Assembly: GCA_034417895.1 (NCBI GenBank)
Contig: DAOULT010000051.1
Location: 4,996 to 68,995 of the forward strand
Reading direction: 5' to 3'
Origin: Anaerolineae bacterium
Lineage (GTDB): Bacteria > Chloroflexota > Anaerolineae > CAZYHC01
DNA: 64,000 bases
Shown here: in pieces, positions 1 to 64,000 of the stretch
How the letters are laid out: each line of letters begins with the position of its first letter
How positions within the stretch are numbered: position 1 is the first letter of the stretch
Notes under the pieces: generated by a model
Database searches by the model: none
What the model was told of the DNA's origin: nothing
Seen by the model: only the letters and a program-made list of their open reading frames with translations
Translations under genes and position numbers: made by a program

Positions 1-768
1 CGTGCGCTGATAGGAAGCCACCACCAGGATATGGCGCTCGTCGGCCGCGTCCGCCGCCGAATGGTGAATGTAGTAGCCAAACAGCACTTTAAGTACTTCC
101 CCTTTGTCTTTCACCAGCGGCTCCACCTGCTCCATGAGTTGGGCGAAGCTTTCTACCTCTCGCCTGTAAATTCGCGATTTGCTCTCGCACAGCACGATCA
201 CTTTTTGCCCATCTCTCTCACCTTCGCCGTAGAGGTTGATTTCCACCTCCCGGCCCTCTACCCAGAAGTAATTCAGCCACAGTTCCTCGCCAGGAGGGCC
301 GAACAGTTTGATCCCATAGCGGTTTTGCAGGAAGGCAGGCAGCATGGTCTTAGCCACGTCCTCCAGGCCGTAGCCGACGGTATCGCTCAGCGCCCCCACC
401 TGCTTTTGCAGTTGGGCTTGAGCTTCCACCAGCCTATCCACAGCCGCTTCCAGACGCTCAAGTTTTTCCTCGGTGCGGGCCTGGGCCTGGGCCAATTTTT
501 CCACAATTTCTTCCAGCCGTCCAACCCGCTCGTCGGTGCGGACCTGGGCCTGGGCCAGTTCCTTCACACTGGCATCGGTGCGAGCCTGGGCCTGGACCAG
601 TTCCTTCACACTGGCATCGGTGCGAGCCTGGGCCTGGACCAGCTCCATTACCACGCTTTTCAGTTCGTCAAAATCCTGACGGGTCACTTTTATCTCTTTG
701 ACCCGTTCGTCTACAACGGCCACCACAGCCCGGTACATTTCGGCTGTCAATCCTTTCGTCTCTTCCAT
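1..768 (-). CDS. Partial (C-terminus off window) DUF3782-like protein. It has an N-terminal coiled coil made of degenerate 14-aa repeats (ELVQAQARTDASVK x2 perfect, plus variants) and a C-terminal nuclease-like/PD-(D/E)XK-like domain.
   Basis: Manual reverse-strand translation from ATG at 768..766 gives MEETKGLTAEMYRAVVAVVDERVKEIKVTRQDFDELKSVVMELVQAQARTDASVKELVQAQARTDASVK...GIKLFGPPGEELWLNYFWVEGREVEINLYGEGERDGQKVIVLCESKSRIYRREVESF... with no stop before the window edge. A Shine-Dalgarno-like aggtga sits 8 nt upstream. The ORF track omitted it because it is edge-truncated. The plus-strand ORF 31..879 is its antisense shadow. Confidence 0.55.
   Translation of the reverse strand, partial: MEETKGLTAEMYRAVVAVVDERVKEIKVTRQDFDELKSVVMELVQAQARTDASVKELVQAQARTDASVKELAQAQVRTDERVGRLEEIVEKLAQAQARTEEKLERLEAAVDRLVEAQAQLQKQVGALSDTVGYGLEDVAKTMLPAFLQNRYGIKLFGPPGEELWLNYFWVEGREVEINLYGEGERDGQKVIVLCESKSRIYRREVESFAQLMEQVEPLVKDKGEVLKVLFGYYIHHSAADAADERHILVVASYQRT
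598..639 (-). repeat. Perfect 42-bp in-frame tandem duplication (unit 556..597 repeated at 598..639), with two more degenerate copies at ~472..555. It encodes coiled-coil heptad-like repeats.
   Basis: Direct reading: cagttccttcacactggcatcggtgcgagcctgggcctggac appears twice in tandem. Confidence 0.8.
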
Positions 769-820
769 GTGTCTCACCTACTCTTTCAAATAGTGACTTG
801 CTCCTTGACGCAAACCTCGG

Positions 821-2056
821 TTACTCAAAAATCTGGCTATTCCTCCGCTCTCGAGCTACGATCTTACCCTTGTGTATGACGTACAGACGTTCTGGCTGGA
901 GGCGGATGGCCTCCCAGGGGGTCTCACAGTTGATGATCACGATCTCCGCATCGCCGCCCTCGCGGAGGTGGTGATTCTCCAGGCCCAGGACGCGCGGGGC
1001 GTTGACGGTGGGCATGTCAAACACGGCCTCGATCTCGTGGGGCAGGCTCAGGTGAGCGGCGTGGGCGCTGACCAGGGCCACCTCCAGCAGATCGGCCTTG
1101 CCGAAAGGATAGAAGGTGTCCTTGATGCAGTCCTGGCCGAAAGCCACGTTCACCCCGGCTTCCATCAGTTCTTTGACCCTGGTGATGCCCCGTCTTTTGG
1201 GCTGTTTGTCCAGACGGCCCTGAAGCATGAGGTTGGTGACCGGATTGGTGATCATGTGCATCCTGGCCTGCCTGACCAGACCGATGACCTTATCGGCGTA
1301 GGCATCGTCGTAAGCGGCCATGGCGCAGGTATGGCAGGCCGTCACTCGACCGTGCCATCCCTCCTTGATAGTTTTGGCGGCCAAGTATTGCAGGGTGCGG
1401 GCCGCCGGGTCGTCAGTTTCATCGACGTGCATGTCGATATCGGCGTCGTATTCCTTAGCGATCTCAAAAGCAATGTCGATGTGGCGGATAGAATCGGTCT
1501 CGATCATCTCGTTGTAAGGCATCCCGCCCACCACGTCAGCGCCCATCTCCATCGCTTTCCACATCAGTTCCTCGGCGCCCGCATCCTGGATAATGCCCTC
1601 TTGCGGGAAAGCTACGATCTGTAGATCCACCAGGTGTCCGTAACGTGTCCGCGTCTCCAGCAAGCCTTCCAGGGGGGTCAGGCCGCCGATGGTGTCCACA
1701 TCGACGTGGGTTCTTATGGCCGTCGTGCCGTAGCGCACGGCTTCTTTGATCACCCGGCCGGCCCGCTCCACGATCTCTTCTACGGTATATTCTCGTTTGC
1801 GTTCCCAGATGATCTCGATAGCCTCTCTCAGAGAGCCAGACACGTTAGGGCGCACCGTTTCCACGATCAGGGTCTTATCAAGGTGGATGTGGGGGTCTAC
1901 AAAAGAGGGAGTGGTCAGCTTCCCGGCGGCGTCAATTTCTTTCGTTCCCTTTTCCTCAATATGATCTCGCACGACGACGATACGGTCGCCTTCGATCCCA
2001 ATGTCTTGAAGAGTCTCCTCTCCTCTCAGACGTGCCTGTCTGATCACCAGGTCCAT
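821..2056 (-). CDS. codA: Cytosine deaminase (amidohydrolase superfamily).
   Basis: Strong motif-level match to E. coli CodA: SFVDPHIHLDKT, RTHVDVD, LQIVAFPQEGI, HVDETDD, KRRGITRVKELMEAGVNVAFGQD. 411 aa. Confidence 0.85.
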   Translation of the reverse strand: MDLVIRQARLRGEETLQDIGIEGDRIVVVRDHIEEKGTKEIDAAGKLTTPSFVDPHIHLDKTLIVETVRPNVSGSLREAIEIIWERKREYTVEEIVERAGRVIKEAVRYGTTAIRTHVDVDTIGGLTPLEGLLETRTRYGHLVDLQIVAFPQEGIIQDAGAEELMWKAMEMGADVVGGMPYNEMIETDSIRHIDIAFEIAKEYDADIDMHVDETDDPAARTLQYLAAKTIKEGWHGRVTACHTCAMAAYDDAYADKVIGLVRQARMHMITNPVTNLMLQGRLDKQPKRRGITRVKELMEAGVNVAFGQDCIKDTFYPFGKADLLEVALVSAHAAHLSLPHEIEAVFDMPTVNAPRVLGLENHHLREGGDAEIVIINCETPWEAIRLQPERLYVIHKGKIVARERRNSQIFE

Positions 2057-2294
2057 ACTTTATTTACCTCCCCGTGATTGTTGGAACGTTTAAGGAACGG
2101 AATTTCGCGTCTGTAATGCTATCATAGTCCACATATTTTGTCAAGAATTTTTTGCCGCTGTCCACCATTGTTGCCCTATCCCGTCAATAGTAGTCGGAAA
2201 GTGCTGCTGGTTTTTGGGGGCAATTTGGCTCATCGAGGTCGCTCTGATAGGGTCTTGCCGCAGTCTGGACAGCGGCGAGGATCGTCAGGGTTGA

Positions 2295-2341
2295 GGGTCT
2301 GTCCCAAATTTTGGAGAGGCGAGGTTTTGGGGTAAAATGGG
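2295..2341 (+). promoter_or_regulatory. Copy 1 of a conserved 46-nt element: GGGTCTGTCCCAAATTTTGGAGAGGCGAGGTTTTGGGGTAAAATGGG. It contains a -10-like TAAAAT and a TTGGAG 17 nt upstream.
   Basis: About 42/46 identity to 21146..21190. Same orientation. Both copies sit in intergenic regions. Confidence 0.4.
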
Positions 2342-2347
2342 AGGCTC

Positions 2348-2578
2348 ATGTTTGGGGATGAGCGGGAAATCCGCCGCGGGCGAGCCAAACATGGCACTAC
2401 TCACTTTCACTGTTACGCTACCGTCTACGTCATTGTGAAGAACAAGCGCTACACGCTGGCCTTGATCTATGTCTGGGGTGACGAGCGGGTGGTGGAGGTA
2501 CTCAAAAAGCTGCTGGCTCGACTCAAGAAAGCAGAAGATTTCGAGTACGATTTAAGAGATATTCAAATCCCCAGGTAA
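2348..2578 (+). CDS. Hypothetical small protein (76 aa). It lies immediately downstream of a duplicated 46-nt promoter-like element.
   Basis: ORF only. No recognisable family. Coding status uncertain. Confidence 0.25.
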   Translation: MFGDEREIRRGRAKHGTTHFHCYATVYVIVKNKRYTLALIYVWGDERVVEVLKKLLARLKKAEDFEYDLRDIQIPR

Positions 2579-3273
2579 GTTTTACGCACATGCTCGTCTC
2601 GAGCTACGCGGTGCGACTCACCCTCCAGGGCAATGCGTCCATCGCCCATCACGTAGGCATAGTCGCTGACAGCCAGCGCCAGGTGAACGTTCTGCTCCAC
2701 TAACAGTATGGTCAGGCCCTCTTCTTTCAAGCGCTTCAAGACCTCGAACAGTTCCATCACCAACAGGGGGGCCAGCCCTAGCGAAGGTTCGTCGAACATC
2801 AAGACCTCGGGCTGGGCCATCAGGCCACGCGCCAGAGCTAACATTTGTTGCTCGCCGCCGGAGAGCGTGCCTGCCTTCTGGGCGCTGCGCTCTTCCAGGC
2901 GCGGGAACATCTTGTAAACCCAGATCAGGTTGCGCTGAAAACCGGCTTTGGCGCGGGCCGTGAAAGCTCCCATCTCCAGGTTTTCGTAGACGGTCATATC
3001 GGTGAACAACTGCCGGCCTTCTGGCACCAACACCAGCCCCTGGGCGGCCTTGGTGTGAGTCGCAAGTCGAGTTAAGTCACGGCTGTTGAAGTTGATCGTG
3101 CCGCGCCAGGGTTTAACCAGGCCCATTACGGTGCGCAGCAGGGTGGTCTTGCCCACCCCGTTGGAGCCGACCAGGGTAGTCAGCTTCCCTTTTTCCAACT
3201 CCAGCGAGACGTCCCACAGGATTTGCACTTCGCCGTAGCCGGAAGATAGCTCGCGAATTTCCAGTAAAGCCAT
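2563..3273 (-). CDS. livF: Branched-chain amino acid (Liv/HAAT family) ABC transporter ATP-binding protein, LivF-like.
   Basis: Walker A GSNGVGKTT, ABC signature LSGGEQQML, Walker B LMFDEPSLGL. LivF-type layout. Confidence 0.85.
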   Translation of the reverse strand: MALLEIRELSSGYGEVQILWDVSLELEKGKLTTLVGSNGVGKTTLLRTVMGLVKPWRGTINFNSRDLTRLATHTKAAQGLVLVPEGRQLFTDMTVYENLEMGAFTARAKAGFQRNLIWVYKMFPRLEERSAQKAGTLSGGEQQMLALARGLMAQPEVLMFDEPSLGLAPLLVMELFEVLKRLKEEGLTILLVEQNVHLALAVSDYAYVMGDGRIALEGESHRVARDEHVRKTYLGI

Positions 3274-3290
3274 TGTCCTTTCTCCCGCTC

Positions 3291-4043
3291 TTATGATGCC
3301 ATCAGGCTCTCGGCCAGTTTGGGATCGCCCAGGTAGGCTTCGATCACGCGCCGATCAGCCGTCACTTCCTGTGGAGTGCCTTCAGAGATCTGTTCTCCAT
3401 AGTCTAACACAATCACCCGCTCCGAGACGTTCATCAAGGCGTGCATCACGTGTTCGATGATCAGGATAGTCACGTCCTGGTCGCGGATGTGGCGCATCAC
3501 CTGCACCATCTCGCTGATCTCAGCGGGGTTCAACCCGGCCAGAACTTCGTCCAGCAGAAGCAGGCGGGGCCGGGCCGCCAGGGCGCGGGCCAGTTCCAGC
3601 CGTTTCTTCTGGGCCAGGTTGAGGCTGGCAGCCAGCTCGTCGGCCCGGTCGGTCAGGCCGACGAAGGCCAGCACCTCAGCGGCGATCTGGTGTGCCTGGC
3701 CCAGGTTGCGGCTCTCGTGTCCAAAGCAGGCGCCCACCATCACGTTTTCCCGCACCGACAGTTCGTTGAGCGGGCGCACGATCTGGTGGGTGCGGGCCAG
3801 ACCCGCCCGCGCCACGTCGTAAGGTTGCCAGGCGGTGATGTCCTGGCCCTGAAAGAACACCCGGCCCTTTTCGGGAGGGTATACCCCATTGATCACGTTG
3901 AACAGCGTGGTCTTGCCCGCGCCGTTGGGGCCGATCAGCCCCAGAATCTGGCCTTCTGGCAAGTCGAAAGTGATGTCCATCAAAGCTTGCAGGCCGCCGA
4001 ATCGCTTGGAGACCCCTTTCACTTGAAGGATATTATGAGTCAT
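3291..4043 (-). CDS. livG: HAAT-family ABC transporter ATP-binding protein, LivG-like.
   Basis: [22 protein letters not shown], LivG-type C-terminal extension. Overlaps livM by 4 nt. Confidence 0.85.
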
Positions 4044-5008
4044 TCTAACACCCCCCTCAGGCGCGGGAAACGGGTGCGCAGCCAGCCAACCACTCCCACC
4101 GGAACGAACAGAACGATGATCAGCAACAACAGGCCGGCGAGGGCCAGGTGCAGGTTCTTGAACAACGGGCTGGTCAACAGAAAACCGCGCAACCGCTCAT
4201 AAGTGGCCGCCCCCACAACCGGTCCCAGCACCAACCCCTGGCCGCCCAACATCACCATCACAATGGTCTCAATGGACATGTGAAGACGGAAGGCATCGCC
4301 TGGCTCGATATTGCCATTCTTGAAAAAGAATAAAACGCCCACGATGCCAGGGACGAAGGCCGAAAGCATAAAAGCCCAGGTCTTGGCGGCCGGGGCGCGC
4401 ACGCCCATGACCATGGCCGCGTCCTCGTCTTCACGGATGGCTATCAGGCCCAGCCCGAAGCGCGAGTACTTGATCACGTAGCTGGCGATCAGCGCCAGCA
4501 GGGTCACGGCGAACAACGCTCCATAAGTCAGCCACAGGGCGTGGGCCGCGCCGCCGTAGGCTTTGTAAGCTGCAAAATTGAGCCACATGCCGGTCGGCCC
4601 GCCGAAAGGCTGGAAGTTGTTGATGAAGGCCCGCATGGCTTCGTTGATGCCGATAGTAGCCAGGGCGAAGTACGCCCCGCGTAAGCGCAGGATAGCCAAC
4701 CCCAGCAGTCCGGCCAGCAGCGAGGAGGCCAGCCCTCCGACCAGCGCCGCCGGCCACAGCGACCATCCCTGCTGGCTTATCAGGTAAAAGCCCACGTAGC
4801 CGCCCAGGCCAAAAAACACGATGTGGCCGAAACTCACGTAGCCGGTGTAGCCCAGCAGGATATTGAGGCTGGATGCCAGGGCCACGAACATCAACAGCAG
4901 AAACATGTTCTCGCGCATGGTGGCGGAGCCTGTGACGAACGCCGACAGGCCACCCGCTGCTACCAGGCCGAGTGTCAACCAGAATGCAGGGTATCGCCAG
5001 GCGTTCAT
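4040..5008 (-). CDS. livM: HAAT-family ABC transporter permease, LivM-like.
   Basis: Polytopic membrane protein, typical LivM-family sequence. Adjacent to livH. Confidence 0.8.
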   Translation of the reverse strand: MNAWRYPAFWLTLGLVAAGGLSAFVTGSATMRENMFLLLMFVALASSLNILLGYTGYVSFGHIVFFGLGGYVGFYLISQQGWSLWPAALVGGLASSLLAGLLGLAILRLRGAYFALATIGINEAMRAFINNFQPFGGPTGMWLNFAAYKAYGGAAHALWLTYGALFAVTLLALIASYVIKYSRFGLGLIAIREDEDAAMVMGVRAPAAKTWAFMLSAFVPGIVGVLFFFKNGNIEPGDAFRLHMSIETIVMVMLGGQGLVLGPVVGAATYERLRGFLLTSPLFKNLHLALAGLLLLIIVLFVPVGVVGWLRTRFPRLRGVLE

Positions 5009-5009
5009 T

Positions 5010-5867
5010 TTATCGCTCTCCCAACAGACCGCTCGGACGCACCAGCAGGATCAGCACGAACAGAACAAACTCGAACACCGGCACCCAGGTAACCGGCAGG
5101 AAGACCGGGATCAGTCCTTCCAGCAAGCCCAGCACCAGCCCGCCGATCAACGCCCCGGTGGGATTGCCCAACCCGCCCAACACGCAGATGACGAAGCTCT
5201 TCAGTTCGTAGCTGCCGCCGGCCAGAATGGTGAAGGGGAAAAAGGTAGCGATAAGCCCTCCAGCCGAAGCGGCCAGCATCGTGCCCAGGCCGAAGCTCAG
5301 GGCCAGGATCTGCGCCGAGGGGATGCCCATCAGCTCGGCTGCGGCCCGGTTATTGGCCACGGCCCGAATAGCTTTGCCTGGCGCGGTGCGGTAGAGGAAC
5401 AGATATAGCCCGCCCGCCGCGCCCACGGCGATCAGAGCCGCTAACAGGCGCGTGCCCAACAGCGTCACCGGGCCCAGTTGCAAGCGTCCCAACGAAAAGT
5501 CCACGTTGCGCGGCGTGGTGGTGAACACCGCCGTGCCCACGCCGATGATCATCATGTTTACAGAGAAGGTAGCCAACAGCGTTGAAAGGTGAGGCCCGCC
5601 CAGGACGCGATGGACAGCGGCGCCATATATCAGGAAGCCGAACAACAGCCCTAACACCGCCACCGGCAGCAAGGTCAGGTAGGGGTTCAATCCCAGGCCG
5701 GTGGAGAGCAGGAACACTCCAAACATGCCCAGGGCGATAATCGGCCCATGCGCCAGGTTGATGACCTCCATCACGCCCCAGATCAGCGACAGGCCCATGG
5801 CTGCCAGGCCATACACGAAGCCGATCAACAGACCATCGGCCAGGGAAGCCAGGAGAAGATCAAACAT
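5010..5867 (-). CDS. livH: HAAT-family ABC transporter permease, LivH-like.
   Basis: Polytopic. LivH-like N-terminus MFDLLLASLADGLLIGFVYGLAAMGLSLIWGVMEVINLAHG. Confidence 0.8.
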   Translation of the reverse strand: MFDLLLASLADGLLIGFVYGLAAMGLSLIWGVMEVINLAHGPIIALGMFGVFLLSTGLGLNPYLTLLPVAVLGLLFGFLIYGAAVHRVLGGPHLSTLLATFSVNMMIIGVGTAVFTTTPRNVDFSLGRLQLGPVTLLGTRLLAALIAVGAAGGLYLFLYRTAPGKAIRAVANNRAAAELMGIPSAQILALSFGLGTMLAASAGGLIATFFPFTILAGGSYELKSFVICVLGGLGNPTGALIGGLVLGLLEGLIPVFLPVTWVPVFEFVLFVLILLVRPSGLLGER

Positions 5868-5979
5868 ACAACCTCCTTGTATCAGGTGTCAGGTCGCTCT
5901 CACAGATACGAGGCGCCCCCTAAACTACCCTCCCGCAGGTTTCAAACCCTGCGGGAGGGTGTATCAATTCAAGAAGGTG

Positions 5980-7248
5980 CTAGCGGGGCAGCGGGTAAAG
6001 CGCGTCGGCCGACTTGCCTTCCAGGGGCCAGACCACCTGTTTGACCAGGTTGCCTTCCTCATCCTCCTGCCACTGGATGTAGACCATATCGTGGCCGAGT
6101 TGCAGCCCGTGCGCCTCTTCTGTGGTATCGAACTTGACGTGGCCGTAGAAGGTCAGCAAGTCCACGTTGTCCAGCGCCTCTTTGACCTTTTCCAGCTCTA
6201 CGGAGTCGGCCTCCTCGATGGCCTTCTGGAGGATCAGGCCGGCTGCGTATCCACCGGCGGCGTGATAGCCGAGATATTCGTCACCGAATTCGGCTGTGAA
6301 ATCCGATGCGAAGTCGTCCATACTCAGCCCGTACCACTCCAGGCCAGCCGCCTCAGCCGATTCGGCTGTGTACTGGGCCAGCGGCTCCCACTGGCTCGGC
6401 CCCACCACGCCCAGCGCCGCCTCGCCCAGCTCGGCGAAGGTCGGCTCGGGTGGAGCGACCAGGATAGCGATGAACTTGACCGCCACCTCCTTTTCGTACA
6501 GTTGCCTGGCGAAGGTGCTACCGTCCTGGAAGTGTCCGCCGCCCATGAGCGCATCGGGTTCAGCGGCGCTGATTTTATTTATGAAGGGGCCGAACTCGGT
6601 CGTGCCAGAATCGTAACCTTCGAAGAGCACGATTTCGTAGCCCAGGCTTTCGCCGTATTCTTTGGCCGCGTTCGCCACGTCGGTGGAGAACTTGTCGTTT
6701 TCGTGGACGATAGCCACTTTCTTGGCTTCGGGATCCAGCTCACCTAACAGGTCGAAGGCCCCGGTCAGATAACGGCTGGCGGGTGTGTAGAGCTGGAAGA
6801 CCAGTTGATAGCCCTTCTGGTAGGTGGCGTCGGAAGCAGCTCCGGTGGTGATCATGATCTTGCCGTTCTGCTCTGCGATCACGGCCGCGGCGTCGGTCAG
6901 GCCGCTGCTGTAGGGGCTGATCAGGAAATCGGCCTTGTCGTCGGTGATCAGCCTGGTGTAGAGTTGCTGAACGCGCTCCTTGCTGCTCTCGTCGTCGTAG
7001 AACCTGGTGTCGAAGGTGATCACCGTGCCGTCGCTGAGCGCGATCCCGCCGGCCTCCTCCAGGTGCTTCAACCACAGTTGGATGCCCTGGATTTGGGCGG
7101 TGGATTCTTTGTTGAGTTTGCCTGTCTGCGAAGTGGTGAAACCCAGGATCAACGTCGTGGGTTCGGCCGCCGGCGCTTTGGTGGGTGTGGCTGCAACCAG
7201 CACCAGGACGAGCAAACTCGCCAATACCAAACAAATGTAGCGTTTCAT
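5980..7248 (-). CDS. ABC transporter substrate-binding protein, LivK/amide-binding family (periplasmic binding protein type I). Lipoprotein-like signal peptide.
   Basis: Signal peptide, then LILGFTTSQTGKLNKESTAQIQGIQLW, typical of Leu/Ile/Val-binding family. First gene of the liv-like operon. Confidence 0.8.
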   Translation of the reverse strand: MKRYICLVLASLLVLVLVAATPTKAPAAEPTTLILGFTTSQTGKLNKESTAQIQGIQLWLKHLEEAGGIALSDGTVITFDTRFYDDESSKERVQQLYTRLITDDKADFLISPYSSGLTDAAAVIAEQNGKIMITTGAASDATYQKGYQLVFQLYTPASRYLTGAFDLLGELDPEAKKVAIVHENDKFSTDVANAAKEYGESLGYEIVLFEGYDSGTTEFGPFINKISAAEPDALMGGGHFQDGSTFARQLYEKEVAVKFIAILVAPPEPTFAELGEAALGVVGPSQWEPLAQYTAESAEAAGLEWYGLSMDDFASDFTAEFGDEYLGYHAAGGYAAGLILQKAIEEADSVELEKVKEALDNVDLLTFYGHVKFDTTEEAHGLQLGHDMVYIQWQEDEEGNLVKQVVWPLEGKSADALYPLPR

Positions 7249-7344
7249 TATCCTTTCCCTCCTTTTTTATTTTATTGAAGATGCGCAAACATTTGATGCG
7301 CACCCCAATTACACGAATAATATAAACGATTGAGTCGAAGCAAA

Positions 7345-7404
7345 CGGGACATAAACAAACGGGCAGGCCGCGTGAAAAAAGCATGAACAACTGCCAGCCT
7401 GCCG
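7345..7404 (-). terminator. Putative Rho-independent terminator or leader attenuator on the minus strand. 8-bp stem cggcaggc/gcctgccg (7361..7404), followed on the minus strand by UUUGUUUAUG.
   Basis: Hairpin plus U-tract read directly. Lies between the sugar ABC operon end (7854) and the livK-like start (7248). Confidence 0.35.
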
Positions 7405-7853
7405 CACCAGCTCTTATTTCCGTTGGGCCGGCTCGGCTTCGGCGGTCAGGGAGTGCGCCCTGGCGATGCGATACGTCGGGGCGACAGTCTTGCGGGGTGA
7501 TGGGACGCTCAGGGGACAGGCTGAACATGGGCAACAGGTAACCCCACAATCGGATTCGGTTCTGGGGGTTGTAGGAGATGAGCGCATTATAGGTGCATGG
7601 TGCTGCCCGGCATCAGTTTTTCCCCTATTCAGCAGGCTAAACAGTTTAACTGGAATTCAACACCAAGTCTTCCTCTCTGAAGAGTATATTTTCCACCATT
7701 ATACTACAACTATCCCTTATTTGCAAGTGCCTCCAGTTTAGCTTTACATAACAATAGAGTATCTTTGCCTGGGGAAATCAGGGCCGGGCATCCAGGAAGA
7801 AAAGGCGAAGCTGATGGCCCTCCGAGATTCGGTCACAGGGGGGAAAGGGGGTC

Positions 7854-8699
7854 TTATTCTCCTTTAACAGCGCCTGCCGTCAGACCTTCCACCAGCCGGT
7901 TTTGTACGAAATAGAAAAGGACGATGGTGGGGACGATGGTTAAGACAGTAGCCGCCGCTACCTGGCCCCAGCGAATGAGAAGCGCCGAGGAAAGCCTTTG
8001 GATAACTAAGGTAACTGTGGCGGTCCGCTGGCTCTGGCTGATAATGGAAACGATCAAGTAATCTCCCCAGGAGACAACGAACGAAAAGAAGGCCGCCACC
8101 ATAACGCCCGGCGCAGCAATGGGCAAGACGACGTATAATAGACGCTCGGCAATGTTGCATCCGTCGATTCTGGCGGAATCGTCGATATCCCTGGGAATAT
8201 TATCGAAATACCCCGTCAACATCCAGATTTGGAAAGGCAGCACCAGGATAATTTGCCCCAGGACGACGCCAATGACTTTATCGAGCAAGGACAGGGAAAA
8301 GATGATTAAATACATGGGAATGATGAGCAACACCTGGGGGAACATTTGGGTGGAAAATATGCCTATGATCAGGGCATTTTTTCCCTTTATGTCGAACCGG
8401 CTTAAACCATAGGCTCCCATAATAGAGCAAAAAAGCGAAAGCAGGGTGACGACAAAGGCGATCTCAAAGGAATTCACAAAATACGTGGGAAAATCCGTCA
8501 CGGAAAGGATGGTGGCGTAATTCTCCAGGGTAAATTCGTTCAGGGGAGGAATGACCTGGCCGGTAAAGATGGAGGCCTGGGTGCGAAAGGAAGTGTAGAT
8601 GATCCACAGCATGGGCAGAATAAAAAAGAGGAGGGCGATAATGACCACCAAGTAGGCCAGTAGTGCTGTTCCTATTTTTCTTCTAGCTTTACTTGTCAT
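7854..8699 (-). CDS. Carbohydrate ABC transporter permease (MalG/UgpE-like).
   Basis: EAA-loop region IDDSARIDGCNIAERLLYVVLPIAAP. 6-TM pattern. Confidence 0.85.
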   Translation of the reverse strand: MTSKARRKIGTALLAYLVVIIALLFFILPMLWIIYTSFRTQASIFTGQVIPPLNEFTLENYATILSVTDFPTYFVNSFEIAFVVTLLSLFCSIMGAYGLSRFDIKGKNALIIGIFSTQMFPQVLLIIPMYLIIFSLSLLDKVIGVVLGQIILVLPFQIWMLTGYFDNIPRDIDDSARIDGCNIAERLLYVVLPIAAPGVMVAAFFSFVVSWGDYLIVSIISQSQRTATVTLVIQRLSSALLIRWGQVAAATVLTIVPTIVLFYFVQNRLVEGLTAGAVKGE

Positions 8700-9568
8700 C
8701 AGGAAACCGCTCGCCTTTCATAGATTCTTATGTAAATGATGAAATATATCATCAACATTATGAGCATGACGGTGCCGATGCTCGCCCCGTAACCGATGGT
8801 ATAGCTATTCCAGCATTGGCGATACACGTAAACGGGCAGTACGTCCGTAGCGTTTACTGGCCCTCCGCCGGTAGCCAGGTAAACGAAGTCGAAATTGTTG
8901 AAGGTCCAAAGCACGTGGATGGTGACCATGACGATGATCATACTGCGAATGCCGGGGAGGGTTACGTGTATAAACCTTTGCCAGGCATTGGCCCCGTCAA
9001 TTTCGGCCGCTTCGTAATAGCTCTTTGGTATGGCCTGCATGGCCGCCAGAAAAGCTACTCCATAAAAAGGGACGTTTCTCCATAGATGAAGAAGCATGAT
9101 AAAAGGCAGGGCAGCATGAAGATCTCCGAGCCAGTATTTATTCAGGCTGCCCAATCCTATCAATTTGAGGACGATGTTTATTAATCCAATATCCGGTTGA
9201 GCCATGAATTTAAACATGATCACCGTGGCCGCCACCGGAATCACCCAGCTAGCCATGATGATGCTTTTGAACACCGACATTCCAGGGAGCTTCTGTTGCA
9301 TGGCCCAGGCCAAAATCAAACCCAATACGAGCTGAAGCAAAACGACTAGAGCAGTCAGCAAAATAGAGTGATACAAAGAGATCCAAAAGATTTCATCAGA
9401 AAGTAGCCGCACAAAATTCGCCAGCCCCACGAACCGGACGGTCTCTTTTAGCAGATGGGTGTTGGTAAAAGCCATCCGCAGGCCATCCAGGAGGGGATAA
9501 ACCGTGAAAAGGGCCATGATAAGCAGGGCGGGGAGGAGCAAGAAAAGTCCTTTGTGTCTTTCCTTCAT
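8699..9568 (-). CDS. Carbohydrate ABC transporter permease (MalF/UgpA-like).
   Basis: AAEIDGANAWQRFIHVTLPGIRSMI motif. The start is set at ATG 9568 (MKERHKGLFLLL). The track ORF start at 9649 is a TTG, and an ATG at 9634 is an alternative. Confidence 0.8.
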   Translation of the reverse strand: MKERHKGLFLLLPALLIMALFTVYPLLDGLRMAFTNTHLLKETVRFVGLANFVRLLSDEIFWISLYHSILLTALVVLLQLVLGLILAWAMQQKLPGMSVFKSIIMASWVIPVAATVIMFKFMAQPDIGLINIVLKLIGLGSLNKYWLGDLHAALPFIMLLHLWRNVPFYGVAFLAAMQAIPKSYYEAAEIDGANAWQRFIHVTLPGIRSMIIVMVTIHVLWTFNNFDFVYLATGGGPVNATDVLPVYVYRQCWNSYTIGYGASIGTVMLIMLMIYFIIYIRIYERRAVS

Positions 9569-9737
9569 CTTAAAATTGTGGTAACTCCCTATATGATGTG
9601 CGATATTATATTTAATGGGGCATGCCAGAGACATGCCCCATTTTCTCAATAGGAGACATTTATCGTGAGTCCAGACAAAACGCTGCTTTTAGGCTTTATG
9701 TCTCAACTCACTCCTTGAGTTTATGAAGCAGCCTCAA

Positions 9738-11057
9738 TTACAGCTCTTCGTTTTCCTTCAATTCCATGATTCTGTCATAAAGCCATTGGGCTGCTTCTTG
9801 CGGTGTTTTCTCATCGTAGATAACGTAGTTCACCGCTCTCAGGTTGGCTTCGCTCACCGGACCCCAGTTTATGGGGGCCATGGCTACGGACTTGGGAAGC
9901 TCGTTGGCGAAACCCTGGATCCACCAGCCGATATCGCTCTCGGTAAACACTTCCATTTCCAGGGAGTCCATGCGGGCCGGAATGCCGCCGGACTCAGCCA
10001 GCCATTCTCCCATCTTTTCCTTGGAGGTGATGTACTTGATCAGTTCCCAGGCCTCGTCTATGTTCTTGGAATAGCTGTTCAGCATGATGGGCTTCACTTC
10101 CAGGTAGGTGGCCGGTATCCCGTCTTCGCTGGCGGGTAAGGCGGTGATGGCCGTTTTGTTTTCCAGGATATCTCTGGCGATATCGCTTTCATCCCTTCTT
10201 CCCCACAGCCAGGGGCCCATAGGGGCCATAGCCCATTTGCCGGCCACATAGCCGGGGTCTTCTACCGGCCAGCCGGTGCCGCGCACGTTCGGATCGCAGG
10301 CCGGGTACTCAACCTCCTCGAACAGCGCATCGTACAGAGCTAACACTTTTTCGAACTGCTCGACGGTGCCGTTGAATTGCACTTCTCCGTCTACAACCTC
10401 GAACATGTTCTGCTTCTCGCTCACCTGGTAGTACCAGGAGATAAACTCCTGAGCGGCTCGTGGCCCACCGACCTCGGTGCAGGTGTAGAAACCATGGACT
10501 TCCCCACCGGTCAGTTCGGTAATTTTGCGGGCCGTTTCCACCAGTTCTGTCCAGGTTTCGGGGACCTTAAGATCGTATTCTTCGAAGAGGTCTTTGCGGT
10601 AGATCATGGCCCGCGCATTAGTGTTGTAAGGAATGCCGTAGAGCTTTCCCCCGATCATCAAGGGGGCTAAGGTGCTTTCTACAAACTGTTCGCTGTCCTC
10701 CCAGGCTGCAAACCTGTCGTCCAGAGGCTCGATCAGACCTTTCTGAACGTATACAGCCGTATCTTCCAGCAGCCCTTCGATGACATCGGGCGTCCCGCTC
10801 TTGGCTTGCAGGAGGTACTTATCTCTCTGATCTTTGTACTTGCCCGGCCCGTAGAAATTATCCACAGCAGCGTTGGGCAGGGCCGTTTTGGCATCTTCCT
10901 CCCACTTCAGGACGTATTCGGGCGACACCTCCTGGGTGACGAAGGGCATGTTCCAGAAGGAGAGGCTGACCGGCTCCTGGGCCATGACCGGTACGTAGGC
11001 CGCCAGCATACCCGCCAGGATAACGCCGATCGCCAGGAAATACATGTGCTTTTTCAT
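9738..11057 (-). CDS. Extracellular solute-binding protein, carbohydrate ABC (SBP family 1).
   Basis: Signal peptide. Family-1 sugar SBP length and composition. First gene upstream of two sugar permeases. Confidence 0.8.
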   Translation of the reverse strand: MKKHMYFLAIGVILAGMLAAYVPVMAQEPVSLSFWNMPFVTQEVSPEYVLKWEEDAKTALPNAAVDNFYGPGKYKDQRDKYLLQAKSGTPDVIEGLLEDTAVYVQKGLIEPLDDRFAAWEDSEQFVESTLAPLMIGGKLYGIPYNTNARAMIYRKDLFEEYDLKVPETWTELVETARKITELTGGEVHGFYTCTEVGGPRAAQEFISWYYQVSEKQNMFEVVDGEVQFNGTVEQFEKVLALYDALFEEVEYPACDPNVRGTGWPVEDPGYVAGKWAMAPMGPWLWGRRDESDIARDILENKTAITALPASEDGIPATYLEVKPIMLNSYSKNIDEAWELIKYITSKEKMGEWLAESGGIPARMDSLEMEVFTESDIGWWIQGFANELPKSVAMAPINWGPVSEANLRAVNYVIYDEKTPQEAAQWLYDRIMELKENEEL

Positions 11058-11213
11058 TTTTCTTCCTCCTAAAAGGGTGTGTTACAGATCCAATAGAAAA
11101 CAGCAGGGGAGCTACAGTCTAATCTCGTCTATGAGTATCACCTCCTTGTTAGATATTAGTTAGACTCCGGGTAGTGCTCCATCTTAGGTGACGTCTATCG
11201 TTCTCTTTGGGGT

Positions 11214-12257
11214 CTATGGTTTTGGAAAAATGGAGCTTTCTCGGGCAATCAACTCTGGTTGAAGGGCAATCGTTTTTGGTTCAACAGCCGCTTCCCCTTG
11301 CTGGCTGGCTTCGATAATCCGCACCAATTCCCGCACGGCGATGCAGCCCAGCCTTTGCTGATCGTGGTACAGGGTGGTAAGCGGCGGCCAATAATAGGCT
11401 GATTCGGGTATGCCATCGAAGCCGATCACGGCCAGGTCCTGTGGTATCTGCAATTCTCTGCGGCAGGCCACCTGTAAAACACCCAGGGCCATCTGGTCGT
11501 TGGCTACGAACACGGCTTCCATCTCTGGATATCTATCCAGCAGGCGGCGTATGGCCTGCTCTCCGCTGGCCGAGGACCAGTTGCCCGATTCCCAATGGTG
11601 GTCGGCAACCTCGATACCTGCCTCCGCCAGGGCCTCCTGCCAGCCTGTTTTTCGCTGGCGAGCCTCCCACCACTCCAGCGGCCCGGAGATGTGACCGATG
11701 TGTCGATGGCCCTGTTCCAGGAGGTGCTCTGTGGCGATGCGGCCTCCTGCGTAGTTGTCTACCGAGACGATGGGCAGATCGGGCCGTGTCTCCATGGTAA
11801 GGAAGATCATCGGGACAGATAAACCGGGCGGCTGATCCTTAAGCCACTCTCGATTGTTCCCGACCTCTTGCACGGCCCAGATAATCCCATCCACCTGTCT
11901 GGCAAGCAGCGAATTGAGAAGCGGCTGAACGTCATTGGTGTCAAAGCTGGACAACTCCTTGAGCAGGAGCATATAACCCATCTCCTCAGCCTGCTTCGTA
12001 ATACCGTTGAGGGTACGGGAAGGCCCAACATACTTCAAGCCCGCCGTTACCACGCCCAATGTAAAACTGCGTTGTTGGATCAGGCTGCGCGCGATGGCGC
12101 TGGGTTGATACCCTAGTTCCTCTATCACCCGCTGCACCCGGCGGCGGGTTTTCTCTGCCACGTCGGGCCTGTTATTGATCACCCGGGATACGGTCTGATG
12201 GGACACTCCAACTGCAGCCGCAACGTCTCGGATGGTTACCTTTTTTCCCATGTTCAT
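11214..12257 (-). CDS. LacI-family transcriptional regulator.
   Basis: N-terminal HTH VTIRDVAAAVGVSHQTVSRVINN, followed by a periplasmic-binding-like sugar domain. Confidence 0.9.
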   Translation of the reverse strand: MNMGKKVTIRDVAAAVGVSHQTVSRVINNRPDVAEKTRRRVQRVIEELGYQPSAIARSLIQQRSFTLGVVTAGLKYVGPSRTLNGITKQAEEMGYMLLLKELSSFDTNDVQPLLNSLLARQVDGIIWAVQEVGNNREWLKDQPPGLSVPMIFLTMETRPDLPIVSVDNYAGGRIATEHLLEQGHRHIGHISGPLEWWEARQRKTGWQEALAEAGIEVADHHWESGNWSSASGEQAIRRLLDRYPEMEAVFVANDQMALGVLQVACRRELQIPQDLAVIGFDGIPESAYYWPPLTTLYHDQQRLGCIAVRELVRIIEASQQGEAAVEPKTIALQPELIARESSIFPKP

Positions 12258-12690
12258 TACCTCGTTGGTTTACGTTACCGTTCCCGTTACCGGTAACATT
12301 ATATCACAAAGAAGCGTTTTTGTCAAGGTAATGGTGGCCGCCCTCGGAGCGCCAATCGTTCAGGCCTCCCGATTTTAGGAACTATCCCTGGTAACCCTGC
12401 CTCAGATCGGGAGACCAGCCCCCTGGCCCGTACTTCCCCAGACCCTATTTCTGGTTTCTAATGTTCTGTGCAAGACACTCTGCCTGTTTGAACGGGAGCT
12501 AGAGTCATTATAGCACATAAGCGGGCAATTATCAAGCGCATGTGGGTTAGAATGTTGCTCCAGCCATCCCACGGGCGAAGTTACGCAGAGTCTCGCCCGG
12601 TTTTATTGTTAAAAAGACAGATACACAGAGCCGTCACCCTGGAGAAAGTGACGACTCTTGTTTACATAACTGTGTTCAATTGTGTATTCC

Positions 12691-14574
12691 TTAGACGGCA
12701 GGCACGTCCCACTTTTCGTTGCGGTCCTTGATCAGCCATTCCATATCCAGGTCTCGCAGACTCTCCTCGCCGGGTACCGTAGTATTCACGTCCCAACCGA
12801 TCAACTCCAAAAACTCCTGGTTTATGGTTCTGTAATCCACGGTGACGCCTTTAAGGTTGCCCTCTTCGATAGGTGGTTCACCCACGATGCGGCCCGGCAC
12901 ATTCCGGGTCAAGGGGTTGTGACCCTCGCGCAGGTTGAAGGCGTGACGCATGGTGGCGATGCGCATCCCGGCCTTGTAAATCTCGTCCAGGGTGTAGTCC
13001 CAGCCGGTCACGGCCACAAGCTGTTCGGGCAGACATTGGATGTGGTAGCTGGCGTAGCCGAACATGCACAGGCCGGCTGCCTGGGCCACGTGGTAGGTGG
13101 TCATCCGTCTGTAATGGGGCCTGGCCCGGCCAGTGTGAATGTATTTATCTACCTCGGGCCAATCGACCCCCAGGCCCTCTATCAGCTCTCCGCCCTGGGT
13201 ATGGCGGCCAGGGGTGGCGTCCAGTAGATAAGTGGTAACCAGGCCAGGCACATAACGGGGATCGTGGGCTGCTACTTCTTCGCCCTGAATGTGGATGGCG
13301 TACTCTTCTGCTCCCTGGCCGATCTTTTCGGCGGCCACTTTAGCCCCATCGGCCAGCACCTCTCCGATGCCCTCTCGTTTGGCGATCTTCTCTGTCAGAG
13401 CTACGATAGCCTCCGCGTCACCCCACCGTAGTTCCAGGCCGTCGGTGTCTGCGGTGGTCAGGAGGCCGCGCTCAAAGCACTCGAAGGCCAGGGCTACCGC
13501 CGCGCCCGTGGAGATGGTGTCCAGGCCATGCTCGTTGCAGATTTCGTTGAGCTTGATGAGGGACTCCAGATCGTCGTTCAGCAGGTTGGTGCCGAACATA
13601 GCCAGGGTTTCGTACTCCGGTTTGTGGCCGTAGTGATCGTGCTCGGCCCTCAGGGCGAAACGGCCCGTGTCCAGCCTGACCGTCCCGCCACAACCGATGG
13701 GACAACCCCAGCAATGGTATCGCTTTTCCTGGTAAGCGATGACCGCCTCGTCGCTGATCTTGGAACTTCTCTCCAGGGGGAAGAGAACCGTGCCCGCTCC
13801 GGCCCAGTTCTTGACCGGCGAGTCGCCGCTGATGGCCGACTCGGCGGTGATCTCGCAGGTACCGTAAGCGACCATCCCCTCGTACCAGCCGCCGGCTTCG
13901 GCCATGTATTTCTGGCGCAAAGCTCTGATCCCCTCTTCATCGGCTACAGGTATTTTCAGCCTGCCTTTGACCACCACGGCCTTGAGCCGCTTGCTTCCCA
14001 TGACCGCCCCCAGGCCGGAGCGTCCGGCGGCCCGTCCCTTGTCGTTCATGATGCAGGCCAGCAGGGAACACTGCTCCCCACCTGTCCCAATGGAAGCCAC
14101 CTCCACTTTACCGTGTTCTTCTTTGAGGGTATCCTCCAGCTTGCTGACGTTCATGCCCCACAGGTGCGCGGCGTCCCGTAGCTCGGCTTCCCCTTCGTCG
14201 ATAAGGAGATAGACGGGCTTGTCCGCTATGCCGCTGAACAACACCCCGTCGAAGCCGGCGAACTTCAGGTGGGGACCGAATCGGCCACCACAATTGGCGT
14301 CGCCCCAGGTGTGGGTTTTGGGCGATTTACCGATCACCGTAAAGCGCGAACCGATGAGCGCCGGCGTGCCCGTCAAAGGGCCGGTCGTGAAGCCCAGGAT
14401 GTTGTCCGGCCCCATAGGATCGACCTCGGCGGCCATGCGCTCGTAGAGAAGCCTGGCTCCCACACCATAGCCGCCAATATACTGGCGGCACATCTCTTCA
14501 TCAAGCGCTTCTTCCTCAATTTTACCACTGGAAAGATCAACGAGCAGAATCTTTCCCATGTAACCGCGAGCCAT
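12691..14574 (-). CDS. Aldehyde:ferredoxin oxidoreductase (tungsten-containing AOR family).
   Basis: 627 aa. AOR N-terminal domain MARGYMGKILLVDLSSGKIEEEALDEEMCRQYIGGYGVGARLLYE and C-terminal AOR domain with conserved Cys/Asp residues. Confidence 0.85.
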   Translation of the reverse strand: MARGYMGKILLVDLSSGKIEEEALDEEMCRQYIGGYGVGARLLYERMAAEVDPMGPDNILGFTTGPLTGTPALIGSRFTVIGKSPKTHTWGDANCGGRFGPHLKFAGFDGVLFSGIADKPVYLLIDEGEAELRDAAHLWGMNVSKLEDTLKEEHGKVEVASIGTGGEQCSLLACIMNDKGRAAGRSGLGAVMGSKRLKAVVVKGRLKIPVADEEGIRALRQKYMAEAGGWYEGMVAYGTCEITAESAISGDSPVKNWAGAGTVLFPLERSSKISDEAVIAYQEKRYHCWGCPIGCGGTVRLDTGRFALRAEHDHYGHKPEYETLAMFGTNLLNDDLESLIKLNEICNEHGLDTISTGAAVALAFECFERGLLTTADTDGLELRWGDAEAIVALTEKIAKREGIGEVLADGAKVAAEKIGQGAEEYAIHIQGEEVAAHDPRYVPGLVTTYLLDATPGRHTQGGELIEGLGVDWPEVDKYIHTGRARPHYRRMTTYHVAQAAGLCMFGYASYHIQCLPEQLVAVTGWDYTLDEIYKAGMRIATMRHAFNLREGHNPLTRNVPGRIVGEPPIEEGNLKGVTVDYRTINQEFLELIGWDVNTTVPGEESLRDLDMEWLIKDRNEKWDVPAV

Positions 14575-14602
14575 ATCGTCCCTCCTCTCTTTGCTTATCT
14601 TG

Positions 14603-14827
14603 TTAAAGATGAATGTATGTTACCGCCCGCAAGGATTCAGCGGCAAAAGCTATAGCCGCAAGAATCGCTTCACGAGTGAGACGTGGATGAGCCTCAAGGA
14701 TTTGCTCAAAGGTCTCGCCAGCAGCAATCTTTTCCAAAATGAGTTCAACGGGAATGCGCGTGCCAACGATAACGGGCTTACCCATCATTATTTTGAAATC
14801 AGAGTGAATGTAGTTTTGCCAGTCCAT
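14603..14827 (-). CDS. DUF433 domain protein (antitoxin-like small HTH protein), orphan.
   Basis: MGKPVIVGTRIPVELILEKIAAGETFEQILEAHPRLTREAILAAIAFAAE matches the DUF433 consensus. No DUF5615/PIN partner ORF is nearby. Confidence 0.75.
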   Translation of the reverse strand: MDWQNYIHSDFKIMMGKPVIVGTRIPVELILEKIAAGETFEQILEAHPRLTREAILAAIAFAAESLRAVTYIHL

Positions 14828-15111
14828 TTCTCACCTACGCAGTTATTATACCGCGTTTTGCCCTATTTGTACAGAAGCCATACATAGCAGAACGAACGGT
14901 CAACAGATTAAAAAACGGATTTAATAGATATGATGCGATACAATCTGTTAAATCCGTTTGCAATCCGTTGACCGCTTATCTCGCTTCGCGCTCTATAAAG
15001 AATTAGAGCTTCCTCGTTTCCCGGACGACAAAAGAGTCGTGCATAATTAAAACGCAATGGACTGATTCGGGATAACGAGGAAGCTCCAAACGAGAGCGAG
15101 GGCGGCTAGAG

Positions 15112-15250
15112 CGATAACTGCGACGTGAGATGGACGGTGGCGGCGATGCGAGCTGGACGATGGCGGTGACGTGAGATGGATGGCGGCGGCGACGTGAGCT
15201 GGACGATGGCGGCGATGTGAGATGGATGGTAGCTGCGACGTGAGACGAAA
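15112..15250. repeat. Three tandem degenerate copies of a ~45-bp unit (gYgaYgtgagatggaYggYRgcKgcgaYgYgagctggacgatggcg) in a ~600-bp non-coding region. The region also holds strong inverted repeats at ~14925..14965 (aacggatttaa/ttaaatccgtt) and ~14990..15075 (gagcttcctcgtt/aacgaggaagctc).
   Basis: Read directly. No spacer-like unique inserts, so it is not CRISPR. Confidence 0.7.
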
Positions 15251-15640
15251 CTACGATGCTCTCGCTGAAAAAGGAAGGCGGCTACGATGTAGACTTCAGC
15301 GTTCCCTCTTTCTCACTCTGACGGCTGCTTGTGCCAGTTGGCGTCTGGTCGCCACAAACAGGTATAAAGCTCCCACTACAATCAATATTGTCAACACATA
15401 ACTTGTCCTTTTTGACTTAACGCTCGGGGCGTTTTACCCGCCGGTTACATCTCCACTATACCATTTTTGGGGCCGTTTGTAAATAGGAAAATTTTCCTAT
15501 TGTGCCCGACTTCGTGAACCTGAGCGTTGGCTTAAAGTCCAGATGGTGGTACGATCCTCTTGTCCCTTGTATTATACCACATCCACCTTCCAACGGCCTT
15601 ACAAAATGCTCCCCGGACCTTCCAAAAACCTTCCAATTTC

Positions 15641-17095
15641 CTACTTTGCCAGGAGCCACTGGCGGTAAACTTCGTCCAGGCTCAGGCCGCATGCCTGTTG
15701 GGCCACATTCATAAAGTCCTGGGGGCTGACCAGCCGATATTTATACTCCCGCAGGTAGCGGCGCATGATGGTCAGATAGGCGTCATCGCCCACCTTCTGG
15801 CGCAGGGCGTTAAAGAAGAGCGCTCCTTTGGCGTAAACAATCACCTCGTAATTATCGGCGAAGGCGGCGGCTGGTTGATCGAGCACGGCGTCACGTCCTC
15901 GCCGGGCGGCGCTTTCGTAAGGGATGAGCCACCGCGTGCGCACCAGTTCCTCGGCTGCGGCCCGACCGTGGACCATCCGATAATAGTAGATGGTGGAGTA
16001 TTCTGTCAGCCCCTCGTCCAGCCAGGGGTGGTTCAGTGGGTCGCTGCCGACCTGGTTGTACCACCACTGGTGTCCAACTTCGTGGGCGATCAGAAACTCC
16101 AGGTCTTTCCGCCACTCCCGATAGAGATCGATGCCTATCAAGGACAGGCCCGGATACTCCATGCCTCGATAGGTCAGGGGCGCTTCGACCACCTCGAACT
16201 CGCGGTAGGGATAGGGGCCGAAACAGTCGTTGTAGACTTTAAGGGCCGCAGCCGCATACCACAGAGCCGACTGGCCGGCCTTTTCGTCCTGGGGGAGATA
16301 ATAGGAGTTGATGGTGGTGCCCTGGGCCACGCTGCTTTGAACCTGAAAATCCTGGCTCATGAGCAGGGCAAAGTCGCGGGCCGGGCCGCTGACACAGCGC
16401 AGGGTGCGGCGTCCCTCGGCGCTGTCTTCCACCTCCAGCACCGAGCCGGAGGTGACTGCTATCATCTCCGTCGGCACGGTAACGTCTACCTGGTAGAGGG
16501 CTACCTGGCTGTAAACGGCGTCGGCGTAGGCCGGGGCTATATCCAGTCGCCAACCTCCATTTTTGTCGTAGTCCTGGTCGTGGACGGCCAGCATGGGGTA
16601 GAAACTGGGCAGACTGAAGATGCCCTGGCTGTAGCCGAAGAGGACGTAACCTGCATCTTTCTGGGGAATCTCGACCGTGAAACTCAACTCGATCTCGAGG
16701 GTCTCGCCGGGGGGCAGGGGAGTGTCCAGGGCGAGCTTAAGGGCGGTGTCTTCGGCCTCGTAGGAGAAAAGGGTTTCCTGTTCGTTCACGGTCGCCTCAT
16801 GGAGGCGCGCCTGGCCTCCATAAGTGGGCAGGTTAGGGTAGAGCCTGAAGTAGATTTCGCTTAGCTTCACCCCTTCCAGGTTAGTGTATTCCAGGCGTTG
16901 GCGGCCAGTCAGTAGCAGAGCGTCCGTATCAATTGCGGCCTCAATGTGATAGAGGGGGATCGGGCCTGAGACCTCTACGTCGTCCTGGGCGGCGGGCATC
17001 AGGGCTTGTTTGTAGGGAGCCAGGTTGCGGCCCGCCTCCTTACAGCCTGGGATCAGTATCAAGACACAAATGAGAACCAGGATATGTGTTTTCAT
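15641..17095 (-). CDS. M1-family zinc metallopeptidase (aminopeptidase N-like), lipoprotein.
   Basis: HEVGHQWWYNQVG...WLDEGLTEY gives HEXXH-(18)-E gluzincin motif. N-terminal lipobox LILIPGC. Confidence 0.75.
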   Translation of the reverse strand: MKTHILVLICVLILIPGCKEAGRNLAPYKQALMPAAQDDVEVSGPIPLYHIEAAIDTDALLLTGRQRLEYTNLEGVKLSEIYFRLYPNLPTYGGQARLHEATVNEQETLFSYEAEDTALKLALDTPLPPGETLEIELSFTVEIPQKDAGYVLFGYSQGIFSLPSFYPMLAVHDQDYDKNGGWRLDIAPAYADAVYSQVALYQVDVTVPTEMIAVTSGSVLEVEDSAEGRRTLRCVSGPARDFALLMSQDFQVQSSVAQGTTINSYYLPQDEKAGQSALWYAAAALKVYNDCFGPYPYREFEVVEAPLTYRGMEYPGLSLIGIDLYREWRKDLEFLIAHEVGHQWWYNQVGSDPLNHPWLDEGLTEYSTIYYYRMVHGRAAAEELVRTRWLIPYESAARRGRDAVLDQPAAAFADNYEVIVYAKGALFFNALRQKVGDDAYLTIMRRYLREYKYRLVSPQDFMNVAQQACGLSLDEVYRQWLLAK

Positions 17096-17163
17096 TAGTG
17101 GGTGCCATTGTGGGCGCCGATGAGGTGACAGCTAAGGGCCGGGCGAGGGAGGATAGGGGCTTT

Positions 17164-18195
17164 TTAGCCTTTGACGGCCCCGACCAGCAATCCACGGGCG
17201 ATGTAGCGTTCCAGAGCAATAGCCATGCCGATGACCGGGATGATCATGAGCAGGATCAGGACGGACATGTACCACCACTGCGGTCCCCGGGTGGCGTTCT
17301 GGGCCGCCACCGTCAGCGGCAACGTCTGAGATTTGGCCCCCGACAGGAACAGGGCCAGCAGGTACTCGTTCCAGGCGAAAACCAGCACGAACAGAAAGGT
17401 GGCGACCAGGCCCGGCACGGCAAGGGGCAGCACAATGGACCAGAAGATCCGATAGGGTGAGGCCCCGTCGATGGCGGCGCACTCTTCCAGCTCAATGGGG
17501 ATGGTCTGGAAGTAGTCGCGCATCAGCCAGACCACGATGGGCAGGTTAGTAGCCAGGTAAGTTATAATCAGGGCCACCTGGGTATCCAGCAGATTCAACC
17601 GTTGAAACAACACGTATATGGGGATCACCACGGCCACCGGGGGCAACATGCGTTGGGAGATCAGCCAGAAAGCAATGTCCCGGTTAGCCAAAGCGCGCTG
17701 GAAGCGCCGGCCAATCGTTTGCAATAATATGATAAATAAGATGCCGCCGGCGATCAGAGCTAGCTGCCAGGGCACGCCCAGGGTGATGGCGAAGATGGTC
17801 ACTGCCAGGCAGCCGATAAAGGTCAGGATCGCGCCCAGGCGTGGCCGGTACTGAAAGCGCGTCAGGCCATAGGCCGCCGCCGTCCCCAGGAACAGGGCCA
17901 GCCCGGCGCTGGTGGGAGCGACCACGACCGTGTTGATGTAGTTTCGCCTGGTATCGTTGCTCAAATCGCCAACCAGGATGTAGTCCCAGGCGTGCAGCGA
18001 GGGTTGGAAATCAACGCCAGGCAGATAAAACGGCCCGTCGTTCACATCTATAGGCAGCTTGAACGAGGTAATAAGAAGCCAGTAGAGCGGGAATAGCACC
18101 ACTAAGGTCCATATCCCCAAGGCCAGGTATGTCAGCGCCATCTCTGCGGGAGATGGAGTGGAGAGCGATCTGCGCCGGAACAGTAATTTAATCAT
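17164..18195 (-). CDS. Carbohydrate ABC transporter permease (MalG-like).
   Basis: ELEECAAIDGASPYRIFWSIVLPLAVP EAA loop. The start is trimmed to MIKLLFRRR (ATG ~18195), giving a 4-nt overlap with the upstream permease stop. The track ORF start at 18318 overlaps the neighbour by 120 nt. Confidence 0.75.
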   Translation of the reverse strand: MIKLLFRRRSLSTPSPAEMALTYLALGIWTLVVLFPLYWLLITSFKLPIDVNDGPFYLPGVDFQPSLHAWDYILVGDLSNDTRRNYINTVVVAPTSAGLALFLGTAAAYGLTRFQYRPRLGAILTFIGCLAVTIFAITLGVPWQLALIAGGILFIILLQTIGRRFQRALANRDIAFWLISQRMLPPVAVVIPIYVLFQRLNLLDTQVALIITYLATNLPIVVWLMRDYFQTIPIELEECAAIDGASPYRIFWSIVLPLAVPGLVATFLFVLVFAWNEYLLALFLSGAKSQTLPLTVAAQNATRGPQWWYMSVLILLMIIPVIGMAIALERYIARGLLVGAVKG

Positions 18196-18197
18196 CC

Positions 18198-19280
18198 CTA
18201 TCCTGCCTCCGCCACACGGCTCCGGATCAGATTGACATAAGCGATCCCAATAAAGGTGACGAGAAACAACAGCACATAGGCAATGGCTGCCGATCCGCCT
18301 AAGTCCAGGGCGCGCCAACTGATGTAGGCCTGCAAAGTCAACGACTCCGTGGCCGTACCCGGCCCGCCATTGGTCAGCACATTGGGCAAATCTACGATCT
18401 TAAAGGCTTCGATCATCCTGATCAGGATCAGGGTAGTGCTGACCGGCAGGAGCTGCGGCAGGGTGATGTGCCAGAAGGTCTGCCAGCGGTTGGCCCCGTC
18501 CACCAGGGCCGCTTCAATCACTTCGACCGATTGGCCCTCCAGGGCGGCTAACAGCACAATAAACATGAAGGGCGTCCATTGCCATATATCGCTGATCATC
18601 ACCGCGGCGCGCGCCCCCCACGGATTGTTGACCCAGGAGAATAAGCCCAGTCCCAACGCCTGCCAGATAGGCTGGAATGGCCCTTTGTCGGTATCGGTCA
18701 ACATGCGGAACGTATAGGCAATCCCCACCGGGGTAATCATCATCGGCAGCAGGAAGACGACGCGAAAGAATCGGCGGCCAGGGATACGTTGGGTCACCAG
18801 CATCGCCAGGCCAAGCCCCAGGATGTACTGAACGGCGATGCCGAAAAAAACGTAGAGCAAAGTGACGACTATAGTGCCTGGCCGGCCAGGCGGGATGAGC
18901 GTCCACACCAGCAGCCAGACGAGCAGGCCCACCAATGACACGGCCAGGAGGCGCCCGATCAGTCCCCCGACAGAGTACTGTCGGCGGCGGATGTAGCGCA
19001 CCAGGGAGAAGGCTAAGAGCGCCATAACGACCGCGAACACCAGCCAACCGAGCGGCGAGAGGCCGGCCATGCGACCCAGGAAGTGGCTTTGCTCACTGCC
19101 GAACAGCAATTTACGATAGTTAGCCAGCCCGACGAATTTAAATTCGAACCCGCCTCGGACAAAGCGGAAACGTGAAAGAGACAGATAAAGGGAGATGATT
19201 AAGGGGAAGATAGCCAGAAAAAGCACTACCAGGACGGCGGGCCAGATGAAGGCGTTGCCGGCCGCACGTTCTATCCGCAT
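18198..19280 (-). CDS. Carbohydrate ABC transporter permease (MalF-like).
   Basis: EAALVDGANRWQTFWHITLPQLLP. The start is trimmed to ATG 19280 (MRIERAAGNAFIW). The upstream part of the track ORF is hydrophilic read-through. Confidence 0.75.
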   Translation of the reverse strand: MRIERAAGNAFIWPAVLVVLFLAIFPLIISLYLSLSRFRFVRGGFEFKFVGLANYRKLLFGSEQSHFLGRMAGLSPLGWLVFAVVMALLAFSLVRYIRRRQYSVGGLIGRLLAVSLVGLLVWLLVWTLIPPGRPGTIVVTLLYVFFGIAVQYILGLGLAMLVTQRIPGRRFFRVVFLLPMMITPVGIAYTFRMLTDTDKGPFQPIWQALGLGLFSWVNNPWGARAAVMISDIWQWTPFMFIVLLAALEGQSVEVIEAALVDGANRWQTFWHITLPQLLPVSTTLILIRMIEAFKIVDLPNVLTNGGPGTATESLTLQAYISWRALDLGGSAAIAYVLLFLVTFIGIAYVNLIRSRVAEAG

Positions 19281-19380
19281 AGTCAACCTATGCCATGGGC
19301 TATTAGAGTCTAGAGGGGTCTCAAGGCCTGGCCCAGGCCGGGCCGGGCCTTGAGATCTTTTTTCCACTTGTTGCATGGGA

Positions 19381-20871
19381 TTACTTGGTAATGCCGAGCG
19401 AGCCGCGGTAGGCTTCAAGTTGCTCCTCGCGGCCCAGTTCTTCGGTGATCTCCTCCCAGCCATCGTACATTTTACTTTCGAACTCGTCCAGGGTGATCTC
19501 ACCGGCCAGGTACTGGCTCATGGCCGTGTCGAGCACCACCTGCAGGTAACGCTGGTTCTGCGGGATGCGCAGGTCCAGCACCATATTCGGACTGGCGAGG
19601 CTATCCTCGATGGCGCCCAGGTAATAGTCGGCTGCCATCTCGCTCATCCCTGCTTCCACCCACGGCTCACGACTCTTGAATTGCGAGGTGCGATAGGGGT
19701 TGAAGCCCGTCTTGCCGAGGGTGACGTCCACGTTAGCCTGAGCCGGCTGGGCCATGTAGGAGAGGAAGGCGTAAGCCGCGTCCTTGACTTTGGGGTCAGC
19801 GGCGGCATTGATCCCGCCCGACCATCCGCCGAAGCAGGCATAAGGGGCGTAGTTCACCCCATCCACGGCGTAGGGGCAGTTTTCCTCGTCGCAGGGTACC
19901 AACTCGCCGGTCTCCCAGTCAACCACCTCGGTGGTGCCAGGCGTAACGACAGCTCCAACCATGTCCTGCACCTTCGAGGTATCCGGGTCAATGGCCAGCG
20001 TGCCGATGTCCCCCCAGTCCAGGGAGAGGGCGCAACGACCGGTGACGAATAGGCTGCGGGTGTCGCCCACGTCCATGTTCAGCTCCTCCGGCGGGCCGTA
20101 CTTGGTGGTCTCCTTGAAGATTTCCATGGCCTTCCGCCAGCCATTGTTTTTGACCAGCGGCTCCATCGTCTCGGTGTTGAAGAAGGAGCCCTGGCCCGTG
20201 CCCTGGGTCTGCACGAAGGAGGTCACGAACGACCAGACAAACTGCCAGCCCTGAGCGCCCCGCTTCTTGGAGATGCACGAGCCATAGTCGGGGTCGCCGT
20301 CCCCATTCAGGTCCTTGCCGTGGAAGAATTCGGCAATTTTGAGGTAGTCATCCCAGGTCTTCGGTGGCTCCAGGCCCTCCTCCTCCAGCAGGTCGGTGCG
20401 ATAGTAGACCATGTGGAAGTCACCGTCCAGCGGGATGGTGTAGATGCGGCCACTGTAGGTGGCGCTGAAGTTGCGGAAGAAGGGGGCCACATCTTCCCAC
20501 TCCAGGGCCTCGTCGGCCGCTATGCGGTCGGTCAGATCTTCCAGGTAGCCGGGGGTGATGTAGTCCACCATCCACTGCGGCGCAAACACGAAGGCGTGAA
20601 AACTGTTCGTCCCGGTTGCCATGTCGGTCAGAATCTTCTGGTACAGGTCGCTGAAGGGCACGATCACCACGTTGACCTTGGCCCCGGTCAGCTCCTCGAA
20701 GTCGGGGGCGCGTCGCTGGAGCGGTTCGGCGATCTGCGGGCCGGTGAAGGTAAGCAGGTCAACGGTTACCCCTTCGAAGGGCTTCTCCTGGGCTGGATCT
20801 GCGGCCTGCGCCGGGCCCACCAACATACTGAAAAGTACCACGATACTCAACAGAGCTACCAGCTTTCTCAT
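19381..20871 (-). CDS. Extracellular solute-binding protein, carbohydrate ABC.
   Basis: Signal peptide MRKLVALLSIVVLFSMLVGPAQA. 496-aa SBP-family composition. Heads the permease pair. Confidence 0.75.
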   Translation of the reverse strand: MRKLVALLSIVVLFSMLVGPAQAADPAQEKPFEGVTVDLLTFTGPQIAEPLQRRAPDFEELTGAKVNVVIVPFSDLYQKILTDMATGTNSFHAFVFAPQWMVDYITPGYLEDLTDRIAADEALEWEDVAPFFRNFSATYSGRIYTIPLDGDFHMVYYRTDLLEEEGLEPPKTWDDYLKIAEFFHGKDLNGDGDPDYGSCISKKRGAQGWQFVWSFVTSFVQTQGTGQGSFFNTETMEPLVKNNGWRKAMEIFKETTKYGPPEELNMDVGDTRSLFVTGRCALSLDWGDIGTLAIDPDTSKVQDMVGAVVTPGTTEVVDWETGELVPCDEENCPYAVDGVNYAPYACFGGWSGGINAAADPKVKDAAYAFLSYMAQPAQANVDVTLGKTGFNPYRTSQFKSREPWVEAGMSEMAADYYLGAIEDSLASPNMVLDLRIPQNQRYLQVVLDTAMSQYLAGEITLDEFESKMYDGWEEITEELGREEQLEAYRGSLGITK

Positions 20872-21145
20872 TTTACTTCCTCCTTTTCAATCTGGGTTGC
20901 TCGTTCGTATATCTACGAGACGGCGTTGTCCTATGAGCCTGAAACACGATAGACATTTGTGGGGGGCACATCACCTCCTTTCGTCACTCATTATAGTACG
21001 CGCAGGATTGCTAAATGAGCATGATAGGGTTGGGCGAGGAATCTGGCAAACACCGGAGCATCGTCCCACTGAGATGATATTATAACGATTACGGCAATTA
21101 TTATAACCTTTTTCGCTTTCTCTGTCAAGGCGTGTTTGGCCTCCG

Positions 21146-21190
21146 GGGTCTGTCCAAATTTCGGGAGGCGAGATTTTGGGGTAAAATGGG
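21146..21190 (+). promoter_or_regulatory. Copy 2 of the 46-nt conserved element: GGGTCTGTCCAAATTTCGGGAGGCGAGATTTTGGGGTAAAATGGG.
   Basis: See copy 1 at 2295..2341. Intergenic, between the SBP start and the upstream gene stop. Confidence 0.4.
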
Positions 21191-21387
21191 TGAAAGCATC
21201 AAATAGAGGTGAGAAATGAGGAGCTTGAGTCAACAGAAGAAAGAGAAAGAGCACTTTGTGAACGCTGCGGCAGAGGCACGATACATCTCCAACGTCGGCT
21301 TCGGGATAGTCTTTTTTTCCACCCTTGTTGCCGACGCAGGTCCATAGACCATCCAATTGGCCGCGTTCTATATTGCTCAACAGCATT

Positions 21388-23040
21388 CTAAAAACCGACC
21401 AGGCGGATATCGTCCACCCACACCGTGCCTGTATTGCGCCCCTCCTCTGCGACAAAGCCGAACCAGATGCCCACCACCTGAGCAGGGTCGAACTCGGAGA
21501 GGCCGGCCCCACCCGCCCAGTCGGGCTTGATGAAGCCCTCCCAGGGCAACTCTACCAGCGCCCAATCGTCCACGCTCTCCGCCGGCGCTTCAAACCAAAA
21601 CTCGAAAGGGGTTGGCTCTCCAGAACCGTCAACGTATAGCGTCACCCCCAAATCCTGATCGGCCCGGTCGCCGTGCAGACGCATAGACAGGCCCGTTCCG
21701 CCGCTCCAATCCTGGGGGGAGTCATAAGAGCGGCCACAGCCACACCAGCCCCAGGGGGCAATGTCATATTCCATGCGCAGCGAGGTAGCGCCATTATAGT
21801 ACACCTCGCCATCCAGGCGGTACTCGAAGGTGGTATCGCCCTGTTCGTCGGTGTATGGCGACCATCCCTCGTATGGGCCGTATGTTCCTTCAAAATCGTC
21901 GATCAGGCCCGCCGCCCTTGGCTCGGCTACTTTTTCCTGCTTCTGTTCTTTACCACCTTCTTCGTCTGGAGGTGGCGTCGGGACTGCGGTGGGGGGCGGA
22001 GGCGTTTCGCCTGGAGGTGGCGTCGGGATTGCGGTGGGGGGCGGAGGCGCTTCGCCGGAGGCCGCAGCCAGGTAGCGATTGTAGTAAACGTTAAGCACAG
22101 GGACGAACTCGCCGCTGGCTTTCTGGTTGCCGGCGGGACTGGGGTGGTCATCGCCGTCGGTGGGGTATTCCGAGACATTGGGATTGGCGTCGTCGTCGCC
22201 GTCAAAGATGTGTTGGATGGCGCCGTCGTGGTAGCGATGGTGGTTGCCGCTGTCCCGCCCCAGGTCGTTAGTGTCAGGGTGGCCGCCGTTGGTGGTCAGC
22301 ACGTTGTAAAAATCAAAGACGGCCACGTTGCTGTAGGGGTAACCGGCCAGCCACTCGTAGACCAGCCAGTTGTTGAAGGCCCGCGCGTTGGCGGCGTAGG
22401 TGGGGTCCTGAACAGGCGGCGCGGTGATGACCACGAAGAGCCTGTCCTGCCGGGTGGCGAAGTACTCCAGGAGATCATTGTAAACTCTCTTGGCGCTCCC
22501 CACGGTGAGCCAGTCGTCGGTCGAGGGAGGATCGTTGGGATTGCCCTCCAGATTCGAGTTGGGGAAGCAGGACTTGAACATAATGATCTGGTTCTCGCCG
22601 CCGGGGTCAGCCAGGGGACGGGTGTAATAAGAATTCTGGTCGTTCAGGGTGTATAGAGCGTTCAGATAGGCGCCGCTGTTCGGGCCGCGAAACCATTCCG
22701 GCCAGTCCAGGATGTCGGTGCGGTCGCCGATGCTGTCCGGCCCCCAGCCATAGTTTGTGTCGCTGACGAAGTAGTTGTTGTTTGCCAACGCCATTCCCAG
22801 GCCACCATGGTCATCGGCCAGCCAGTTTTCCCCGCACGAATGGTGGATGAAGACCAGCTTCACCACTCTGTCGGGCGGGTGGGGATTATCGGCCTGGGCC
22901 GCGTTGGTCTGGCCGGGCGCCGCCATTCCCGTCCCGGCAAAAAAGGTTCCCAGCAACAGGGCGCAGAGCGTCATAATCGCCAGACATAGACATAACTTCC
23001 GCTTGTTTTTCATTTGAATCCTCCTTTGCTCACTACTCAA
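21388..23040 (-). CDS. Secreted protein. It has an N-terminal catalytic-like domain (unknown), a Pro/Thr-rich linker (PPPPTAIPTPPPGETPPPPTAVPTPPPDEE), and a C-terminal beta-sandwich/carbohydrate-binding-like domain.
   Basis: Signal peptide. PT linker encoded by a 45-bp tandem duplicate (21967..22056). C-terminal ...GIWFGFVAEEGRNTGTVWVDDIRLVGF resembles CBM-type domains. Confidence 0.6.
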   Translation of the reverse strand: MSSEQRRIQMKNKRKLCLCLAIMTLCALLLGTFFAGTGMAAPGQTNAAQADNPHPPDRVVKLVFIHHSCGENWLADDHGGLGMALANNNYFVSDTNYGWGPDSIGDRTDILDWPEWFRGPNSGAYLNALYTLNDQNSYYTRPLADPGGENQIIMFKSCFPNSNLEGNPNDPPSTDDWLTVGSAKRVYNDLLEYFATRQDRLFVVITAPPVQDPTYAANARAFNNWLVYEWLAGYPYSNVAVFDFYNVLTTNGGHPDTNDLGRDSGNHHRYHDGAIQHIFDGDDDANPNVSEYPTDGDDHPSPAGNQKASGEFVPVLNVYYNRYLAAASGEAPPPPTAIPTPPPGETPPPPTAVPTPPPDEEGGKEQKQEKVAEPRAAGLIDDFEGTYGPYEGWSPYTDEQGDTTFEYRLDGEVYYNGATSLRMEYDIAPWGWCGCGRSYDSPQDWSGGTGLSMRLHGDRADQDLGVTLYVDGSGEPTPFEFWFEAPAESVDDWALVELPWEGFIKPDWAGGAGLSEFDPAQVVGIWFGFVAEEGRNTGTVWVDDIRLVGF

Positions 23041-23153
23041 CGTCTATAAACCTCAGCCTGGGACTGAGGATCCCAGGCTAAGAGCCAAAGTGCGCTCCAG
23101 CGCACTGCCTTCTAAGTATGGTGGAGCATGAGGCTTTGATCCTGATGCTGTGC

Positions 23154-23411
23154 TCATCTGATTACAAAAGATAAGGCGACGAGCACCACCAGCATCGAGG
23201 CAGCCAGGATGGCTATGCGCTTCAGATCGGAGTACACGTAGCGATACTCCTGGCTGAAATCGATTTTTTTCGCCCCGGAGGTGGCGCCGGGAGCAACAAT
23301 GCCCCTGGATTCGGCGGCCCGCAGGGTAAGATCAGGTCTCACCCCGGCGGGAGGAGCGGGCGACCGTTTCTTTCCCGTGCTTCGTCGCGCTCGACGTGAT
23401 TTCTTAGCCAT
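23154..23411 (-). CDS. Small basic protein with a C-terminal TM anchor (hypothetical).
   Basis: ORF with N-terminal K/R-rich segment and C-terminal hydrophobic helix ILAASMLVVLVALSFVI. Confidence 0.4.
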   Translation of the reverse strand: MAKKSRRARRSTGKKRSPAPPAGVRPDLTLRAAESRGIVAPGATSGAKKIDFSQEYRYVYSDLKRIAILAASMLVVLVALSFVIR

Positions 23412-23451
23412 CTATTCTGCACTCTCCTTTTCTGGATTTCTCATTGAGCTT

Positions 23452-24387
23452 TCATTTCGCTAACTCAGCGATAACCACCAGTCGATGGGTATCGATAAGA
23501 TAAGGATAACAGGTCATCAGGGTCAGGACCGGCTCAATGGTGGGGTACATAACACTCACATCGGTAGGCTCGACAATACGCTTGGCTTTGACAAAATAAT
23601 GGTAAGGTTGCTCACCAGCATAGAGGATGATCTCATCCTCCAACTCAAGTTTGTCCAGGTCTCTGAAAATTGCGCCGAAGATATCGTTGTGGGCGGAAAT
23701 GAAACAGTTCCCTCTCTCGCCGGGATTGGCCGAACCGGTATGGTGTCCTGCTCCTTTTTTCAAGGATTCGGGATCGTCTCCTTCGACTACGGGAGCATCG
23801 ACGCCAATGGCCGGCATGACAATGCGGGTGGCCGCCTCGGGGCCAGGGGTAGGAATGGGAATAGCGGGCAGAGGTTGAATCAGCTTACGCATGTGTTCCG
23901 GTATTTCCCCTTTGTCCGTCGGCGGGGCGTGACCACCAGGCAAGATCGCAACGTCTATCAGGGGCGTGGGCGTCGGGGTGGGACCTTCCCTGGCCTGAAC
24001 CATCTCCTGGTTCAGGACGCGCAAATTGAGCACAGAACTGACGAGGACAAGGATCAGGCCCGCCAGAGAAGCCACCTCCAGGATCAAAAGCACCCTGTCC
24101 CTTAACCTGGCCCAATCGCGGGCCTGTTTCTGGCCTTCAGTTTTTGAGGGCTTCGTCTCGGTGGCGCGGAACCTGGTGGGGGCGTTCCGGGGCCTGGGAG
24201 AGAGCTGAGGGGGGAAAGGCTTTGTCGTCGGCGTCGCTTCCTCACTGGGGAGAGGCAGATCGTCGGCCCTCCGACCGGTGGCTGCCAGACGGCGCAAACG
24301 TTCCTGGCGGGCCGCCTGCCGCTTCAGGATCAATATCCTCTCCAGTTCCTCGATGGTCAGATCATCGACTGCACGTCTATCCGCCAC
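23452..24387 (-). CDS. Sortase-family transpeptidase (class E-like) with a long N-terminal Pro-rich extension and TM segment.
   Basis: Catalytic region ...HNDIFGAIFRDLDKLELEDEIILYAG...VLTLMTCYPY (TLxTC motif). Membrane anchor LLILEVASLAGLILVLV. Confidence 0.7.
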   Translation of the reverse strand: MADRRAVDDLTIEELERILILKRQAARQERLRRLAATGRRADDLPLPSEEATPTTKPFPPQLSPRPRNAPTRFRATETKPSKTEGQKQARDWARLRDRVLLILEVASLAGLILVLVSSVLNLRVLNQEMVQAREGPTPTPTPLIDVAILPGGHAPPTDKGEIPEHMRKLIQPLPAIPIPTPGPEAATRIVMPAIGVDAPVVEGDDPESLKKGAGHHTGSANPGERGNCFISAHNDIFGAIFRDLDKLELEDEIILYAGEQPYHYFVKAKRIVEPTDVSVMYPTIEPVLTLMTCYPYLIDTHRLVVIAELAK

Positions 24388-24548
24388 TCTTGACCTCGCA
24401 TCAGGGTTTCTAATAAACTTAATCCTGATTTATTATACCTCTCCCTGTCTTTCCCGTCAAGTTTGAGGATCCCAGGCGTCCCAGATTTTTGGTAGGCGCC
24501 CGCAGAAACCAGGTTTTTGCTAAAAAAACGTAGAAATGTTTATGGTCC

Positions 24549-24577
24549 TTGACAGGTTGTTCCTTTTCCTGTATAGT
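24549..24577 (+). promoter_or_regulatory. Sigma70-like promoter TTGACA-17-TATAGT upstream of the BNR gene.
   Basis: TTGACA at 24549..24554. 17-nt spacer. TATAGT at 24572..24577. Confidence 0.5.
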
Positions 24578-24647
24578 GGACTCACGGGGTTTTTGTATGG
24601 AAAAAGAAGCATGACGCAGAGCCGCTGATCTGATATTTGGAGGATAG

Positions 24648-25805
24648 GTGAATATGAAAGCGGTCGTTATTTTACCCGTTGGCCTGATGGCGCTGGCGTT
24701 GGTGGCCTTCACCGTCGGGCCACAAGGGGGCGAGTGGAGACAGATCGCCTTTAGCGGCCAGGAAGTGCATCAGGTAACCGTCGCTTCCTGGGGGGAGATA
24801 TACGTCAGCCTGGGCGCGGACCTGCAACGTAGCGACGACAGCGGCCATTCGTGGCAAAGCATCGGTGCGGGGCTGCCGGAGCGGCCCGCTGGAGCCGATC
24901 CGTGGCAGATCATCCCCGGCCCGGCCCGGCCAGAGGAGCTATACGCCTACGCGCCCGGCCAGTCCCCTTTCATCAATCTTGGCTGTTCGGCCACCCTGGC
25001 CCGTTCCGACGATGGCGGCGCCAGTTGGGTTCAACTCCACCCCCCGAACCTGCCCTGGCGGTATGCTCCGCCCGAAACCCTCCCGCCCAACGCCCTCTCT
25101 ATCCACCCCCATCCCCTCAGCGGCGAACTGTATGTCTGGGAATTTCTCGCCGCCGACCCTCGCAGCGGCGGCCTGGAGGCCCTGCTTCGCTCGTCGGACG
25201 GGGGACAGACCTGGACGGAGCTACCCCTGCCGCCCAAACCACCCCGGGCTACCTGGGCCAACCGGCGATTCTTCGGCTTTCACCGCTACGGGGATGACGC
25301 TATCTTGTACGGCCAGGTCAAGGATGTGGCCTACACCTCGGTGGCTACCAATCCGATTTACCTCCATCGTTCCCTGGACGGAGGGCTTACCTGGGAAGAG
25401 ATCCCCCTGCCGGAGGAGAGTCCTTTTGCTCGCTACGCTCCTATCCCAGACAGCGAGGAGCTATACGTGGCCCTGGCTTCCTGCGAAGGCTGGCAAGAAG
25501 GGAACGTGTCCCTGTATCGCCTGGGACCCGGCGGAGCGGAACGGCAGGGCCGGTTACCTCTAACAACCGGGGCCTTCCCCTATTTCGACCTGGCCTTAGA
25601 CCCGGCGGACGGCGACCGCCTGGCCTGCGCTGAGCTACCCCAATATCCTCATTCTCCGCCTGTGGAGAGTGTGTCGGTCCGCGAGGATGGCGGGGCCAAT
25701 TGGCTGACCCTGTCTCTGCCCCATCCCCTGAACGTCCACGACGTGGCCTTTGGACGCTCCACTCTCTACCTGGCCACCGATGATGGCTTTTGGGTTTACG
25801 ACTGA
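24648..25805 (+). CDS. Secreted BNR/Asp-box repeat protein (sialidase-like beta-propeller, Ycf48-like).
   Basis: Signal peptide. At least 5 Asp-box repeats: SDDSGHSW, SDDGGASW, SDGGQTW, SLDGGLTW, REDGGANW. Confidence 0.75.
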   Translation: MNMKAVVILPVGLMALALVAFTVGPQGGEWRQIAFSGQEVHQVTVASWGEIYVSLGADLQRSDDSGHSWQSIGAGLPERPAGADPWQIIPGPARPEELYAYAPGQSPFINLGCSATLARSDDGGASWVQLHPPNLPWRYAPPETLPPNALSIHPHPLSGELYVWEFLAADPRSGGLEALLRSSDGGQTWTELPLPPKPPRATWANRRFFGFHRYGDDAILYGQVKDVAYTSVATNPIYLHRSLDGGLTWEEIPLPEESPFARYAPIPDSEELYVALASCEGWQEGNVSLYRLGPGGAERQGRLPLTTGAFPYFDLALDPADGDRLACAELPQYPHSPPVESVSVREDGGANWLTLSLPHPLNVHDVAFGRSTLYLATDDGFWVYD

Positions 25806-26467
25806 TCGGCTTCGCTTTCATCCTCCTCACGTGGACTACCGTAAACCCCCCGATATTCTTCCGGCAAAAGCTCGGCGATGTGGTACATGATCAGGTCAGT
25901 CAGGCGTTCCAACTCTTTGCCTCTGGCCTTTTTGGCCGTGTTGGGCAGGGTGAAAGGCTCTCCGAAGACTATCCTGGCTTCAGGACGGCGCAGCCTCTTC
26001 CAACAGGTGAAGAACTTATCAATGCCACTCATCCCTGCCGGAACGATGGGCACCCCTGCTCGTAGAGCGATGTAAGCTACTCCGGCCCGTCCTTTTTTTA
26101 AGGCGCCGTCGGGGCTTCTGGTGCCTTCTGGAGCCAGCCCCAGCGGCTCGTCCCGCTCCAGGAGGGAGAATACCTCACGCAGGGCCTTGCGGTCCACTTC
26201 GCCCCGCCGGATGAACACCGGGCCGCCAGCGCGCAGCAGAAACCCCAGAATGGGCTTACGTCTCCACTTGTCGGCCATCAGGGGCCTGACCCGGCGAGGT
26301 AAAGAAACCATCAACAGAACCGGATCGAAGAGGTGAATGTGATTGGAGACGACGATGAAGGGGCCGGTGGCAGGCACGTTTTCCCGTCCCACCACCTTCC
26401 AGCGGGTGAGAAGGCGAAAGGCCACACTGAGGACGGCTTTGAAAAAAGCGTAAAAGAAGGCGGTCAT
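25796..26467 (-). CDS. plsC: 1-acyl-sn-glycerol-3-phosphate acyltransferase (PlsC family).
   Basis: H(X)4D motif VVSNHIHLFD. PEGTRS motif. Confidence 0.8.
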   Translation of the reverse strand: MTAFFYAFFKAVLSVAFRLLTRWKVVGRENVPATGPFIVVSNHIHLFDPVLLMVSLPRRVRPLMADKWRRKPILGFLLRAGGPVFIRRGEVDRKALREVFSLLERDEPLGLAPEGTRSPDGALKKGRAGVAYIALRAGVPIVPAGMSGIDKFFTCWKRLRRPEARIVFGEPFTLPNTAKKARGKELERLTDLIMYHIAELLPEEYRGVYGSPREEDESEADQS

Positions 26468-26510
26468 AAGTGCATATCTCCCATTCTCAACTCCCCACTC
26501 CTTATTCCCT

Positions 26511-27551
26511 TCATTCTACCCGTCGGCCTTGAACCTGAACAGTATGGGTCACGATCTCGCTCCCGGCCGGAGAGAGGTTGGCCTGGAAAGGGACACTCTG
26601 GCCTGGAGCCAGAACGCTGGTCGTCAGATCGATGGCCCGGATGCTGGTCACCAGCCCTGCGGCGTCGTAGGCAGTGATTACCACGGTGACCGCCTCAGCT
26701 TCGCTCTGGCCGGTATTCCTGACCTCTCCCGTGACCACGTAGTATGACAGACCCTCCCCGGCTTTTCCCTGATGATTGACGACTGCCAGGTCTCGATAGG
26801 CGGATCCCAGACGGGCCACCATCACGGCGCTCAGGGCGATAGCCTGGTATTTAGCAAAGGTGAGGGGCGGCTCCTTAAAAAGAACGGCAAAGGGAGCCCG
26901 CCTACCGGAGGGAATGATATCCAGAGCGGTGAAGGCTGTGGCTCTGGCTAACACCTGGTTTTGTTCGTCTTGCAACGAGACTTCTACCTGGACATACTCA
27001 ATGTCGGCGGTGGTGATGTTGTGCATCTCCCCCAGGAACCACAGACCGCCGGCCGGCGTTTCGTAGAGGCCCACGTTCTCGATGGCGTAGGGCACGGCGG
27101 TAGGGGTCGGGGTAGGGGGGCTGGTCTGCGAACCCTCGTCCTGGGGGATGACCAACTCCTGTCCGATCTGCAACCGCCGGGGATCGATGATCCCGTTGGC
27201 CTCCTGGATGGCCTCGACGCTCACCCCGAACCGGGCGGCGATGCCCAGCAGGGTATCACCTTTTTGCACCACGTGGATGATGGGGGTGGGGGTAATGGTG
27301 GGGGTAAAGGTCGGCGCTGGCGTGGCAAACAATGGCGTGGCTGTGGCTTGTGGCCCTGAAGTGGTCTCGGCCTGAACCGTAGGGGTAGGAACGGTGGGCG
27401 TCGGAGTGATGATCTGACCACAGGCGGACGATGCCAACGTGACCAGGACAAGCACGAATAACGCCTGCGAGCTTGCCTTGTAACAATGCCGGCGGGCCTG
27501 TCGCGCCGGTGAAATTGCAAGCTCGTTTCGCCGCTGAGGGAGCATTTTCAT
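26511..27551 (-). CDS. LysM domain-containing secreted protein with PT-rich linkers.
   Basis: LysM: HVVQKGDTLLGIAARFGVSVEAIQEANGIIDPRRLQIGQELVIP. Signal peptide. TPTPTVPTPTV linkers. Confidence 0.75.
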   Translation of the reverse strand: MKMLPQRRNELAISPARQARRHCYKASSQALFVLVLVTLASSACGQIITPTPTVPTPTVQAETTSGPQATATPLFATPAPTFTPTITPTPIIHVVQKGDTLLGIAARFGVSVEAIQEANGIIDPRRLQIGQELVIPQDEGSQTSPPTPTPTAVPYAIENVGLYETPAGGLWFLGEMHNITTADIEYVQVEVSLQDEQNQVLARATAFTALDIIPSGRRAPFAVLFKEPPLTFAKYQAIALSAVMVARLGSAYRDLAVVNHQGKAGEGLSYYVVTGEVRNTGQSEAEAVTVVITAYDAAGLVTSIRAIDLTTSVLAPGQSVPFQANLSPAGSEIVTHTVQVQGRRVE

Positions 27552-27609
27552 GGTCTATCCCATACCCCTTGATTTAGAGCAGATTGCCGGAAAGCTGCGA
27601 ATCACAGCG

Positions 27610-28071
27610 TCATACATCCGCATTTGCTTTTTCCTGTCGGCAGCGGGCGCACAGTCCAGACATATCGATGTGTACCCGGCGGACCTCAAAGTCGTTCTGC
27701 TGTCCCACCTGGTCCCTCAGTTGCTTGATCAACGCGCTCTCGAACTCGACAATTTGGCCGCAAACGGAGCAGATCAGGTGATGATGCTCGGTCTCGTCTT
27801 TGAACTCGTAGTAGTGGTGCCCGTCTTCCGGGAAGTGAAGCTCGATGATCAGCTCCATCTCTTTGAGCATGTTAAGGGTGCGGTAGACGGTAGACAGGCT
27901 GATAAGGGGAATCTCTTGCCGGGCCAGATGATAGATTTCGTGGGCATCGAGGTGCCCTTTGCTGTCGTGGACGATCTGTAAAAGCAAAGACCGCTGGGCC
28001 GTTATACGCCTGCCCCGGGCGCGCAGAATCTTCTTGATATTATTCAGAGCTTGAGCTTCATTATCGGACAA
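27610..28071 (-). CDS. Fur-family metalloregulator (Fur/Zur/PerR).
   Basis: Winged helix, then HHYYEF...HHHLICSVCGQIVEF...CARC metal-site motifs. 153 aa. Confidence 0.85.
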   Translation of the reverse strand: MSDNEAQALNNIKKILRARGRRITAQRSLLLQIVHDSKGHLDAHEIYHLARQEIPLISLSTVYRTLNMLKEMELIIELHFPEDGHHYYEFKDETEHHHLICSVCGQIVEFESALIKQLRDQVGQQNDFEVRRVHIDMSGLCARCRQEKANADV

Positions 28072-28085
28072 TGTAATCTCCTTTC

Positions 28086-28526
28086 CTAATATATTTTCCC
28101 TGTTAGCCAGCCAATACGCACTCCCTGGGGCTGATCGAAAGTGGGAACGTAAGGCTTGATATCCAGGAGAGGCGTACCATCCAGGGTATCTATCTGGCCG
28201 ACGCGCAGGATGTTACCGCGCCGTTCCAGAAGAGTAACCACTGAGAGACCGATGGGATTAGGTCGTCTGGGGGCGCGGGTGGCAAAGAGGCCGCGAAATG
28301 CTTTGTCCAGAAAAGGCTGCACCCGCAGACTGTAACCCTGCGACTGGTGGAAGTGATACAGTATCACGATGTGGGAAAAGCCCTCGATGTCCTTCAGCCC
28401 CTCTTCGTATTCCTGAAAGACCTCGATCTCACCCTCAGCCTGAGAAAAGTAGGGCTGGATAGGGGTTTGCTCCTTAGTGGTGTACGGGGAACGAATAACG
28501 CCGATTGGTTTCAGAATTAATTCCAC
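28086..28526 (-). CDS. tsaA: TsaA/YaeB-family SAM-dependent methyltransferase (tRNA m6t6A37-like).
   Basis: IGVIRSPYTTKEQTPIQP...FSHIVILYHFH...RAPRRPNPIGLSVVTLLERRGNILRVGQIDTLDGTPLLDIKPY. Confidence 0.8.
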   Translation of the reverse strand: MELILKPIGVIRSPYTTKEQTPIQPYFSQAEGEIEVFQEYEEGLKDIEGFSHIVILYHFHQSQGYSLRVQPFLDKAFRGLFATRAPRRPNPIGLSVVTLLERRGNILRVGQIDTLDGTPLLDIKPYVPTFDQPQGVRIGWLTGKIY

Positions 28527-28529
28527 CTT

Positions 28530-30149
28530 TTATGCTCCTTTTGCGTTGAGAGTTGAGAGCAATCCATCTCCTATCTCCCATCTCTCGCGTATCTCTTCTA
28601 AAGCTGTGCCTTTCATTAAAAAGTATCGCCGGTGGGGATATTCGGCCATCAACTCGCTGTTCTCGACCGCGCCCCGGTCGAGGGCATATACGATATCGGA
28701 GTCCAGAGAAGGGCTGTTCTGGCAGAACTGAGCGCCGTACTCCGTCCAGCCCTTCTCCGCCGACACAAACACCAGAGCGGGGCGCAGGTTTGCCTCCTCT
28801 ACCGCCCGCAGAGGCGCGGCGGTGACGTCGTACAGGCCCTTTAAGGAAGACAATCGCAGGGGGAGGTAGAGAGCCAGATTGCCCGCCACTAGAAGGATCA
28901 GAGCCGGACGGAGCGTGTTCCGTGTCCACAATCCGTGAAATCTGTGACCAAAATCCGTGTTAGCCATCTCCCAGCTCTTCTCTATCCCTCTGGCCGTAAG
29001 CAGCAGAAGCAGGGGAAGGGCCTCGTAGTAGTAGCGGGGGCCGTATACTGTGGCGCTGACCCAGTACAGGGTGTGGGCCAGCACCAGGCACAGAAAGGCC
29101 GCGCCCAGGAGTTTATCCCCATTGTCCCAAATGCCTGGTGCTGCCGTAAAAGCCTGCTCCGTGCGCGCTGTGGGTTCCATCGGGGGGTGTGAACGAAGGG
29201 CGGGCCGTGAAATCCGTGAAGGAAATCCGTGTCTGCCAGGCAGGAGCAGAGCGATAACCACAAAGATGAGGCTAAGCCCCGGCCAACCCAGGAAATCGGC
29301 GGACAGCTTCAACAGGTCCCACAGAGCGTTAGCCAGCCCTGCCGTCAGGGTGTGGCCGTCAGGCCCCACCTGCGGCCCAAAGCCCAGCCGGTCGTAAGGC
29401 CAGTAAAGGCTATAGAGGCTGACAGAGGGTTGGCCCGTCAACTGAAAATTGTAAAGCGGCAGGAGAGCAGCCAGCGGCAGAAACCCGACAGCTATGAGCA
29501 GATAGCTAAGCTGCCTGGCACTGGGAGAAACCTGGTTTCTGGATAGTTCGTGGAGCAGGCTCCACAAGATCAGGGGCGCGGCCAGACTCAGAGCCGTCAG
29601 CGGCCTGATGAGAAAGGCCACCCCCAGGGCCGCCCCGGCCAGAAGCGGATAGGGCCAGCGGCCTCTGTTGAGCCTGCGGGCGAAAAATAAGATGAAAAGA
29701 GAGATGGCGAACAGGCAGGTGGGGTGAGACATATAAGTCCCGGCCAGGATCAAGAAGAGAGGCGAAGTAAGCCCCAGTCCGGCGGCCAACAGAGCCGTAG
29801 AGCGGCCATATAGCTCCTGGCCCAGCAGATAGATGACCACTATGGACAACGCCCCAAAGAAAGGATTGACCAGCCAGGGACAGCCCAGAAGAACGCCCGC
29901 GCTGAGAATAAGGGCCTGTCCCGGCGGGTATTTGGTAAAGCGCCTGCCTTCGTAATCTATGATGAAAGGGACGTGGAAGGCGTCAGGGTGCGACGGCGTG
30001 GCGGCGTAGAGCTTTCCCTGGGCGAAAACTTTGGCCTGAAAGAGGTAAGACACTTCGTCCTCAACGTGGGGCAGCCGCTCAAAGACGACGGTGGAGACCA
30101 GGGCGGCGCTCGCCAGGGCGACCAGAAAGAGCAAAAGCGGCGTCTTCAC
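28530..30149 (-). CDS. GT-C fold membrane glycosyltransferase (GT39/PMT-ArnT-like), without the C-terminal repeat domain.
   Basis: Polytopic N-terminus with the conserved acidic loop motif (HVEDEVSYLFQAKV) typical of polyprenyl-phosphate-sugar dependent GT-C enzymes. 4-nt overlap with the upstream ATPase gene. Confidence 0.6.
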   Translation of the reverse strand: MKTPLLLFLVALASAALVSTVVFERLPHVEDEVSYLFQAKVFAQGKLYAATPSHPDAFHVPFIIDYEGRRFTKYPPGQALILSAGVLLGCPWLVNPFFGALSIVVIYLLGQELYGRSTALLAAGLGLTSPLFLILAGTYMSHPTCLFAISLFILFFARRLNRGRWPYPLLAGAALGVAFLIRPLTALSLAAPLILWSLLHELSRNQVSPSARQLSYLLIAVGFLPLAALLPLYNFQLTGQPSVSLYSLYWPYDRLGFGPQVGPDGHTLTAGLANALWDLLKLSADFLGWPGLSLIFVVIALLLPGRHGFPSRISRPALRSHPPMEPTARTEQAFTAAPGIWDNGDKLLGAAFLCLVLAHTLYWVSATVYGPRYYYEALPLLLLLTARGIEKSWEMANTDFGHRFHGLWTRNTLRPALILLVAGNLALYLPLRLSSLKGLYDVTAAPLRAVEEANLRPALVFVSAEKGWTEYGAQFCQNSPSLDSDIVYALDRGAVENSELMAEYPHRRYFLMKGTALEEIRERWEIGDGLLSTLNAKGA

Positions 30150-30994
30150 GTCAGGCTCTCCAGCAGTTCTCGCAGTTTGTGGGCTTCGTCGGTCAGGTGG
30201 CCGTCCGCGCTGAGGCCCAGCCTGCTCAATTCCTGGCCCTGGCCGTCGAGCAACAACTGCCCGACCCTGGAGCGGGCGAACTCGCGCAGGTCTTCGGTCA
30301 GAGGATCGGCCACGGGATGGTCGTCCACGATGCGGCCATCGTTCATGGTCAGGATGCGTCCTGTCTTGAGGGCCACCTGGCGGTCGTGGGTAACGACGAT
30401 GATAGTCATGCCCTGGTGGCGGTTTAGTTCTGCCAGCAGGTTCATGACGTCGTCGCCGCTCTGACTGTCCAGGTTGCCGGTCGGTTCGTCGGCCAGCAGG
30501 ATGGCTGGCTCGTTAGCCAGGGCGCGGGCGATGGCTACCTTTTGTCGTTGTCCGCCGGACAGGGCGTTGGGCAGGTGATGCAGCCTGTCGCCCAGACCGA
30601 CCAGATGCAGGAGCTTCTCGGCTCTCTGGCGACGGTCGTGGGCCGAGATGGGCTGTCCCTGCATGGGCACCTCCACGTTCTCCGCCGCGTTCAGGGTGGG
30701 CAACAGGTTGTGCATCTGGAAGACGAAACCCACCATCCGGGCGCGGAAACGGTCCAGGTCCTTCACGGTCGTCAGGTCCTGCCCATCGACGATCACCCGG
30801 CCACTGGTGGGACGGTCCAGGGCGCCGATCATGTTCAGCAGGGTGGACTTGCCGCTGCCTGAGGGGCCCATGACCGCCACCAGCTCGCCCCGTCCAATGC
30901 GCAGATTGGCCCTATCCAGGGCCAGCACCTCGACCGCATTGCCGTATATCTTGGTCAAATCTATCGTCTCAACGACAATATCCGCCATTTCCAT
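30146..30994 (-). CDS. MacB/LolD-type ABC transporter ATP-binding protein.
   Basis: GPSGSGKSTLLN, LSGGQRQKVAIARAL, LLADEPTGNLD. The start is trimmed to ATG 30994 (MEMADIVV). The track start at 31042 lies inside a repeat element. Confidence 0.8.
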   Translation of the reverse strand: MEMADIVVETIDLTKIYGNAVEVLALDRANLRIGRGELVAVMGPSGSGKSTLLNMIGALDRPTSGRVIVDGQDLTTVKDLDRFRARMVGFVFQMHNLLPTLNAAENVEVPMQGQPISAHDRRQRAEKLLHLVGLGDRLHHLPNALSGGQRQKVAIARALANEPAILLADEPTGNLDSQSGDDVMNLLAELNRHQGMTIIVVTHDRQVALKTGRILTMNDGRIVDDHPVADPLTEDLREFARSRVGQLLLDGQGQELSRLGLSADGHLTDEAHKLRELLESLT

Positions 30995-31092
30995 AAGCAA
31001 ATCCTTGTTGGGACTTTTCACCACAAAGGACACCAAGAACACCAGGAATAAAGGCTTTGTGTCCTTCGTGCTCTTTGTGGTTATATCTGTGT
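30995..31092. repeat. Palindromic ~90-bp repeat element (CCACAAAGGACACC...CTTTGTGTCCTTCGTGCTCTTTGTGG...ATCTGTGTTGGCT) at the 5' end of the ATPase gene. It is homologous to an in-frame copy at 61783..61860.
   Basis: Reverse-complement alignment of 31000..31090 with 61783..61860 gives long identical blocks: gagcacgaaggacacaaag and tcctttgtggtgaaaag. Confidence 0.7.
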
Positions 31093-31095
31093 TGG

Positions 31096-32418
31096 CTATC
31101 CGCCGTCCTCTATGGTTATATCCACGTAAGCCGTCATTCCCCAGCGCAGGCGTGGGTCCGGGTCGTCGATCTCGATGATGGCCGTGTAATTGGTGCTGCC
31201 CTTCTCTACAGTGGCCATCGGCGAGATGCGGCTTACCCGACCGCTCATCACCTGGCCTGGCAGGGCGTCGAGGGTGATCTGCACCTCCTGCCCGATCTTC
31301 ACTTTAGCCACGTCCGTTTCTCTCAGGTCGGTGGTCTCGATGCGCAGGTGGGTCAGGTCGCCGAAGACGATCACTGGCTGACCGACCATCACCTGTTCTC
31401 CCTCTCTGAAATGCACCACCCCGACCGTGCCGCTAAAAGGGGCGCTCAAGGAGGCGTCCTTTAAGTCGGCCCTGGCCTGATCCAGAACGGTCTGGGCCTC
31501 ATTCACCTGGGCCTGGGCGATGGCTATCTCTTCGGCGCTGGCCCCGGCCTTAAGCAAATCCAATTGGGCTTTAGCCTGGGCCACCAGCGCCTTCTGGCCC
31601 TCGACCTGCGAATAAGCAGCCTCGACCTGGGTGCGGGCCACTTCGACCCCGGCCAGGGCCTCCTCGACCCCGGCCTGGGCGATGGCGACCTCTTCGGCGG
31701 TGGCCCCGTTGAGCAGCGCTTCGTACCTGGCTTTGGCGATCTCGTAATCGAGGGTAGCCCGCTGAAGGGCCAGGGCCTGGGGAGTGACCCCGACCCCGCT
31801 CTGCCAGGATACTTTATCGTACTCCGTCTGGGCCAGGGCCATAGCGTCCTCGGCTTTCATCATATTGGCTTTGGCTTCTCTGATTTCTTCTTCTCTGCTG
31901 CCGGCCTGCACCCGCGCCAATTCGGCCTGAGCTGCTTTCAGTCTGGCCTGGGCCGCTTTCAGATCGGCCTCGGCGGTAGCCAGTTCGGCCTGGGCGGCGG
32001 TCACGGCGGCCTGGGCGGTGCGCACCTCTTCCTCGGCGGCGGCGATTTCCTCTGGCCGGGCGCCGGCCTGGAGTTGAACCAGGCGAGCCTGGGCTGTCCT
32101 CAAGGCGGCTTCGGCCTGGGCTACCATAAAATCCAGGTCTTCCTCGCTATCCAGGCGGGCCAGAAGCGTGCCCTCCTCCACGGGATCTCCTTCCTGAACG
32201 GCCAGGTGAGCCAGCAGTCCGCCGATCTCGAAGCTGAGGGTGGCCCATCGCTCCGGCAGCACCGTGCCCGAAGCCCAGATCACGGCCTCTTCCTCTTCTC
32301 CTTCTTCGCTCTGCGCTTCGGGAGTGGGCGTCGAAGGTTGGGCCAGGTAACGGCTATACCCGAAGTAGGCCAGAACCAGGACGATCAATATCACCAAGAC
32401 GACGATGACTTTTCTCAT
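31096..32418 (-). CDS. HlyD-family periplasmic adaptor (membrane fusion protein) with a long Ala-rich coiled coil.
   Basis: N-terminal TM, extended alpha-helical AQA-rich hairpin, C-terminal beta-barrel ...VKIGQEVQITLDALPGQVMSGRVSRISPMA. Confidence 0.75.
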   Translation of the reverse strand: MRKVIVVLVILIVLVLAYFGYSRYLAQPSTPTPEAQSEEGEEEEAVIWASGTVLPERWATLSFEIGGLLAHLAVQEGDPVEEGTLLARLDSEEDLDFMVAQAEAALRTAQARLVQLQAGARPEEIAAAEEEVRTAQAAVTAAQAELATAEADLKAAQARLKAAQAELARVQAGSREEEIREAKANMMKAEDAMALAQTEYDKVSWQSGVGVTPQALALQRATLDYEIAKARYEALLNGATAEEVAIAQAGVEEALAGVEVARTQVEAAYSQVEGQKALVAQAKAQLDLLKAGASAEEIAIAQAQVNEAQTVLDQARADLKDASLSAPFSGTVGVVHFREGEQVMVGQPVIVFGDLTHLRIETTDLRETDVAKVKIGQEVQITLDALPGQVMSGRVSRISPMATVEKGSTNYTAIIEIDDPDPRLRWGMTAYVDITIEDGG

Positions 32419-32480
32419 AGTAACATCCTTGTTGACACTCTCTTGTCATCATTACACTGTGTGTAGTGACGTAGCTTTGG

Positions 32481-34715
32481 CTACTCGTAACGTAAGGCCT
32501 CCACCGGGCTGAGACGCGAGGCCCGCCAGGCTGGATAAAGCCCCCCGACGGCTCCCAGGAAGAGAGCAATAAGCATGGCCTGGATGAACAACTGCGGTGG
32601 ATAGTCGCCTTTCAGAAACCCCCCCATAGTCGGCTCGTAGCGCAGGGCCTCGGTCAGGCCAATACCGACAGCTATGCCCGCCACCCCACTTAAGGCGCTC
32701 AACAGCAGCGATTCCCGCAACACCATGCCCAGCACTTTGGCCTTACGCCAGCCCAAAGCCCGCAAAGTGCCTATCTCCCTGGTGCGTTCCATAACGGTCA
32801 TGACCATCGTGTTGGCGATGCCCACCCCGCCCACCAGGATAGCCAGCACAGAAATGGCGTTGGCGATAGATTTAGTGACGCGGATATCGTTGGTCTTCTC
32901 CACCATCTCCGCCGAACGGGAGACGGACGCGTCGGGGAAACGAGCCTCAATCTGGCGACGGACCTTCTCCGTCTGGGCCGCATCGCGCAGCTTGATCTGG
33001 TAGAAAGCGACCTGGCGCGGTTTTTGGAAAAGGGCCTGGGCGTCCCGTAGGGCTATCACTCCCCCGCCTTCTTCGTAGCCCACGCCTGTCTCGTAGATGC
33101 CCACCACCCGATAAGCATTTTTATACAGCTTCATGACGTCGCCCACTTTTTTCTTGAGATTTTCGGCTGCCGTCTTGCCCAGCATGATCTCTCCACGGCG
33201 ATGGATGCGTTTGCCTGCCACCAGGTTGAAGTGGCGGATGGCGTGCTGGTTCGGATCCAGTCCCCAGACCATAAAATAGGGCGTTCCCTTGGCGCTGACC
33301 ACCCCCAACACCATGCCCGAAACGTGCTCCACCTCCGGCATGGCAGCGATGGCTCGCCCTACCCGTTCGTCGATGGCCGAGAGAGACATATCGGATACCT
33401 CTTTCTGCATGACCATCAGGTCGTTGCCGCCGCGAGTACTCATGTCTGTGAACTGGGCAATGAAGCCTTGCGTGATGGCTCCCAGGGCTACCAGAACGGC
33501 CACCCCAATGCCGATGCCGCCTATGGTCAGCAGAGTGCGGGTGCGTCGTCGCCACAGGCTGCGGAAGGCCATCCCTCCCAGGCGGTGGATCAGGGCGAAA
33601 TCCCACTTCGGGCTGCTCTCTCCTCCTTCGTAGCGCAGGGCCTCCAGAGGGCTGAGGCGCGAGGCCCGCCAGGCCGGATAGAGGCCGCCTATCGTCCCCA
33701 GGATCAGAGCGGTCAGCATGGCCTGGAGTATCAACTGGGGCGTGAACCGGCCTTGCAGGAGCGAGCTGACCGCCGGCGAACTGCCCAAAGCTCTGGTGGC
33801 CGCCACGCCCAGGGCCACCCCCGCCAGCCCCCCCACCAGGCTGAGGAGCAGCGACTCGCCCAGGATCAGAGCCAACACCTGGCCGCGCCGCCAGCCGATG
33901 GCTCGCAGCACGCCTATCTCGCGGGTGCGCTCGAAAATAGCCATGACCATAGTGTTCATCATGCCCAGTCCGCCCACCACGACGGCGATGAGAGCTATCC
34001 CCCAGGCGAACCCGCTCACCATCTCGGTCATCATCTCCTTCTCGCCAAAATCAGCCGCCCTGGAGACCGAAATATCGGGGAAAAGCCGCTCGATGCGCCC
34101 CATCACCTCTTCGGTTTGCTTGACGTCGCGCAGCTTGACCTGGTAGAGACTGACCTGGCGCGGCTTCTTAAAAATGGCCTGGGCGTCTTCCAGGGTGATC
34201 ACCCCGCCGCCCTCCTCAAAACCCAGACCCGTCTCGTAAATGCCCACGATGCGATAAGGAGCGCCGTATACCCTTATAGTATCGCCCACGTCCTTTTTAA
34301 GGTTGGAGGCGGCCATCTTGCCGATGATGATCTGTTTGGTGCCGGATAGCCCATGCCCTCTGATGATCTTGTAATGATGGATGGCAAACTCGTCCGCATC
34401 GTAGGCGAAGATGAGAAAGTAGGGCAGGCCCTCGGTCTTGATGAAGCTGAAGATTACGCCCGCCACCTGATCCACGGCCGGCAGGCTCTTGACCCGTTCT
34501 CCCACCTGCTCGTCCACGGCGCTCAGGGAGAAATCGGCGGCATTGGCCTGGATGAGCAGGAGGTCGGCCCCGCTGCTGGTCATCAGCCCGGAGTAGCCCG
34601 TAGCCAACCCTTCGGCCATGGCGCCCAGGGCTACTACCGCCGCCACCCCGATGCCAATGCCCAACACGGTTAAAAAACTACGAATTTTGCGCCGCAAGAG
34701 ATTTTTGAAAATCAT
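32481..34715 (-). CDS. Fused tandem FtsX/MacB-type ABC permease (two MacB_PCD + FtsX units in one 744-aa polypeptide).
   Basis: Two homologous halves starting MIFKNLLRRKIRSFLTVLGIGIGVAAVVALGA and ...FRSLWRRRTRTLLTIGGIGIGVAVLVALGA. Each ends ...GGLYPAWRASRLSPxEALRYE. Confidence 0.8.
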   Translation of the reverse strand: MIFKNLLRRKIRSFLTVLGIGIGVAAVVALGAMAEGLATGYSGLMTSSGADLLLIQANAADFSLSAVDEQVGERVKSLPAVDQVAGVIFSFIKTEGLPYFLIFAYDADEFAIHHYKIIRGHGLSGTKQIIIGKMAASNLKKDVGDTIRVYGAPYRIVGIYETGLGFEEGGGVITLEDAQAIFKKPRQVSLYQVKLRDVKQTEEVMGRIERLFPDISVSRAADFGEKEMMTEMVSGFAWGIALIAVVVGGLGMMNTMVMAIFERTREIGVLRAIGWRRGQVLALILGESLLLSLVGGLAGVALGVAATRALGSSPAVSSLLQGRFTPQLILQAMLTALILGTIGGLYPAWRASRLSPLEALRYEGGESSPKWDFALIHRLGGMAFRSLWRRRTRTLLTIGGIGIGVAVLVALGAITQGFIAQFTDMSTRGGNDLMVMQKEVSDMSLSAIDERVGRAIAAMPEVEHVSGMVLGVVSAKGTPYFMVWGLDPNQHAIRHFNLVAGKRIHRRGEIMLGKTAAENLKKKVGDVMKLYKNAYRVVGIYETGVGYEEGGGVIALRDAQALFQKPRQVAFYQIKLRDAAQTEKVRRQIEARFPDASVSRSAEMVEKTNDIRVTKSIANAISVLAILVGGVGIANTMVMTVMERTREIGTLRALGWRKAKVLGMVLRESLLLSALSGVAGIAVGIGLTEALRYEPTMGGFLKGDYPPQLFIQAMLIALFLGAVGGLYPAWRASRLSPVEALRYE

Positions 34716-34719
34716 TATC

Positions 34720-36063
34720 TTATAGGATATGCAAAAAGAGTGTAGCCAGGCCCAAAAAGAAGAGATAGCCCATCGTATCGGTCACGGCGGTGACAAACGC
34801 AGCCGAAGCCAGCGCCGGATCGACACCGAAATATTTCAGGCCCAGAGGGACCAGCACCCCGCTCAAGCCGGCCATGAACAGGTTGAGGATCATGGCCGAC
34901 CCTATAGCCAGACCGATGACCGGATCCCCTTTCCACAGGTAAGCTACCACCGCGGTCACCACCCCCACCGCCGCGCCGTTGATAACCCCCAGAACAGCCT
35001 CCTTGAGCAGAGCTTGCCGCCCACTGTGCAGGTCGATCTCGCCCAGGGCCAGGCCGCGCACCATAATGGTCAAAGTTTGCGACCCGGCGTTGCCCCCCTG
35101 CCCGGCTACCACCGGCATGAAAACCGCCAGAGCAACCAGTTGTCCGATGGCCCCCTCGAAAAAATTGACCACGCTGACGGCGATAAATATGGTGAGCAGG
35201 TTGACCAGCAGCCAGGGCAGCCTCTTCCTGACCGAGAAAAAGAGGGGGCTGAAAACCCGCTCCTCTTCGGTCAGACCAACCATGCGGTACATATCTTCGG
35301 TGGCCTCGTCGTCAATCACATCTATGAGGTCATCGACGGTGATGACGCCCAGCAGACGGCGCTCCTCGTCCACCACCGGCAGGGCCATGAAATCGTAGCG
35401 ACTGAGCAGCCGGGCGCACTCCTCCTGATCGGTCCAGGCTTCCACGTAGATGACGGCCTCGTCCATGATCTGTCCGACACGGCGCTGGCTGTCGGCCACG
35501 ATCAGTTGACGTAACCCGACTACGCCTAGCAGGACATCGTGCTCGTCGGTCACAAAGAGATAGTAGATCGTATCTTCGTCTGGGGCCAGGCTTCTGATAT
35601 ACTCGATGGCCTCCGCTGTAGTCATCTGCGGTCGCAGGGCGATGAAGTCGGGGATCATCAGGCCCCCGGCTGTGTCGTCTGGGTAGCGGAGCAGGGGGAT
35701 GACGTCCTCGGCTTCGGTCATGGCTTCCAGGGCGACGGCGACCGTCTCCGCCGGCAGGTCGCCCAGCACGTCGGCGGCCTCGTCGGGCTCCATTTCATCC
35801 AGAATCAGGGAAAGGGTGGCGGGCTCCATCTGAACGGCCAGTTGGGCGGCGTGCTCGTTCTCCATCTCCTCCATGATGTCGGCTGAATCGGGGGGGGGCA
35901 ATTGTTCGATAAGTTCCTGCCGCTGAGCAGGTTTCAGATTTTCGAGCACGTCGGCCTGATCGGCTGGATGCAGGTCTGTGATCAGGGACAGGGCCTCATC
36001 CAGTTCTTCGTCTTTCAGATGTTCCTTGATATTTTCTGTGAGCTGGCGGGTATCTCGTTTCAT
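34720..36063 (-). CDS. mgtE: Magnesium transporter MgtE.
   Basis: N-domain, tandem CBS region, and C-terminal 5-TM pore domain with ...GNAGSQTLTIMVRGLALGEI... typical of MgtE. Confidence 0.85.
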   Translation of the reverse strand: MKRDTRQLTENIKEHLKDEELDEALSLITDLHPADQADVLENLKPAQRQELIEQLPPPDSADIMEEMENEHAAQLAVQMEPATLSLILDEMEPDEAADVLGDLPAETVAVALEAMTEAEDVIPLLRYPDDTAGGLMIPDFIALRPQMTTAEAIEYIRSLAPDEDTIYYLFVTDEHDVLLGVVGLRQLIVADSQRRVGQIMDEAVIYVEAWTDQEECARLLSRYDFMALPVVDEERRLLGVITVDDLIDVIDDEATEDMYRMVGLTEEERVFSPLFFSVRKRLPWLLVNLLTIFIAVSVVNFFEGAIGQLVALAVFMPVVAGQGGNAGSQTLTIMVRGLALGEIDLHSGRQALLKEAVLGVINGAAVGVVTAVVAYLWKGDPVIGLAIGSAMILNLFMAGLSGVLVPLGLKYFGVDPALASAAFVTAVTDTMGYLFFLGLATLFLHIL

Positions 36064-36442
36064 GGGTTCTCCTCAGGGAGTTGTTGTCAGTCCCTGTTCC
36101 CTGGCAGTCTTCCGGCGGTGATTATGGTGGGTCAAAAATCGCTCTCGCCAGGAGGGCAACCACGCCCCAAACGATTGTTTTTCAAGTATAGCATAAGGGG
36201 CAGTGGAAAGCCTGACATTTAGCCGACGATTTGCGGACAAGTTTCTGCCCCTTATGGGAGGTTTGTCACCTGGCCGCTGGTAGTCTGTCACGGGGCCAGG
36301 CCATTACTGCTAATGCTTTGCATTTGTAATAATAGCGCTTCTTCGTTCTTTTGTCAAGCGGGGAGGTGATAAAGAGGAGAGTAAGCAAAGGCCATCGGAT
36401 AGGATCCTGTCCGATGGCCTTCGAGGTTCTGGCCCGTGTCGC
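36064..36442 (-). promoter_or_regulatory. Long (~380 nt) structured 5' leader of mgtE. It includes a 12-bp perfect stem (cataaggggcag/ctgccccttatg on the transcript) and is a candidate Mg2+-responsive (M-box-like) riboswitch.
   Basis: Inverted repeat read at 36190..36260. mgtE genes are commonly preceded by M-box riboswitches. I cannot confirm the M-box consensus by eye. Confidence 0.25.
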
Positions 36443-36730
36443 TTACTTGAGCAGGACGGCGATCACCACCAGAGAAGCGCCCAGGATAAAACCAAAGAGC
36501 ACAATGGCTACCGCGACGTTGCCATTCTTTAGTTCTTCCATCTCGTTGATATTGGGCGTCAGCGAGTCGAAAAGTTTGATGGTGATGGGGAAGACGATGG
36601 CGAAACAAACGGCGGCCACAATCGTCCAGATAACGGCGAAAATCATATTGACTACGATGCGGCCAATATCAAGTCCGCCTTGAGGAAGGCCCGCCGGGAT
36701 CTCTCCTTGCCACAAAGGTGCAAACATCAT
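36443..36730 (-). CDS. DUF350 small membrane protein.
   Basis: NGNVAVAIVLFGFILGASLVVIAVL and earlier hydrophobic helices match the DUF350 pattern. Confidence 0.65.
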   Translation of the reverse strand: MMFAPLWQGEIPAGLPQGGLDIGRIVVNMIFAVIWTIVAAVCFAIVFPITIKLFDSLTPNINEMEELKNGNVAVAIVLFGFILGASLVVIAVLLK

Positions 36731-36851
36731 TCTACCTCCTTTTTATCTAAATGGTGATTGGTTGGTAGGTTCTTGGCCCACGCGCAATGGCGGGGGTGAT
36801 CTTAGAGCCTATCCGAAAATTGGTAAGGCGACCATCCTGGTCGCTGTCGGG

Positions 36852-37763
36852 TTAGTAACTGCGTGCGAACTCCTGCCAGTATTCACAGCCCCAGGCCTCG
36901 AAGACGCCAGCTTTGACCCAATCGCCAGGCCGTTCGGTGAAAACCACGAAGGTCCAGGTCCCGCTACTGCCCGGCGGGATATCTCCCTGTTTTTCCATCT
37001 CATAAATCCATACTTCTTCGGCCCACCAATCTTGCGTCCCGTCGGTCAGGACGAAATACGGATACCAGGGCGCTCTGATCGAGGAGTTGGTGCGGTTATC
37101 GATAGTGACCTCCACAGAGAACTTTTGGCCGCCGACCTGGGTTTCCTGCTCGTAGCGCATTTTGGCCCAGGTTGCGGTTAGCAGGCTGGCGCAATCGTTA
37201 CCACCCTCGCCGCCCCCGCCGCTGCCGCCCCCACCGCCGCCGAGTATGCCACCCCCACCGCCCCCGCCACCGCCGCCGCCGGTGAAGTCTTTGTCAGTGA
37301 AGTTTTTATCCTCCACGACCTGGCCTGTCTCGGTGTCTATGACGAAAAAGCTTTGCATGACGGCGTCCCAATAAGCCGTGGCCTCGATCTCTCCCTGGAC
37401 GGCAGAGACCAGGACGCTCAACTGGACCGGGAAGAGGAGCATGTATTTCCCGATGAGCAAACCCGTCACCACCATATCGGGAGACGGGTTCTGGAAGGCG
37501 CTGGCTAGAGCCACGTGACCCTCTACCGCCTGCTCGATCATCACTTTGTCATACTCGGTGGAAGCGGCCCACATAGCCACGATGGCTATCAGAGACCCGC
37601 TTTGGGAGTCCCTGGTCATATCGCACTCTATAACCCTATAGCCTTTCCCTTCCAGATAACGGGTTGCTTCCTGAGCGCCACTGACAGCGCTCACGGGCGC
37701 GACCAGCATGGTCGAGAGTAACATAGTTATGATCAGGGCTGCTATTATCCTGTACCGTGACAT
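36852..37763 (-). CDS. Secreted two-domain protein with a poly-Gly linker (paralog 1 of a tandem pair). Function unknown.
   Basis: Signal peptide. ~190-aa N-domain. GGGGGGGGGGGILGGGGGGSGGGGEGG linker. ~110-aa Cys-bracketed C-domain NDCASLL...WGCEYWQEFARSY. About 75% identical to the next gene. Confidence 0.7.
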   Translation of the reverse strand: MSRYRIIAALIITMLLSTMLVAPVSAVSGAQEATRYLEGKGYRVIECDMTRDSQSGSLIAIVAMWAASTEYDKVMIEQAVEGHVALASAFQNPSPDMVVTGLLIGKYMLLFPVQLSVLVSAVQGEIEATAYWDAVMQSFFVIDTETGQVVEDKNFTDKDFTGGGGGGGGGGGILGGGGGGSGGGGEGGNDCASLLTATWAKMRYEQETQVGGQKFSVEVTIDNRTNSSIRAPWYPYFVLTDGTQDWWAEEVWIYEMEKQGDIPPGSSGTWTFVVFTERPGDWVKAGVFEAWGCEYWQEFARSY

Positions 37764-37818
37764 TACCTTTCACCTCCTTTCCATATCGACCGTCTCATCC
37801 AGGCTCTCAAACACATAG

Positions 37819-37858
37819 TGGGCGAAACAGAACTTGAACTTGTGATTTCTTCCTTACC
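37819..37858 (-). pseudogene. Duplicated ~40-nt fragment of the 3' part of tRNA-Val (not a functional tRNA). It was carried along in the tandem gene duplication.
   Basis: tgggcgaaacagaacttgaacttgtgatttcttcctt versus the 3' part of the full tRNA at 38876..38912 (about 33/37 identical), then divergence. Confidence 0.6.
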
Positions 37859-37907
37859 TTGCACCCCCCTTCTCTCTCAGATTATCTCCTCTTCGAGTGG
37901 CGACTGG

Positions 37908-38813
37908 TTAGTAACCGCGTGCGAACTCCTGCCAGTATTCACAGCCCCAGGCCTCGAAGACGCCAGCCTTGACCCAATCGCTGGAGCGTTCGGTGTAAAC
38001 GGCGAAGGTCCAGGTCCCGCTGCTGCCCGGCGGGATATCACCTTGTTTTTCCATCTCGTGGATCCATACTTCTTCGGCCCACCACTCCTGCGTCCCATCG
38101 GTGAGGACGAAATATGGATACCAGGGCGCTTTGATGGAGGAGTTGGTATGGTTGTGGACGGTAAGCTCCACGGAGAACTCCTGGCCGGCGACCGCGGACA
38201 CCTCGCTTTCCTTCGGCCCATAGCGCATGTTGGCCCAGGTCGCGGTGAGCAGGCTGGCGCAATCGTTACCACCACTGCCGCTCCCGCTGCCGCCGAATAC
38301 GCCACCCCCGCCGTTACCGCCGCCGCCACCACTACCGCCCCCGCCGCTGAAGTCTTTGTCGGTAAAGTTTTTATCCTCCACGACCTGGCCTGTTTCGGCG
38401 TCCACGACGAAAAGGTTATCCACGACCGTTTGCCAGTAGACCTCGTTGTCGGTCTCTCCGACCACGACGAGCATCGGGACCGGGAAGCAGACTATGTATT
38501 TCCCGAAGAGCAAACCGGTTATCACCACGTCGGGGGGCAGATTCTGGAAGGTGGTGGCTAAGGCCATGTGCCCCAAAATCACCTGCTCGACCAGCGCGTA
38601 ATCGTACTCGGTAGAAACAGGCCACATGGTTACGTAGGCCAGCAGAGCGCCGCTTTGGGAGTCTTTGATCACGTCGCACTCTATAACCCTGTAGCCCTTC
38701 CCCTCCAGGTAACGGGTCACTTCCTGAGCGCCGCCAATGGCGCTCACGGGCGCGACCAGCGTGGTCGAGAGCAGGGTAACCATGATCAGGGCTGAGATCA
38801 TCTTATAGCGCAT
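37908..38813 (-). CDS. Secreted two-domain protein with a poly-Gly/Ser linker (paralog 2).
   Basis: Same architecture as 36852..37763. Conserved C-domain NDCASLLTATWANMRY...WGCEYWQEFARGY. Confidence 0.7.
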   Translation of the reverse strand: MRYKMISALIMVTLLSTTLVAPVSAIGGAQEVTRYLEGKGYRVIECDVIKDSQSGALLAYVTMWPVSTEYDYALVEQVILGHMALATTFQNLPPDVVITGLLFGKYIVCFPVPMLVVVGETDNEVYWQTVVDNLFVVDAETGQVVEDKNFTDKDFSGGGGSGGGGGNGGGGVFGGSGSGSGGNDCASLLTATWANMRYGPKESEVSAVAGQEFSVELTVHNHTNSSIKAPWYPYFVLTDGTQEWWAEEVWIHEMEKQGDIPPGSSGTWTFAVYTERSSDWVKAGVFEAWGCEYWQEFARGY

Positions 38814-38875
38814 AATTACCTTTCACCTTGCCCTTCTTTTTAGATTGCCTCCCCAAGCCCCCCGAAAAATCGTGA

Positions 38876-38949
38876 TGGGCGAAACAGGACTTGAACCTGT
38901 GACCTCTTCCTTGTAAGGGAAGCGCTCTATCCATCTGAGCTATTCGCCC
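38876..38949 (-). tRNA. tRNA-Val (anticodon UAC).
   Basis: Reverse-strand cloverleaf: GGGCGAA / TA / GCTC AGATGGAT AGAGC / G / CTTCC CTTACAA GGAAG / AGGTC / ACAGG TTCAAGT CCTGT / TTCGCCC A. Acceptor and anticodon stems pair perfectly. Anticodon TAC. No encoded CCA. Confidence 0.85.
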
Positions 38950-39086
38950 TCGTCTATTCCTACCACTATTATACAGGCGAAAGAACCTTTCGTCAAGGGC
39001 GATTTTGGGGGCTGGCCCCTGGCCTTCGGAGGTCGAGGCGGAAATGAGTCTAACAAATCTCTCGGTGTTCTCCGTGCTCTCCGGGG

Positions 39087-41546
39087 CTACATCCTGTGAG
39101 CCTGAGCGTCCAGGGCTTTTCTGAGGGCGTAGTGGTAATCTTCATTCTGAGGATCGAGGTTAAGGGCTTGCTGGATTTCGTACAGGGCATTCTCGATCAG
39201 CCCCGCCCGCACATAGGCCTCGTGAGCGTACCAGTAGTACCGGGCCTGGCGTCTGGGATCGTCGATATCGTCGTAAGTGGCCGCCTCTCTGAACTTATCC
39301 ACCGCCTGCTGGCAAAACTCTTCCCCCTGGAGGATAAAGGTTTCCCCGATCAGGCGATGGAGCGCGGGAGAGGTGGGGCGGAGGGCCAGAGCCTGGTAAT
39401 AAGTCTCTCTGGCCTGCTCGTAATCCTGCAAAGTGGCGTAGAGCTGGCCCAAACATTCCAGGCTGTCCACGTCGTGTTCGTTTATGTCCAGGGCGATGTG
39501 GTACAAATCTAAAGCTTGCTTGTAATTGCCTCGCCGCCCCCAACTCCGGGCCAGGCGGCGGATGACATATATGTTTTGAGGGGCAAGACGATAAGCATGT
39601 TGGTATCTGGAAATGGCTCGCAGGTCTTGTCCTCTCCGTTCCTCCTGATCTCCTTCGGCCATCAGTTTGGTGATCTCCAGCAGGCTTAAAGTTTCGGAGG
39701 CCAAAAATTGCCTCAGCTCTTGTGGGCCATTGTCGCGCTCCAGCCTGCGGCGCAACTCGGAATATCCGAACTGAAGGGAACAAACCTGCGCCGTCAGGCC
39801 CAACGAGCGCTCGAAAGAGTTAAGCCGCCTGGAAAGACCCGCTCGTATCTCCTCCTCGCTTATCCCCTCGAAGGGAGTTCTATCGTTCAGGATGATGAAT
39901 TCCTGCTCGTGTGCGGGATGGCCGAAAACCTGCGCCTTCTCCAGATGGCATTCCAGACGGCAGTAGTGATAGGCCACTGTTTTCAGCTTCTCCATCGCCC
40001 AGGAAACTATCGCCTGTGATCCCTCGATGGTACCCTTCAGGTCGGCGCTGACGGTCACGATCAGAAGACGATGGTTCTGGAGGGCGCTGGCATCCAGGTC
40101 GAGGGCGGCCACCACCTGCCCAAGACGGGCGAGGAAATCCTGCCAGGTCAGAGGGGACGGGGTCTTATCGGAGGCGATGGCGGCGCTTTTTTCGTGCGTT
40201 TTCTGAACCAGGTTTTCCCTGGCGATCACTTCCCCGACGATGGCTCCCAGCACCCGGAACAATCTGAGCAGCGAGGGGGCAAAGAAATCCTGTCCCGGCG
40301 CAAGAGGTTTTCTGGTCCCCAGGTATATCACGCCGTTGACCTGCCCGCCAGCGAAGGCCGGCACCGCCAGGGCAGCGGTGGCTCTCTCCTCGGGCTGATT
40401 GGCGATGCGCGGATCGTCAACCTCCTCCGCTCTCTGCACCACGATTTCCTGCCCATTCTCAAAAGCCCAACCGGACAACAGCCGACCGCGAATGATAGAT
40501 AGGGTGGGATTAAGGGGTATAGGAAAATTAGGGCTGACCGCTTTGAGTTTCAGGTTTCCGGTCTCGTAGGGAGGGCCATATATCAGACAATACAGGGCCG
40601 GATAAGCGACGCTGATGAGGCGAGCGATGGCTGAGAGAAAAGTATCTTGCCTGTACTGACTACGGTTATCCGCCGCACTGACCTCTGGCGGCTGCGGAGC
40701 AGAGACAGAAGCGTCTCGCAGACGCAGGCAGAAATCCACCATCGTCTCTACGAAATCCCAATCCTCAAAGGCGTCCAGGTAAGCGCCAACCTGGGCCTCA
40801 AAATTGGTCTGGTGGCCGACAGGCAGGCCCACAAATAGATAATAGCGCGGGGTGCTTATCCTGTAGAAATCCTTCTGATCGGTGTTCAAGTCGGTGGGGG
40901 TTACAACCACCTCTTGTTCGGCGCTGAGCAGGCCCTTAATGGAGGGTTCGGATAGCAAAATCGAAGCCGCCTCGGTGTTCGTCACTCTGACCATCCGGCC
41001 CTGGGGTTCGGCGGATTGAGCGGGGGAAGTTTTTCGGGAAGCGGCCAGGAGAGAGTTGAGAGGTAACTCGCGCTGACAGAGACAATGTAGGGCCGTATAT
41101 AGCAGTCTGGCCTGACAATGATTCGAGGCCCTGGTCAATTGATTGAGCGAAGAGCCAGGCCACCGATCCTGCTGTTTCCACTGCATCAGTAGCGCCCTGA
41201 GAGCGGCCACAGACAAATCCTCCCTGCTCTCTTCCAGCTCTTTTACCATCAAAGCTTCGACCAGATCGGCGAACTCAAATTCCCGGAATACTTTCTTGCC
41301 TCGCTGAACAGCGCGGGGCGAGAGAAGCCCGATTTTTATCCGATAGTCGAGTTCGTGATATTGCCAGCCGGTAAGGTCCAGCGCCACCCTGGCTCCGTAG
41401 CTTTGACCAGGCAAAAAACCCTTTTCCAGAAGCGTCTGGGTCGCTCTTTCATGGAACATATGGAACAGAGTCTTATCCAGCACGTTTGACTCCTTCTGGT
41501 CAGCGGCCTGGTGATCGATCATAGCCTTTTCTTCCGACTCTGCCAT
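39087..41546 (-). CDS. Large regulatory-type protein with a central GAF-like domain and C-terminal TPR repeats.
   Basis: GAF-like segment ...ATAALAVPAFAGGQVNGVIYLGTRKPLAPGQDFFAPSLLRLFRVLGAIVGEV. Several TPR units at the C-terminus (ALDLYHIALDIN..., YEQARETYYQALALRP...). Confidence 0.5.
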   Translation of the reverse strand: MAESEEKAMIDHQAADQKESNVLDKTLFHMFHERATQTLLEKGFLPGQSYGARVALDLTGWQYHELDYRIKIGLLSPRAVQRGKKVFREFEFADLVEALMVKELEESREDLSVAALRALLMQWKQQDRWPGSSLNQLTRASNHCQARLLYTALHCLCQRELPLNSLLAASRKTSPAQSAEPQGRMVRVTNTEAASILLSEPSIKGLLSAEQEVVVTPTDLNTDQKDFYRISTPRYYLFVGLPVGHQTNFEAQVGAYLDAFEDWDFVETMVDFCLRLRDASVSAPQPPEVSAADNRSQYRQDTFLSAIARLISVAYPALYCLIYGPPYETGNLKLKAVSPNFPIPLNPTLSIIRGRLLSGWAFENGQEIVVQRAEEVDDPRIANQPEERATAALAVPAFAGGQVNGVIYLGTRKPLAPGQDFFAPSLLRLFRVLGAIVGEVIARENLVQKTHEKSAAIASDKTPSPLTWQDFLARLGQVVAALDLDASALQNHRLLIVTVSADLKGTIEGSQAIVSWAMEKLKTVAYHYCRLECHLEKAQVFGHPAHEQEFIILNDRTPFEGISEEEIRAGLSRRLNSFERSLGLTAQVCSLQFGYSELRRRLERDNGPQELRQFLASETLSLLEITKLMAEGDQEERRGQDLRAISRYQHAYRLAPQNIYVIRRLARSWGRRGNYKQALDLYHIALDINEHDVDSLECLGQLYATLQDYEQARETYYQALALRPTSPALHRLIGETFILQGEEFCQQAVDKFREAATYDDIDDPRRQARYYWYAHEAYVRAGLIENALYEIQQALNLDPQNEDYHYALRKALDAQAHRM

Positions 41547-41706
41547 GGCTATCTCCTTCCTTTTCCCTGATATAAATCATTCCAGACAAGTATTATTAGT
41601 ATACCATAGATCTGAAATTTGTCAATATTCTGGTATAGAAGATCAAGTCGCGGATTGCCACTGATAAATAATTGTGAATGACAAGATTTTTATGAAGAAT
41701 CAGTTA

Positions 41707-41735
41707 TTGACAAAAGTATTTTTATGTGGTATAAT
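41707..41735 (+). promoter_or_regulatory. Consensus sigma70 promoter TTGACA-17-TATAAT in an AT-rich islet. It drives the small ORF at 41823.
   Basis: TTGACA at 41707..41712. 17-nt spacer. TATAAT at 41730..41735. AGGAGG RBS 7 nt before the GTG start. Confidence 0.55.
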
Positions 41736-41822
41736 TCCAATTAAAGTCTGAGTAAAATGAATTCAACCATGATCAAACGATAAATCTACTTCTAAAAAGA
41801 ATTTTTTCCAGGAGGTAGGCGC

Positions 41823-42152
41823 GTGGCATACGTAGTTGAGTTTTGGAGATCCAAATCTGGCTGGCACCAATTGTCTAGAGAGGAGAGAGAAGTCATGGTT
41901 GCGAAGTGGGACTCTCTCCTTTTATCCCTGCCTACCGCAGACGGAGCAGAGCCAACCCTTAAATGGTGCTGCTTCAACCATTGCGCAACGCCTTTCGACC
42001 TCCTTGTCCTTAGCGCACGCGAAGAATACGATCTGGCCGAACCTGGGGCTGATGTCCTCCAATTTAACTGGTCTCGATATTTTGAGAAAGTGGCCTTCAC
42101 CATCGGCAATCTCACCGCTGAAGAATACGCCCGAAAGCTCCATCCCTCGTAG
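41823..42152 (+). CDS. Hypothetical small cytoplasmic protein (109 aa, GTG start) in a low-GC islet.
   Basis: Strong promoter plus RBS. Non-repetitive protein-like sequence MAYVVEFWRSKSGWHQLSREEREVMVAKWDSLL... No family recognised. Confidence 0.5.
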   Translation: MAYVVEFWRSKSGWHQLSREEREVMVAKWDSLLLSLPTADGAEPTLKWCCFNHCATPFDLLVLSAREEYDLAEPGADVLQFNWSRYFEKVAFTIGNLTAEEYARKLHPS

Positions 42153-42416
42153 ACGTACAACAAGTTGAGAACAATTTAGAAATAAATTTCCAGACAGTCA
42201 GCCGGCGACCAGACGGACACGCTTTGTCAAGTCCGGGTGATGCCCGTTGTAAATGACGGGCAAGGAGAGCGTCCCGATCTGTTTAATTGGGTGCATTTAG
42301 AACATATTTTCTGAAATTTTTTACCAAACCTTAACCTGATCTTTACCTAATAATAACCTTTGTGTGGTATGATATTAGTGTAGACAATTGAACTCTCCCT
42401 TGCCTCCCTTTAAGCA

Positions 42417-42465
42417 GGCCGTCTCCCTATCGATCGTGGGGGACGGCTTGTTTTATCAGGGCTGT
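42417..42465 (+). terminator. Rho-independent terminator (stem gccgtctccc/gggggacggc + TTGTTTTAT) on the plus strand. It is preceded ~60 nt upstream by an extended -10-like TGTGGTATGAT, giving a candidate ~70-nt sRNA.
   Basis: Hairpin and T-tract read directly. Promoter-like tgtgtggtatgat at ~42362..42375. Confidence 0.4.
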
Positions 42466-42514
42466 ATTGGTTTCTGGAAGCGTCTGAGCTTTGTTGAGGT
42501 GGCTGGCGTCTTGA

Positions 42515-45394
42515 TTACCTGACCCTCACCTGGCCTAGCAGTATCCGGTCCGCCCTGCTTTCGCTCAGGACGGACAGTCTTTCGCCGCTGGCCGGGTCGT
42601 ATAGCCCGACCTCGATGGTGTACTGGCCCGCTGGCGCCTCGGCCCCGACCGCTAGCTTGTACTCATCGACCACGATCTCACCCTCCAGCCAACTGGTGGT
42701 CGGTCGCCCGGCGGGGATACGATCCTGCTGGCCCCATATCCGGCTTTGCCCATCCAGCAGGTGAACGAAGGCGGTGTAAGAGGTGTCCAGCGGGCGCAAA
42801 GCCTGCCAGTAAAGCGTCAGGGGCAGCGACTCCCCGGCCTGCACCTGCTCTGCGGGCAGATCGTAGCCCAAAAGCGCCACCAGCCCGCCCAGGTCGGCCT
42901 CTATGGGGTGCTGGATTTCGGGCCTCTCGAAGAGCCTGGCCCAACCTTCGACCGGCAGGGTGGTCAGTTCGGCTTCCTGCTCCGTTTCGCTCCCGGCCTT
43001 CAGCGCTACGGTCAGGCGGTACTCCCCCGGCTCGACGGCAGCCGGGACGATGAAATCGTGCCAGCCGCGCAGGATTTCGCCCGCCTGCCAGGCGGTGGTG
43101 GGGTAGCTTTTGCCCGCCGGGGGGGATTCTCGTTCGGCGATGGTTTCGCCCCCTGCATTTTTCAGGCGCATCACCGCCCGATAGTTGGCCGTGGTCTTTT
43201 GCCTGGCCTGCCAGTAAAGCGCCAGACTGATCCTGTCGCCGGGCCGCACCGTCGGCGAGGCTGACAGGTCGTAACCGAGCAGGCGAATACCCTCGCTCAG
43301 GTCTAGCGAAAGAGGGTGCTCTGGCTCGACGGTGGCCGGGTAGAGAGCCGGGGTCACTTCCACAGAGCCGACATCAACTGCCGTTCCCAGGCGCTCCCCG
43401 CTTTCCTCTTCGTACACCAGGAAGCGCAGTTGATAAGCGCCCGGCGGCGTGGCCGGGGCGATGGGCACGAGGTAGTAGTCTATCGTCTTCAGGCCCTTTT
43501 CCCAGCCGGAAGTGCCCCGATAAGCGTTATCCAGCAGGAACTTATCGACCTGGCCGACCACGTGCCCGTTTTCATCGAGCAGCCTGACCGAAGCCTTGTA
43601 ATCCTTTTCGACAGTCCCCTCCCGCTGCCAGTGAGCCATCACCCAGGCTCGTTCTCCAGAAGGCGCCTTTTGTCCATTGACGTCCTCTGCGGGCCAGGCA
43701 GGGCCATAAGCCACGTCGGATAGAGTTAGCGCCTGGCCGAAAGTGACTCCCAGCGGCTCGAAATCGGGCCAGGCGGAAAAATCCACCCCGGCGTAAGGCA
43801 GCCGGTAAGTGACCATCTCGTAGCCCCGGTACTCCTCTTCGGCCACGAACTGGCCGTACTTTTCGAGCAGGAACACGACGTAGCCTTTCAGATTGGCCTG
43901 GTCGTGTTTGGTCACTTTCCAGCGATTGATGAAATGCACGGTGTCTTTGCCCTGGCAGGCGGCGGTTAGCTCGCGGGGTATGGTTTCGTCGTCTATTTCG
44001 AGGTAGCGATAGGCGGCCTGGCCGTGATACAGAAAGTCGATGGTGTAGTTGTGACGCTTTGCCCGGCGGGGGTCCCAGGGCAGGATGAAGACCGCTTTGG
44101 GGTTGGTTTCTCGCTCCATGTGGGCCACCAGGTCAACGGCGTGGCCGTCGAAGGCGTGGTACGGGGCTTCGCTCGCGGCCCAGACCTGGAAATAGTCGTG
44201 ACAGGTAGCCCAAAGCGTGAGGCAAAAAGGCGCAGCCACCAGCACGGGCAGAACCAGCCGGGCCGGAAGACGAACCTTTGCCAGCAGGGGACGGGCGGCA
44301 TCCCATACCACCGCCAGCGACAGGGCCGGGAAGACGTACACCACCGGCAGCGCTCCGATGGCCTTGCGGCAGGAAAGCGGCCCGAAAGAGGATAGCACGC
44401 TGGGCAAGAGCATGATCGCCCACCACGCCAGGCAAAAAAGGTGAGCCGGGCGCCTGATCTGCATCAGGCAGATGAGCAGGCCAGCCCAGAAACAAACGGC
44501 CAGAGCCGGATCGAGCACCGGGCGGCCCGGCAAACCGGCCTCCCAGGAGCTATCGCCCCGCAACCCGAAAGCGGCCAGCGCCCCCACCACGTTGCGGCCC
44601 AAAGCTCCCAGGACGCTGCCCTGGTTGACGATGGGATTGAGGATGGAAACCTGCCCGGCCCGCAGGGTGAAATCTTCGGGGTGCAGCAAAAAGTGGCCGC
44701 CCAACGGAGCGAAAACGAGCAGCGCCACCAGAACGCAAAGGATGAGCAGCCTGAACTGCTTTCGTAAAAGAGCCGCTTCGCTCCCGGCCAGAAGCCACTG
44801 ACCCAAAAAGAAGAAAAGCAACACGAAGGACAAAAACCGCGACGATAAATAAGTGTACATGGAAAGCCCCAGGAAAAACCCGGCCAGGACGAAATCGCGC
44901 CTGCGGCCCACGTTCAAAGCTCGCCACAGGAAGTAGAAGCAGACCGTTTCCAACAGGGGCAGGGTAATGAGCCGGTAGCCGATGCGGCTGTAGCTCACGT
45001 GCCAATAGGAAGTAGCCAGCCCCAAAGCAGTCAGGGCAGCCATCAGGCGCGAGCGCGGCCCACGAAACATCTGGCCGGCCATCAGGTAAGTGGTCAACAC
45101 GGTGGCGGTGCCCACCAGGGCGGCCAGCGTCCGCTGCTCCCGGATGCCGGGGCCGAAGAGGGCGAAGGTCCCGGCCAGCAGGTATTGCCACAGCGGTTCG
45201 CGGCCCGTGGTGCGGGGGAAGAAGATGCGCCACTGGCCGTCCAGCACTTCCACCGCATCCAGGGCGTAAGCGGCCTCGTCACCGCTGAAGCCCGGCGGCG
45301 CGGCGTCCAACTGGTACAGCCGCAGGAAGGCGGCCAGGGCCAGGATGAGCAGCAAAAAGGCCCAGTCCACTTTGTTCGTTGTTTTGGCGCTCAT
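42515..45394 (-). CDS. GT-C fold (GT39/PMT-ArnT-like) polytopic membrane glycosyltransferase with three C-terminal copies of the novel ~115-aa repeat domain (cluster gene a, last gene).
   Basis: True start is ATG 45394 (MSAKTTNKVDWAFLLLILALAAFLRLYQLDAAPPGFSGDEAAYALD...), overlapping the upstream stop (ATGA). The 390-aa N-terminal extension in track ORF 42515..46570 is Arg/Pro-rich read-through. C-terminal repeats ...LLGYDLSASPTVRPGDRISLALYWQA... and ...VALLGYDLPAEQVQAGESLPLTLYWQALRPLDTSYTAFVHLLDGQSRIWGQQDRIPAGRPTTSWLEGEIVVDEYKL..AGQYTIEVGLYDPASGERL. Confidence 0.75.
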   Translation of the reverse strand: MSAKTTNKVDWAFLLLILALAAFLRLYQLDAAPPGFSGDEAAYALDAVEVLDGQWRIFFPRTTGREPLWQYLLAGTFALFGPGIREQRTLAALVGTATVLTTYLMAGQMFRGPRSRLMAALTALGLATSYWHVSYSRIGYRLITLPLLETVCFYFLWRALNVGRRRDFVLAGFFLGLSMYTYLSSRFLSFVLLFFFLGQWLLAGSEAALLRKQFRLLILCVLVALLVFAPLGGHFLLHPEDFTLRAGQVSILNPIVNQGSVLGALGRNVVGALAAFGLRGDSSWEAGLPGRPVLDPALAVCFWAGLLICLMQIRRPAHLFCLAWWAIMLLPSVLSSFGPLSCRKAIGALPVVYVFPALSLAVVWDAARPLLAKVRLPARLVLPVLVAAPFCLTLWATCHDYFQVWAASEAPYHAFDGHAVDLVAHMERETNPKAVFILPWDPRRAKRHNYTIDFLYHGQAAYRYLEIDDETIPRELTAACQGKDTVHFINRWKVTKHDQANLKGYVVFLLEKYGQFVAEEEYRGYEMVTYRLPYAGVDFSAWPDFEPLGVTFGQALTLSDVAYGPAWPAEDVNGQKAPSGERAWVMAHWQREGTVEKDYKASVRLLDENGHVVGQVDKFLLDNAYRGTSGWEKGLKTIDYYLVPIAPATPPGAYQLRFLVYEEESGERLGTAVDVGSVEVTPALYPATVEPEHPLSLDLSEGIRLLGYDLSASPTVRPGDRISLALYWQARQKTTANYRAVMRLKNAGGETIAERESPPAGKSYPTTAWQAGEILRGWHDFIVPAAVEPGEYRLTVALKAGSETEQEAELTTLPVEGWARLFERPEIQHPIEADLGGLVALLGYDLPAEQVQAGESLPLTLYWQALRPLDTSYTAFVHLLDGQSRIWGQQDRIPAGRPTTSWLEGEIVVDEYKLAVGAEAPAGQYTIEVGLYDPASGERLSVLSESRADRILLGQVRVR

Positions 45395-48288
45395 AGCCCG
45401 GCTCCTTCCACTTCTATTTCGCTCAACTGGATGGCGTCTCGTCCGTCGGGGGTAGCCAGCCGTTGACCGCTTACGGCTTCGTACAGGCCGACTTCGAGCC
45501 TGTAACGACCGGGCGGCGCGTCGGACCTGATTTCCAGCCGGTAGTCGTCGGCGATGATTTCGTCCTGCACCCAACTGGTGGTGGGGAAAATCGGCGGGCG
45601 GTCCCGCTGGCCCCAGATGCGGCCCGATTGATCCAGCAGATGCACAAAAACGGTGTAACTGGTATCTGTCTCGCCTGGCGCCCGCCAGTAAAGCCGCAGG
45701 TTCAAAGTCTGGCCTGCTTTCAAGTTCGTCTCTTCTGTTTCGTAGCCCAAAAGCTCCGCCACTCCGCCCAGGTTCGCCCGCACGGGGTGAGCCACAGAGG
45801 GCGGCTCGAAGTTTCTGGGCCGCTCCCGCACCGTGACCGCGCCCAGCGTGGCCTGGCCTTTTTCCTCTTGAACGACTGAAGTCGTTACTACGCCTGCCCC
45901 CAGCAGGGCCACCGTCAACTGGTAATCCCCGCCCGGCAGGCGCCCGCTGACGACCATCTCCTGGCGGTCGCGCACTATCTCCCCTTTCTGCCAGGCGGTG
46001 GTGGGGTAGCGGGGACTGTTCAGCTTTTCGGCCCACACCTGGCCCGACCCGTCCAGGAAGCGCAGGGCTACGGTGTAGTCGCCCTTTACGTCTGTTTCGG
46101 CCCGCCAGTAGAGGACCGGGGCAAGTATTTCGCCGCCCTGAATTTCGCCGCCTTCGAAGTCGTGGCCTAGCAAGGTGATTTCGTCTCCCATTTTCTGCTC
46201 CAGGGCGTACCGCATCGTCAGCTCGTCCGCTGGCGGGAAGGCTTTCGGCCTGACTACCGCCAGGCGGCCCAGCGCCAGGTCGTGGCCCACTCCGGCCTCG
46301 CCCACCGCCTCCAGGGTGCGGCCCGTCTGGAAAGAGTACAGCCCGGCGTGCAAAGTGTACTCTCCCGGCGGAGTGCCCGGCAAAACCTGTAAGTCGTACT
46401 CGTCCACGATGAACGTACCTGGCTGCCAGCGGTCTGTGGCCCAGTAGCCCATCACCGGCAGGCGGTCCACCTGTCCCCAGGGGTGGCCTTCTTCGTCTGC
46501 CAGCCGCAGGTAGACGTTGTAACTTTCGCCCATTTCGGCCAAAGCCTGCCAGTAAAGCGTGACGTGACATTCCCCGCCCGACTCCACCCTGTCCGGGCGC
46601 AAATCGTAGCCTGAAAGTCGCGCCTGTTCGCCGAAGAAGCCGCTTACGGGGTGCGCTATCTGCGCTGGCGGCTCGAACCCGACCACCGGCCCCCGGTAAA
46701 TCCAGGCGTAGTCTATCCCGGCCAGGCGCACCACATGCTCAGCCTGTCGCCCCTGGAAGTAGTCCACCAGCCCGGCCAGAGGCAGGCCGCGTTGGGTCTG
46801 GTTGAGGTAGAAAACGGCGTAGTCCGCGCCCAGGGTTGGCTCGGCGTCGAACAGGTCTACCGTCCGCCCCCGGAAGAAAGGCTCAAACTGGCGGCTGTAC
46901 CAGGCGGCCACCTCCAGCTTCTCGGCCTCTGGTTTGGCGTTCAGGTAGCGGGCCGCCTCGTCCAGTCCCTCGCCCCAGCCGACCGATAGCGCCCAGGGAG
47001 CCAGCCGCCCGCCGCCGACCAGCGGATCGTAGTAAGTGATATAATACGGGAAATGCGGCAGGGCAAAAGCGGCCTGTAAAACCAGGGCGAAGCCACAGAG
47101 TACACCGAGAACACGGAGAGATTTGGCCTTAATCTCTGTGCCCTCTGTGGCTATAAAAAGGTGCCACAGCCCGAAAGCGGCCAGCACGTCCACCGCCGGA
47201 AAAATGGGCAAAAGGTAGCGGTCGCCTTTTTTGTGTCCCACCGTCACCAGCAGAGCGAAGCCCAGGGCGTAAAGCAACAGGGACAGTATGGCCCTTCGAC
47301 TTTCCCCCGCCCGGTTTCTGATCCACAGGAACAGGGCCGCCGCCAGCCCCAACAAAACCGGCGGCGTGCTCCTGAAAAGGAAGCTCACCGGGTAGAAAAG
47401 CGGGCCGGGGTCGGCTCTGGCCTGGCCGAAGAGAAAGGTGCCTTTGGCGTGGGGGGCGAAGGTGGCCGCCCTGGCGATGTCCCACACCGCTTTGATCGCT
47501 CCCAAAGGATCGACCCACAGCACCGGCCACAGAGCCAGCGCCACCAGAGCGGCTGCCAGGCTCCAGATCACGAACTGGCGAAGGCTTGAGCGCCCGCGAT
47601 GAATCAAAGCAACCACGCCCCAGAAGGGCAGGAGAAAAACGGCGGTCGATTTGGTCAAAAAGGCCAGCCCTGCGCACAGCCCCGAAAACACCAGGTAAAA
47701 CAACGAACGGAACAACGTAGAAAGACCCTTTGGGTTTTCAAAATCCAAAGGGTCTGCCAAATGAACGAGCAGGCTCAAAGCCGAAGCGATCATAAAAGTC
47801 GCCACCAGAGCGTCGTGATGAATGAAGCGCGAATGGGCCAGGTAAAAAGGGTCGAAGGCCAGCAGGAGGGCGGCGGCCACCCCCACCCCGGCTCCGAAAA
47901 GCTCCCGGCTCAGCCAGTAAACGGCCACCACGCACAGGGCGGCCAGCAAAACAGTCGGCATCCGCACGGCGGGCATCAGCTCAGGCGGGGCCGGATAGGG
48001 TATGGAATCCAGGAACTCCGCCAGGGGCAGGCCGCGCTGCCAGGCGTAAAGCGTAAGCCCGATGGCCCCTGTCCAGCGGGTGGTCACGGCTGGCCCGGCC
48101 CAACCCGGAAAGCTTTCGGCCAGGTTTCCACGCAGCAGAGCGGCCAGGAATTGGCCTGACCATTGCACCCAGTCCAGCTCGTCGCCGGTCAGAAAGAAGT
48201 CCAAGGCTAACGCTCGTGGCGCGAAGCCTAGCAGGAACAAAACGGCCATCAAAGCGCCTTCGCGCCTCCAATCGTTTCTTTCGCCCAT
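45391..48288 (-). CDS. GT-C fold membrane glycosyltransferase (GT39-like, GDELDWVQW motif) with three C-terminal repeat-domain copies (cluster gene b, paralog of 52088..54928).
   Basis: Start trimmed to ATG 48288 (MGERNDWRREGALMAVLFLLGFAPRALALDFFLTGDELDWVQW...). An alternative is ATG 48249. Three LSGYDL/LLGHDF/LLGYETE...LYW(Q/R)A repeat units. Confidence 0.7.
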   Translation of the reverse strand: MGERNDWRREGALMAVLFLLGFAPRALALDFFLTGDELDWVQWSGQFLAALLRGNLAESFPGWAGPAVTTRWTGAIGLTLYAWQRGLPLAEFLDSIPYPAPPELMPAVRMPTVLLAALCVVAVYWLSRELFGAGVGVAAALLLAFDPFYLAHSRFIHHDALVATFMIASALSLLVHLADPLDFENPKGLSTLFRSLFYLVFSGLCAGLAFLTKSTAVFLLPFWGVVALIHRGRSSLRQFVIWSLAAALVALALWPVLWVDPLGAIKAVWDIARAATFAPHAKGTFLFGQARADPGPLFYPVSFLFRSTPPVLLGLAAALFLWIRNRAGESRRAILSLLLYALGFALLVTVGHKKGDRYLLPIFPAVDVLAAFGLWHLFIATEGTEIKAKSLRVLGVLCGFALVLQAAFALPHFPYYITYYDPLVGGGRLAPWALSVGWGEGLDEAARYLNAKPEAEKLEVAAWYSRQFEPFFRGRTVDLFDAEPTLGADYAVFYLNQTQRGLPLAGLVDYFQGRQAEHVVRLAGIDYAWIYRGPVVGFEPPAQIAHPVSGFFGEQARLSGYDLRPDRVESGGECHVTLYWQALAEMGESYNVYLRLADEEGHPWGQVDRLPVMGYWATDRWQPGTFIVDEYDLQVLPGTPPGEYTLHAGLYSFQTGRTLEAVGEAGVGHDLALGRLAVVRPKAFPPADELTMRYALEQKMGDEITLLGHDFEGGEIQGGEILAPVLYWRAETDVKGDYTVALRFLDGSGQVWAEKLNSPRYPTTAWQKGEIVRDRQEMVVSGRLPGGDYQLTVALLGAGVVTTSVVQEEKGQATLGAVTVRERPRNFEPPSVAHPVRANLGGVAELLGYETEETNLKAGQTLNLRLYWRAPGETDTSYTVFVHLLDQSGRIWGQRDRPPIFPTTSWVQDEIIADDYRLEIRSDAPPGRYRLEVGLYEAVSGQRLATPDGRDAIQLSEIEVEGAGL

Positions 48289-48316
48289 TGGCGTCGTTCG
48301 TCTTGTCCGTTGCGCG

Positions 48317-50188
48317 CTATTGTGGCTCAAGCGTGACTTCTCCCAAAAGGATCTGGTCGTTGCCCAATCTTTCGCCCGTATGCGGCGAATACAGCCCCAC
48401 CGCCAGCCGGTAACGGCCTGGCGCAAGCTCTTCCCCGAAGGGCAAAAAGTGGCGGTCGGGGATGATTTCGCCCGGCCTCCAGGCGGTGGTGGGCAAAAGC
48501 CCGTGCAGAGGTGGGCCATCGGCCTGCGCCCGCACCTGGGGCGCGTCGTCGAGCAGGTGGACGAAAACGGTGTAATCAGCGTCCATTTCGGCCCTGGCCT
48601 GCCAGTAAAGCGTAAGTTCCAAAAGGCCGGATTCCTGCTCCAAATCGTAGCCCAAAAGCCGCGCCACTCCCCCCAGGTCGGCCCTCAGAGGGTGTTGAAT
48701 CTCGTCCGCCGAGGGGCGGAGGGCGTAGAAGATGCGGCGCTGGTCGTCGTAGACGCGCTGAATCAGGTAGTTTTCTTCCGCCCAGGCCAGGTAATCCGGC
48801 AACAGGAGCAGAAAGCGCCCACTCCAGGAAATGACCACCGGGGGGCGATATTCTTCCGTCTGGGCCAGAAGCTCCTCGACGGTCAGATACCCGCTCTTGA
48901 TTAGCACGATGGAAGTGTCGGCCAGGGAAGGCGGCGTATGCCGGCCGGCGCCAAAGACCAACATCTGGTCGTCGCTGATGATCCAATCGTGGGCGGTGGT
49001 GATCTTTTGCAGCCAGGCGACCGCGTCTTGCTCCCGGCCACCCTGCGGCGCGGCAGAGGCTTCGAGGTTGGCTTGTATCGTGGCCGGCAGGCTCCACAGG
49101 TAAAACGCCAGAGCGCCCAGCCCCAACCAGGCCAGTGGTGTTTTGCGCCGGGCGAGGTCGGTCAGGTGGCTCGCCATCTGGCCGAACGCTCCTCCGGCCA
49201 GGATAGCCAGCGGCGGCAAAAATACGGTCAGTTGATGGTCACGCAGGGGCGTATGTACCATCATGGTCGTAACCGCCAGTAGAAGCCAGACCGCAGCCCA
49301 CCAGATTGGCCGCGATTTTCTTAACCCCAGGGCCAGCCCGCCGTAAAGGGCCAGGATCACCAGCCCCCGGTGGGTCAGAAAATACTCGGCGATGCATCGC
49401 CCGTTTTGGAGAGGATTCAGAGGATAGGCTTCTCTGACCTGCCAGCGGAAGGCTACCACCTGCTCGTACATGGCCCGGCTGTCGAGGCTCAGAAGGCAGA
49501 GCAGCAAGGGCAGAGCCAGACCCAGCCCGAAAACGAGCAGATCCAGCGCTGTCTTCTGCCCTCTCCTCTCCTCCGAAAAGCGATGCCAGATGACGATCAG
49601 GGTCACCAGGAACACGGCGAAAGGGGAAAGCACTTTGATCAGCAGGCCAGCCGCCAAGCTCAGCCCTGATAGCGCCAGCCAGCTTCTCTGGCCCCGCCGA
49701 CAGTAGTAAAAAGCAAGGAGAATGGAAAATGCCCCCAACCCTACAGCGGGCACGTCGCCCAGGCAGGCCCTTGAGTAGAGAAAGAAGTCCGGGGTGATAG
49801 AAAGCAGGATCACGGCGGTGATGGCAGCCACACGCCCTGCTATCCTGCGGGCAATAAGCCCCACGGCCAGAAGGCCGGACATCGAATAGAGGACGATGAT
49901 CGTCCGCGCCGCCGCCGTCGTCGTGCCCAAAACCCTGAAAGCCAGGGCAATGGAAGCGATGAAGAGCGGGGCAGACAAAGAGAAAACGTCGGCGTATAGA
50001 CGCTGCCCGGAGTTCATCAGCCGGGCCAGCATTATGTGTGTTCCCTCATCGTTTTCCCAGCCAAAGCCCTCCAGGCCATGTAGCCGCACGACCAGAGACA
50101 AAGCCAGGATGCCGAGCAAAGCGACCCGGTAGATCAACTCGGCCCGCTCCATGCTTGTGGCCTCAGCGTCATTCCTTCCAGCGGCCAT
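48317..50188 (-). CDS. GT-C fold membrane glycosyltransferase (ArnT/GT83-GT39-like) with one C-terminal repeat domain (cluster gene c, paralog of 50189..52084).
   Basis: MAAGRNDAEATSMERAELIYRVALLGILALSLVVRLHGLEGFGWENDEGTHIMLARLMNSG... polytopic. C-terminal IQHPLRADLGGVARLLGYDLEQESGLLELTLYWQARAEMDADYTVFVHLLD...PGRYRLAVGLYSPHTGERL. Confidence 0.75.
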   Translation of the reverse strand: MAAGRNDAEATSMERAELIYRVALLGILALSLVVRLHGLEGFGWENDEGTHIMLARLMNSGQRLYADVFSLSAPLFIASIALAFRVLGTTTAAARTIIVLYSMSGLLAVGLIARRIAGRVAAITAVILLSITPDFFLYSRACLGDVPAVGLGAFSILLAFYYCRRGQRSWLALSGLSLAAGLLIKVLSPFAVFLVTLIVIWHRFSEERRGQKTALDLLVFGLGLALPLLLCLLSLDSRAMYEQVVAFRWQVREAYPLNPLQNGRCIAEYFLTHRGLVILALYGGLALGLRKSRPIWWAAVWLLLAVTTMMVHTPLRDHQLTVFLPPLAILAGGAFGQMASHLTDLARRKTPLAWLGLGALAFYLWSLPATIQANLEASAAPQGGREQDAVAWLQKITTAHDWIISDDQMLVFGAGRHTPPSLADTSIVLIKSGYLTVEELLAQTEEYRPPVVISWSGRFLLLLPDYLAWAEENYLIQRVYDDQRRIFYALRPSADEIQHPLRADLGGVARLLGYDLEQESGLLELTLYWQARAEMDADYTVFVHLLDDAPQVRAQADGPPLHGLLPTTAWRPGEIIPDRHFLPFGEELAPGRYRLAVGLYSPHTGERLGNDQILLGEVTLEPQ

Positions 50189-52084
50189 TCAATACCCTTC
50201 TCCCAGTGCGATTTCGCATAGTGATATACTATCGCCCTCAGCCCCATCAAGAACGGGCAGCCTTTCCATAGTCGAGAGCGAATACAGACCAACCGCCAAC
50301 CGATAACGGCCCGGCGGCAGTTCCGGCAGCAAATGCGGGTCGGGGACGATTTCGCCTGCCGGCCAGGCGCTGGTGGGCAAAAATCCCTGCCAGGGCTGGC
50401 TGTCCGCCTGTTCCCGGAGATTGCCGCTTTCGTCCAGCAGGTGCACGAAAACGGTGTAATCTTCCTGCATCTCGGTCTGGGCCTGCCAGTAAAGCGTCAG
50501 CCTGTGCTTATCTTCCAATTTATAGCCCCGCAGCCTGACCAGGTTCCCTAAATTGGCTTCCCGGCGGTGCTCGATCTCTTCGGCGGCGGCTTTGCGGGCG
50601 TAGTAAATGCGGTGCTGGTCGTCGTAGAACTGCCGCCCCAGGTAGTTTTCTTCCACCCAGGCCACGTAATCGGGCAGCCAGGCGAAACGCTCCCGCCAGG
50701 CCACGACCAGCGGGCAATCGTAGGCGGCAGTCAGCTCGATCAGGCGCTCGTCCGTCTGAAAGCCGGAGCGGATCGCCATGACCGACACGTCCCCGAAAGG
50801 CGGCGGAACGAGCCGCCCGGCCCGGAAAAGCAGCATCAGGTCGTCGCTGGCTACGAAATCCCCGGCCTCGGTCGTCTGTTGGATGAACTCCACGGCGGCC
50901 AGCTCCCGGCCTCCCGGCGAAGCGGCCAGGAGAGCGTTGTTTTCGGCGACGTGGCCCGGCACCTGGGCCAGATAGACCAGGCAGGCCCCCAGCCCGACGG
51001 CCAGAAAAGCCATCTCTTTCGGCCCTGCTATGAAACCCAAAAACCAGGCGTCCCTGGAAACTCCCAGTAGATGAGCGACTGCGACCCCGGCCAGGATAGC
51101 CAGCGGCGGAAGCAGGGCCACTAGGTGATGATACCACAGCGGGGTGTGAATCATCGCCGTCGCTAAAGCCAGGGCCAGCCAGGCCAAAACCCACCGCTCT
51201 CGCCGCTTGAGGGCTGTGACCAGCCCCCCGTAAGCAGCCAGCACGATCAGCCCGGCGTTTCTGGCGGCGAATTCGGCCACCCGCTGCCAGTTTTGGGCCA
51301 GGTCGAGCGGGTAGGCCAGGCGGGCGTTTTGTCTGATGAGCACCACCTGCTCGTACATCGCTCCGGTATCGTAGAAAAACAGGCAAAGCAATACGGGCAA
51401 AACCAGGCATAGCCCCAGCAAAATCAAAGCTATCGCAACTCTACGCCACCTGTCAAGATCGAGTCGCGCCCGGATGACAAACCAGACGGTAAGCAGGGCG
51501 ACGAAAGGGGATAACATTTTCATTAGAAAGCTGGCCGCGGTTATCAGTCCGGCCAGAACCAGCCACACCAGGCGGCCTGAATCCCGGTAACGTAAAGCCA
51601 ATAAAACGGCAAGCGCGGCCAAAGCGAGAGAAGGCACGTCTCCGGTGCACGTCCTGGAGTACTGGAAGAAAAGCGGGGCGAAGGAAAGCACGCACGTTCC
51701 GACCAGCCCGGCCAGGTCGCCCCAGGCGCGGCGGGCGAGCAGACTCACCACAAGCAGCAAAAGCACCGCCAGCCCCAAGATCATCGCTCTGGCCGCCACC
51801 ACGTATAAGCCCAGTACCTTGAGGACCGCGGCGATGGAAACGATGAAAAGGGGCGGCGTCGTGACCCGCACCTGGCTGTACAACCGATAGCCGACACTCA
51901 CCAAAGCGCCCCACGTCAGGTACGCGCCCTCGTCGTAGCCCTGGGCGAAGCTATCCAGGTTATTCAGCCGCCACAACAGGGAGAGGGCCAGCACGCCCGC
52001 CACAATCGGCCAGTAATAGCCCGGCCATCCTGGCCGATCCCGCCGGGAAAAGGTCTGTTCGCCATTCATTTTCCCCTCTCCCAT
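50189..52084 (-). CDS. GT-C fold membrane glycosyltransferase with one C-terminal repeat domain (cluster gene d).
   Basis: Paralog of gene c (RLNNLDSFAQGYDEGAYLTWGALVSVGYRLYSQV..., C-terminal RLRGYKLEDKHRLTLYWQAQTEMQEDYTVFVHLLDESGNLREQADSQPWQGFLPTSAWPAGEIVPD...PGRYRLAVGLYS). Its stop abuts the start of gene c. Confidence 0.75.
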   Translation of the reverse strand: MGEGKMNGEQTFSRRDRPGWPGYYWPIVAGVLALSLLWRLNNLDSFAQGYDEGAYLTWGALVSVGYRLYSQVRVTTPPLFIVSIAAVLKVLGLYVVAARAMILGLAVLLLLVVSLLARRAWGDLAGLVGTCVLSFAPLFFQYSRTCTGDVPSLALAALAVLLALRYRDSGRLVWLVLAGLITAASFLMKMLSPFVALLTVWFVIRARLDLDRWRRVAIALILLGLCLVLPVLLCLFFYDTGAMYEQVVLIRQNARLAYPLDLAQNWQRVAEFAARNAGLIVLAAYGGLVTALKRRERWVLAWLALALATAMIHTPLWYHHLVALLPPLAILAGVAVAHLLGVSRDAWFLGFIAGPKEMAFLAVGLGACLVYLAQVPGHVAENNALLAASPGGRELAAVEFIQQTTEAGDFVASDDLMLLFRAGRLVPPPFGDVSVMAIRSGFQTDERLIELTAAYDCPLVVAWRERFAWLPDYVAWVEENYLGRQFYDDQHRIYYARKAAAEEIEHRREANLGNLVRLRGYKLEDKHRLTLYWQAQTEMQEDYTVFVHLLDESGNLREQADSQPWQGFLPTSAWPAGEIVPDPHLLPELPPGRYRLAVGLYSLSTMERLPVLDGAEGDSISLCEIALGEGY

Positions 52085-52087
52085 TCC

Positions 52088-54928
52088 CTATTCCCCACTC
52101 CCTATTTCCACCTCTTCCAGTATAATCCGGTCATCTTGCGCCCCGCCCAAAACAGGCAGCCGTTCCCCGCTGAGCACTTCGTACAGGCCGACGGCCAGGG
52201 TATAGCGGCCCGCCGCAGGCGCCGCCACCTCCCGCGCCTCAATGACCACCTCTCCGACCGACCAGCCAGTGGTGGGCAGCGGCGGCGGGCCATCCTGCTG
52301 AGCCTGAATCTGGCCTTTTTCGTCCAGGAGGTGCACGAAGACGGTGTAAGCAGTTTCCATTTCAGAGAGAGCCTGCCAGTAAAGCGTCAACTGCACGGTC
52401 CTTGCCGGTTGTACCTCCAGGTCGTAGCCCAATAGCGCGACCAGGTTCCCCAGGTTGACTTTCAGCGGGTGTTGTGTGGGCGGCGCTTCAAAAAGCCTCT
52501 CCCGGCTCTGCACCTCCACCCGGCCCAAAGCGACAGGCCCCGATCTTTCCCCCGTCCGACCGTCCGCCAAAGCAATCATCAGGCGATACGCCCCGCCGGG
52601 CACACCGCCAGACACCAGGAAGTCCCGCACGTCGCGCCCGATTTCCCCTTTCTGGCCGGGGAGGGTGGGGCGTTCCTGCCGTTCGCCCCACGACCGGCCT
52701 TCTTCGTCTTCCAGCCACAGGGCGAGCAGGTAGTCCCCTTGCACCTGGCGCCTGGCCCGCCAGTAGAGGGTCAGGGGCAAACGCTGGCCAGAGGAGGCCG
52801 CACCGCCCTCGAAGTCGTAGCCTAGCAGTTCGATTTCGGCGTTCAGGCTGTTTTCCAACTGGTGTTGCATAGCCAGTTCTGCGAGCGTGGGTGGGGAGGA
52901 TGGCTTTGTGACGGTCACCATTCCCGGCGTAAGCCCTCCGCCGAAGCCGGGGCGCGCTCCCCCGTGAAGCTCGGAAACGTTCAACACCCGCCCGCTACCG
53001 TTCGCTGTTTGGAGCGAGTAAAGCCCTACTTCCAGCCGGTACTCTCCCGGCGGAGTGCCGGGCGGAATGAGCGGGGCGTACTCGTCGGTTATAAACATGC
53101 CCGCCCGCCAGTGCAGGGTGCGCCACAGCCCCAGCACCGGCCAGCGGTCCTGTGCGGCCCAGATGCGCCCCTGCTCGTCCACCAGCCGCAGGTAGACGTG
53201 GTAATCTTCCTCCAGGTCTGCCAGGCAGCGCCAATGTAGGGCCAGGCGCAATTTCTGGCCGGAGGCTGCTGGCTCCAGGTCGTAGCCGGAAAGCTCCACC
53301 CGTCCGTCGAAAACGCCGCCCGCGTGATAGCCAGCGACCGGCCCCGACCCAAAGCCGTAAACCGGCCCCCGGTAAAGCCAGGCGTAATCGATGCCCTTGG
53401 CCCGCACCACGTATTCGGGCCGCCGCAGGCCGAAATATTCGAGCAACTCCGCGCTCGGATAGCCGCGCTGAAGCTGGTTGACATAAAAAACGGTGTAGTC
53501 GGCTTTTAGAGCCGCGCCCTCTTGGGCCAGGCCGACGACCTGGCCTCGGAAAAAAGCGGCCAACTGGCGGCTGAACCAGGAAGCGGCCACCAGTCCACCG
53601 CCTGTCTCGTTCGCTGTTTCGTTCAGGTAGCGGCCCGCCTGGTCCAACCCCTCGCCCCAGCCGATCAATAGAGCCTGCCGCGCCAGATGCGTCCCTCCCA
53701 TAGCCGGATTGTAATAGCTCAGGTAATAGGGATAATGCGGCAGGCTGAGGCCGACCTGCACCAGCACGCAGCCAAAAGCGAACCCAACAGCGAACAAATG
53801 CGAGAGGTTCAGAACTGGCCGAAACTTCGAGCTTAGAGCCTCAAGCGATCTCCAGAGTCCCCACCCGGCCAGCAGGTGCAGCGTGGGGAAAACGGCCAGC
53901 AGGTAGCGGTCAAGCTTCTTGGCGCCGAGCGAAATGAAAATGGCGAAGAGCAGGACGTAAATCGCCAAAACGCCCAGGCTCCATTTTCTTTCCCTTTTTT
54001 CCCGTCGCCAGGCGAGCAAAGCGCCCGCCAGCCCCAACAGTACAGGCGGCGTGGCCCGAAATAGAAAAACGAGGGGATAAAACCCCAGGCCGGGGTCGTC
54101 CACGATGCGGCCCAGGAAATACTGCCGATGGCCGGCTTCGGCCAGGTCGAGCGAACCGCCCAAAGTCAGCCACAAAGTACCCAGCGGCCTGACCCACATG
54201 GCGGGCCAGACCAATCCCACCGCCAGAGCCATCGCCCCGCCAAAAATCGCCAGGCTCTTCACTGTCCGCTTCCGCCCTGCGATCAACATCCCGCAGCCAA
54301 AAGGGAGCAGAAACAAAGACGGAGACTTGCTCAAAAAGGCCAGTCCTGCCGTGACCCCCGACAGGGTGAGCCAGAACACCCCTTTTGCCCCATTATCAGC
54401 GCCATTTCGCAAATAGACGGCCAGGCTCAAAACGGAAACGGTGGCAAAGGTGGCCGCCAGAGCGTCTTGATGCAGGATGCGCGAGTGGGCCAGGTAAAAA
54501 GGGTCGAAAGCGGCCAGCAAGGCCCCCAGCAGCGCTGCCTTTTCCCCGACCAGCAGCCGACCCCACTGGTAGAGCAAAGCCACTCCCAGGGCAGTCACCA
54601 AGGCGATAGTCAGCCGCATGGCAGCCAGCGTTTCCGGGTTCACGGCTGGCGCAGAGTCCCGGCCCGTCAGCAGCAGCCCCAAAGCGCCGCTCCACATGGT
54701 GGTCACGCCGGGGTGAAAGGTCTGGGCGGTATCGGCCCAGCGTCCTTCTTGCAAAGCGGCCAGGAATTGGCTGGCCCATTGCACCCAGTCCGACTCGTCC
54801 CCGGCCATAAAAGCCGAAAGTCCCGCCAGACGCGGTGCCAGGGCTGCCAGGAAAACTAAACACGAATAAACGAATGGGCGAAGGCTGCTACCATCAACTG
54901 GCTTACCTTCATTTACGCCTTCACTCAA
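52088..54928 (-). CDS. GT-C fold membrane glycosyltransferase (GT39-like, GDESDWVQW) with three C-terminal repeat domains (cluster gene e).
   Basis: Paralog of gene b. The track start at 54928 is a TTG overlapping the upstream stop by 8 nt, and there is no in-frame ATG for 41 codons, so the start codon is uncertain. Repeat units LSGYDLEPAASGQKLRLALHW..., IELLGYDFEGGAASSGQRLPLTLYWRA..., VALLGYDLEVQPARTVQLTLYWQALSEMETAYTVFVHLLDEKGQIQAQQDGPP. Confidence 0.7.
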   Translation of the reverse strand: MSEGVNEGKPVDGSSLRPFVYSCLVFLAALAPRLAGLSAFMAGDESDWVQWASQFLAALQEGRWADTAQTFHPGVTTMWSGALGLLLTGRDSAPAVNPETLAAMRLTIALVTALGVALLYQWGRLLVGEKAALLGALLAAFDPFYLAHSRILHQDALAATFATVSVLSLAVYLRNGADNGAKGVFWLTLSGVTAGLAFLSKSPSLFLLPFGCGMLIAGRKRTVKSLAIFGGAMALAVGLVWPAMWVRPLGTLWLTLGGSLDLAEAGHRQYFLGRIVDDPGLGFYPLVFLFRATPPVLLGLAGALLAWRREKRERKWSLGVLAIYVLLFAIFISLGAKKLDRYLLAVFPTLHLLAGWGLWRSLEALSSKFRPVLNLSHLFAVGFAFGCVLVQVGLSLPHYPYYLSYYNPAMGGTHLARQALLIGWGEGLDQAGRYLNETANETGGGLVAASWFSRQLAAFFRGQVVGLAQEGAALKADYTVFYVNQLQRGYPSAELLEYFGLRRPEYVVRAKGIDYAWLYRGPVYGFGSGPVAGYHAGGVFDGRVELSGYDLEPAASGQKLRLALHWRCLADLEEDYHVYLRLVDEQGRIWAAQDRWPVLGLWRTLHWRAGMFITDEYAPLIPPGTPPGEYRLEVGLYSLQTANGSGRVLNVSELHGGARPGFGGGLTPGMVTVTKPSSPPTLAELAMQHQLENSLNAEIELLGYDFEGGAASSGQRLPLTLYWRARRQVQGDYLLALWLEDEEGRSWGERQERPTLPGQKGEIGRDVRDFLVSGGVPGGAYRLMIALADGRTGERSGPVALGRVEVQSRERLFEAPPTQHPLKVNLGNLVALLGYDLEVQPARTVQLTLYWQALSEMETAYTVFVHLLDEKGQIQAQQDGPPPLPTTGWSVGEVVIEAREVAAPAAGRYTLAVGLYEVLSGERLPVLGGAQDDRIILEEVEIGSGE

Positions 54929-57392
54929 TGATTGTCACCTCTTGCAAAAAGACGCTATTGCCCTGCGGATTGCCGGCCTGGTCAAAAACTTCCAGGCGTT
55001 GGCCGCTTTCGGGTTGGTAAAGCCCGGCCAGCAGGGGATGGCGGCCAGGCGGGGTATCGGCCCCGACCGGCACCCGATAACGCTCGATCACAGGGTGGCC
55101 GGGCCGCCAGTCCGACGTCCGGTAAAAGCCGCACAGGGGCAGCCCATCCCGCTGGCCCCAAATACGCTCGTTGTTGCGCTCGTCTTCCAGGTGGATGAAA
55201 ACGCTGTAATCCTTTTTCATGGTGGTCAGCGCTTCCCAGTAAAGGGTCAGAACCAGGCTCCCCCCTGGCTGCGCCTTCTCGCTCTCCAGATCGTAGCCCC
55301 GCAGGCGGATACGGTGGCCCAGGTCGGCGGTCAGAGGATGAGCAGGGGTCGGCCGCCGGGCGACGGCCTCCGGCGTCGTGCCCCGATCAAAAGCGGATTC
55401 CGCCTCCCGCGCCTCGCAGGTTATCGAGGAGGCTTCGGCCGGGGGATGGCGGTAAAGGCGCAGTTCTGGCTCGCCGTTCACCGTGACCACGCCCATCGGC
55501 GCGTAGCCTTCAGGCAGGGAGACTCCGAGCCGCTCGTCTCGCACCCGGTCGGCCATGATGTAGTACTCGGCGTCAGGGCAGTAGGAGCGTATGGCGCCCC
55601 GCGCATACCAGGCCGTGATCTCGCCCTCCTCGTTGCTGTTGTAATCGCCCCGCAAGACCCCCTCGGCGTAAAGCTGCCCGATGGCCTTCCACCCGGCCCG
55701 ATAAGGGAAGCCAAAGAAAGCGGCGGGAGGCAGGTGGCGGTAAGCTGTCCAGTAGAGAGAGCTTCTGTGGGCCGGATAAGTCCAGATGTATTGCGGTTCG
55801 CACTGGATAAAGGCCAGGTAGATGTATCCGGCAAAGACCAGGTACAAAAGGATAAACACGCCCGTAGTAACGATTTCAATCGTTGTCTTCGCGGTTGGAC
55901 GACTAAAGTCGTCACTACAAACCCGCAGGCGCTGCCACATATCATCCAGCCCCAGTCCGGCCATGAGCATCCAGGCCGGGAAGAAGGTGTAAACGTGAGT
56001 CAGGGGATGCGCCACCAGAAAGGTGTAGAGCAGGAAAGGGACCCCAAACCAGATCAGGCAGGTCATCCATTCCACCGAAAAGAAGGACGCCCGGCCAGCC
56101 CTCAGACGCTTAACCACCGCCCAGGCCAGGGCCAGAATAATGAAAACAAAATAGTAAGTCGAGTTGTAGACCGTGCTCTGCAAAAAAGTAAAGCCCAGGT
56201 TGTTGTGGAGAAGCCCGCTCCCCAGGCGCCGGCCTACCAGATAGCGGTAAGTGGTGGTCGCCTGGGGATCGAGCCAGAAGGGGAGATAGAAAAGGCCGCT
56301 CAAGACCAGGAATATTGCCAGCGCTAAGACGTAGCCCCGCAGCTCAACGCCTTCCCCCTTCCACTTCTTTCGGCTTTTCCAGGCCAGGTAAAGGATGGCG
56401 GGCAGCACCAGAGCGGCATCGTAATGGGCCAGAAGGCCGCAGGCGGCAAACAGCGCCCCAGGAACCTGATAGCGCCCGGCCCCTTCAGCGTAGAAACGGT
56501 AGTAACAGTAAAGGGCCAGGCCCATCATCAAAAAAACCAGGCTTTGATATTGCACGATGCGGGCGAAGCCCACGAAATAGCCGTTGATGGCGGCCAGGGA
56601 TGCGGCCAGCCACCCGACACGCAGGCTGAACATGCGCCCTCCCAGGAGATAGACCACTCCTACCGCCAGCAGACCGGCCAGGGCGAAAGGAAAACGCGCT
56701 CCCGCCTCGTCGATCCGGCCCGTGAGAAGCCAGCAGGCGGCAGGGAGCAGAATCTCGGCCGGGCCTTTGCCGTGGGCGAAAAGGGCGTCGTCCCAGCCCT
56801 CGATGACCTGGGCGGCTCTTAACATAACCAGGGCTTCGTCGCCCTGAAACTCGGAATAGCCCAGGGAGGCGAAACGAAAGAACGAAGCCAAAACTATAAC
56901 CACCAGGAGCACGCTGACACGGATTTTGGTCACGGATATCACGGATTCCACCATCGATCGTGCCTTGAGCCGTGAAATCCGTGACCCTAATCTGTGTTGG
57001 CTCTTTCCCATCCACAGCGCCAGGGCCAGAGGAGCAAGGATAAGCGCATCGCAGACGATAAGCAGTGAAACGGAGGTCAGGCGACCGGGCAGATAATGTA
57101 GAAGCAGCGCGCCCACCAGCGAGAGGGCGTAACTGGCTCCACAGCCGAGCACAATTCTCTCTATCAGGTCGGTCTCGGCGGCCAGGGGGATAAGCTCCAG
57201 CAGAGCGAAGCCGGGCAGGATGCAGAGCAACAGGACGGCGCTCGCGTAACGCACGGGCCAAAAATCAACGGCCAGCAGAACCGCGTTAGCCCCGACCAGA
57301 GCCAGGACGAGCCAGAAAAACCCTCCCGGCCTCCAACCCCGACCATCGCCTCCCGACCGTATATTATTTCTTCCCATTCCAATTTCTGCCAT
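54921..57392 (-). CDS. GT-C fold membrane glycosyltransferase (GT39-like, FQGDEALVMLRAAQ motif) with one C-terminal repeat domain (cluster gene f, paralog of 59798..62179).
   Basis: ATG at 57392. C-terminal AHPLTADLGHRIRLRGYDLESEKAQPGGSLVLTLYWEALTTMKKDYSVFIHLEDERNNERIWGQRDGLPLCGFYRTSDWRPGHP...PGRHPLLAGLYQPESGQRL. Contains an in-frame AATCCGTG palindromic element at 56925..57002. Confidence 0.75.
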   Translation of the reverse strand: MAEIGMGRNNIRSGGDGRGWRPGGFFWLVLALVGANAVLLAVDFWPVRYASAVLLLCILPGFALLELIPLAAETDLIERIVLGCGASYALSLVGALLLHYLPGRLTSVSLLIVCDALILAPLALALWMGKSQHRLGSRISRLKARSMVESVISVTKIRVSVLLVVIVLASFFRFASLGYSEFQGDEALVMLRAAQVIEGWDDALFAHGKGPAEILLPAACWLLTGRIDEAGARFPFALAGLLAVGVVYLLGGRMFSLRVGWLAASLAAINGYFVGFARIVQYQSLVFLMMGLALYCYYRFYAEGAGRYQVPGALFAACGLLAHYDAALVLPAILYLAWKSRKKWKGEGVELRGYVLALAIFLVLSGLFYLPFWLDPQATTTYRYLVGRRLGSGLLHNNLGFTFLQSTVYNSTYYFVFIILALAWAVVKRLRAGRASFFSVEWMTCLIWFGVPFLLYTFLVAHPLTHVYTFFPAWMLMAGLGLDDMWQRLRVCSDDFSRPTAKTTIEIVTTGVFILLYLVFAGYIYLAFIQCEPQYIWTYPAHRSSLYWTAYRHLPPAAFFGFPYRAGWKAIGQLYAEGVLRGDYNSNEEGEITAWYARGAIRSYCPDAEYYIMADRVRDERLGVSLPEGYAPMGVVTVNGEPELRLYRHPPAEASSITCEAREAESAFDRGTTPEAVARRPTPAHPLTADLGHRIRLRGYDLESEKAQPGGSLVLTLYWEALTTMKKDYSVFIHLEDERNNERIWGQRDGLPLCGFYRTSDWRPGHPVIERYRVPVGADTPPGRHPLLAGLYQPESGQRLEVFDQAGNPQGNSVFLQEVTIIE
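56925..57002. repeat. Palindromic short repeat element of the AATCYGTG family (ggtcacggatatcacggattcc...gccgtgaaatccgtgaccctaatctgtgttggct), in-frame inside GT-C gene f.
   Basis: Inverted arms read directly. Related copies are at 28900..28965 and 29195..29240 (inside GT-C gene 28530..30149). The element shares the 3' tail ATCTGTGTTGGCT with the element at 31076..31092. Confidence 0.6.
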
Positions 57393-57407
57393 TGGAATGT
57401 GATTTTA

Positions 57408-59801
57408 TCACTTTTCCCCGAATCTTTCAACCCTCACCGGGCCAAGCAGAATGTGGTCGCTTCCATCCACAGTCAGCCGTTGGCCGCTTTGGGCTTCGTA
57501 TAGCCCTACCTCGACGGCATATTCCCCGGCTGGAGCATCGGGCGGGGCGGCGATCTCGTACACGTCCTGGATGAACTCGCCCTCTACCCACAGACTGGTG
57601 GGCGCCGCGCCTCGGACGGGCGGGTTGTCTTTTCCTCCAAAAACTCGCCCCTCCTCATCGAGCAGGTGGGTGAAAACGGTGTAATCCTGGTCCATCCCGG
57701 CCAGGGCCTGCCAGTAGAGGGTCAGGCGCAGGGCGTCGCCGGCCCTAACTGTGGCCGCCAGATCGTAACCCACCAGGCGCACCACTCCGCCCAGGTCAGC
57801 CCCTACCTGGTGCTGCACTTTTGGCCGGGCGAAAATCCGCCGGGCCTCGATACCCCTGGGCATCCCGCACCGTTTGCCGAATTCCATCAGCCGGAGCGCT
57901 GTGCCGTTGGCCGGCAGCCTGGGAGCCAGGGCCGCATCCCGCACCTGGGGCTTCAGGCGGCGGCCCACTTCCCAGGGGTCGGTCCCATCCACCACGCCCA
58001 GGGCAATGCCGTAGCGCGCCCGGTCGCGGGTGTACCACGACAGGGTATCAGCCACCACGCGCACCGTTTCCCCCGGCTGCCAATGACTGGTCGGGTGCCA
58101 GACCGTCACCGGCTGAGGCTGGTCGGTGCTGCCTGTGACGTTCCCTTCCTCGTCCAGAAGGTAGAGGGCGATCAGATAATCCCGCTCCACCTCCTGCAAG
58201 GCCGTCCAGTACAGGTTGAAGTTGACTTCTTCTGCGCGGTTATAGAGAACGTCGAAGCCCAGAAAACGCAACTCGGAGCCGAAATCGACCGTCATGGGAT
58301 ACTGGATGGCGGGGTTGTCCACCGTGACGAAGCTATAGAAATCGCGAGATAAAGGTTGATGCGGCGCGCCCCGGCGGAGCAAGACGTAACCGTCCTGGCT
58401 GGCTATCACCCCGAAATCATCTGCTGTCTCGATCCAGTCCTGGAGAGAGCCGTGCACGTTGTCCTTGTTGGGCAGGGTGGATACGTCCAGGAACACGTAT
58501 TCTATATCGTCGCGGTGGACGACCTGGTAAACCCGTCGGCGCTGGCTGACGTGGGGGTTGAGGTTGATCTGGGCGCTCAGGACGGCATCCGGCGGGATCA
58601 TTTCGATGAACTTCTGGGCCAGGCGGTGGTGGGCGGTGACGGGCGGCCAGCGGAAGGGGGCGGCCAGCGGTGAGAAACCACGACAGTAGTGATAGCCCAC
58701 ACTGACCACCAGCACGAGGGCCGACAGGAGATGGACCAACCTCCGAGAATCGAGTTTCAGCCAGCGGCTCAAGGTTTCGCTCAGGGCTTCAAGGCCATAG
58801 ACGCCAGAGACCAGGACAAAGGGCACGATGGGGGCCGCATAGTGAAACTCCTCCAGGCGGTGCATGAAGGCGTCCTCGCTGAGCAGGTTGACGGCCAGGG
58901 AGGGCAGGGCCAATACCAGGGTCAGAGGGCTTAACAGGGACAGGAAGGCCAGGGGCAAAAGCAAGCCTTTCAGATAGTTTAAGGCCCCGGCTTTCGACAA
59001 TTGATCGACCACGACCCCCGGCTGGCCGAAGATGGTTTTCACCATCTGCCAGGGGGTGTCGCCCAGGTAGGCGTAGCGCCTGACGTGGATGTTAGCTCCC
59101 ATCGGGCTGAAGGGCGGGGTGATGACGAAAACGGCCAGAAAGAACCACAACCCCGCCCCCAGGACGGTCAGCCATCCGGCTCGCCGCTCCCGCTGCACGA
59201 CCAGAATGTACAGCCCCATGGCCGCCACCAGCAGACACATATCCTCCTTGCAGCTCATGGTCAAGATGGCGAACAGGGCGAAAGGACGATAAGCCCTCTT
59301 TTGCAGGAAATAGAAAGCGGCCAAGAGACAGGGAACGGCCAGGGTTACAGCGTGGAAGTCGAACAGATTGGCCGCTTCCAAGGCGGGGAAAAGCAGATAG
59401 GCGGCGGCGAAGGCCAGCGCGGCAAAATCGCTCTTCAGCCTGTCCCTGGTCAGCAGAAAGGCAGGCCAGGCTCCCAGAGCCAAGACCACCGTTTGCAGCA
59501 CCAGCAGAGTCAGCGGGCTGGAATAGAGTAGATAAGTCAACGAGACGACCAACAGGATAGGCTCAAAGTGCAGCGCCAGGCGGCTCTCCAGGCCGTCCAT
59601 CTCGATGCCGTCCATGTTGGTGAAGCAGAAGAGGCAGCCGTGCAGGGTGTTATAAACCGCCTGATCGACGTTGCCCAGGTCGTAGCCGTGAGTTTCGAAC
59701 ACGGCGTGGCGGTGGATGGACAGGGCGCTGAAGGTCACGGCGTAGAGGACGACCAGCAGCCAGAGCGCAGCCACAAAAAAGCGAGAGGGATCGCTTTTCA
59801 T
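57408..59801 (-). CDS. DUF2079-like polytopic membrane protein (GT-C-like putative glycosyltransferase) with two C-terminal repeat domains (cluster gene g).
   Basis: N-terminus ...SIHRHAVFETHGYDLGNVDQAVYNTLHG... resembles DUF2079 (from recollection, not certain). C-terminal LRFLGFDVLYNRAEEVNFNLYWTALQEVERDYLIALYLLDEEG... and VRLVGYDLAATVRAGDALRLTLYWQALAGMDQDYTVFTHLLDEEGRVFGGKDNPP...AGEYAVEVGLYEAQSGQRL. ATGA overlap with gene h. Confidence 0.65.
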   Translation of the reverse strand: MKSDPSRFFVAALWLLVVLYAVTFSALSIHRHAVFETHGYDLGNVDQAVYNTLHGCLFCFTNMDGIEMDGLESRLALHFEPILLVVSLTYLLYSSPLTLLVLQTVVLALGAWPAFLLTRDRLKSDFAALAFAAAYLLFPALEAANLFDFHAVTLAVPCLLAAFYFLQKRAYRPFALFAILTMSCKEDMCLLVAAMGLYILVVQRERRAGWLTVLGAGLWFFLAVFVITPPFSPMGANIHVRRYAYLGDTPWQMVKTIFGQPGVVVDQLSKAGALNYLKGLLLPLAFLSLLSPLTLVLALPSLAVNLLSEDAFMHRLEEFHYAAPIVPFVLVSGVYGLEALSETLSRWLKLDSRRLVHLLSALVLVVSVGYHYCRGFSPLAAPFRWPPVTAHHRLAQKFIEMIPPDAVLSAQINLNPHVSQRRRVYQVVHRDDIEYVFLDVSTLPNKDNVHGSLQDWIETADDFGVIASQDGYVLLRRGAPHQPLSRDFYSFVTVDNPAIQYPMTVDFGSELRFLGFDVLYNRAEEVNFNLYWTALQEVERDYLIALYLLDEEGNVTGSTDQPQPVTVWHPTSHWQPGETVRVVADTLSWYTRDRARYGIALGVVDGTDPWEVGRRLKPQVRDAALAPRLPANGTALRLMEFGKRCGMPRGIEARRIFARPKVQHQVGADLGGVVRLVGYDLAATVRAGDALRLTLYWQALAGMDQDYTVFTHLLDEEGRVFGGKDNPPVRGAAPTSLWVEGEFIQDVYEIAAPPDAPAGEYAVEVGLYEAQSGQRLTVDGSDHILLGPVRVERFGEK

Positions 59802-62179
59802 TTAACCATCACCTCTTGCAACAGCACGCTGGTCCCCTGTGGGTTCCCGGCCAGGTCGAGGACGTCGAGGCGCTGTCCGCTGACAGGCTCATAGAGGCCG
59901 ACGGTCAACGGATATCGGCCCGGCGGCGTTTCGGGGGAGATGGGCAAGCGGCGGCGGTCAACGATTACCGTGCCAGGCCGCCAGGCGTTGGTTGGGTAGG
60001 TGCGGCAGACGGGCACGCCGTCGCTCTGGCCCCAGACGCGGTCTGATTCCAGGTGGCTGAAGACGTAGTAGTTAGTGCTCAGGCGTTTTTCGACCTGCCA
60101 GTAAAGCGCCAGCCGCAGGCTACCAGCCGGGTGGGCGCGGCTGGCGTCCAGGTCGTAGCCCAAAAACTGCACCTGGGCAGAAGGGCCTTTCAGCGTGATG
60201 TTCAGAGGGTGGTCAATGGCTGGCTTCCCAACCATGTTTCGGGATGTGATCCGGCGGTCGAAGTCGGCTTCGTAATCCCCGGCGGCGAGGGGGCCAAAAT
60301 CGGCCTGGGCCTGGGGATGTCGGTAGATGCGCAGCCTGGGTTTGCCCCCGACCAGCACGCTGCCAGCCGACACGTACTCTTCCGGCACGTCGCCGATGGG
60401 TTGTTCGTCTTGCACGTTTTCGGCTATCAGGTAGTAGTCGGCGGCCTCTTCGGGGCAGGCGCGGGGCGCGTGGCGCGTATACCAGAAGGTGATGACGTCC
60501 TCCTCGTTGCTCAGGTAATCGCCTCGTAGCGCCCCGGTGCGATAAAGTTCGCCCACCGCCTTCCACCCGGCGCGGTAAGGAAAGCCGAAATAACCTTCCG
60601 GGGGCAGCTCGTCGTAAACTGTCCAGTAGAAGTCATTTTTGTGGGCCGGGTAGGTGCGTTTGTATTCCGGGTCGTGCCAGACGAAGACCATAAAGATGTA
60701 CCAGGCAAAGACCAGGTAGAGGGCGACGAAAACCGCCCGCCCGGCCATGGCCCATCTAATCCTCCCCAACAGCCTGTCAATCTCATCCAGGGCCAGCCCG
60801 GCCAGCAGCGTCCAGCCCGGGAAAAGGGTGTAAACGTGGGTCAGCGGTTTGGCGACGAAAAAAAGGTAAAACGCGGCGGGTACAGCCAGCCAGATGAAGC
60901 ACGCTGTCCGACCCACATCAAGCCTGGAAAGAGCAGCCAGCACCGCCCAACCCAAAAGCAGAGGCAGAAAGACCAGGTAGTAAGTCGAATTGTAAACCGT
61001 GCTCAGCACGAAGAAAGAAGGCAGGTTGTTCACAGGCAGGCTGTGGCCTAGCCTTTTGCCCTCCAGGTAGCCATAGGTGGACGCAAACTGCTGGTCGGCC
61101 ACGAAGGGCGGGTAAAAAAGCAGCGGCACGACCACTGCCAGAAGCAGGCAAAGGGCCAGCCATTTTTTGCCCCCGGCCCACTGCCCGGCCAGCAGGTAAA
61201 GCGCCGCCGGAAGAATCAGCACGGTATCATAGTGGGTCAGCAGGCCGAAGCCCAAAAACAGTCCGCTCAATAAAGCGTGACCCCCGGCCCGGTTGGCGCG
61301 GAAACGGTAAGCGCACCACAAAGCCAGCCCGCTCATAGCCAGCACCAGGCTTTGATACTGCACCACCCGCCCAAAGCCGACAAAGTAGCCATTGACCGCC
61401 AGAAGCAGTCCGGCCAGAAATCCTACCCGCTGGTTGAACATGCTGCGGCCTAGCAGGTAGAGGGCCGCCACACCCAACAGGGCGGCCAGGGCGAAAGGCA
61501 TACGCGCCCCCCATTCCGTGATCCGCCCTGTGAGCAGCCAGGTGGAGGCCGGGATCAGGATCTCTGCCGGGCCTTTAGCGTGCGTGAACAGGACGTGATC
61601 CTGTCCCTCGAGGGCCTGGGCCGCCTTGAACATAACCACCGCTTCGTCGCCTTGGAATTCGGAATAACCCAGGAAAACCAGGCGCGGCACAGCAGCAACC
61701 ACCAGCAAGACCACCAGCGACCAGTTACAATCGGAGGCCAGGCGGCTGGCTCCCTTCATAACCGCGAAGAGCACGAAGGACACAAAGTCTTTATCTTCAC
61801 ACTCCTGGTGTTCTTTGTGCTCTTTGTGTCCTTTGTGGTGAAAAGCTCTGATCAGGAGCAAGGGCGCAAGGGTCAGCAGGTCGCAGGCCAGGAGGATGGA
61901 GGCCACGCTCATGGGGCCAGGCAGGTAGTGCACAATCAGCGTGGTCAGCGACGAAAGAACGTAACTGAGGCCGCCGCCGAGCGTCAGACGCTCCACCCCA
62001 CTGACATCCCCGGCCAGCTCCATGAGGGCCAGGCCGGGCAGGAAGAAGAGCAGCAGAACGGCGCTCAGATAGCGTAAGACCGCCAGATCGGTGAGAATTA
62101 TGAAAACATTAGCCGCCGCCAGGGACCCAATAAGCCACAGATGCTTGCGTTTCCAAAGAAGATACGCAGGAGGAGCCAT
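59798..62179 (-). CDS. GT-C fold membrane glycosyltransferase (GT39-like, FQGDEAVVMFKAAQ) with one C-terminal repeat domain (cluster gene h).
   Basis: Start trimmed to ATG 62179 (the track start at 62182 is TTG). Paralog of gene f. C-terminal IDHPLNITLKGPSAQVQFLGYDLDASRAHPAGSLRLALYWQVEKRLSTNYYVFSHLESDRVWGQSDGVPVCRTYPTNAWRPG...PGRYPLTVGLYEPVSGQRL. Carries an in-frame palindromic element at 61783..61860 encoding HKGHKEHKEHQECEDKDFVSFVLFAVMK. Confidence 0.75.
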   Translation of the reverse strand: MAPPAYLLWKRKHLWLIGSLAAANVFIILTDLAVLRYLSAVLLLFFLPGLALMELAGDVSGVERLTLGGGLSYVLSSLTTLIVHYLPGPMSVASILLACDLLTLAPLLLIRAFHHKGHKEHKEHQECEDKDFVSFVLFAVMKGASRLASDCNWSLVVLLVVAAVPRLVFLGYSEFQGDEAVVMFKAAQALEGQDHVLFTHAKGPAEILIPASTWLLTGRITEWGARMPFALAALLGVAALYLLGRSMFNQRVGFLAGLLLAVNGYFVGFGRVVQYQSLVLAMSGLALWCAYRFRANRAGGHALLSGLFLGFGLLTHYDTVLILPAALYLLAGQWAGGKKWLALCLLLAVVVPLLFYPPFVADQQFASTYGYLEGKRLGHSLPVNNLPSFFVLSTVYNSTYYLVFLPLLLGWAVLAALSRLDVGRTACFIWLAVPAAFYLFFVAKPLTHVYTLFPGWTLLAGLALDEIDRLLGRIRWAMAGRAVFVALYLVFAWYIFMVFVWHDPEYKRTYPAHKNDFYWTVYDELPPEGYFGFPYRAGWKAVGELYRTGALRGDYLSNEEDVITFWYTRHAPRACPEEAADYYLIAENVQDEQPIGDVPEEYVSAGSVLVGGKPRLRIYRHPQAQADFGPLAAGDYEADFDRRITSRNMVGKPAIDHPLNITLKGPSAQVQFLGYDLDASRAHPAGSLRLALYWQVEKRLSTNYYVFSHLESDRVWGQSDGVPVCRTYPTNAWRPGTVIVDRRRLPISPETPPGRYPLTVGLYEPVSGQRLDVLDLAGNPQGTSVLLQEVMVK
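61783..61860. repeat. 78-bp (26-codon) palindromic repeat element inserted in-frame in a loop of GT-C gene h. It is homologous to the element at 30995..31092.
   Basis: gagcacgaaggacacaaagtctttatcttcacactcctggtgttctttgtgctctttgtgtcctttgtggtgaaaag. Internal inverted repeats cacaaag/ctttgtg. It replaces the loop region that in paralog f holds a different repeat element. Confidence 0.7.
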
Positions 62180-62550
62180 CAATGCTGTCTTTGCTCCGGG
62201 AGTCGGAAGTCCACCACCGAGCCTAGCAGGCTCTCGTAGCCCAGGCCGGTGGTGAAGATCATAGCCAATTGCACGATGGTAGGCTCGGCGTGGTTCAACT
62301 GCACCTGACGATAAACCACGGGCAGCAAAACTATCCCGCTGATAGCGCTGACGATCAACGAACGCGGGGAGAAAAAGCAGCCTCCCCGCTGCAAGGACCT
62401 CAGGTAATTGTTGGCGATGATGCCGACCACCAGCGCCAGATAGATGTACAACTGCCAGTCCGTGGTAAGAGCGTGGGCGGCTGTTGCCGCCTCGGTTCCT
62501 GGGCCTGCCGCCGCCCCGCTCAGATCGAAGTAATTAAGCAGCCAATCCAT
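62179..62550 (-). CDS. Small 4-TM membrane protein heading the GT-C array (possibly GtrA-like / lipid-linked sugar translocation accessory). Function unassigned.
   Basis: ATG at 62550 (MDWLLNYFDL...) with a strong RBS agaagggggg 10 nt upstream. The track start at 62559 is TTG. The stop overlaps the start of gene h by 1 nt (TGATG). Confidence 0.5.
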   Translation of the reverse strand: MDWLLNYFDLSGAAAGPGTEAATAAHALTTDWQLYIYLALVVGIIANNYLRSLQRGGCFFSPRSLIVSAISGIVLLPVVYRQVQLNHAEPTIVQLAMIFTTGLGYESLLGSVVDFRLPEQRQH

Positions 62551-62572
62551 AGCAGACAATCCCCCCTTCTGT

Positions 62573-63022
62573 TTATGGAAGATTCTCCAGGTCGTCCAAG
62601 TCCTTATGCCTACCGCTGGCCTTTTTATTAATCTTCAAATGTTTCAAGCCAATCAAATTAACTTCAACCCCGTCAAGTACATTTACCACTCGTTCTGCAT
62701 AGCATTCTTCAAACTCTACTCCAGAGATTGTGGTCATAATCTCTATCCTGATCGGTGGTACACCTATGCGGATGATTTGGTTTTCTTTCAAGAAAAGCTC
62801 TGCCGATAATTCAGGGACATCAAACCCAAATTCTTGCAGGGCAGCCACCATCTTTTCCGCATTTTTAGGATGTATCGCAATCCATATATCCATATCGGCA
62901 GTCGCTCGTGGGTAGCCGTGATAACCAACGGCGTAACCACCGATAAGCAGGTATTCAACCTGATGTGAGTTGAGCAACTGTAAGAACTCTTTGAAGTCGG
63001 GTGGAAGATGGACTGTAGCCAT
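62573..63022 (-). CDS. Nucleotidyltransferase (Pol-beta superfamily, MNT/AbiEii-like small NTase).
   Basis: LLIGGYAVGYHGYPRATADMDIWI (G[GS]x9-13DxD-type NTase core). C-terminal ...ASGRHKDLDDLENL. Confidence 0.55.
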   Translation of the reverse strand: MATVHLPPDFKEFLQLLNSHQVEYLLIGGYAVGYHGYPRATADMDIWIAIHPKNAEKMVAALQEFGFDVPELSAELFLKENQIIRIGVPPIRIEIMTTISGVEFEECYAERVVNVLDGVEVNLIGLKHLKINKKASGRHKDLDDLENLP

Positions 63023-63167
63023 AGATGATTTGCCGCATTATCTCCACTGCTTCCAAGCGTTCATAAGGACTCTTGGAAAGCCAATATTCCTTCTCGTCCG
63101 ATTCGTCAAAAAGTGACGCTACGGCGAAAGCCGTTTTTTCCAACTTTAGAGAATCAACTGCATCCAT
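62955..63167 (-). CDS. Possible small partner ORF (~70 aa) overlapping the NTase start by 68 nt. Uncertain.
   Basis: ORF MDAVDSLKLEKTAFAVASLFDESDEKEYWLSKSPYERLEAVEIMRQIIYGYSP... Protein-like, but the long overlap makes one of the two starts doubtful. Confidence 0.25.
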   Translation of the reverse strand: MDAVDSLKLEKTAFAVASLFDESDEKEYWLSKSPYERLEAVEIMRQIIYGYSPSSTRLQRVLTVAQLTSG

Positions 63168-63401
63168 GTTTGCCCCTTCACAGAAGCAACTCAAGCTCGA
63201 CCTCTCTACCGGCCTACCTTCAGGGTGTCTTCAGATTCTACGCCATTATACCGCCATTTCCTCTTTTGCGCAATAAACACCAGCCTGCGCATCCTCTCCG
63301 TCATTCCCAGAGGCTCGATTTTTTGACGTTTCCGGCAGAAAAGGGTATAATGGGGTTCTGGATGACGCCAACATTCATTGCTCTGGAGAAAGGCAGAGGC
63401 T

Positions 63402-63707
63402 ATGTCCGAGGAAGCAGAGGAAAAAAGCGAGCTTCGTTGCCATCTTTCGGCTATCGTCCATGGCCGTGTCCAGGGGGTCAGCTTCCGCTACTTTACGGCG
63501 CGACGGGCCAGGGAACTGGGCCTGACGGGTTACGTCCGTAACAGGTGGGATAGGACGGTGGAGGTGGCGGCTGAAGGGGAGAGAACTGCTGTAGAGAAGC
63601 TGCTGGAATTCCTCAAAGCAGGACCGCCAGCGGCGCGGGTGATAAAGGTCGATACCCAATGGAGCACCTGCACTGGACGGTATAAACGCTTTGAGGTGCG
63701 TTACTGA
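63402..63707 (+). CDS. acyP: Acylphosphatase.
   Basis: VHGRVQGVSFRYFTARRARELGLTGYVRNRWDRTVEVAAEGERTAVEKLLEFLKAGPPAARV matches the acylphosphatase signature. The start is set at MSEEAEEK (63402) rather than the track start at 63378. Confidence 0.85.
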   Translation: MSEEAEEKSELRCHLSAIVHGRVQGVSFRYFTARRARELGLTGYVRNRWDRTVEVAAEGERTAVEKLLEFLKAGPPAARVIKVDTQWSTCTGRYKRFEVRY

Positions 63708-63711
63708 AAAG

Positions 63712-63739
63712 TTGACAAAATGCCAGGAAAGCATATAAT
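63712..63739 (+). promoter_or_regulatory. Sigma70-like promoter TTGACA-16-TATAAT upstream of the SCP2 gene. It overlaps a 6-bp-stem hairpin (gccagg...cctggc).
   Basis: TTGACA 63712..63717. TATAAT 63734..63739. Confidence 0.5.
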
Positions 63740-63804
63740 TCAAATGCCTGGCAACTTAGCCCCAGATCAAACTACAAATTTTCGCTGAAGGAAGGAAACA
63801 GAAG

Positions 63805-64000
63805 ATGAGTGAGATACCAGATACGGCCAAAGAGATTATGGAGGCCATGCCAGCTTCGTTCGATCCCCAGAAGGCCCCCGACCTGGAAGCCACGTTCCAG
63901 TTTGAGCTGTCCGGCGAGGGTGGAGGCACCTGGGTGATAGATATCGCCAACGACCATTGTGAGGTCAAAGAGGGGCCTGTCGATTCTCCCAACGTTACCA
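63805..64000 (+). CDS. SCP2 sterol-binding domain protein (partial, continues past the window end).
   Basis: MSEIPDTAKEIMEAMPASFDPQKAPDLEATFQFELSGEGGGTWVIDIANDHCEVKEGPVDSPNVT is the typical SCP-2 N-terminal pattern. ATG at 63805. Confidence 0.75.
   Translation, partial: MSEIPDTAKEIMEAMPASFDPQKAPDLEATFQFELSGEGGGTWVIDIANDHCEVKEGPVDSPNVT

Follow-up and report, generated by a model that had tools for sequence, protein, structure and literature searches.

A C-terminal Ig-like/E-set unit on diverse Chloroflexota GT-C enzymes forms a new domain family and is a putative glycan-binding module

Results

Eight neighboring GT-C genes end in copies of one unit

The window analyzed here, a stretch of 64 kb (64,000 nucleotides) of DNA from an uncultured Chloroflexota (Anaerolineae) bacterium, contains eight neighboring minus-strand genes (a through h, 42515-62182) each of whose products terminates in a discrete domain of ~125-135 aa, present in one to three copies. 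A phmmer search with the last 135 aa of g retrieved 15 units across these ORFs, namely three each in a, b, and e, two in g, and one each in c, d, f, and h, and a unit HMM run against the six-frame translation of the window likewise found 15, with domain E-values of 1e-36 to 1e-50. When an HMM of these 15 units was run against the six-frame 64 kb, all remaining matches were at noise level, i.e., there is no 16th copy. An earlier note on this DNA had described ~16 units; the repeat is real, while the count is 15, as is the sum of the note's own per-gene tally, which the phmmer result matches exactly. All 15 units lie at the C-termini of their proteins, where the note had placed them in every large protein of the array, and the alignment consensus reproduces its core motif (LLGYDL...LTLYWQA...DYTVFVHLLD...PTxxWxxGE...PPGxYxLxVGLY...G.RL). 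The motif (Q/E)HP(L/V)xA(D/N)LGG, which had been taken to precede the unit, is instead the unit's own first beta-strand (strand 2-8 of the model).

The units are of two types, a distinction overlooked in the earlier note: a terminal type, which is always last in its protein, and an internal type. Gene a (42515..45396; all genes and units given here are on the minus strand) encodes a PMT_2 GT-C protein with three units, most likely starting from the ATG at 45394-45396 (MSAKTT...). Its terminal-type unit a3 (42521..42913, HMM E 1.8e-49) is 55% identical to g2, and its internal units are a2 (42968..43321, E 1.6e-39), which gives a sub-threshold match to Pfam Wzt_C, and a1 (43355..43714, E 7.7e-36), the most divergent of all, which lacks the QHP first-strand motif and is 19-30% identical to the other units. 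Two further PMT_2 GT-C proteins with three units are encoded by gene b (45391..48288, with an uncertain start at about 48250-48288) and gene e (52088-54928). In b, the terminal-type unit b3 (45406..45792, E 2.4e-49) is accompanied by the internal units b2 (45829..46209, E 3.1e-39) and b1 (46297..46656, E 5e-47), and in e the corresponding units are e3 (terminal type, 52103..52474, E 2.8e-43), e2 (internal, 52511..52867, E 3.1e-38), and e1 (internal, 52979..53329, E 1.9e-41); b2 and e2 are positional orthologs with 45% identity, as are b1 and e1 with 50%.

The remaining PMT_2 proteins carry a single unit of the terminal type. These are gene c (48317-50188, assigned by Pfam) with c1 (48329..48697, E 8.1e-48), gene d (50189-52084) with d1 (50207..50572, E 2.2e-42; 60% identical to c1), gene f (54921-57392), which has a long N-terminal TM extension, with f1 (54930..55343, E 4e-49; 52% identical to h1), and gene h (59798-62182) with h1 (59801..60211, E 5.7e-46). 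Gene g (57408..59801, 797 aa) consists of a DUF2079 GT-C membrane module, a small alpha/beta domain at about residues 390-477, and two units; as a DUF2079 protein it is not the paralog of the PMT_2 members that it had been taken for. Its internal, class-specific unit g1 (57930..58304, E 1.5e-36) has its strands at residues 501-651 of the full-length model, in which the sandwich runs on with extra strands to ~651, and its terminal-type unit g2 (57426..57815, E 2.2e-50) occupies residues 664-792. The stretch from 57408 to 58100, on which the repeat was originally described, takes in the stop codon of g, the whole of g2, the linker, and the last ~58 residues of g1, with g2 as the only complete unit.

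Terminal units are shared between enzyme classes and copy number is fixed within each

Terminal-type units are ~40-60% identical across otherwise unrelated GT-C classes; internal units are more divergent and specific to GT-C class and position. For instance, the median identity of g2 to the terminal units of non-DUF2079 enzymes is 48.5%, versus 45% to those of its own orthologs, and g1 shares 51% identity with the first unit of the g orthologs versus ~30% with all other units. The terminal type has a set of near-invariant residues (F48, H50, Q61, D63, P66, T73, D84, Y86, G104, Y106, and R113 in g2 numbering, to which 662 is added for g), polar and charged ones among them, which are much less conserved in internal units. 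Since the query of our genome scan consisted of the six most similar terminal units, it skews the central match at each locus in favor of the YTVFVHLLD and GxYxLEVGLY motifs. As such, conservation was also assessed in terminal units lacking the search patterns and in an alignment of orthologs gathered by whole-protein homology: the terminal-specific residues are 85-100% conserved in 53 terminal units of the former kind, and W35, F48, H50, D63, P66, W76, D84, G104, and Y106 are invariant in 86 orthologs of the latter.

Within a GT-C class, the number of copies does not vary. It is equal within the paralog pairs b/e (three), c/d (one), and f/h (one), and all 120 of the 120 g orthologs among the matches listed have exactly two units. 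Recent tandem duplication or gene conversion was rejected as an origin of the copies, with units of one protein only 19-38% identical to each other; likewise, the terminal units of different genes in this genome are no closer to one another than to those of other genomes. Positional orthology, constant copy number, and low within-protein identity together indicate that the units are old and were inherited with the GT module. The earlier proposal that units are expanded or lost independently of that module thus does not hold, given constant copy number per class and internal units that are positional orthologs. Its description of the unit as modular is apt insofar as the unit is joined to at least four Pfam GT-C families, but copies are not freely gained or lost.

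The unit is widespread in Chloroflexota and, in all classifiable members, ends a GT-C protein

The units align well outside this genome, with 28,835 cluster representatives (50%-identity clusters) retrieved at E<=1e-3 in a full-library search and at least 582 stretches confirmed in the genome scan; the loci kept from the scan comprise 167 ORFs with one to three units in 77 loci from Chloroflexota genomes. Every named member comes from Chloroflexota. A tblastn search of a plasmid collection with g2 gave no match. All members with a classifiable N-terminus are GT-C proteins, and the GT-C modules to which the unit is joined belong to at least four Pfam families (PMT_2, DUF2079, PTPS_related, and TMEM260-like); the hosts, g included, have the multi-TM GT-C fold and carry a conserved acidic residue in the loop that follows TM1. 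The order in the chain is the TM core, the small alpha/beta domain, and then one to three tandem units, with a median of 2 aa (maximum 22 aa, 158 proteins) between the last unit and the C-terminus; among the 167 ORFs with units, the gap is at most ~25 aa in the majority.

Candidates for free-standing units, i.e., short matches of 129-245 aa, were mostly contig-end fragments. Two were checked on longer contigs, where one lies at the contig start and the other follows ~2.4 kb with few genes, and neither is good evidence for a free-standing unit. In those ~2.4 kb, only two short minus-strand genes are called, and GT2/PMT_2 genes adjoin. Several such GT-C arrays occur per genome. Among the ORFs scanned across 12-42 kb of the window, there were no donor-synthesis genes (GT2 polyprenyl-phosphate glycosyltransferases or flippases); GT2/flippase-type donor genes do occur beside related arrays elsewhere. 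In the neighborhoods examined, no partner gene is conserved beside the arrays.

The unit is a predicted nine-strand sandwich of a new family

AlphaFold (AF2) predicted g2 alone as a nine-strand all-beta sandwich (pLDDT 94.8, pTM 0.87), and the model of full-length g is of similar quality (pLDDT 95.1, pTM 0.90). These models show the predicted unit to be an independently folding Ig-like/E-set beta-sandwich, i.e., a two-sheet all-beta sandwich of ~100-130 residues with structural matches to known members, bearing out the beta-rich Ig-like fold suggested in the earlier note. The nearest folds are the GH2 Ig-like domain, the Wzt carbohydrate-binding domain, NPC2/RhoGDI, and RbmA, and the top Foldseek matches are NPC2 (1nep, E 1.8e-5, TM 0.62), RhoGDI, and Der f 2. 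The fold is generic, and proteins that do not bind sugar (NPC2, RhoGDI, arrestin, ASF1, and macroglobulin domains) match it equally well, which counts against a carbohydrate-binding reading.

Searches of Pfam-A 2025 (with the whole proteins, the 15 window units, and 89 diverse units), NCBIfam 20.0, and the PDB sequences (with two unit profiles and unit a2) returned no significant match for the unit, in agreement with the earlier failure to place it in a named family. Pfam covers only the N-terminal PMT_2/DUF2079 parts of the array proteins and assigns g orthologs PF09852 only, g2 alone matched zero families in Pfam-A and NCBIfam, and the best match of the unit profiles among PDB sequences was RbmA at E 1.6e-3. 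With only such scattered sub-threshold matches, we claim no membership in a named family. Literature searches for DUF2079, for Chloroflexi GT-C enzymes with carbohydrate-binding domains, and for Chloroflexi glycosyltransferase family 39 found nothing. The unit is a new, unnamed family, but a familiar kind of accessory domain.

The relation to Wzt is one of fold. The unit can be superposed on solved Wzt carbohydrate-binding domains; in sequence, the best whole-protein score for Wzt_C (PF14524) is 19.4 bits (E 1.1e-3, protein a), below the gathering score of 30.4, and matches occur in only 2 of the 15 isolated units (best E 9e-5) and 2 of the 89 diverse units. The Wzt domain, which binds the capped end of its polysaccharide, is cytoplasmic, present in a single copy, and attached to the ABC ATPase of an O-antigen transporter, whereas the units here are attached to GT-C enzymes and are presumably extracytoplasmic. 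None is fused to the nucleotide-binding subunit of an O-antigen ABC transporter, as 15 of 15 follow GT-C modules, and the sole ABC ATPase in the window (30146-31042) carries no unit. Similarity to the ML domain (Pfam E1_DerP2_DerF2, with its disulfide cysteines) is structural only (1nep), and there is no significant sequence relationship to the GH2 Ig-like, bacterial macroglobulin MG, or RbmA FnIII-like domains, which mainly play structural roles within soluble enzymes or matrix proteins and none of which is the C-terminal module of a GT-C enzyme.

Hydropathy and positive-inside counts gave 7-12 TMs with an inconsistent charge bias and are unreliable, so the topology is taken from that of homologous GT-C folds. 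By analogy with the C-terminal domains of solved GT-C enzymes, we infer that the units lie on the extracytoplasmic side.

Discussion

Soluble C-terminal domains are found on several GT-C enzymes. The C-terminal soluble domain of PglB/STT3 contributes to substrate binding, and AftD, a mycobacterial GT-C arabinosyltransferase, reportedly carries CBMs. The C-terminal module of EmbC binds the acceptor and is needed for chain extension (PMC3044687). The arrangement described here resembles that of EmbC and AftD in placing a soluble, beta-rich C-terminal module, probably on the extracytoplasmic side, on a GT-C enzyme dependent on polyprenyl-phosphate sugars, and also in the presence of several paralogous GT-C enzymes, which in the mycobacterial Emb/AftD case act in one envelope-glycan pathway. 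The unit showed no structural similarity to subdomain II of the EmbC C-terminal module. From residue conservation, C-terminal position, the predicted fold, and this analogy, we propose as the most likely function, with a probability of about one half, that the terminal unit is a putative CBM-like binder of the acceptor or envelope glycan. Such a unit would recognize something that the substrates of these enzymes all share, in the simplest case a single envelope polysaccharide or glycoconjugate which the array may build or decorate, and its binding would retain the acceptor chain at the enzyme. The conserved polar and aromatic residues would then make up one exposed patch, though they may instead belong to a buried network, a metal site, or an interdomain interface. 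Internal units could provide class-specific extra binding sites or act as rigid spacers setting the reach of the terminal unit from the membrane. Holding the growing glycan and setting polymer length, both suggested in the earlier note, are candidate roles.

Chance or low-complexity resemblance limited to this genome can be discarded, given the domain E-values, the confidently predicted fold, the 28,835 cluster representatives in public data, and the 167 ORFs in 77 loci of Chloroflexota genomes. A more serious, though on balance unlikely, alternative is that the unit binds no sugar and is a structural stalk or docking module, serving as a spacer or joining the paralogs to one another or to a common partner, e.g., an S-layer, sheath, or scaffold protein, in an assembly complex. 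Ig-like and FnIII-like folds often serve in this way, the one to three copies fixed per class resemble a spacer of set length, the pTM of full-length g suggests a rigid arrangement, and a shared partner would be consistent with the recurrence of the terminal unit on many co-operonic enzymes. A pure spacer, however, would not be expected to keep near-invariant H50, Q61, D63, D84, and R113 in its last unit, and the neighborhoods examined offer no conserved gene for the partner.

The same predicted fixed arrangement of domains, together with the substrate-binding contributions of the PglB/STT3 and Emb C-terminal domains, is also compatible with an intramolecular lid, in which the terminal unit folds onto the extracytoplasmic face of its own GT-C module as part of the acceptor groove and the conserved residues form the interdomain interface. 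We regard this as improbable: the membrane modules preceding the terminal unit (a, g, b/e, c/d, and f/h) are mutually undetectable by BLAST, and zero, one, or two internal units intervene, and with partners and chain distances so different a single conserved interface is unlikely. Least probable of the explanations still considered is that the unit, like the Ig-like domains of ML/NPC2 or RhoGDI, binds lipid and holds the polyprenyl tail of either the donor or the released carrier. GT-C enzymes do use polyprenyl-phosphate sugars, NPC2, RhoGDI, and Der f 2 head the Foldseek matches, and 2 of the 89 diverse units give faint Pfam ML-domain matches, but these are far under threshold (E 0.16-0.25). 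ML domains are built on conserved disulfides, whereas the units average 0.3 cysteines with no conserved cysteine column; polar or charged residues predominate among those conserved specifically in the terminal type, unlike in the lining of a hydrophobic cavity, and in two- and three-unit proteins no other part of the chain is as distant from the membrane module as the terminal unit.

Sediments, sludge, and hot springs harbor abundant Chloroflexota, but little is known of the chemistry of their cell envelope. The genomes of this phylum contain long GT-C arrays annotated merely as "family 39 glycosyltransferase," "DUF2079," or "hypothetical." The ~29,000 sequence clusters lacking a database model represent a real annotation gap; a family model would flag these enzymes in metagenomes and would distinguish the terminal unit, which is universal, from the internal units, which are class-specific. 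No general principle changes, since mycobacterial GT-C enzymes already provide examples of accessory sandwiches that bind sugar. At 135 aa, soluble, and confidently modeled, the putative CBM-like unit would also be a handle for finding the polymer by pull-down or glycan arrays. A bolder version of this glycan-binding proposal, which we hold only tentatively and consider doubtful, is that the terminal unit is a shared "address" domain that docks many catalytically distinct GT-C enzymes, eight in this operon, on one envelope polymer. If true, each enzyme would act at a distance from the membrane determined by its number of internal units, and the arrays would reveal a Chloroflexota-wide extracytoplasmic glycan assembly line, built on a domain family without a described member and with a logic comparable to that of mycobacterial arabinogalactan/LAM synthesis.

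An array of GT-C genes with a shared C-terminal unit

The right-hand third of the window is filled by eight tightly packed minus-strand genes, a to h. Per Pfam, genes a (42515-45396), b (45391-~48288), c (48317-50188), d (50189-52084), e (52088-54928), f (54921-57392), and h (59798-62182) match the GT-C family PMT_2, and gene g (57408-59801) matches DUF2079 (E 1.2e-65) and is therefore not a PMT_2 paralogue. The last 130-450 residues of each product retrieved no significant Pfam match. Because neighbouring genes overlap or abut, i.e., the stop of h and start of g have 4 nt in common (59798-59801), f and e overlap by 8 nt (54921-54928), c and d abut at 50188/50189, and the start of a overlaps the stop of b (45391-45396), the arrangement suggests a single, translationally coupled operon.

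Mechanical ORF calls run a and b in frame far upstream (45397-46570 and 48289-48519, minus strand), overrunning the 3' end of the gene before each, giving ORFs of 1351 aa and 1042 aa with Arg/Gly/Pro-rich nonsense N-termini; translation most likely begins at MSAKTT (45396) for a and at MGERND (48288) or slightly later for b. Gene h has a His/Lys/Glu-rich insert, HHKGHKEHKEHQECEDKD, at residues ~113-131 (about 61790-61846, minus strand), between N-terminal TM helices. The paralogue f does not have this insert, which might bind metal or form a low-complexity loop.

A phmmer search with the C-terminal 135 aa of g as query found 15 copies of the repeat unit: three each in a, b, and e, two in g, and one each in c, d, f, and h. 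An HMM of these 15 units, run on the six-frame translation of the 64 kb, recovered the same 15 (domain E 1e-36 to 1e-50) and no further copy in the window. The observation of the repeat is correct and statistically overwhelming. The earlier note had the copies per gene exactly right, and its motif is reproduced by the consensus of the unit alignment, but its total of ~16 exceeds the sum of its own counts, which is the 15 found. Its coordinates, 57408-58100, correspond to one complete unit, g2 (the second and last of gene g, 57426-57815), plus a linker and the tail of g1, and the QHPxxADLGG element said to precede the unit forms its first strand in the AlphaFold2 model.

Fold and family identity

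AlphaFold2, supplied with the 15-unit alignment, predicted an all-beta structure of nine strands for g2 (pLDDT 94.8, pTM 0.87). Structure searches retrieved generic Ig-like/E-set sandwiches, including NPC2, the Wzt domain, CARDB, and RhoGDI by Foldseek (E about 2e-5 to 3e-4, TM 0.5-0.65), bearing out the fold proposed from the sequence. Pfam-A searches with the 15 units and 89 diverse units gave scattered sub-threshold matches, none significant (among the 89: DUF4625 and MG2, six each; MalQ_N, five; TcfC and RbmA-like_FnIII, three each; Wzt_C, two). NCBIfam produced no match, PDB sequences searched with two unit profiles produced none of significance (best RbmA, E 1.6e-3), and a literature search found no paper on the domain. 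As the structural matches are Ig-like/E-set and no sequence match to a characterised family is significant, the unit's fold is known but its family has no name, a point on which the earlier note was right. The Wzt_C signal is confined to the second-position internal units a2 (42953-43321, minus strand) and b2 (45829-46209, minus strand), with E-values of 1e-3 and 2e-2 in whole proteins and 9e-5 for the isolated unit, all sub-threshold; this hints that such units could be the positional class nearest to the Wzt glycan-binding domain.

For full-length g, an alignment of 86 orthologues gave a model (pLDDT 95.1, pTM 0.90) in which a helical membrane core (residues 7-374) is followed by a small alpha/beta domain (about 390-477) and then a pair of sandwiches (501-651 and 664-792). 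Since solved GT-C enzymes have a loop and their C-terminal soluble domain on the outside or lumen side, we infer that the units of the array proteins are extracytoplasmic.

Distribution and genomic surroundings

When 1.84 billion cluster representatives were searched in full with HMMER, 28,835 proteins passed E<=1e-3, of which 19,492 also passed E<=1e-10; the top matches are 900-1,100 aa long and carry three or four C-terminal units. A genome scan with one genome per species confirmed at least 582 stretches, and all 77 loci kept from these come from Chloroflexota MAGs (Anaerolineae, Anaerolineales, Caldilineae). The units align well across genomes, which refutes low-complexity coincidence. Among the matches listed, the closest is from an uncultured Anaerolineales genome (83% identity) and every other named match is from Chloroflexi/Chloroflexota, labelled "glycosyltransferase family 39 protein", "DUF2079 domain-containing protein", or "hypothetical". 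Among everything named, the domain is specific to Chloroflexota.

The 77 loci contain 167 unit-bearing ORFs, some cut by locus ends, with three units in 80, two in 32, and one in 55; the genes often stand in runs of two to five neighbours. The units nearly always end no more than ~25 residues from the stop codon, and the earlier note was right about their position. The only clear exception is a 1679-aa stop-to-stop ORF in a related Anaerolineae locus (L023, 6450-11486, plus strand), whose two units end 892 residues before the C-terminus and which may represent two fused or unresolved genes or a different architecture. The N-terminal parts of the best 150 of the 28,835 representatives, top scorers and hence biased towards multi-copy proteins, fall into about a dozen classes. 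Pfam assigned several to PMT_2 and others to DUF2079, PTPS_related, and TMEM260-like; a member of one further cluster bears the JGI name "Gpi18-like mannosyltransferase", and two class examples had no Pfam match. Among the hosts examined there was no convincing non-GT-C host and no convincing free-standing unit.

Elsewhere in Anaerolineae, related arrays likewise bring together DUF2079 and several PMT_2 genes, some with a GT2 gene and an LPG_synthase_TM gene as well; no GT2 donor-synthesis gene adjoins the array in this window. Beyond a small PMT_2/PMT_2/DUF2079 array in one complete Anaerolineales genome of 5.35 Mb (L081) come a VIT/VWA protein and, after it, a 1908-aa bacterial alpha-2-macroglobulin (15049-20775, plus strand), whose MG domains have the same general fold as the unit. 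Immediately downstream of our array, after ~970 bp (41547-42514) that contain no convincing ORF, lies an 819-aa GAF and TPR protein (39087-41546, minus strand), a possible regulator. A tRNA-Val (anticodon TAC, 38876-38949, minus strand) is the only Rfam or ARAGORN match in the window. A ninth PMT_2-type GT-C gene (28530-30149, minus strand, 539 aa) has no C-terminal unit and directly abuts a MacB-type exporter operon (30146-34715, minus strand) of ABC_tran (30146-31042), HlyD (31096-32418), and MacB_PCD/FtsX (32481-34715) genes. Envelope-related genes occupy 21388-27551, encoding a CBM_11-containing protein (21388-23040), a sortase (23452-24387), an acyltransferase (25796-26467), and a LysM protein (26511-27551). 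Sortases are typical of monoderm (Gram-positive-type) envelopes.

Terminal and internal units

In pairwise comparisons, the terminal units of the eight genes all group together, at 40-60% identity, even though their membrane modules belong to five classes (b/e 45%, c/d 43%, f/h 48%, a alone, g alone) with little or no alignable sequence between classes. Internal units pair by paralogue and position (b1-e1 50%, b2-e2 45%), and units inside one protein are only 19-38% identical to each other. Exactly two units occur in 120 of 120 g orthologues among the matches listed; the first units of g orthologues share 51% identity with g1, and all else about 30%. Because g orthologues keep two units and internal units are orthologous by class and position, the tandem copies are ancient and passed on with each GT-C class. 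The earlier note had read them as expanded or lost independently of the GT module; in contrast, copy number is fixed per class.

Terminal units behave differently from internal ones. Terminal units of non-DUF2079 enzymes in other genomes match g2 as closely (median identity 48.5%) as the terminal units of g orthologues do (45%), which places the terminal unit under a constraint that all GT-C classes share. When 141 terminal and 112 internal units were compared, a structural core (G16, Y17, L33, W35, Y45, L51, P72, W76, G79, P95, and G97; g2 numbering) was present in both kinds. In contrast, F48, H50, Q61, D63, P66, T73, D84, Y86, G104, Y106, and R113 are 84-100% conserved in terminal units and only 38-62% in internal units, except T73 (79%). 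The terminal-type conservation recurs in 53 terminal units without the genome-scan motifs and in an independently retrieved orthologue set.

Proposed function

Near-invariant, partly polar or charged residues on an outer module of many GT-Cs point to recognition of something common, for which the simplest candidate would be the envelope glycan assembled or decorated by the operon's products. The closest structural relatives of the terminal unit include the Wzt domain, which binds glycan ends, CBMs, and RbmA, a sugar-binding matrix protein. The C-terminal CBM of EmbC holds the arabinan acceptor chain (PMC3044687). By analogy, we propose with a probability of about one half that the terminal unit holds the envelope-glycan acceptor chain, with internal units adding class-specific contacts or setting reach.

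The units may instead serve as a sugar-independent stalk or docking module, a reading we consider possible but clearly weaker. That the terminal unit is an intramolecular lid on the active site is unlikely, given that the same terminal unit follows very different modules, zero to two units away. Least probable is a polyprenyl-binding domain of the ML/RhoGDI kind, as cysteines are not conserved in the units and the conserved site consists largely of polar residues. The domain makes up a large family that has not been described before, although its kind is familiar: accessory domains of GT-C enzymes that are Ig-like and probably bind glycans.

Follow-up and report, generated by a model that had tools for sequence, protein, structure and literature searches.

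An in-frame hairpin repeat built of 9-nt units in the linker of a GT-C glycosyltransferase gene of an Anaerolineae bacterium

From several phyla, intragenic REPs and MITEs have been described that lie in-frame (PMC3733652, PMC2229807), and the known in-frame REP, RPE and MITE inserts have 20-50 aa. The RPEs (RPE-1 to RPE-8) have a length of 105-146 bp and occur in Rickettsia only (Ogata et al., 2000; Claverie and Ogata, 2003; summarised in PMC2229807). They are palindromic, interspersed repeats which are found between genes but also fused in-frame in conserved protein genes, where the protein tolerates the added peptide at its position and the orthologues lack the insert. GTAG/CGTC-tagged REPs, REP dimers (Di Nocera et al., 2013, PMC3733652) and REPINs consist of two inverted hairpin arms of ~25-35 nt, and the single REP arm is one imperfect palindrome. 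REPs are mostly extragenic, often near gene ends, and occasionally in-frame encoding 20-30 aa; several types coexist per genome (PMC3733652). ORF-bearing MITEs, like the 107-bp form of Correia, ERIC and YPAL (Delihas, 2007, 2008, PMC2229807), are 100-170 bp long. They have terminal inverted repeats, a long stem-loop, usually TA target-site duplications and a known or suspected parent IS. Their stop-free forms are the ones fused inside ORFs, and some of them add hydrophobic segments (PMC2229807).

The window analyzed here, the whole 64-kb stretch of a contig from an Anaerolineae (Chloroflexota) MAG, contains an in-frame hairpin repeat in gene h (59798..62179, minus strand). This gene encodes a GT-C glycosyltransferase of the PMT_2 type (793 aa; PMT_2 E-value 2e-17; 100% identical to P0001). 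The original prediction had placed a palindromic element with internal inverted repeats at 61783-61860. The element is present, but its boundaries were corrected to 61758..61845 (minus strand, 88 nt), since the left arm begins ~25 nt earlier and positions 61846-61860 are ordinary coding sequence. This CTTTGTG-type repeat, named element A, has two arms composed of 9-nt units in inverted arrays (CTTYGTGNN against CACRAAG) and is therefore able to form a hairpin. The arms (61761-61787 and 61813-61839) span 27 nt and are 74% complementary, with a core of 16 nt reaching 94%. Three direct units with a spacing of 9 nt were found at 61802-61837, and TRF reports a period of 9 with 3.3 copies at 61808-61837. 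The reading frame of the ORF (59798-62182, minus strand) is open throughout element A; no frame has a stop codon in the arms, and three of the six frames are open over the entire element. It codes for approximately residues 112-141 of the h protein (FHHKGHKEHKEHQECEDKDFVSFVLFAV). The insert is also present in a second assembly (Logan SRR14802572), which may share source reads with the MAG.

At this position the site is empty in two orthologues of h, P0002 (82% aligned identity) and P0003 (80%). Their DNA aligns colinearly with h except for one clean 75-bp gap, so the net insert amounts to 25 codons; the in-frame addition had been recognized from the sequence, though with a count of 26 codons. 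P0002 and P0003 are sisters (85% identical), therefore a single gain explains these three sequences as parsimoniously as a single loss. A single loss would mean that the segment is an ancestral part of the linker, lost in the ancestor shared by the two sisters, and that the second copy in the window (element B, below) is a secondary derivative. Against this, the outgroup P0004 and most homologues have a short linker, with a median of 62 aa between the anchors compared to 83 aa in h, and the short state is also the modal linker length over 83 homologues. At the DNA level the segment is palindromic with a period of 9 nt, and it has its ends in common with copies at unrelated loci of other genomes. 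Its GC content is below that of the host and its structural confidence in the protein model is low. An ancestral origin of the segment is therefore very improbable. Judged from the outgroups and from the similarity to element B, the change would have the polarity of an insertion in h.

The h protein consists of an N-terminal 4-helix membrane domain, a linker, the GT-C core and a C-terminal beta domain, and element A is located in the linker. In the AlphaFold (AF2) model (pTM 0.82), pLDDT is below 50 for residues 117-150, which cover most of the element-encoded residues 112-141. The linker is probably cytoplasmic, because it precedes the TM helix ahead of the conserved EFQGDE loop, which we take to be the periplasmic DE loop of PMT-type GT-C enzymes. 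Distant homologues contain unrelated DNA-level repeats at the same linker. Its occupants among the homologues include 9-mer hairpins, a GC-rich palindrome and heptamer tandem arrays, and the density of periodic peptides is ~13-fold higher in the linker core than elsewhere. No insert is present in the close orthologues P0002 and P0003 or in about half of the homologues. The model and the homologue sequences support the linker as a structurally permissive site, in which the insert would be a near-neutral passenger.

A second, reverse-complement copy at the 5' end of a gene, which had been pointed out from the sequence, was identified as element B (31014..31084, plus strand, 71 nt). It occupies the spacer between a gene for a HlyD-family membrane-fusion protein, located upstream (31096..32418, minus strand), and an ABC transporter ATPase gene (30146..30994, minus strand), 11 nt past the HlyD stop codon and ~19 nt ahead of the ATPase ATG. 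A MacB-type permease gene is located at 32481-34715. Exact copies of the 19-mer GAGCACGAAGGACACAAAG and of the 16-mer CCTTTGTGGTGAAAAG occur in both A and B (chance expectation 0.02 and 0.38, respectively, with up to 3 mismatches), and all 7 matches of CTTYGTGNNCTTYGTG in the window fall within the two elements, against 0.06 expected. Element A equals element B plus one 9-nt unit and 8 loop nucleotides.

These are the only two copies of the subfamily in the 64 kb. Together with a copy in the L001 orthologue of gene f, a paralog of h, and one on the soil contig L124, related copies are known from four non-homologous loci; L124 is the only match of the exact subfamily core in JGI metagenomes. 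The ends of the four copies are nearly invariant (CTTTTCACCACAAAGGACAC ... TAAAGNCTTTGTGNCCTTCGTGCTCTTNGNGGTTAT) while the centre differs, and all of them have terminal inverted repeats (ACCACAAAG ... CTTTGTGGT) at both ends. The arms of the elements are 23-27 nt long, with 16-25 nt between them; 3-4 of the six frames are open, and the GC content is 0.44-0.51 compared to 0.587 for the window. Element A could also have arisen locally, with a 9-nt motif amplified by strand slippage and the inverted arm generated by template switching. The unit number does differ between the copies, and 9-nt arrays that vary in copy number are found in many phyla, 45% of them with an inverted partner. However, the unit variants follow the same order in the four copies, which also agree in the loop start (TAAAG) and in both termini (CTTTTCACCAC, GGTTAT), and the empty site in the orthologues contains no seed 9-mer; we give this origin hardly any weight. 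Since the shared features go beyond the unit itself, they point to a common template of the four copies instead of independent local growth.

Element A is therefore likely to be a REP/MITE-like interspersed hairpin repeat that was inserted in the window's lineage and is tolerated in the permissive linker of gene h. The empty site, the four non-homologous copies, the low pLDDT and the spurious extension of the ABC ATPase (below) agree with the core of the original prediction, an interspersed palindromic repeat inserted in-frame in a GT-C gene with another copy at a gene 5' end, and the in-frame repeat itself is confirmed as a real event. It had been regarded as unusual, which is overstated in view of the intragenic repeats cited above. 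The kind of event is already known from Rickettsia and other bacteria, and what differs here is the repeat family.

Compared with the RPEs, elements A and B are likewise palindromic, interspersed repeats found both between genes and in-frame in a conserved protein gene. Element A forms a long stem-loop palindrome, and its peptide lies in a tolerated protein part and is absent from orthologues. However, the RPEs have 105-146 bp and no build of tandem 9-nt units, whereas A and B have 71-88 nt, consist of such units and belong to an Anaerolineae MAG lineage. The proposed RPE-like behaviour thus applies to the palindromic in-frame insertion and its empty site in orthologues but not to family membership, and element A is best described as an RPE analogue, set apart by size, host and 9-nt build, for which kinship in sequence is not expected. 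With the REPs it shares the inverted pair of ~20-40 nt units with a short spacer, the mostly extragenic location of its family, frequently near gene ends and now and then in-frame with 20-30 encoded aa, and the coexistence of several types in one genome. The GTAG/CGTC tag is absent from the arm ends, which read CTTTTCACCAC... and ...GTGGTTAT, and each arm is an array of 9-nt units and no single imperfect palindrome. Judged by these features, element A is not a GTAG/CGTC REP. Like the ORF-bearing MITEs, it combines terminal inverted repeats with a long stem-loop, and as in their stop-free forms it is fused inside an ORF, where it would add a hydrophobic segment. Neither TA target-site duplications nor a parent IS, as typical for those MITEs, were seen at A. 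No IS element with matching ends is located within the 64-kb window, a Pfam scan of its 41 ORFs revealed no transposase or RAYT gene, and no direct repeat is evident at the junctions, where the flanks are too diverged from the empty-site orthologues to place the junctions. The literature search found no paper that names the 9-mer hairpin class, which is no proof that it is undescribed.

For an interspersed repeat of this type the following course can be proposed. Element A would be one copy of a small non-autonomous family with conserved ends and a centre of variable length, spread by trans-mobilisation of the REP/MITE kind. A copy would have entered the linker-coding part of h after the split from the closest sequenced relatives. 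The gene may have survived because the net 75 bp are a multiple of 3, the arms are stop-free and the linker is permissive; 9-nt units and stop-free arms would make survival in-frame easy in general. Later changes in the 9-nt units presumably kept the frame. Gene h would be read through the element, which adds ~25 residues to the predicted protein, first a stretch rich in His, Lys and Glu and then a short hydrophobic one.

The hairpin potential of both copies is real, although it differs between the strands. On one strand, RNA folding of A and B yields -34.4 kcal/mol (z -5.0) and -30.5 kcal/mol (z -4.2), on the opposite strand z is about -2.1, and DNA parameters result in z -3.6 and -3.0. Further in-frame hairpins were found in two other GT-C genes, so that three such genes within 15 kb are affected. 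Gene f (54921..57392, minus strand; PMT_2, 823 aa; P0006) contains element C (56917..56997, minus strand), a hairpin of ATCCGTG 9-mers that occupies the linker position which A has in h (peptide ...QHRLGSRISRLKARSMVESVISVTKIRV...; RNA -51.3 kcal/mol, z -6.3). The loop of f had been described as completely different from that of h, yet it is a further hairpin repeat with the same architecture. At this place, f and its L001 orthologue have different elements. The third gene (PMT_2/PMT, 45391..48300, minus strand, start codon not fixed) contains element D (47091..47152, minus strand), a CTCYGTG 9-mer hairpin encoding IATEGTEIKAKSLRVLGVLCGF, which is also present in the L001 orthologue and there longer by 27+9+3 nt. 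A net insertion relative to the paralogs in the window was ruled out for element D, which is longer only in the L001 orthologue; it is therefore an in-frame element sequence and no proven insertion. Elements C and D and the unrelated repeats in the linker of distant homologues had escaped the original prediction.

The occurrence of hairpins or repeats in the linker of h, f and the L001 f-orthologue, together with other repeats in distant homologues, raises the question of a function. The hairpins might be kept as a translational pause that separates the N-terminal domain from the GT-C core and aids membrane insertion, as a site of mRNA processing or stability, as an internal start, for which the ATG of ...AVMKGAS at the 3' end of A is a candidate, or as a linker whose length varies by 9-nt slippage. 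The indels are multiples of 9 or 3 nt, and G-U pairs make the folding strand-asymmetric, which suggests structure at the RNA level. On the other hand, the better-folding strand is antisense to the gene in both h and f, the internal ATG is not preceded by a Shine-Dalgarno sequence and the elements match no Rfam family. In the window only tRNA passes the Rfam gathering threshold, and E-value scans of A and B returned only noise (at most 18 bits compared to cut-offs of 45-98 bits). P0002, P0003 and about half of the homologues manage without an insert. In addition, the linker occupants are unrelated in sequence and architecture and therefore fit tolerance better than a specific function. A retained function is thus unlikely, and we favour a tolerated interspersed repeat.

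Arrays of the type (CTTYGTGNN)n occur in many phyla and are mostly extragenic. Elsewhere, (CTTYGTGNN)3 arrays lie in open frames in 17% of cases compared to 65% for random positions, so intragenic copies would be surviving exceptions. Most of the apparent intragenic loci of the cross-phylum set were rejected as spurious open frames in high-GC DNA, and only L010, L079 and L015 lie in real-looking coding sequence. As a rather speculative extension, hairpins and arrays whose 9-nt units end in GTG (CTTYGTG, CTCYGTG, ATCCGTG and others) may form an undescribed cross-phylum repeat class, intrinsically translatable because of its codon-length periodicity and stop-free arms, with the cytoplasmic linker of Chloroflexota GT-C enzymes as a preferred landing or expansion site. 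If true, membrane proteins would have a general way to acquire new loop or helix segments from non-coding repeats, such as His/Lys-rich or hydrophobic (FVSFV) ones. The locus would extend RPE-like tinkering, by which selfish or structural DNA repeats become protein parts, to Chloroflexota with an unusual modular repeat family. Because the linker has repeatedly absorbed unrelated repeats and three genes carry hairpins, this gene family may be a convenient natural system for studying how membrane proteins tolerate or exploit repeat-derived peptides.

Among the minor features of the window, a separate near-perfect palindrome of 33 nt (47723..47755, minus strand) lies in-frame in the gene that contains element D (DPLDFENPKGL) and is absent from the L001 orthologue. 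Element E (39059..39086, plus strand), a degenerate CTCYGTG 9-mer half-array just 3' of a TPR/GAF gene, was rejected as a fifth hairpin, as it folds no better than shuffled sequences (z about 0). A role of element B as an intrinsic terminator was set aside, since on the transcribed strand its hairpin is not followed by a T-run. Elements that are open in several frames also matter for annotation, where they cause spurious N-terminal extensions and odd low-complexity segments in predicted proteins. The ABC ATPase next to element B is such a case, as had been suspected: the mechanically called ORF reaches through the element to a GTG at 31042 and gains the in-frame extension (V/M)FLVSFVVKSPNKDLL. 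The true ATG is likely located downstream of it at 30994 or 30988, and the ABC_tran domain begins at residue 24 if counted from 30988.

Gene h (ORF 59798-62182, minus strand) encodes a 793-aa PMT_2 (GT-C) glycosyltransferase, identical to the database protein P0001, and is one of at least seven PMT_2 genes arranged in a row together with one DUF2079 gene. The element in this gene (copy A) is present as originally described, but its boundaries are shifted to 61758-61845, where the plus strand reads ATAACCGCGAAGAGCACGAAGGACACAAAG-TCTTTATCTTCACACTCCTGGTG-TTCTTTGTGCTCTTTGTGTCCTTTGTGGTGAAAAG. The repeat search revealed three direct units at 9-nt spacing (61802-61837) and 27-nt inverted arms (61761-61787 and 61813-61839), which are 74% complementary and share a 16-nt core with 94% complementarity; TRF gave a period of 9 with 3.3 copies. 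Copy B (31014-31084) is reverse-complement relative to A and shorter by one 9-nt unit and 8 loop bases. Exact matches to the 19-mer GAGCACGAAGGACACAAAG and to the 16-mer CCTTTGTGGTGAAAAG are present in both copies, with chance expectations of 0.02 and 0.38, respectively, when up to three mismatches are allowed. For CTTYGTGNNCTTYGTG, seven matches were found against 0.06 expected, all of them within A and B.

Copy B is located between an HlyD-family gene (31096-32418), whose stop codon lies 11 nt before it, and an ABC ATPase gene, whose ATG follows after about 19 nt; a MacB_PCD/FtsX permease gene is found upstream. The mechanical ORF of the ATPase uses a GTG start at 31042 and runs through B as (V/M)FLVSFVVKSPNKDLL. 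Since the ABC_tran domain already starts at residue 24 when numbered from the ATG at 30988, this N-terminal extension is spurious, in agreement with the original prediction for this MacB-type ATPase. Another mechanical ORF (42515-46570, 1351 aa) extends by about 1.2 kb into the 3' part of the adjacent PMT_2 gene (45391-46570); a true start near 45400 is probable, in line with the numbering of the PMT_2 domain. Two adjoining BPD_transp_1 ABC permease genes (17164-19502) have an ORF overlap of 120 nt, and in both of them Pfam matches nothing in roughly the first 220 residues, which could be due to wrong start codons or extra domains.

The closest homologues of h, P0002 (82%) and P0003 (80% identity over aligned positions), originate from the Anaerolineae MAGs GCA_041862455.1 and GCA_964646625.1, and both lack the A segment. 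The orthologue DNA is colinear with the window except for one 75-column gap; the insert thus keeps the frame as proposed, but comprises 25 codons instead of 26. P0002 and P0003 are sisters (85% identical) and therefore cannot by themselves distinguish gain from loss, so that an ancestral segment lost in the relatives would fit them as well. This explanation is very improbable, as the outgroup P0004 and the usual length, across the family, of the linker between the N-terminal four-helix domain and the GT-C core settle the direction as a gain in h. The spacing from HYxPG to EFQGDE has a family median of 62 residues, compared to 83 in h, and is short in the majority of homologues. An origin of A, with its direct 9-nt units, by local slippage is hardly credible either; its ends and loop start recur at unrelated loci, namely in copy B, within the orthologue of the paralogous gene f in a related MAG (L001) and in an intergenic region of the soil contig L124. 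These four copies share 47 invariant alignment columns, mostly at both ends. The insert is identical in the Logan assembly of SRR14802572, which may not be independent data. On present evidence, A is an insertion into gene h, and the main interpretation of the original prediction is supported by the orthologue gap and by the copies at unrelated loci.

Both copies are predicted to fold as RNA hairpins on the favoured strand, A with -34.4 kcal/mol (z -5.0) and B with -30.5 kcal/mol (z -4.2). The complement strand reaches z-scores of about -2.1, a strand preference that arises via G-U pairs, and folding with DNA parameters resulted in z-scores of -3.6 (A) and -3.0 (B). Selection of the hairpin as a regulatory or pausing structure is an unlikely explanation. 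Instead, A probably represents a hairpin repeat of the REP/MITE kind, one copy of which would have landed in the permissive linker of gene h and be read through. Its survival would be favoured by its design, as 9-nt units correspond to three codons and the arms contain no stops in any frame; whole elements are open in 3-4 of the six frames. Subsequent changes come in multiples of 9 or 3 nt. The GC content of the elements is 0.44-0.51, compared to 0.587 for the window. No target-site duplication was seen at the junctions of A by alignment to orthologues and comparison of copies, and no transposase was found within the 64-kb window.

Copy A encodes about residues 112-141 of h (FHHKGHKEHKEHQECEDKDFVSFVLFAV). 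In the AlphaFold2 model, which was calculated with 14 homologues (pTM 0.82, mean pLDDT 78), the longest stretch with pLDDT below 50 comprises residues 117-150, between the helices 92-116 and 153-168. The latter comes just ahead of the invariant YSEFQGDE loop. The acidic loop that follows the first core helix is periplasmic in GT-C enzymes of the PMT/ArnT type, and we therefore infer a cytoplasmic location of the linker. The K/R/H-rich inserts seen in it are consistent with this placement.

The loop of paralog f (54921-57392) differs in sequence, as predicted, but was found to be itself another hairpin, built of ATCCGTG 9-mers, at the same linker position (56917-56997; -51.3 kcal/mol, z -6.3). 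At this position, the L001 orthologue of f carries a remnant half of the ATCCGTG element and, following it, a CTTTGTG-type member of the A/B family; the site has therefore been struck repeatedly, and elements decay in-frame. A third PMT_2 gene (45391-48300) contains an in-frame CTCYGTG-type hairpin (47091-47152), also found in the L001 orthologue with gaps of 27, 9 and 3 nt; relative to the paralogs, it does not constitute a net insertion in the gene copy of the window. The same gene carries an in-frame 33-nt near-perfect palindrome (GACCCTTTGGGTTTT / AAAATCCAAAGGGTC; 47723-47755), which encodes DPLDFENPKGL, is missing in the L001 orthologue and the paralogs and has no second copy within the window. 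Linkers of distant homologues hold other repeats, confirmed in the DNA: heptamer (CATTCGT)n tandem arrays translated as VIRHSSF repeats (L127, 801-1010), a GC-rich palindrome with -93 kcal/mol over 162 nt (L126, 855-1016) and TTTCCAG tandem arrays (L125, 415-564). As a change in heptamer copy number would shift the frame, phase variation of such glycosyltransferases is conceivable. Of 83 homologues, 6 have periodic peptides in the linker core (2,408 residues in total) and 13 have them in the other regions (66,728 residues in total), a density about 13-fold higher in the linker cores.

A scan for (CTTYGTGNN)3 in one genome per GTDB species yielded at least 120 loci. The matches listed cover more than 10 phyla, with hosts among Chloroflexota, Planctomycetota, Acidobacteriota, Verrucomicrobiota, Desulfobacterota, Proteobacteria, Cyanobacteria and Bacteroidota as well as an archaeal Methanothrix MAG. 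For 45% of the arrays among these matches, an inverted partner is located no more than 160 nt away, and the usual array end is ...GTG-GT(G/T/A)AA. Only 17% of the arrays are located in frames that stay open for 60 codons or more in both directions, compared to 65% of positions chosen at random from these loci, and most of the frames that make up the 17% are spurious high-GC frames. This depletion indicates that the class is basically extragenic. Genuine in-frame arrays are rare among the matches listed; examples come from a Kiritimatiellae GT4 glycosyltransferase with a CTTTGTG hairpin (DSATKNTKNTKKTLWPLCSLW) and a GERGMGN repeat (L010, 1100-1200), and from a CDF cation-efflux protein, whose His-rich loop HEAHEAHEA... 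is encoded by a (CACGAAGCG)n array (L079, 4608-4677). The arrays are also frequent in IMG/VR contigs (at least 120 loci, up to six matches per 13 kb).

The insertion of repeats in-frame into genes has been known as a mechanism class for about 25 years. The behaviour of A agrees with that of RPEs, intragenic REP dimers and ORF-bearing MITEs. The proposed RPE-like behaviour holds for an in-frame palindromic insert with empty orthologues, but A is not an RPE by size and host, and RPEs lack a unit structure. It is not a GTAG/CGTC REP either, since the tag is absent; terminal inverted repeats as in MITEs are present, a target-site duplication was not seen, and the window contains no parent IS. No Rfam family matches A or B, and no paper on the 9-mer hairpin class turned up in the literature searched, which does not prove that it is undescribed. 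Conserved genes with in-frame inserts of 20-50 residues have been described not only in Rickettsia, but also in Opitutus, Thauera, Neisseria and enterobacteria (PMC3733652; PMC2229807), so that such an insert is less unusual than predicted. The present case adds in-frame hairpins clustered in GT-C genes, a repeat-absorbing linker and a cross-phylum 9-mer architecture.

Some high-GC viral contigs carry 5-6 arrays per 13 kb beside other short-unit arrays, often just 5' of gene starts. Unit types also cluster side by side upstream of a Fur gene in L001 (5880-5990), where a CTCAGCG-type array directly adjoins an ATCCGTG-type array in the intergenic region. In the window, about 1 kb with no convincing ORF (14580-15640), flanked by aldehyde ferredoxin oxidoreductase and peptidase M1 genes, contains a hairpin with AATCCGT motifs (14897-14974), a second hairpin (15003-15089) and a 23/46-nt tandem repeat (15120-15245). 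At L087 (6500-7600), a satellite-like array is built around a CACGAAG/CTTCGTG hairpin; it comprises seven tandem units of about 155 nt, all of which contain this hairpin and, behind it, an identical 25-nt tail.
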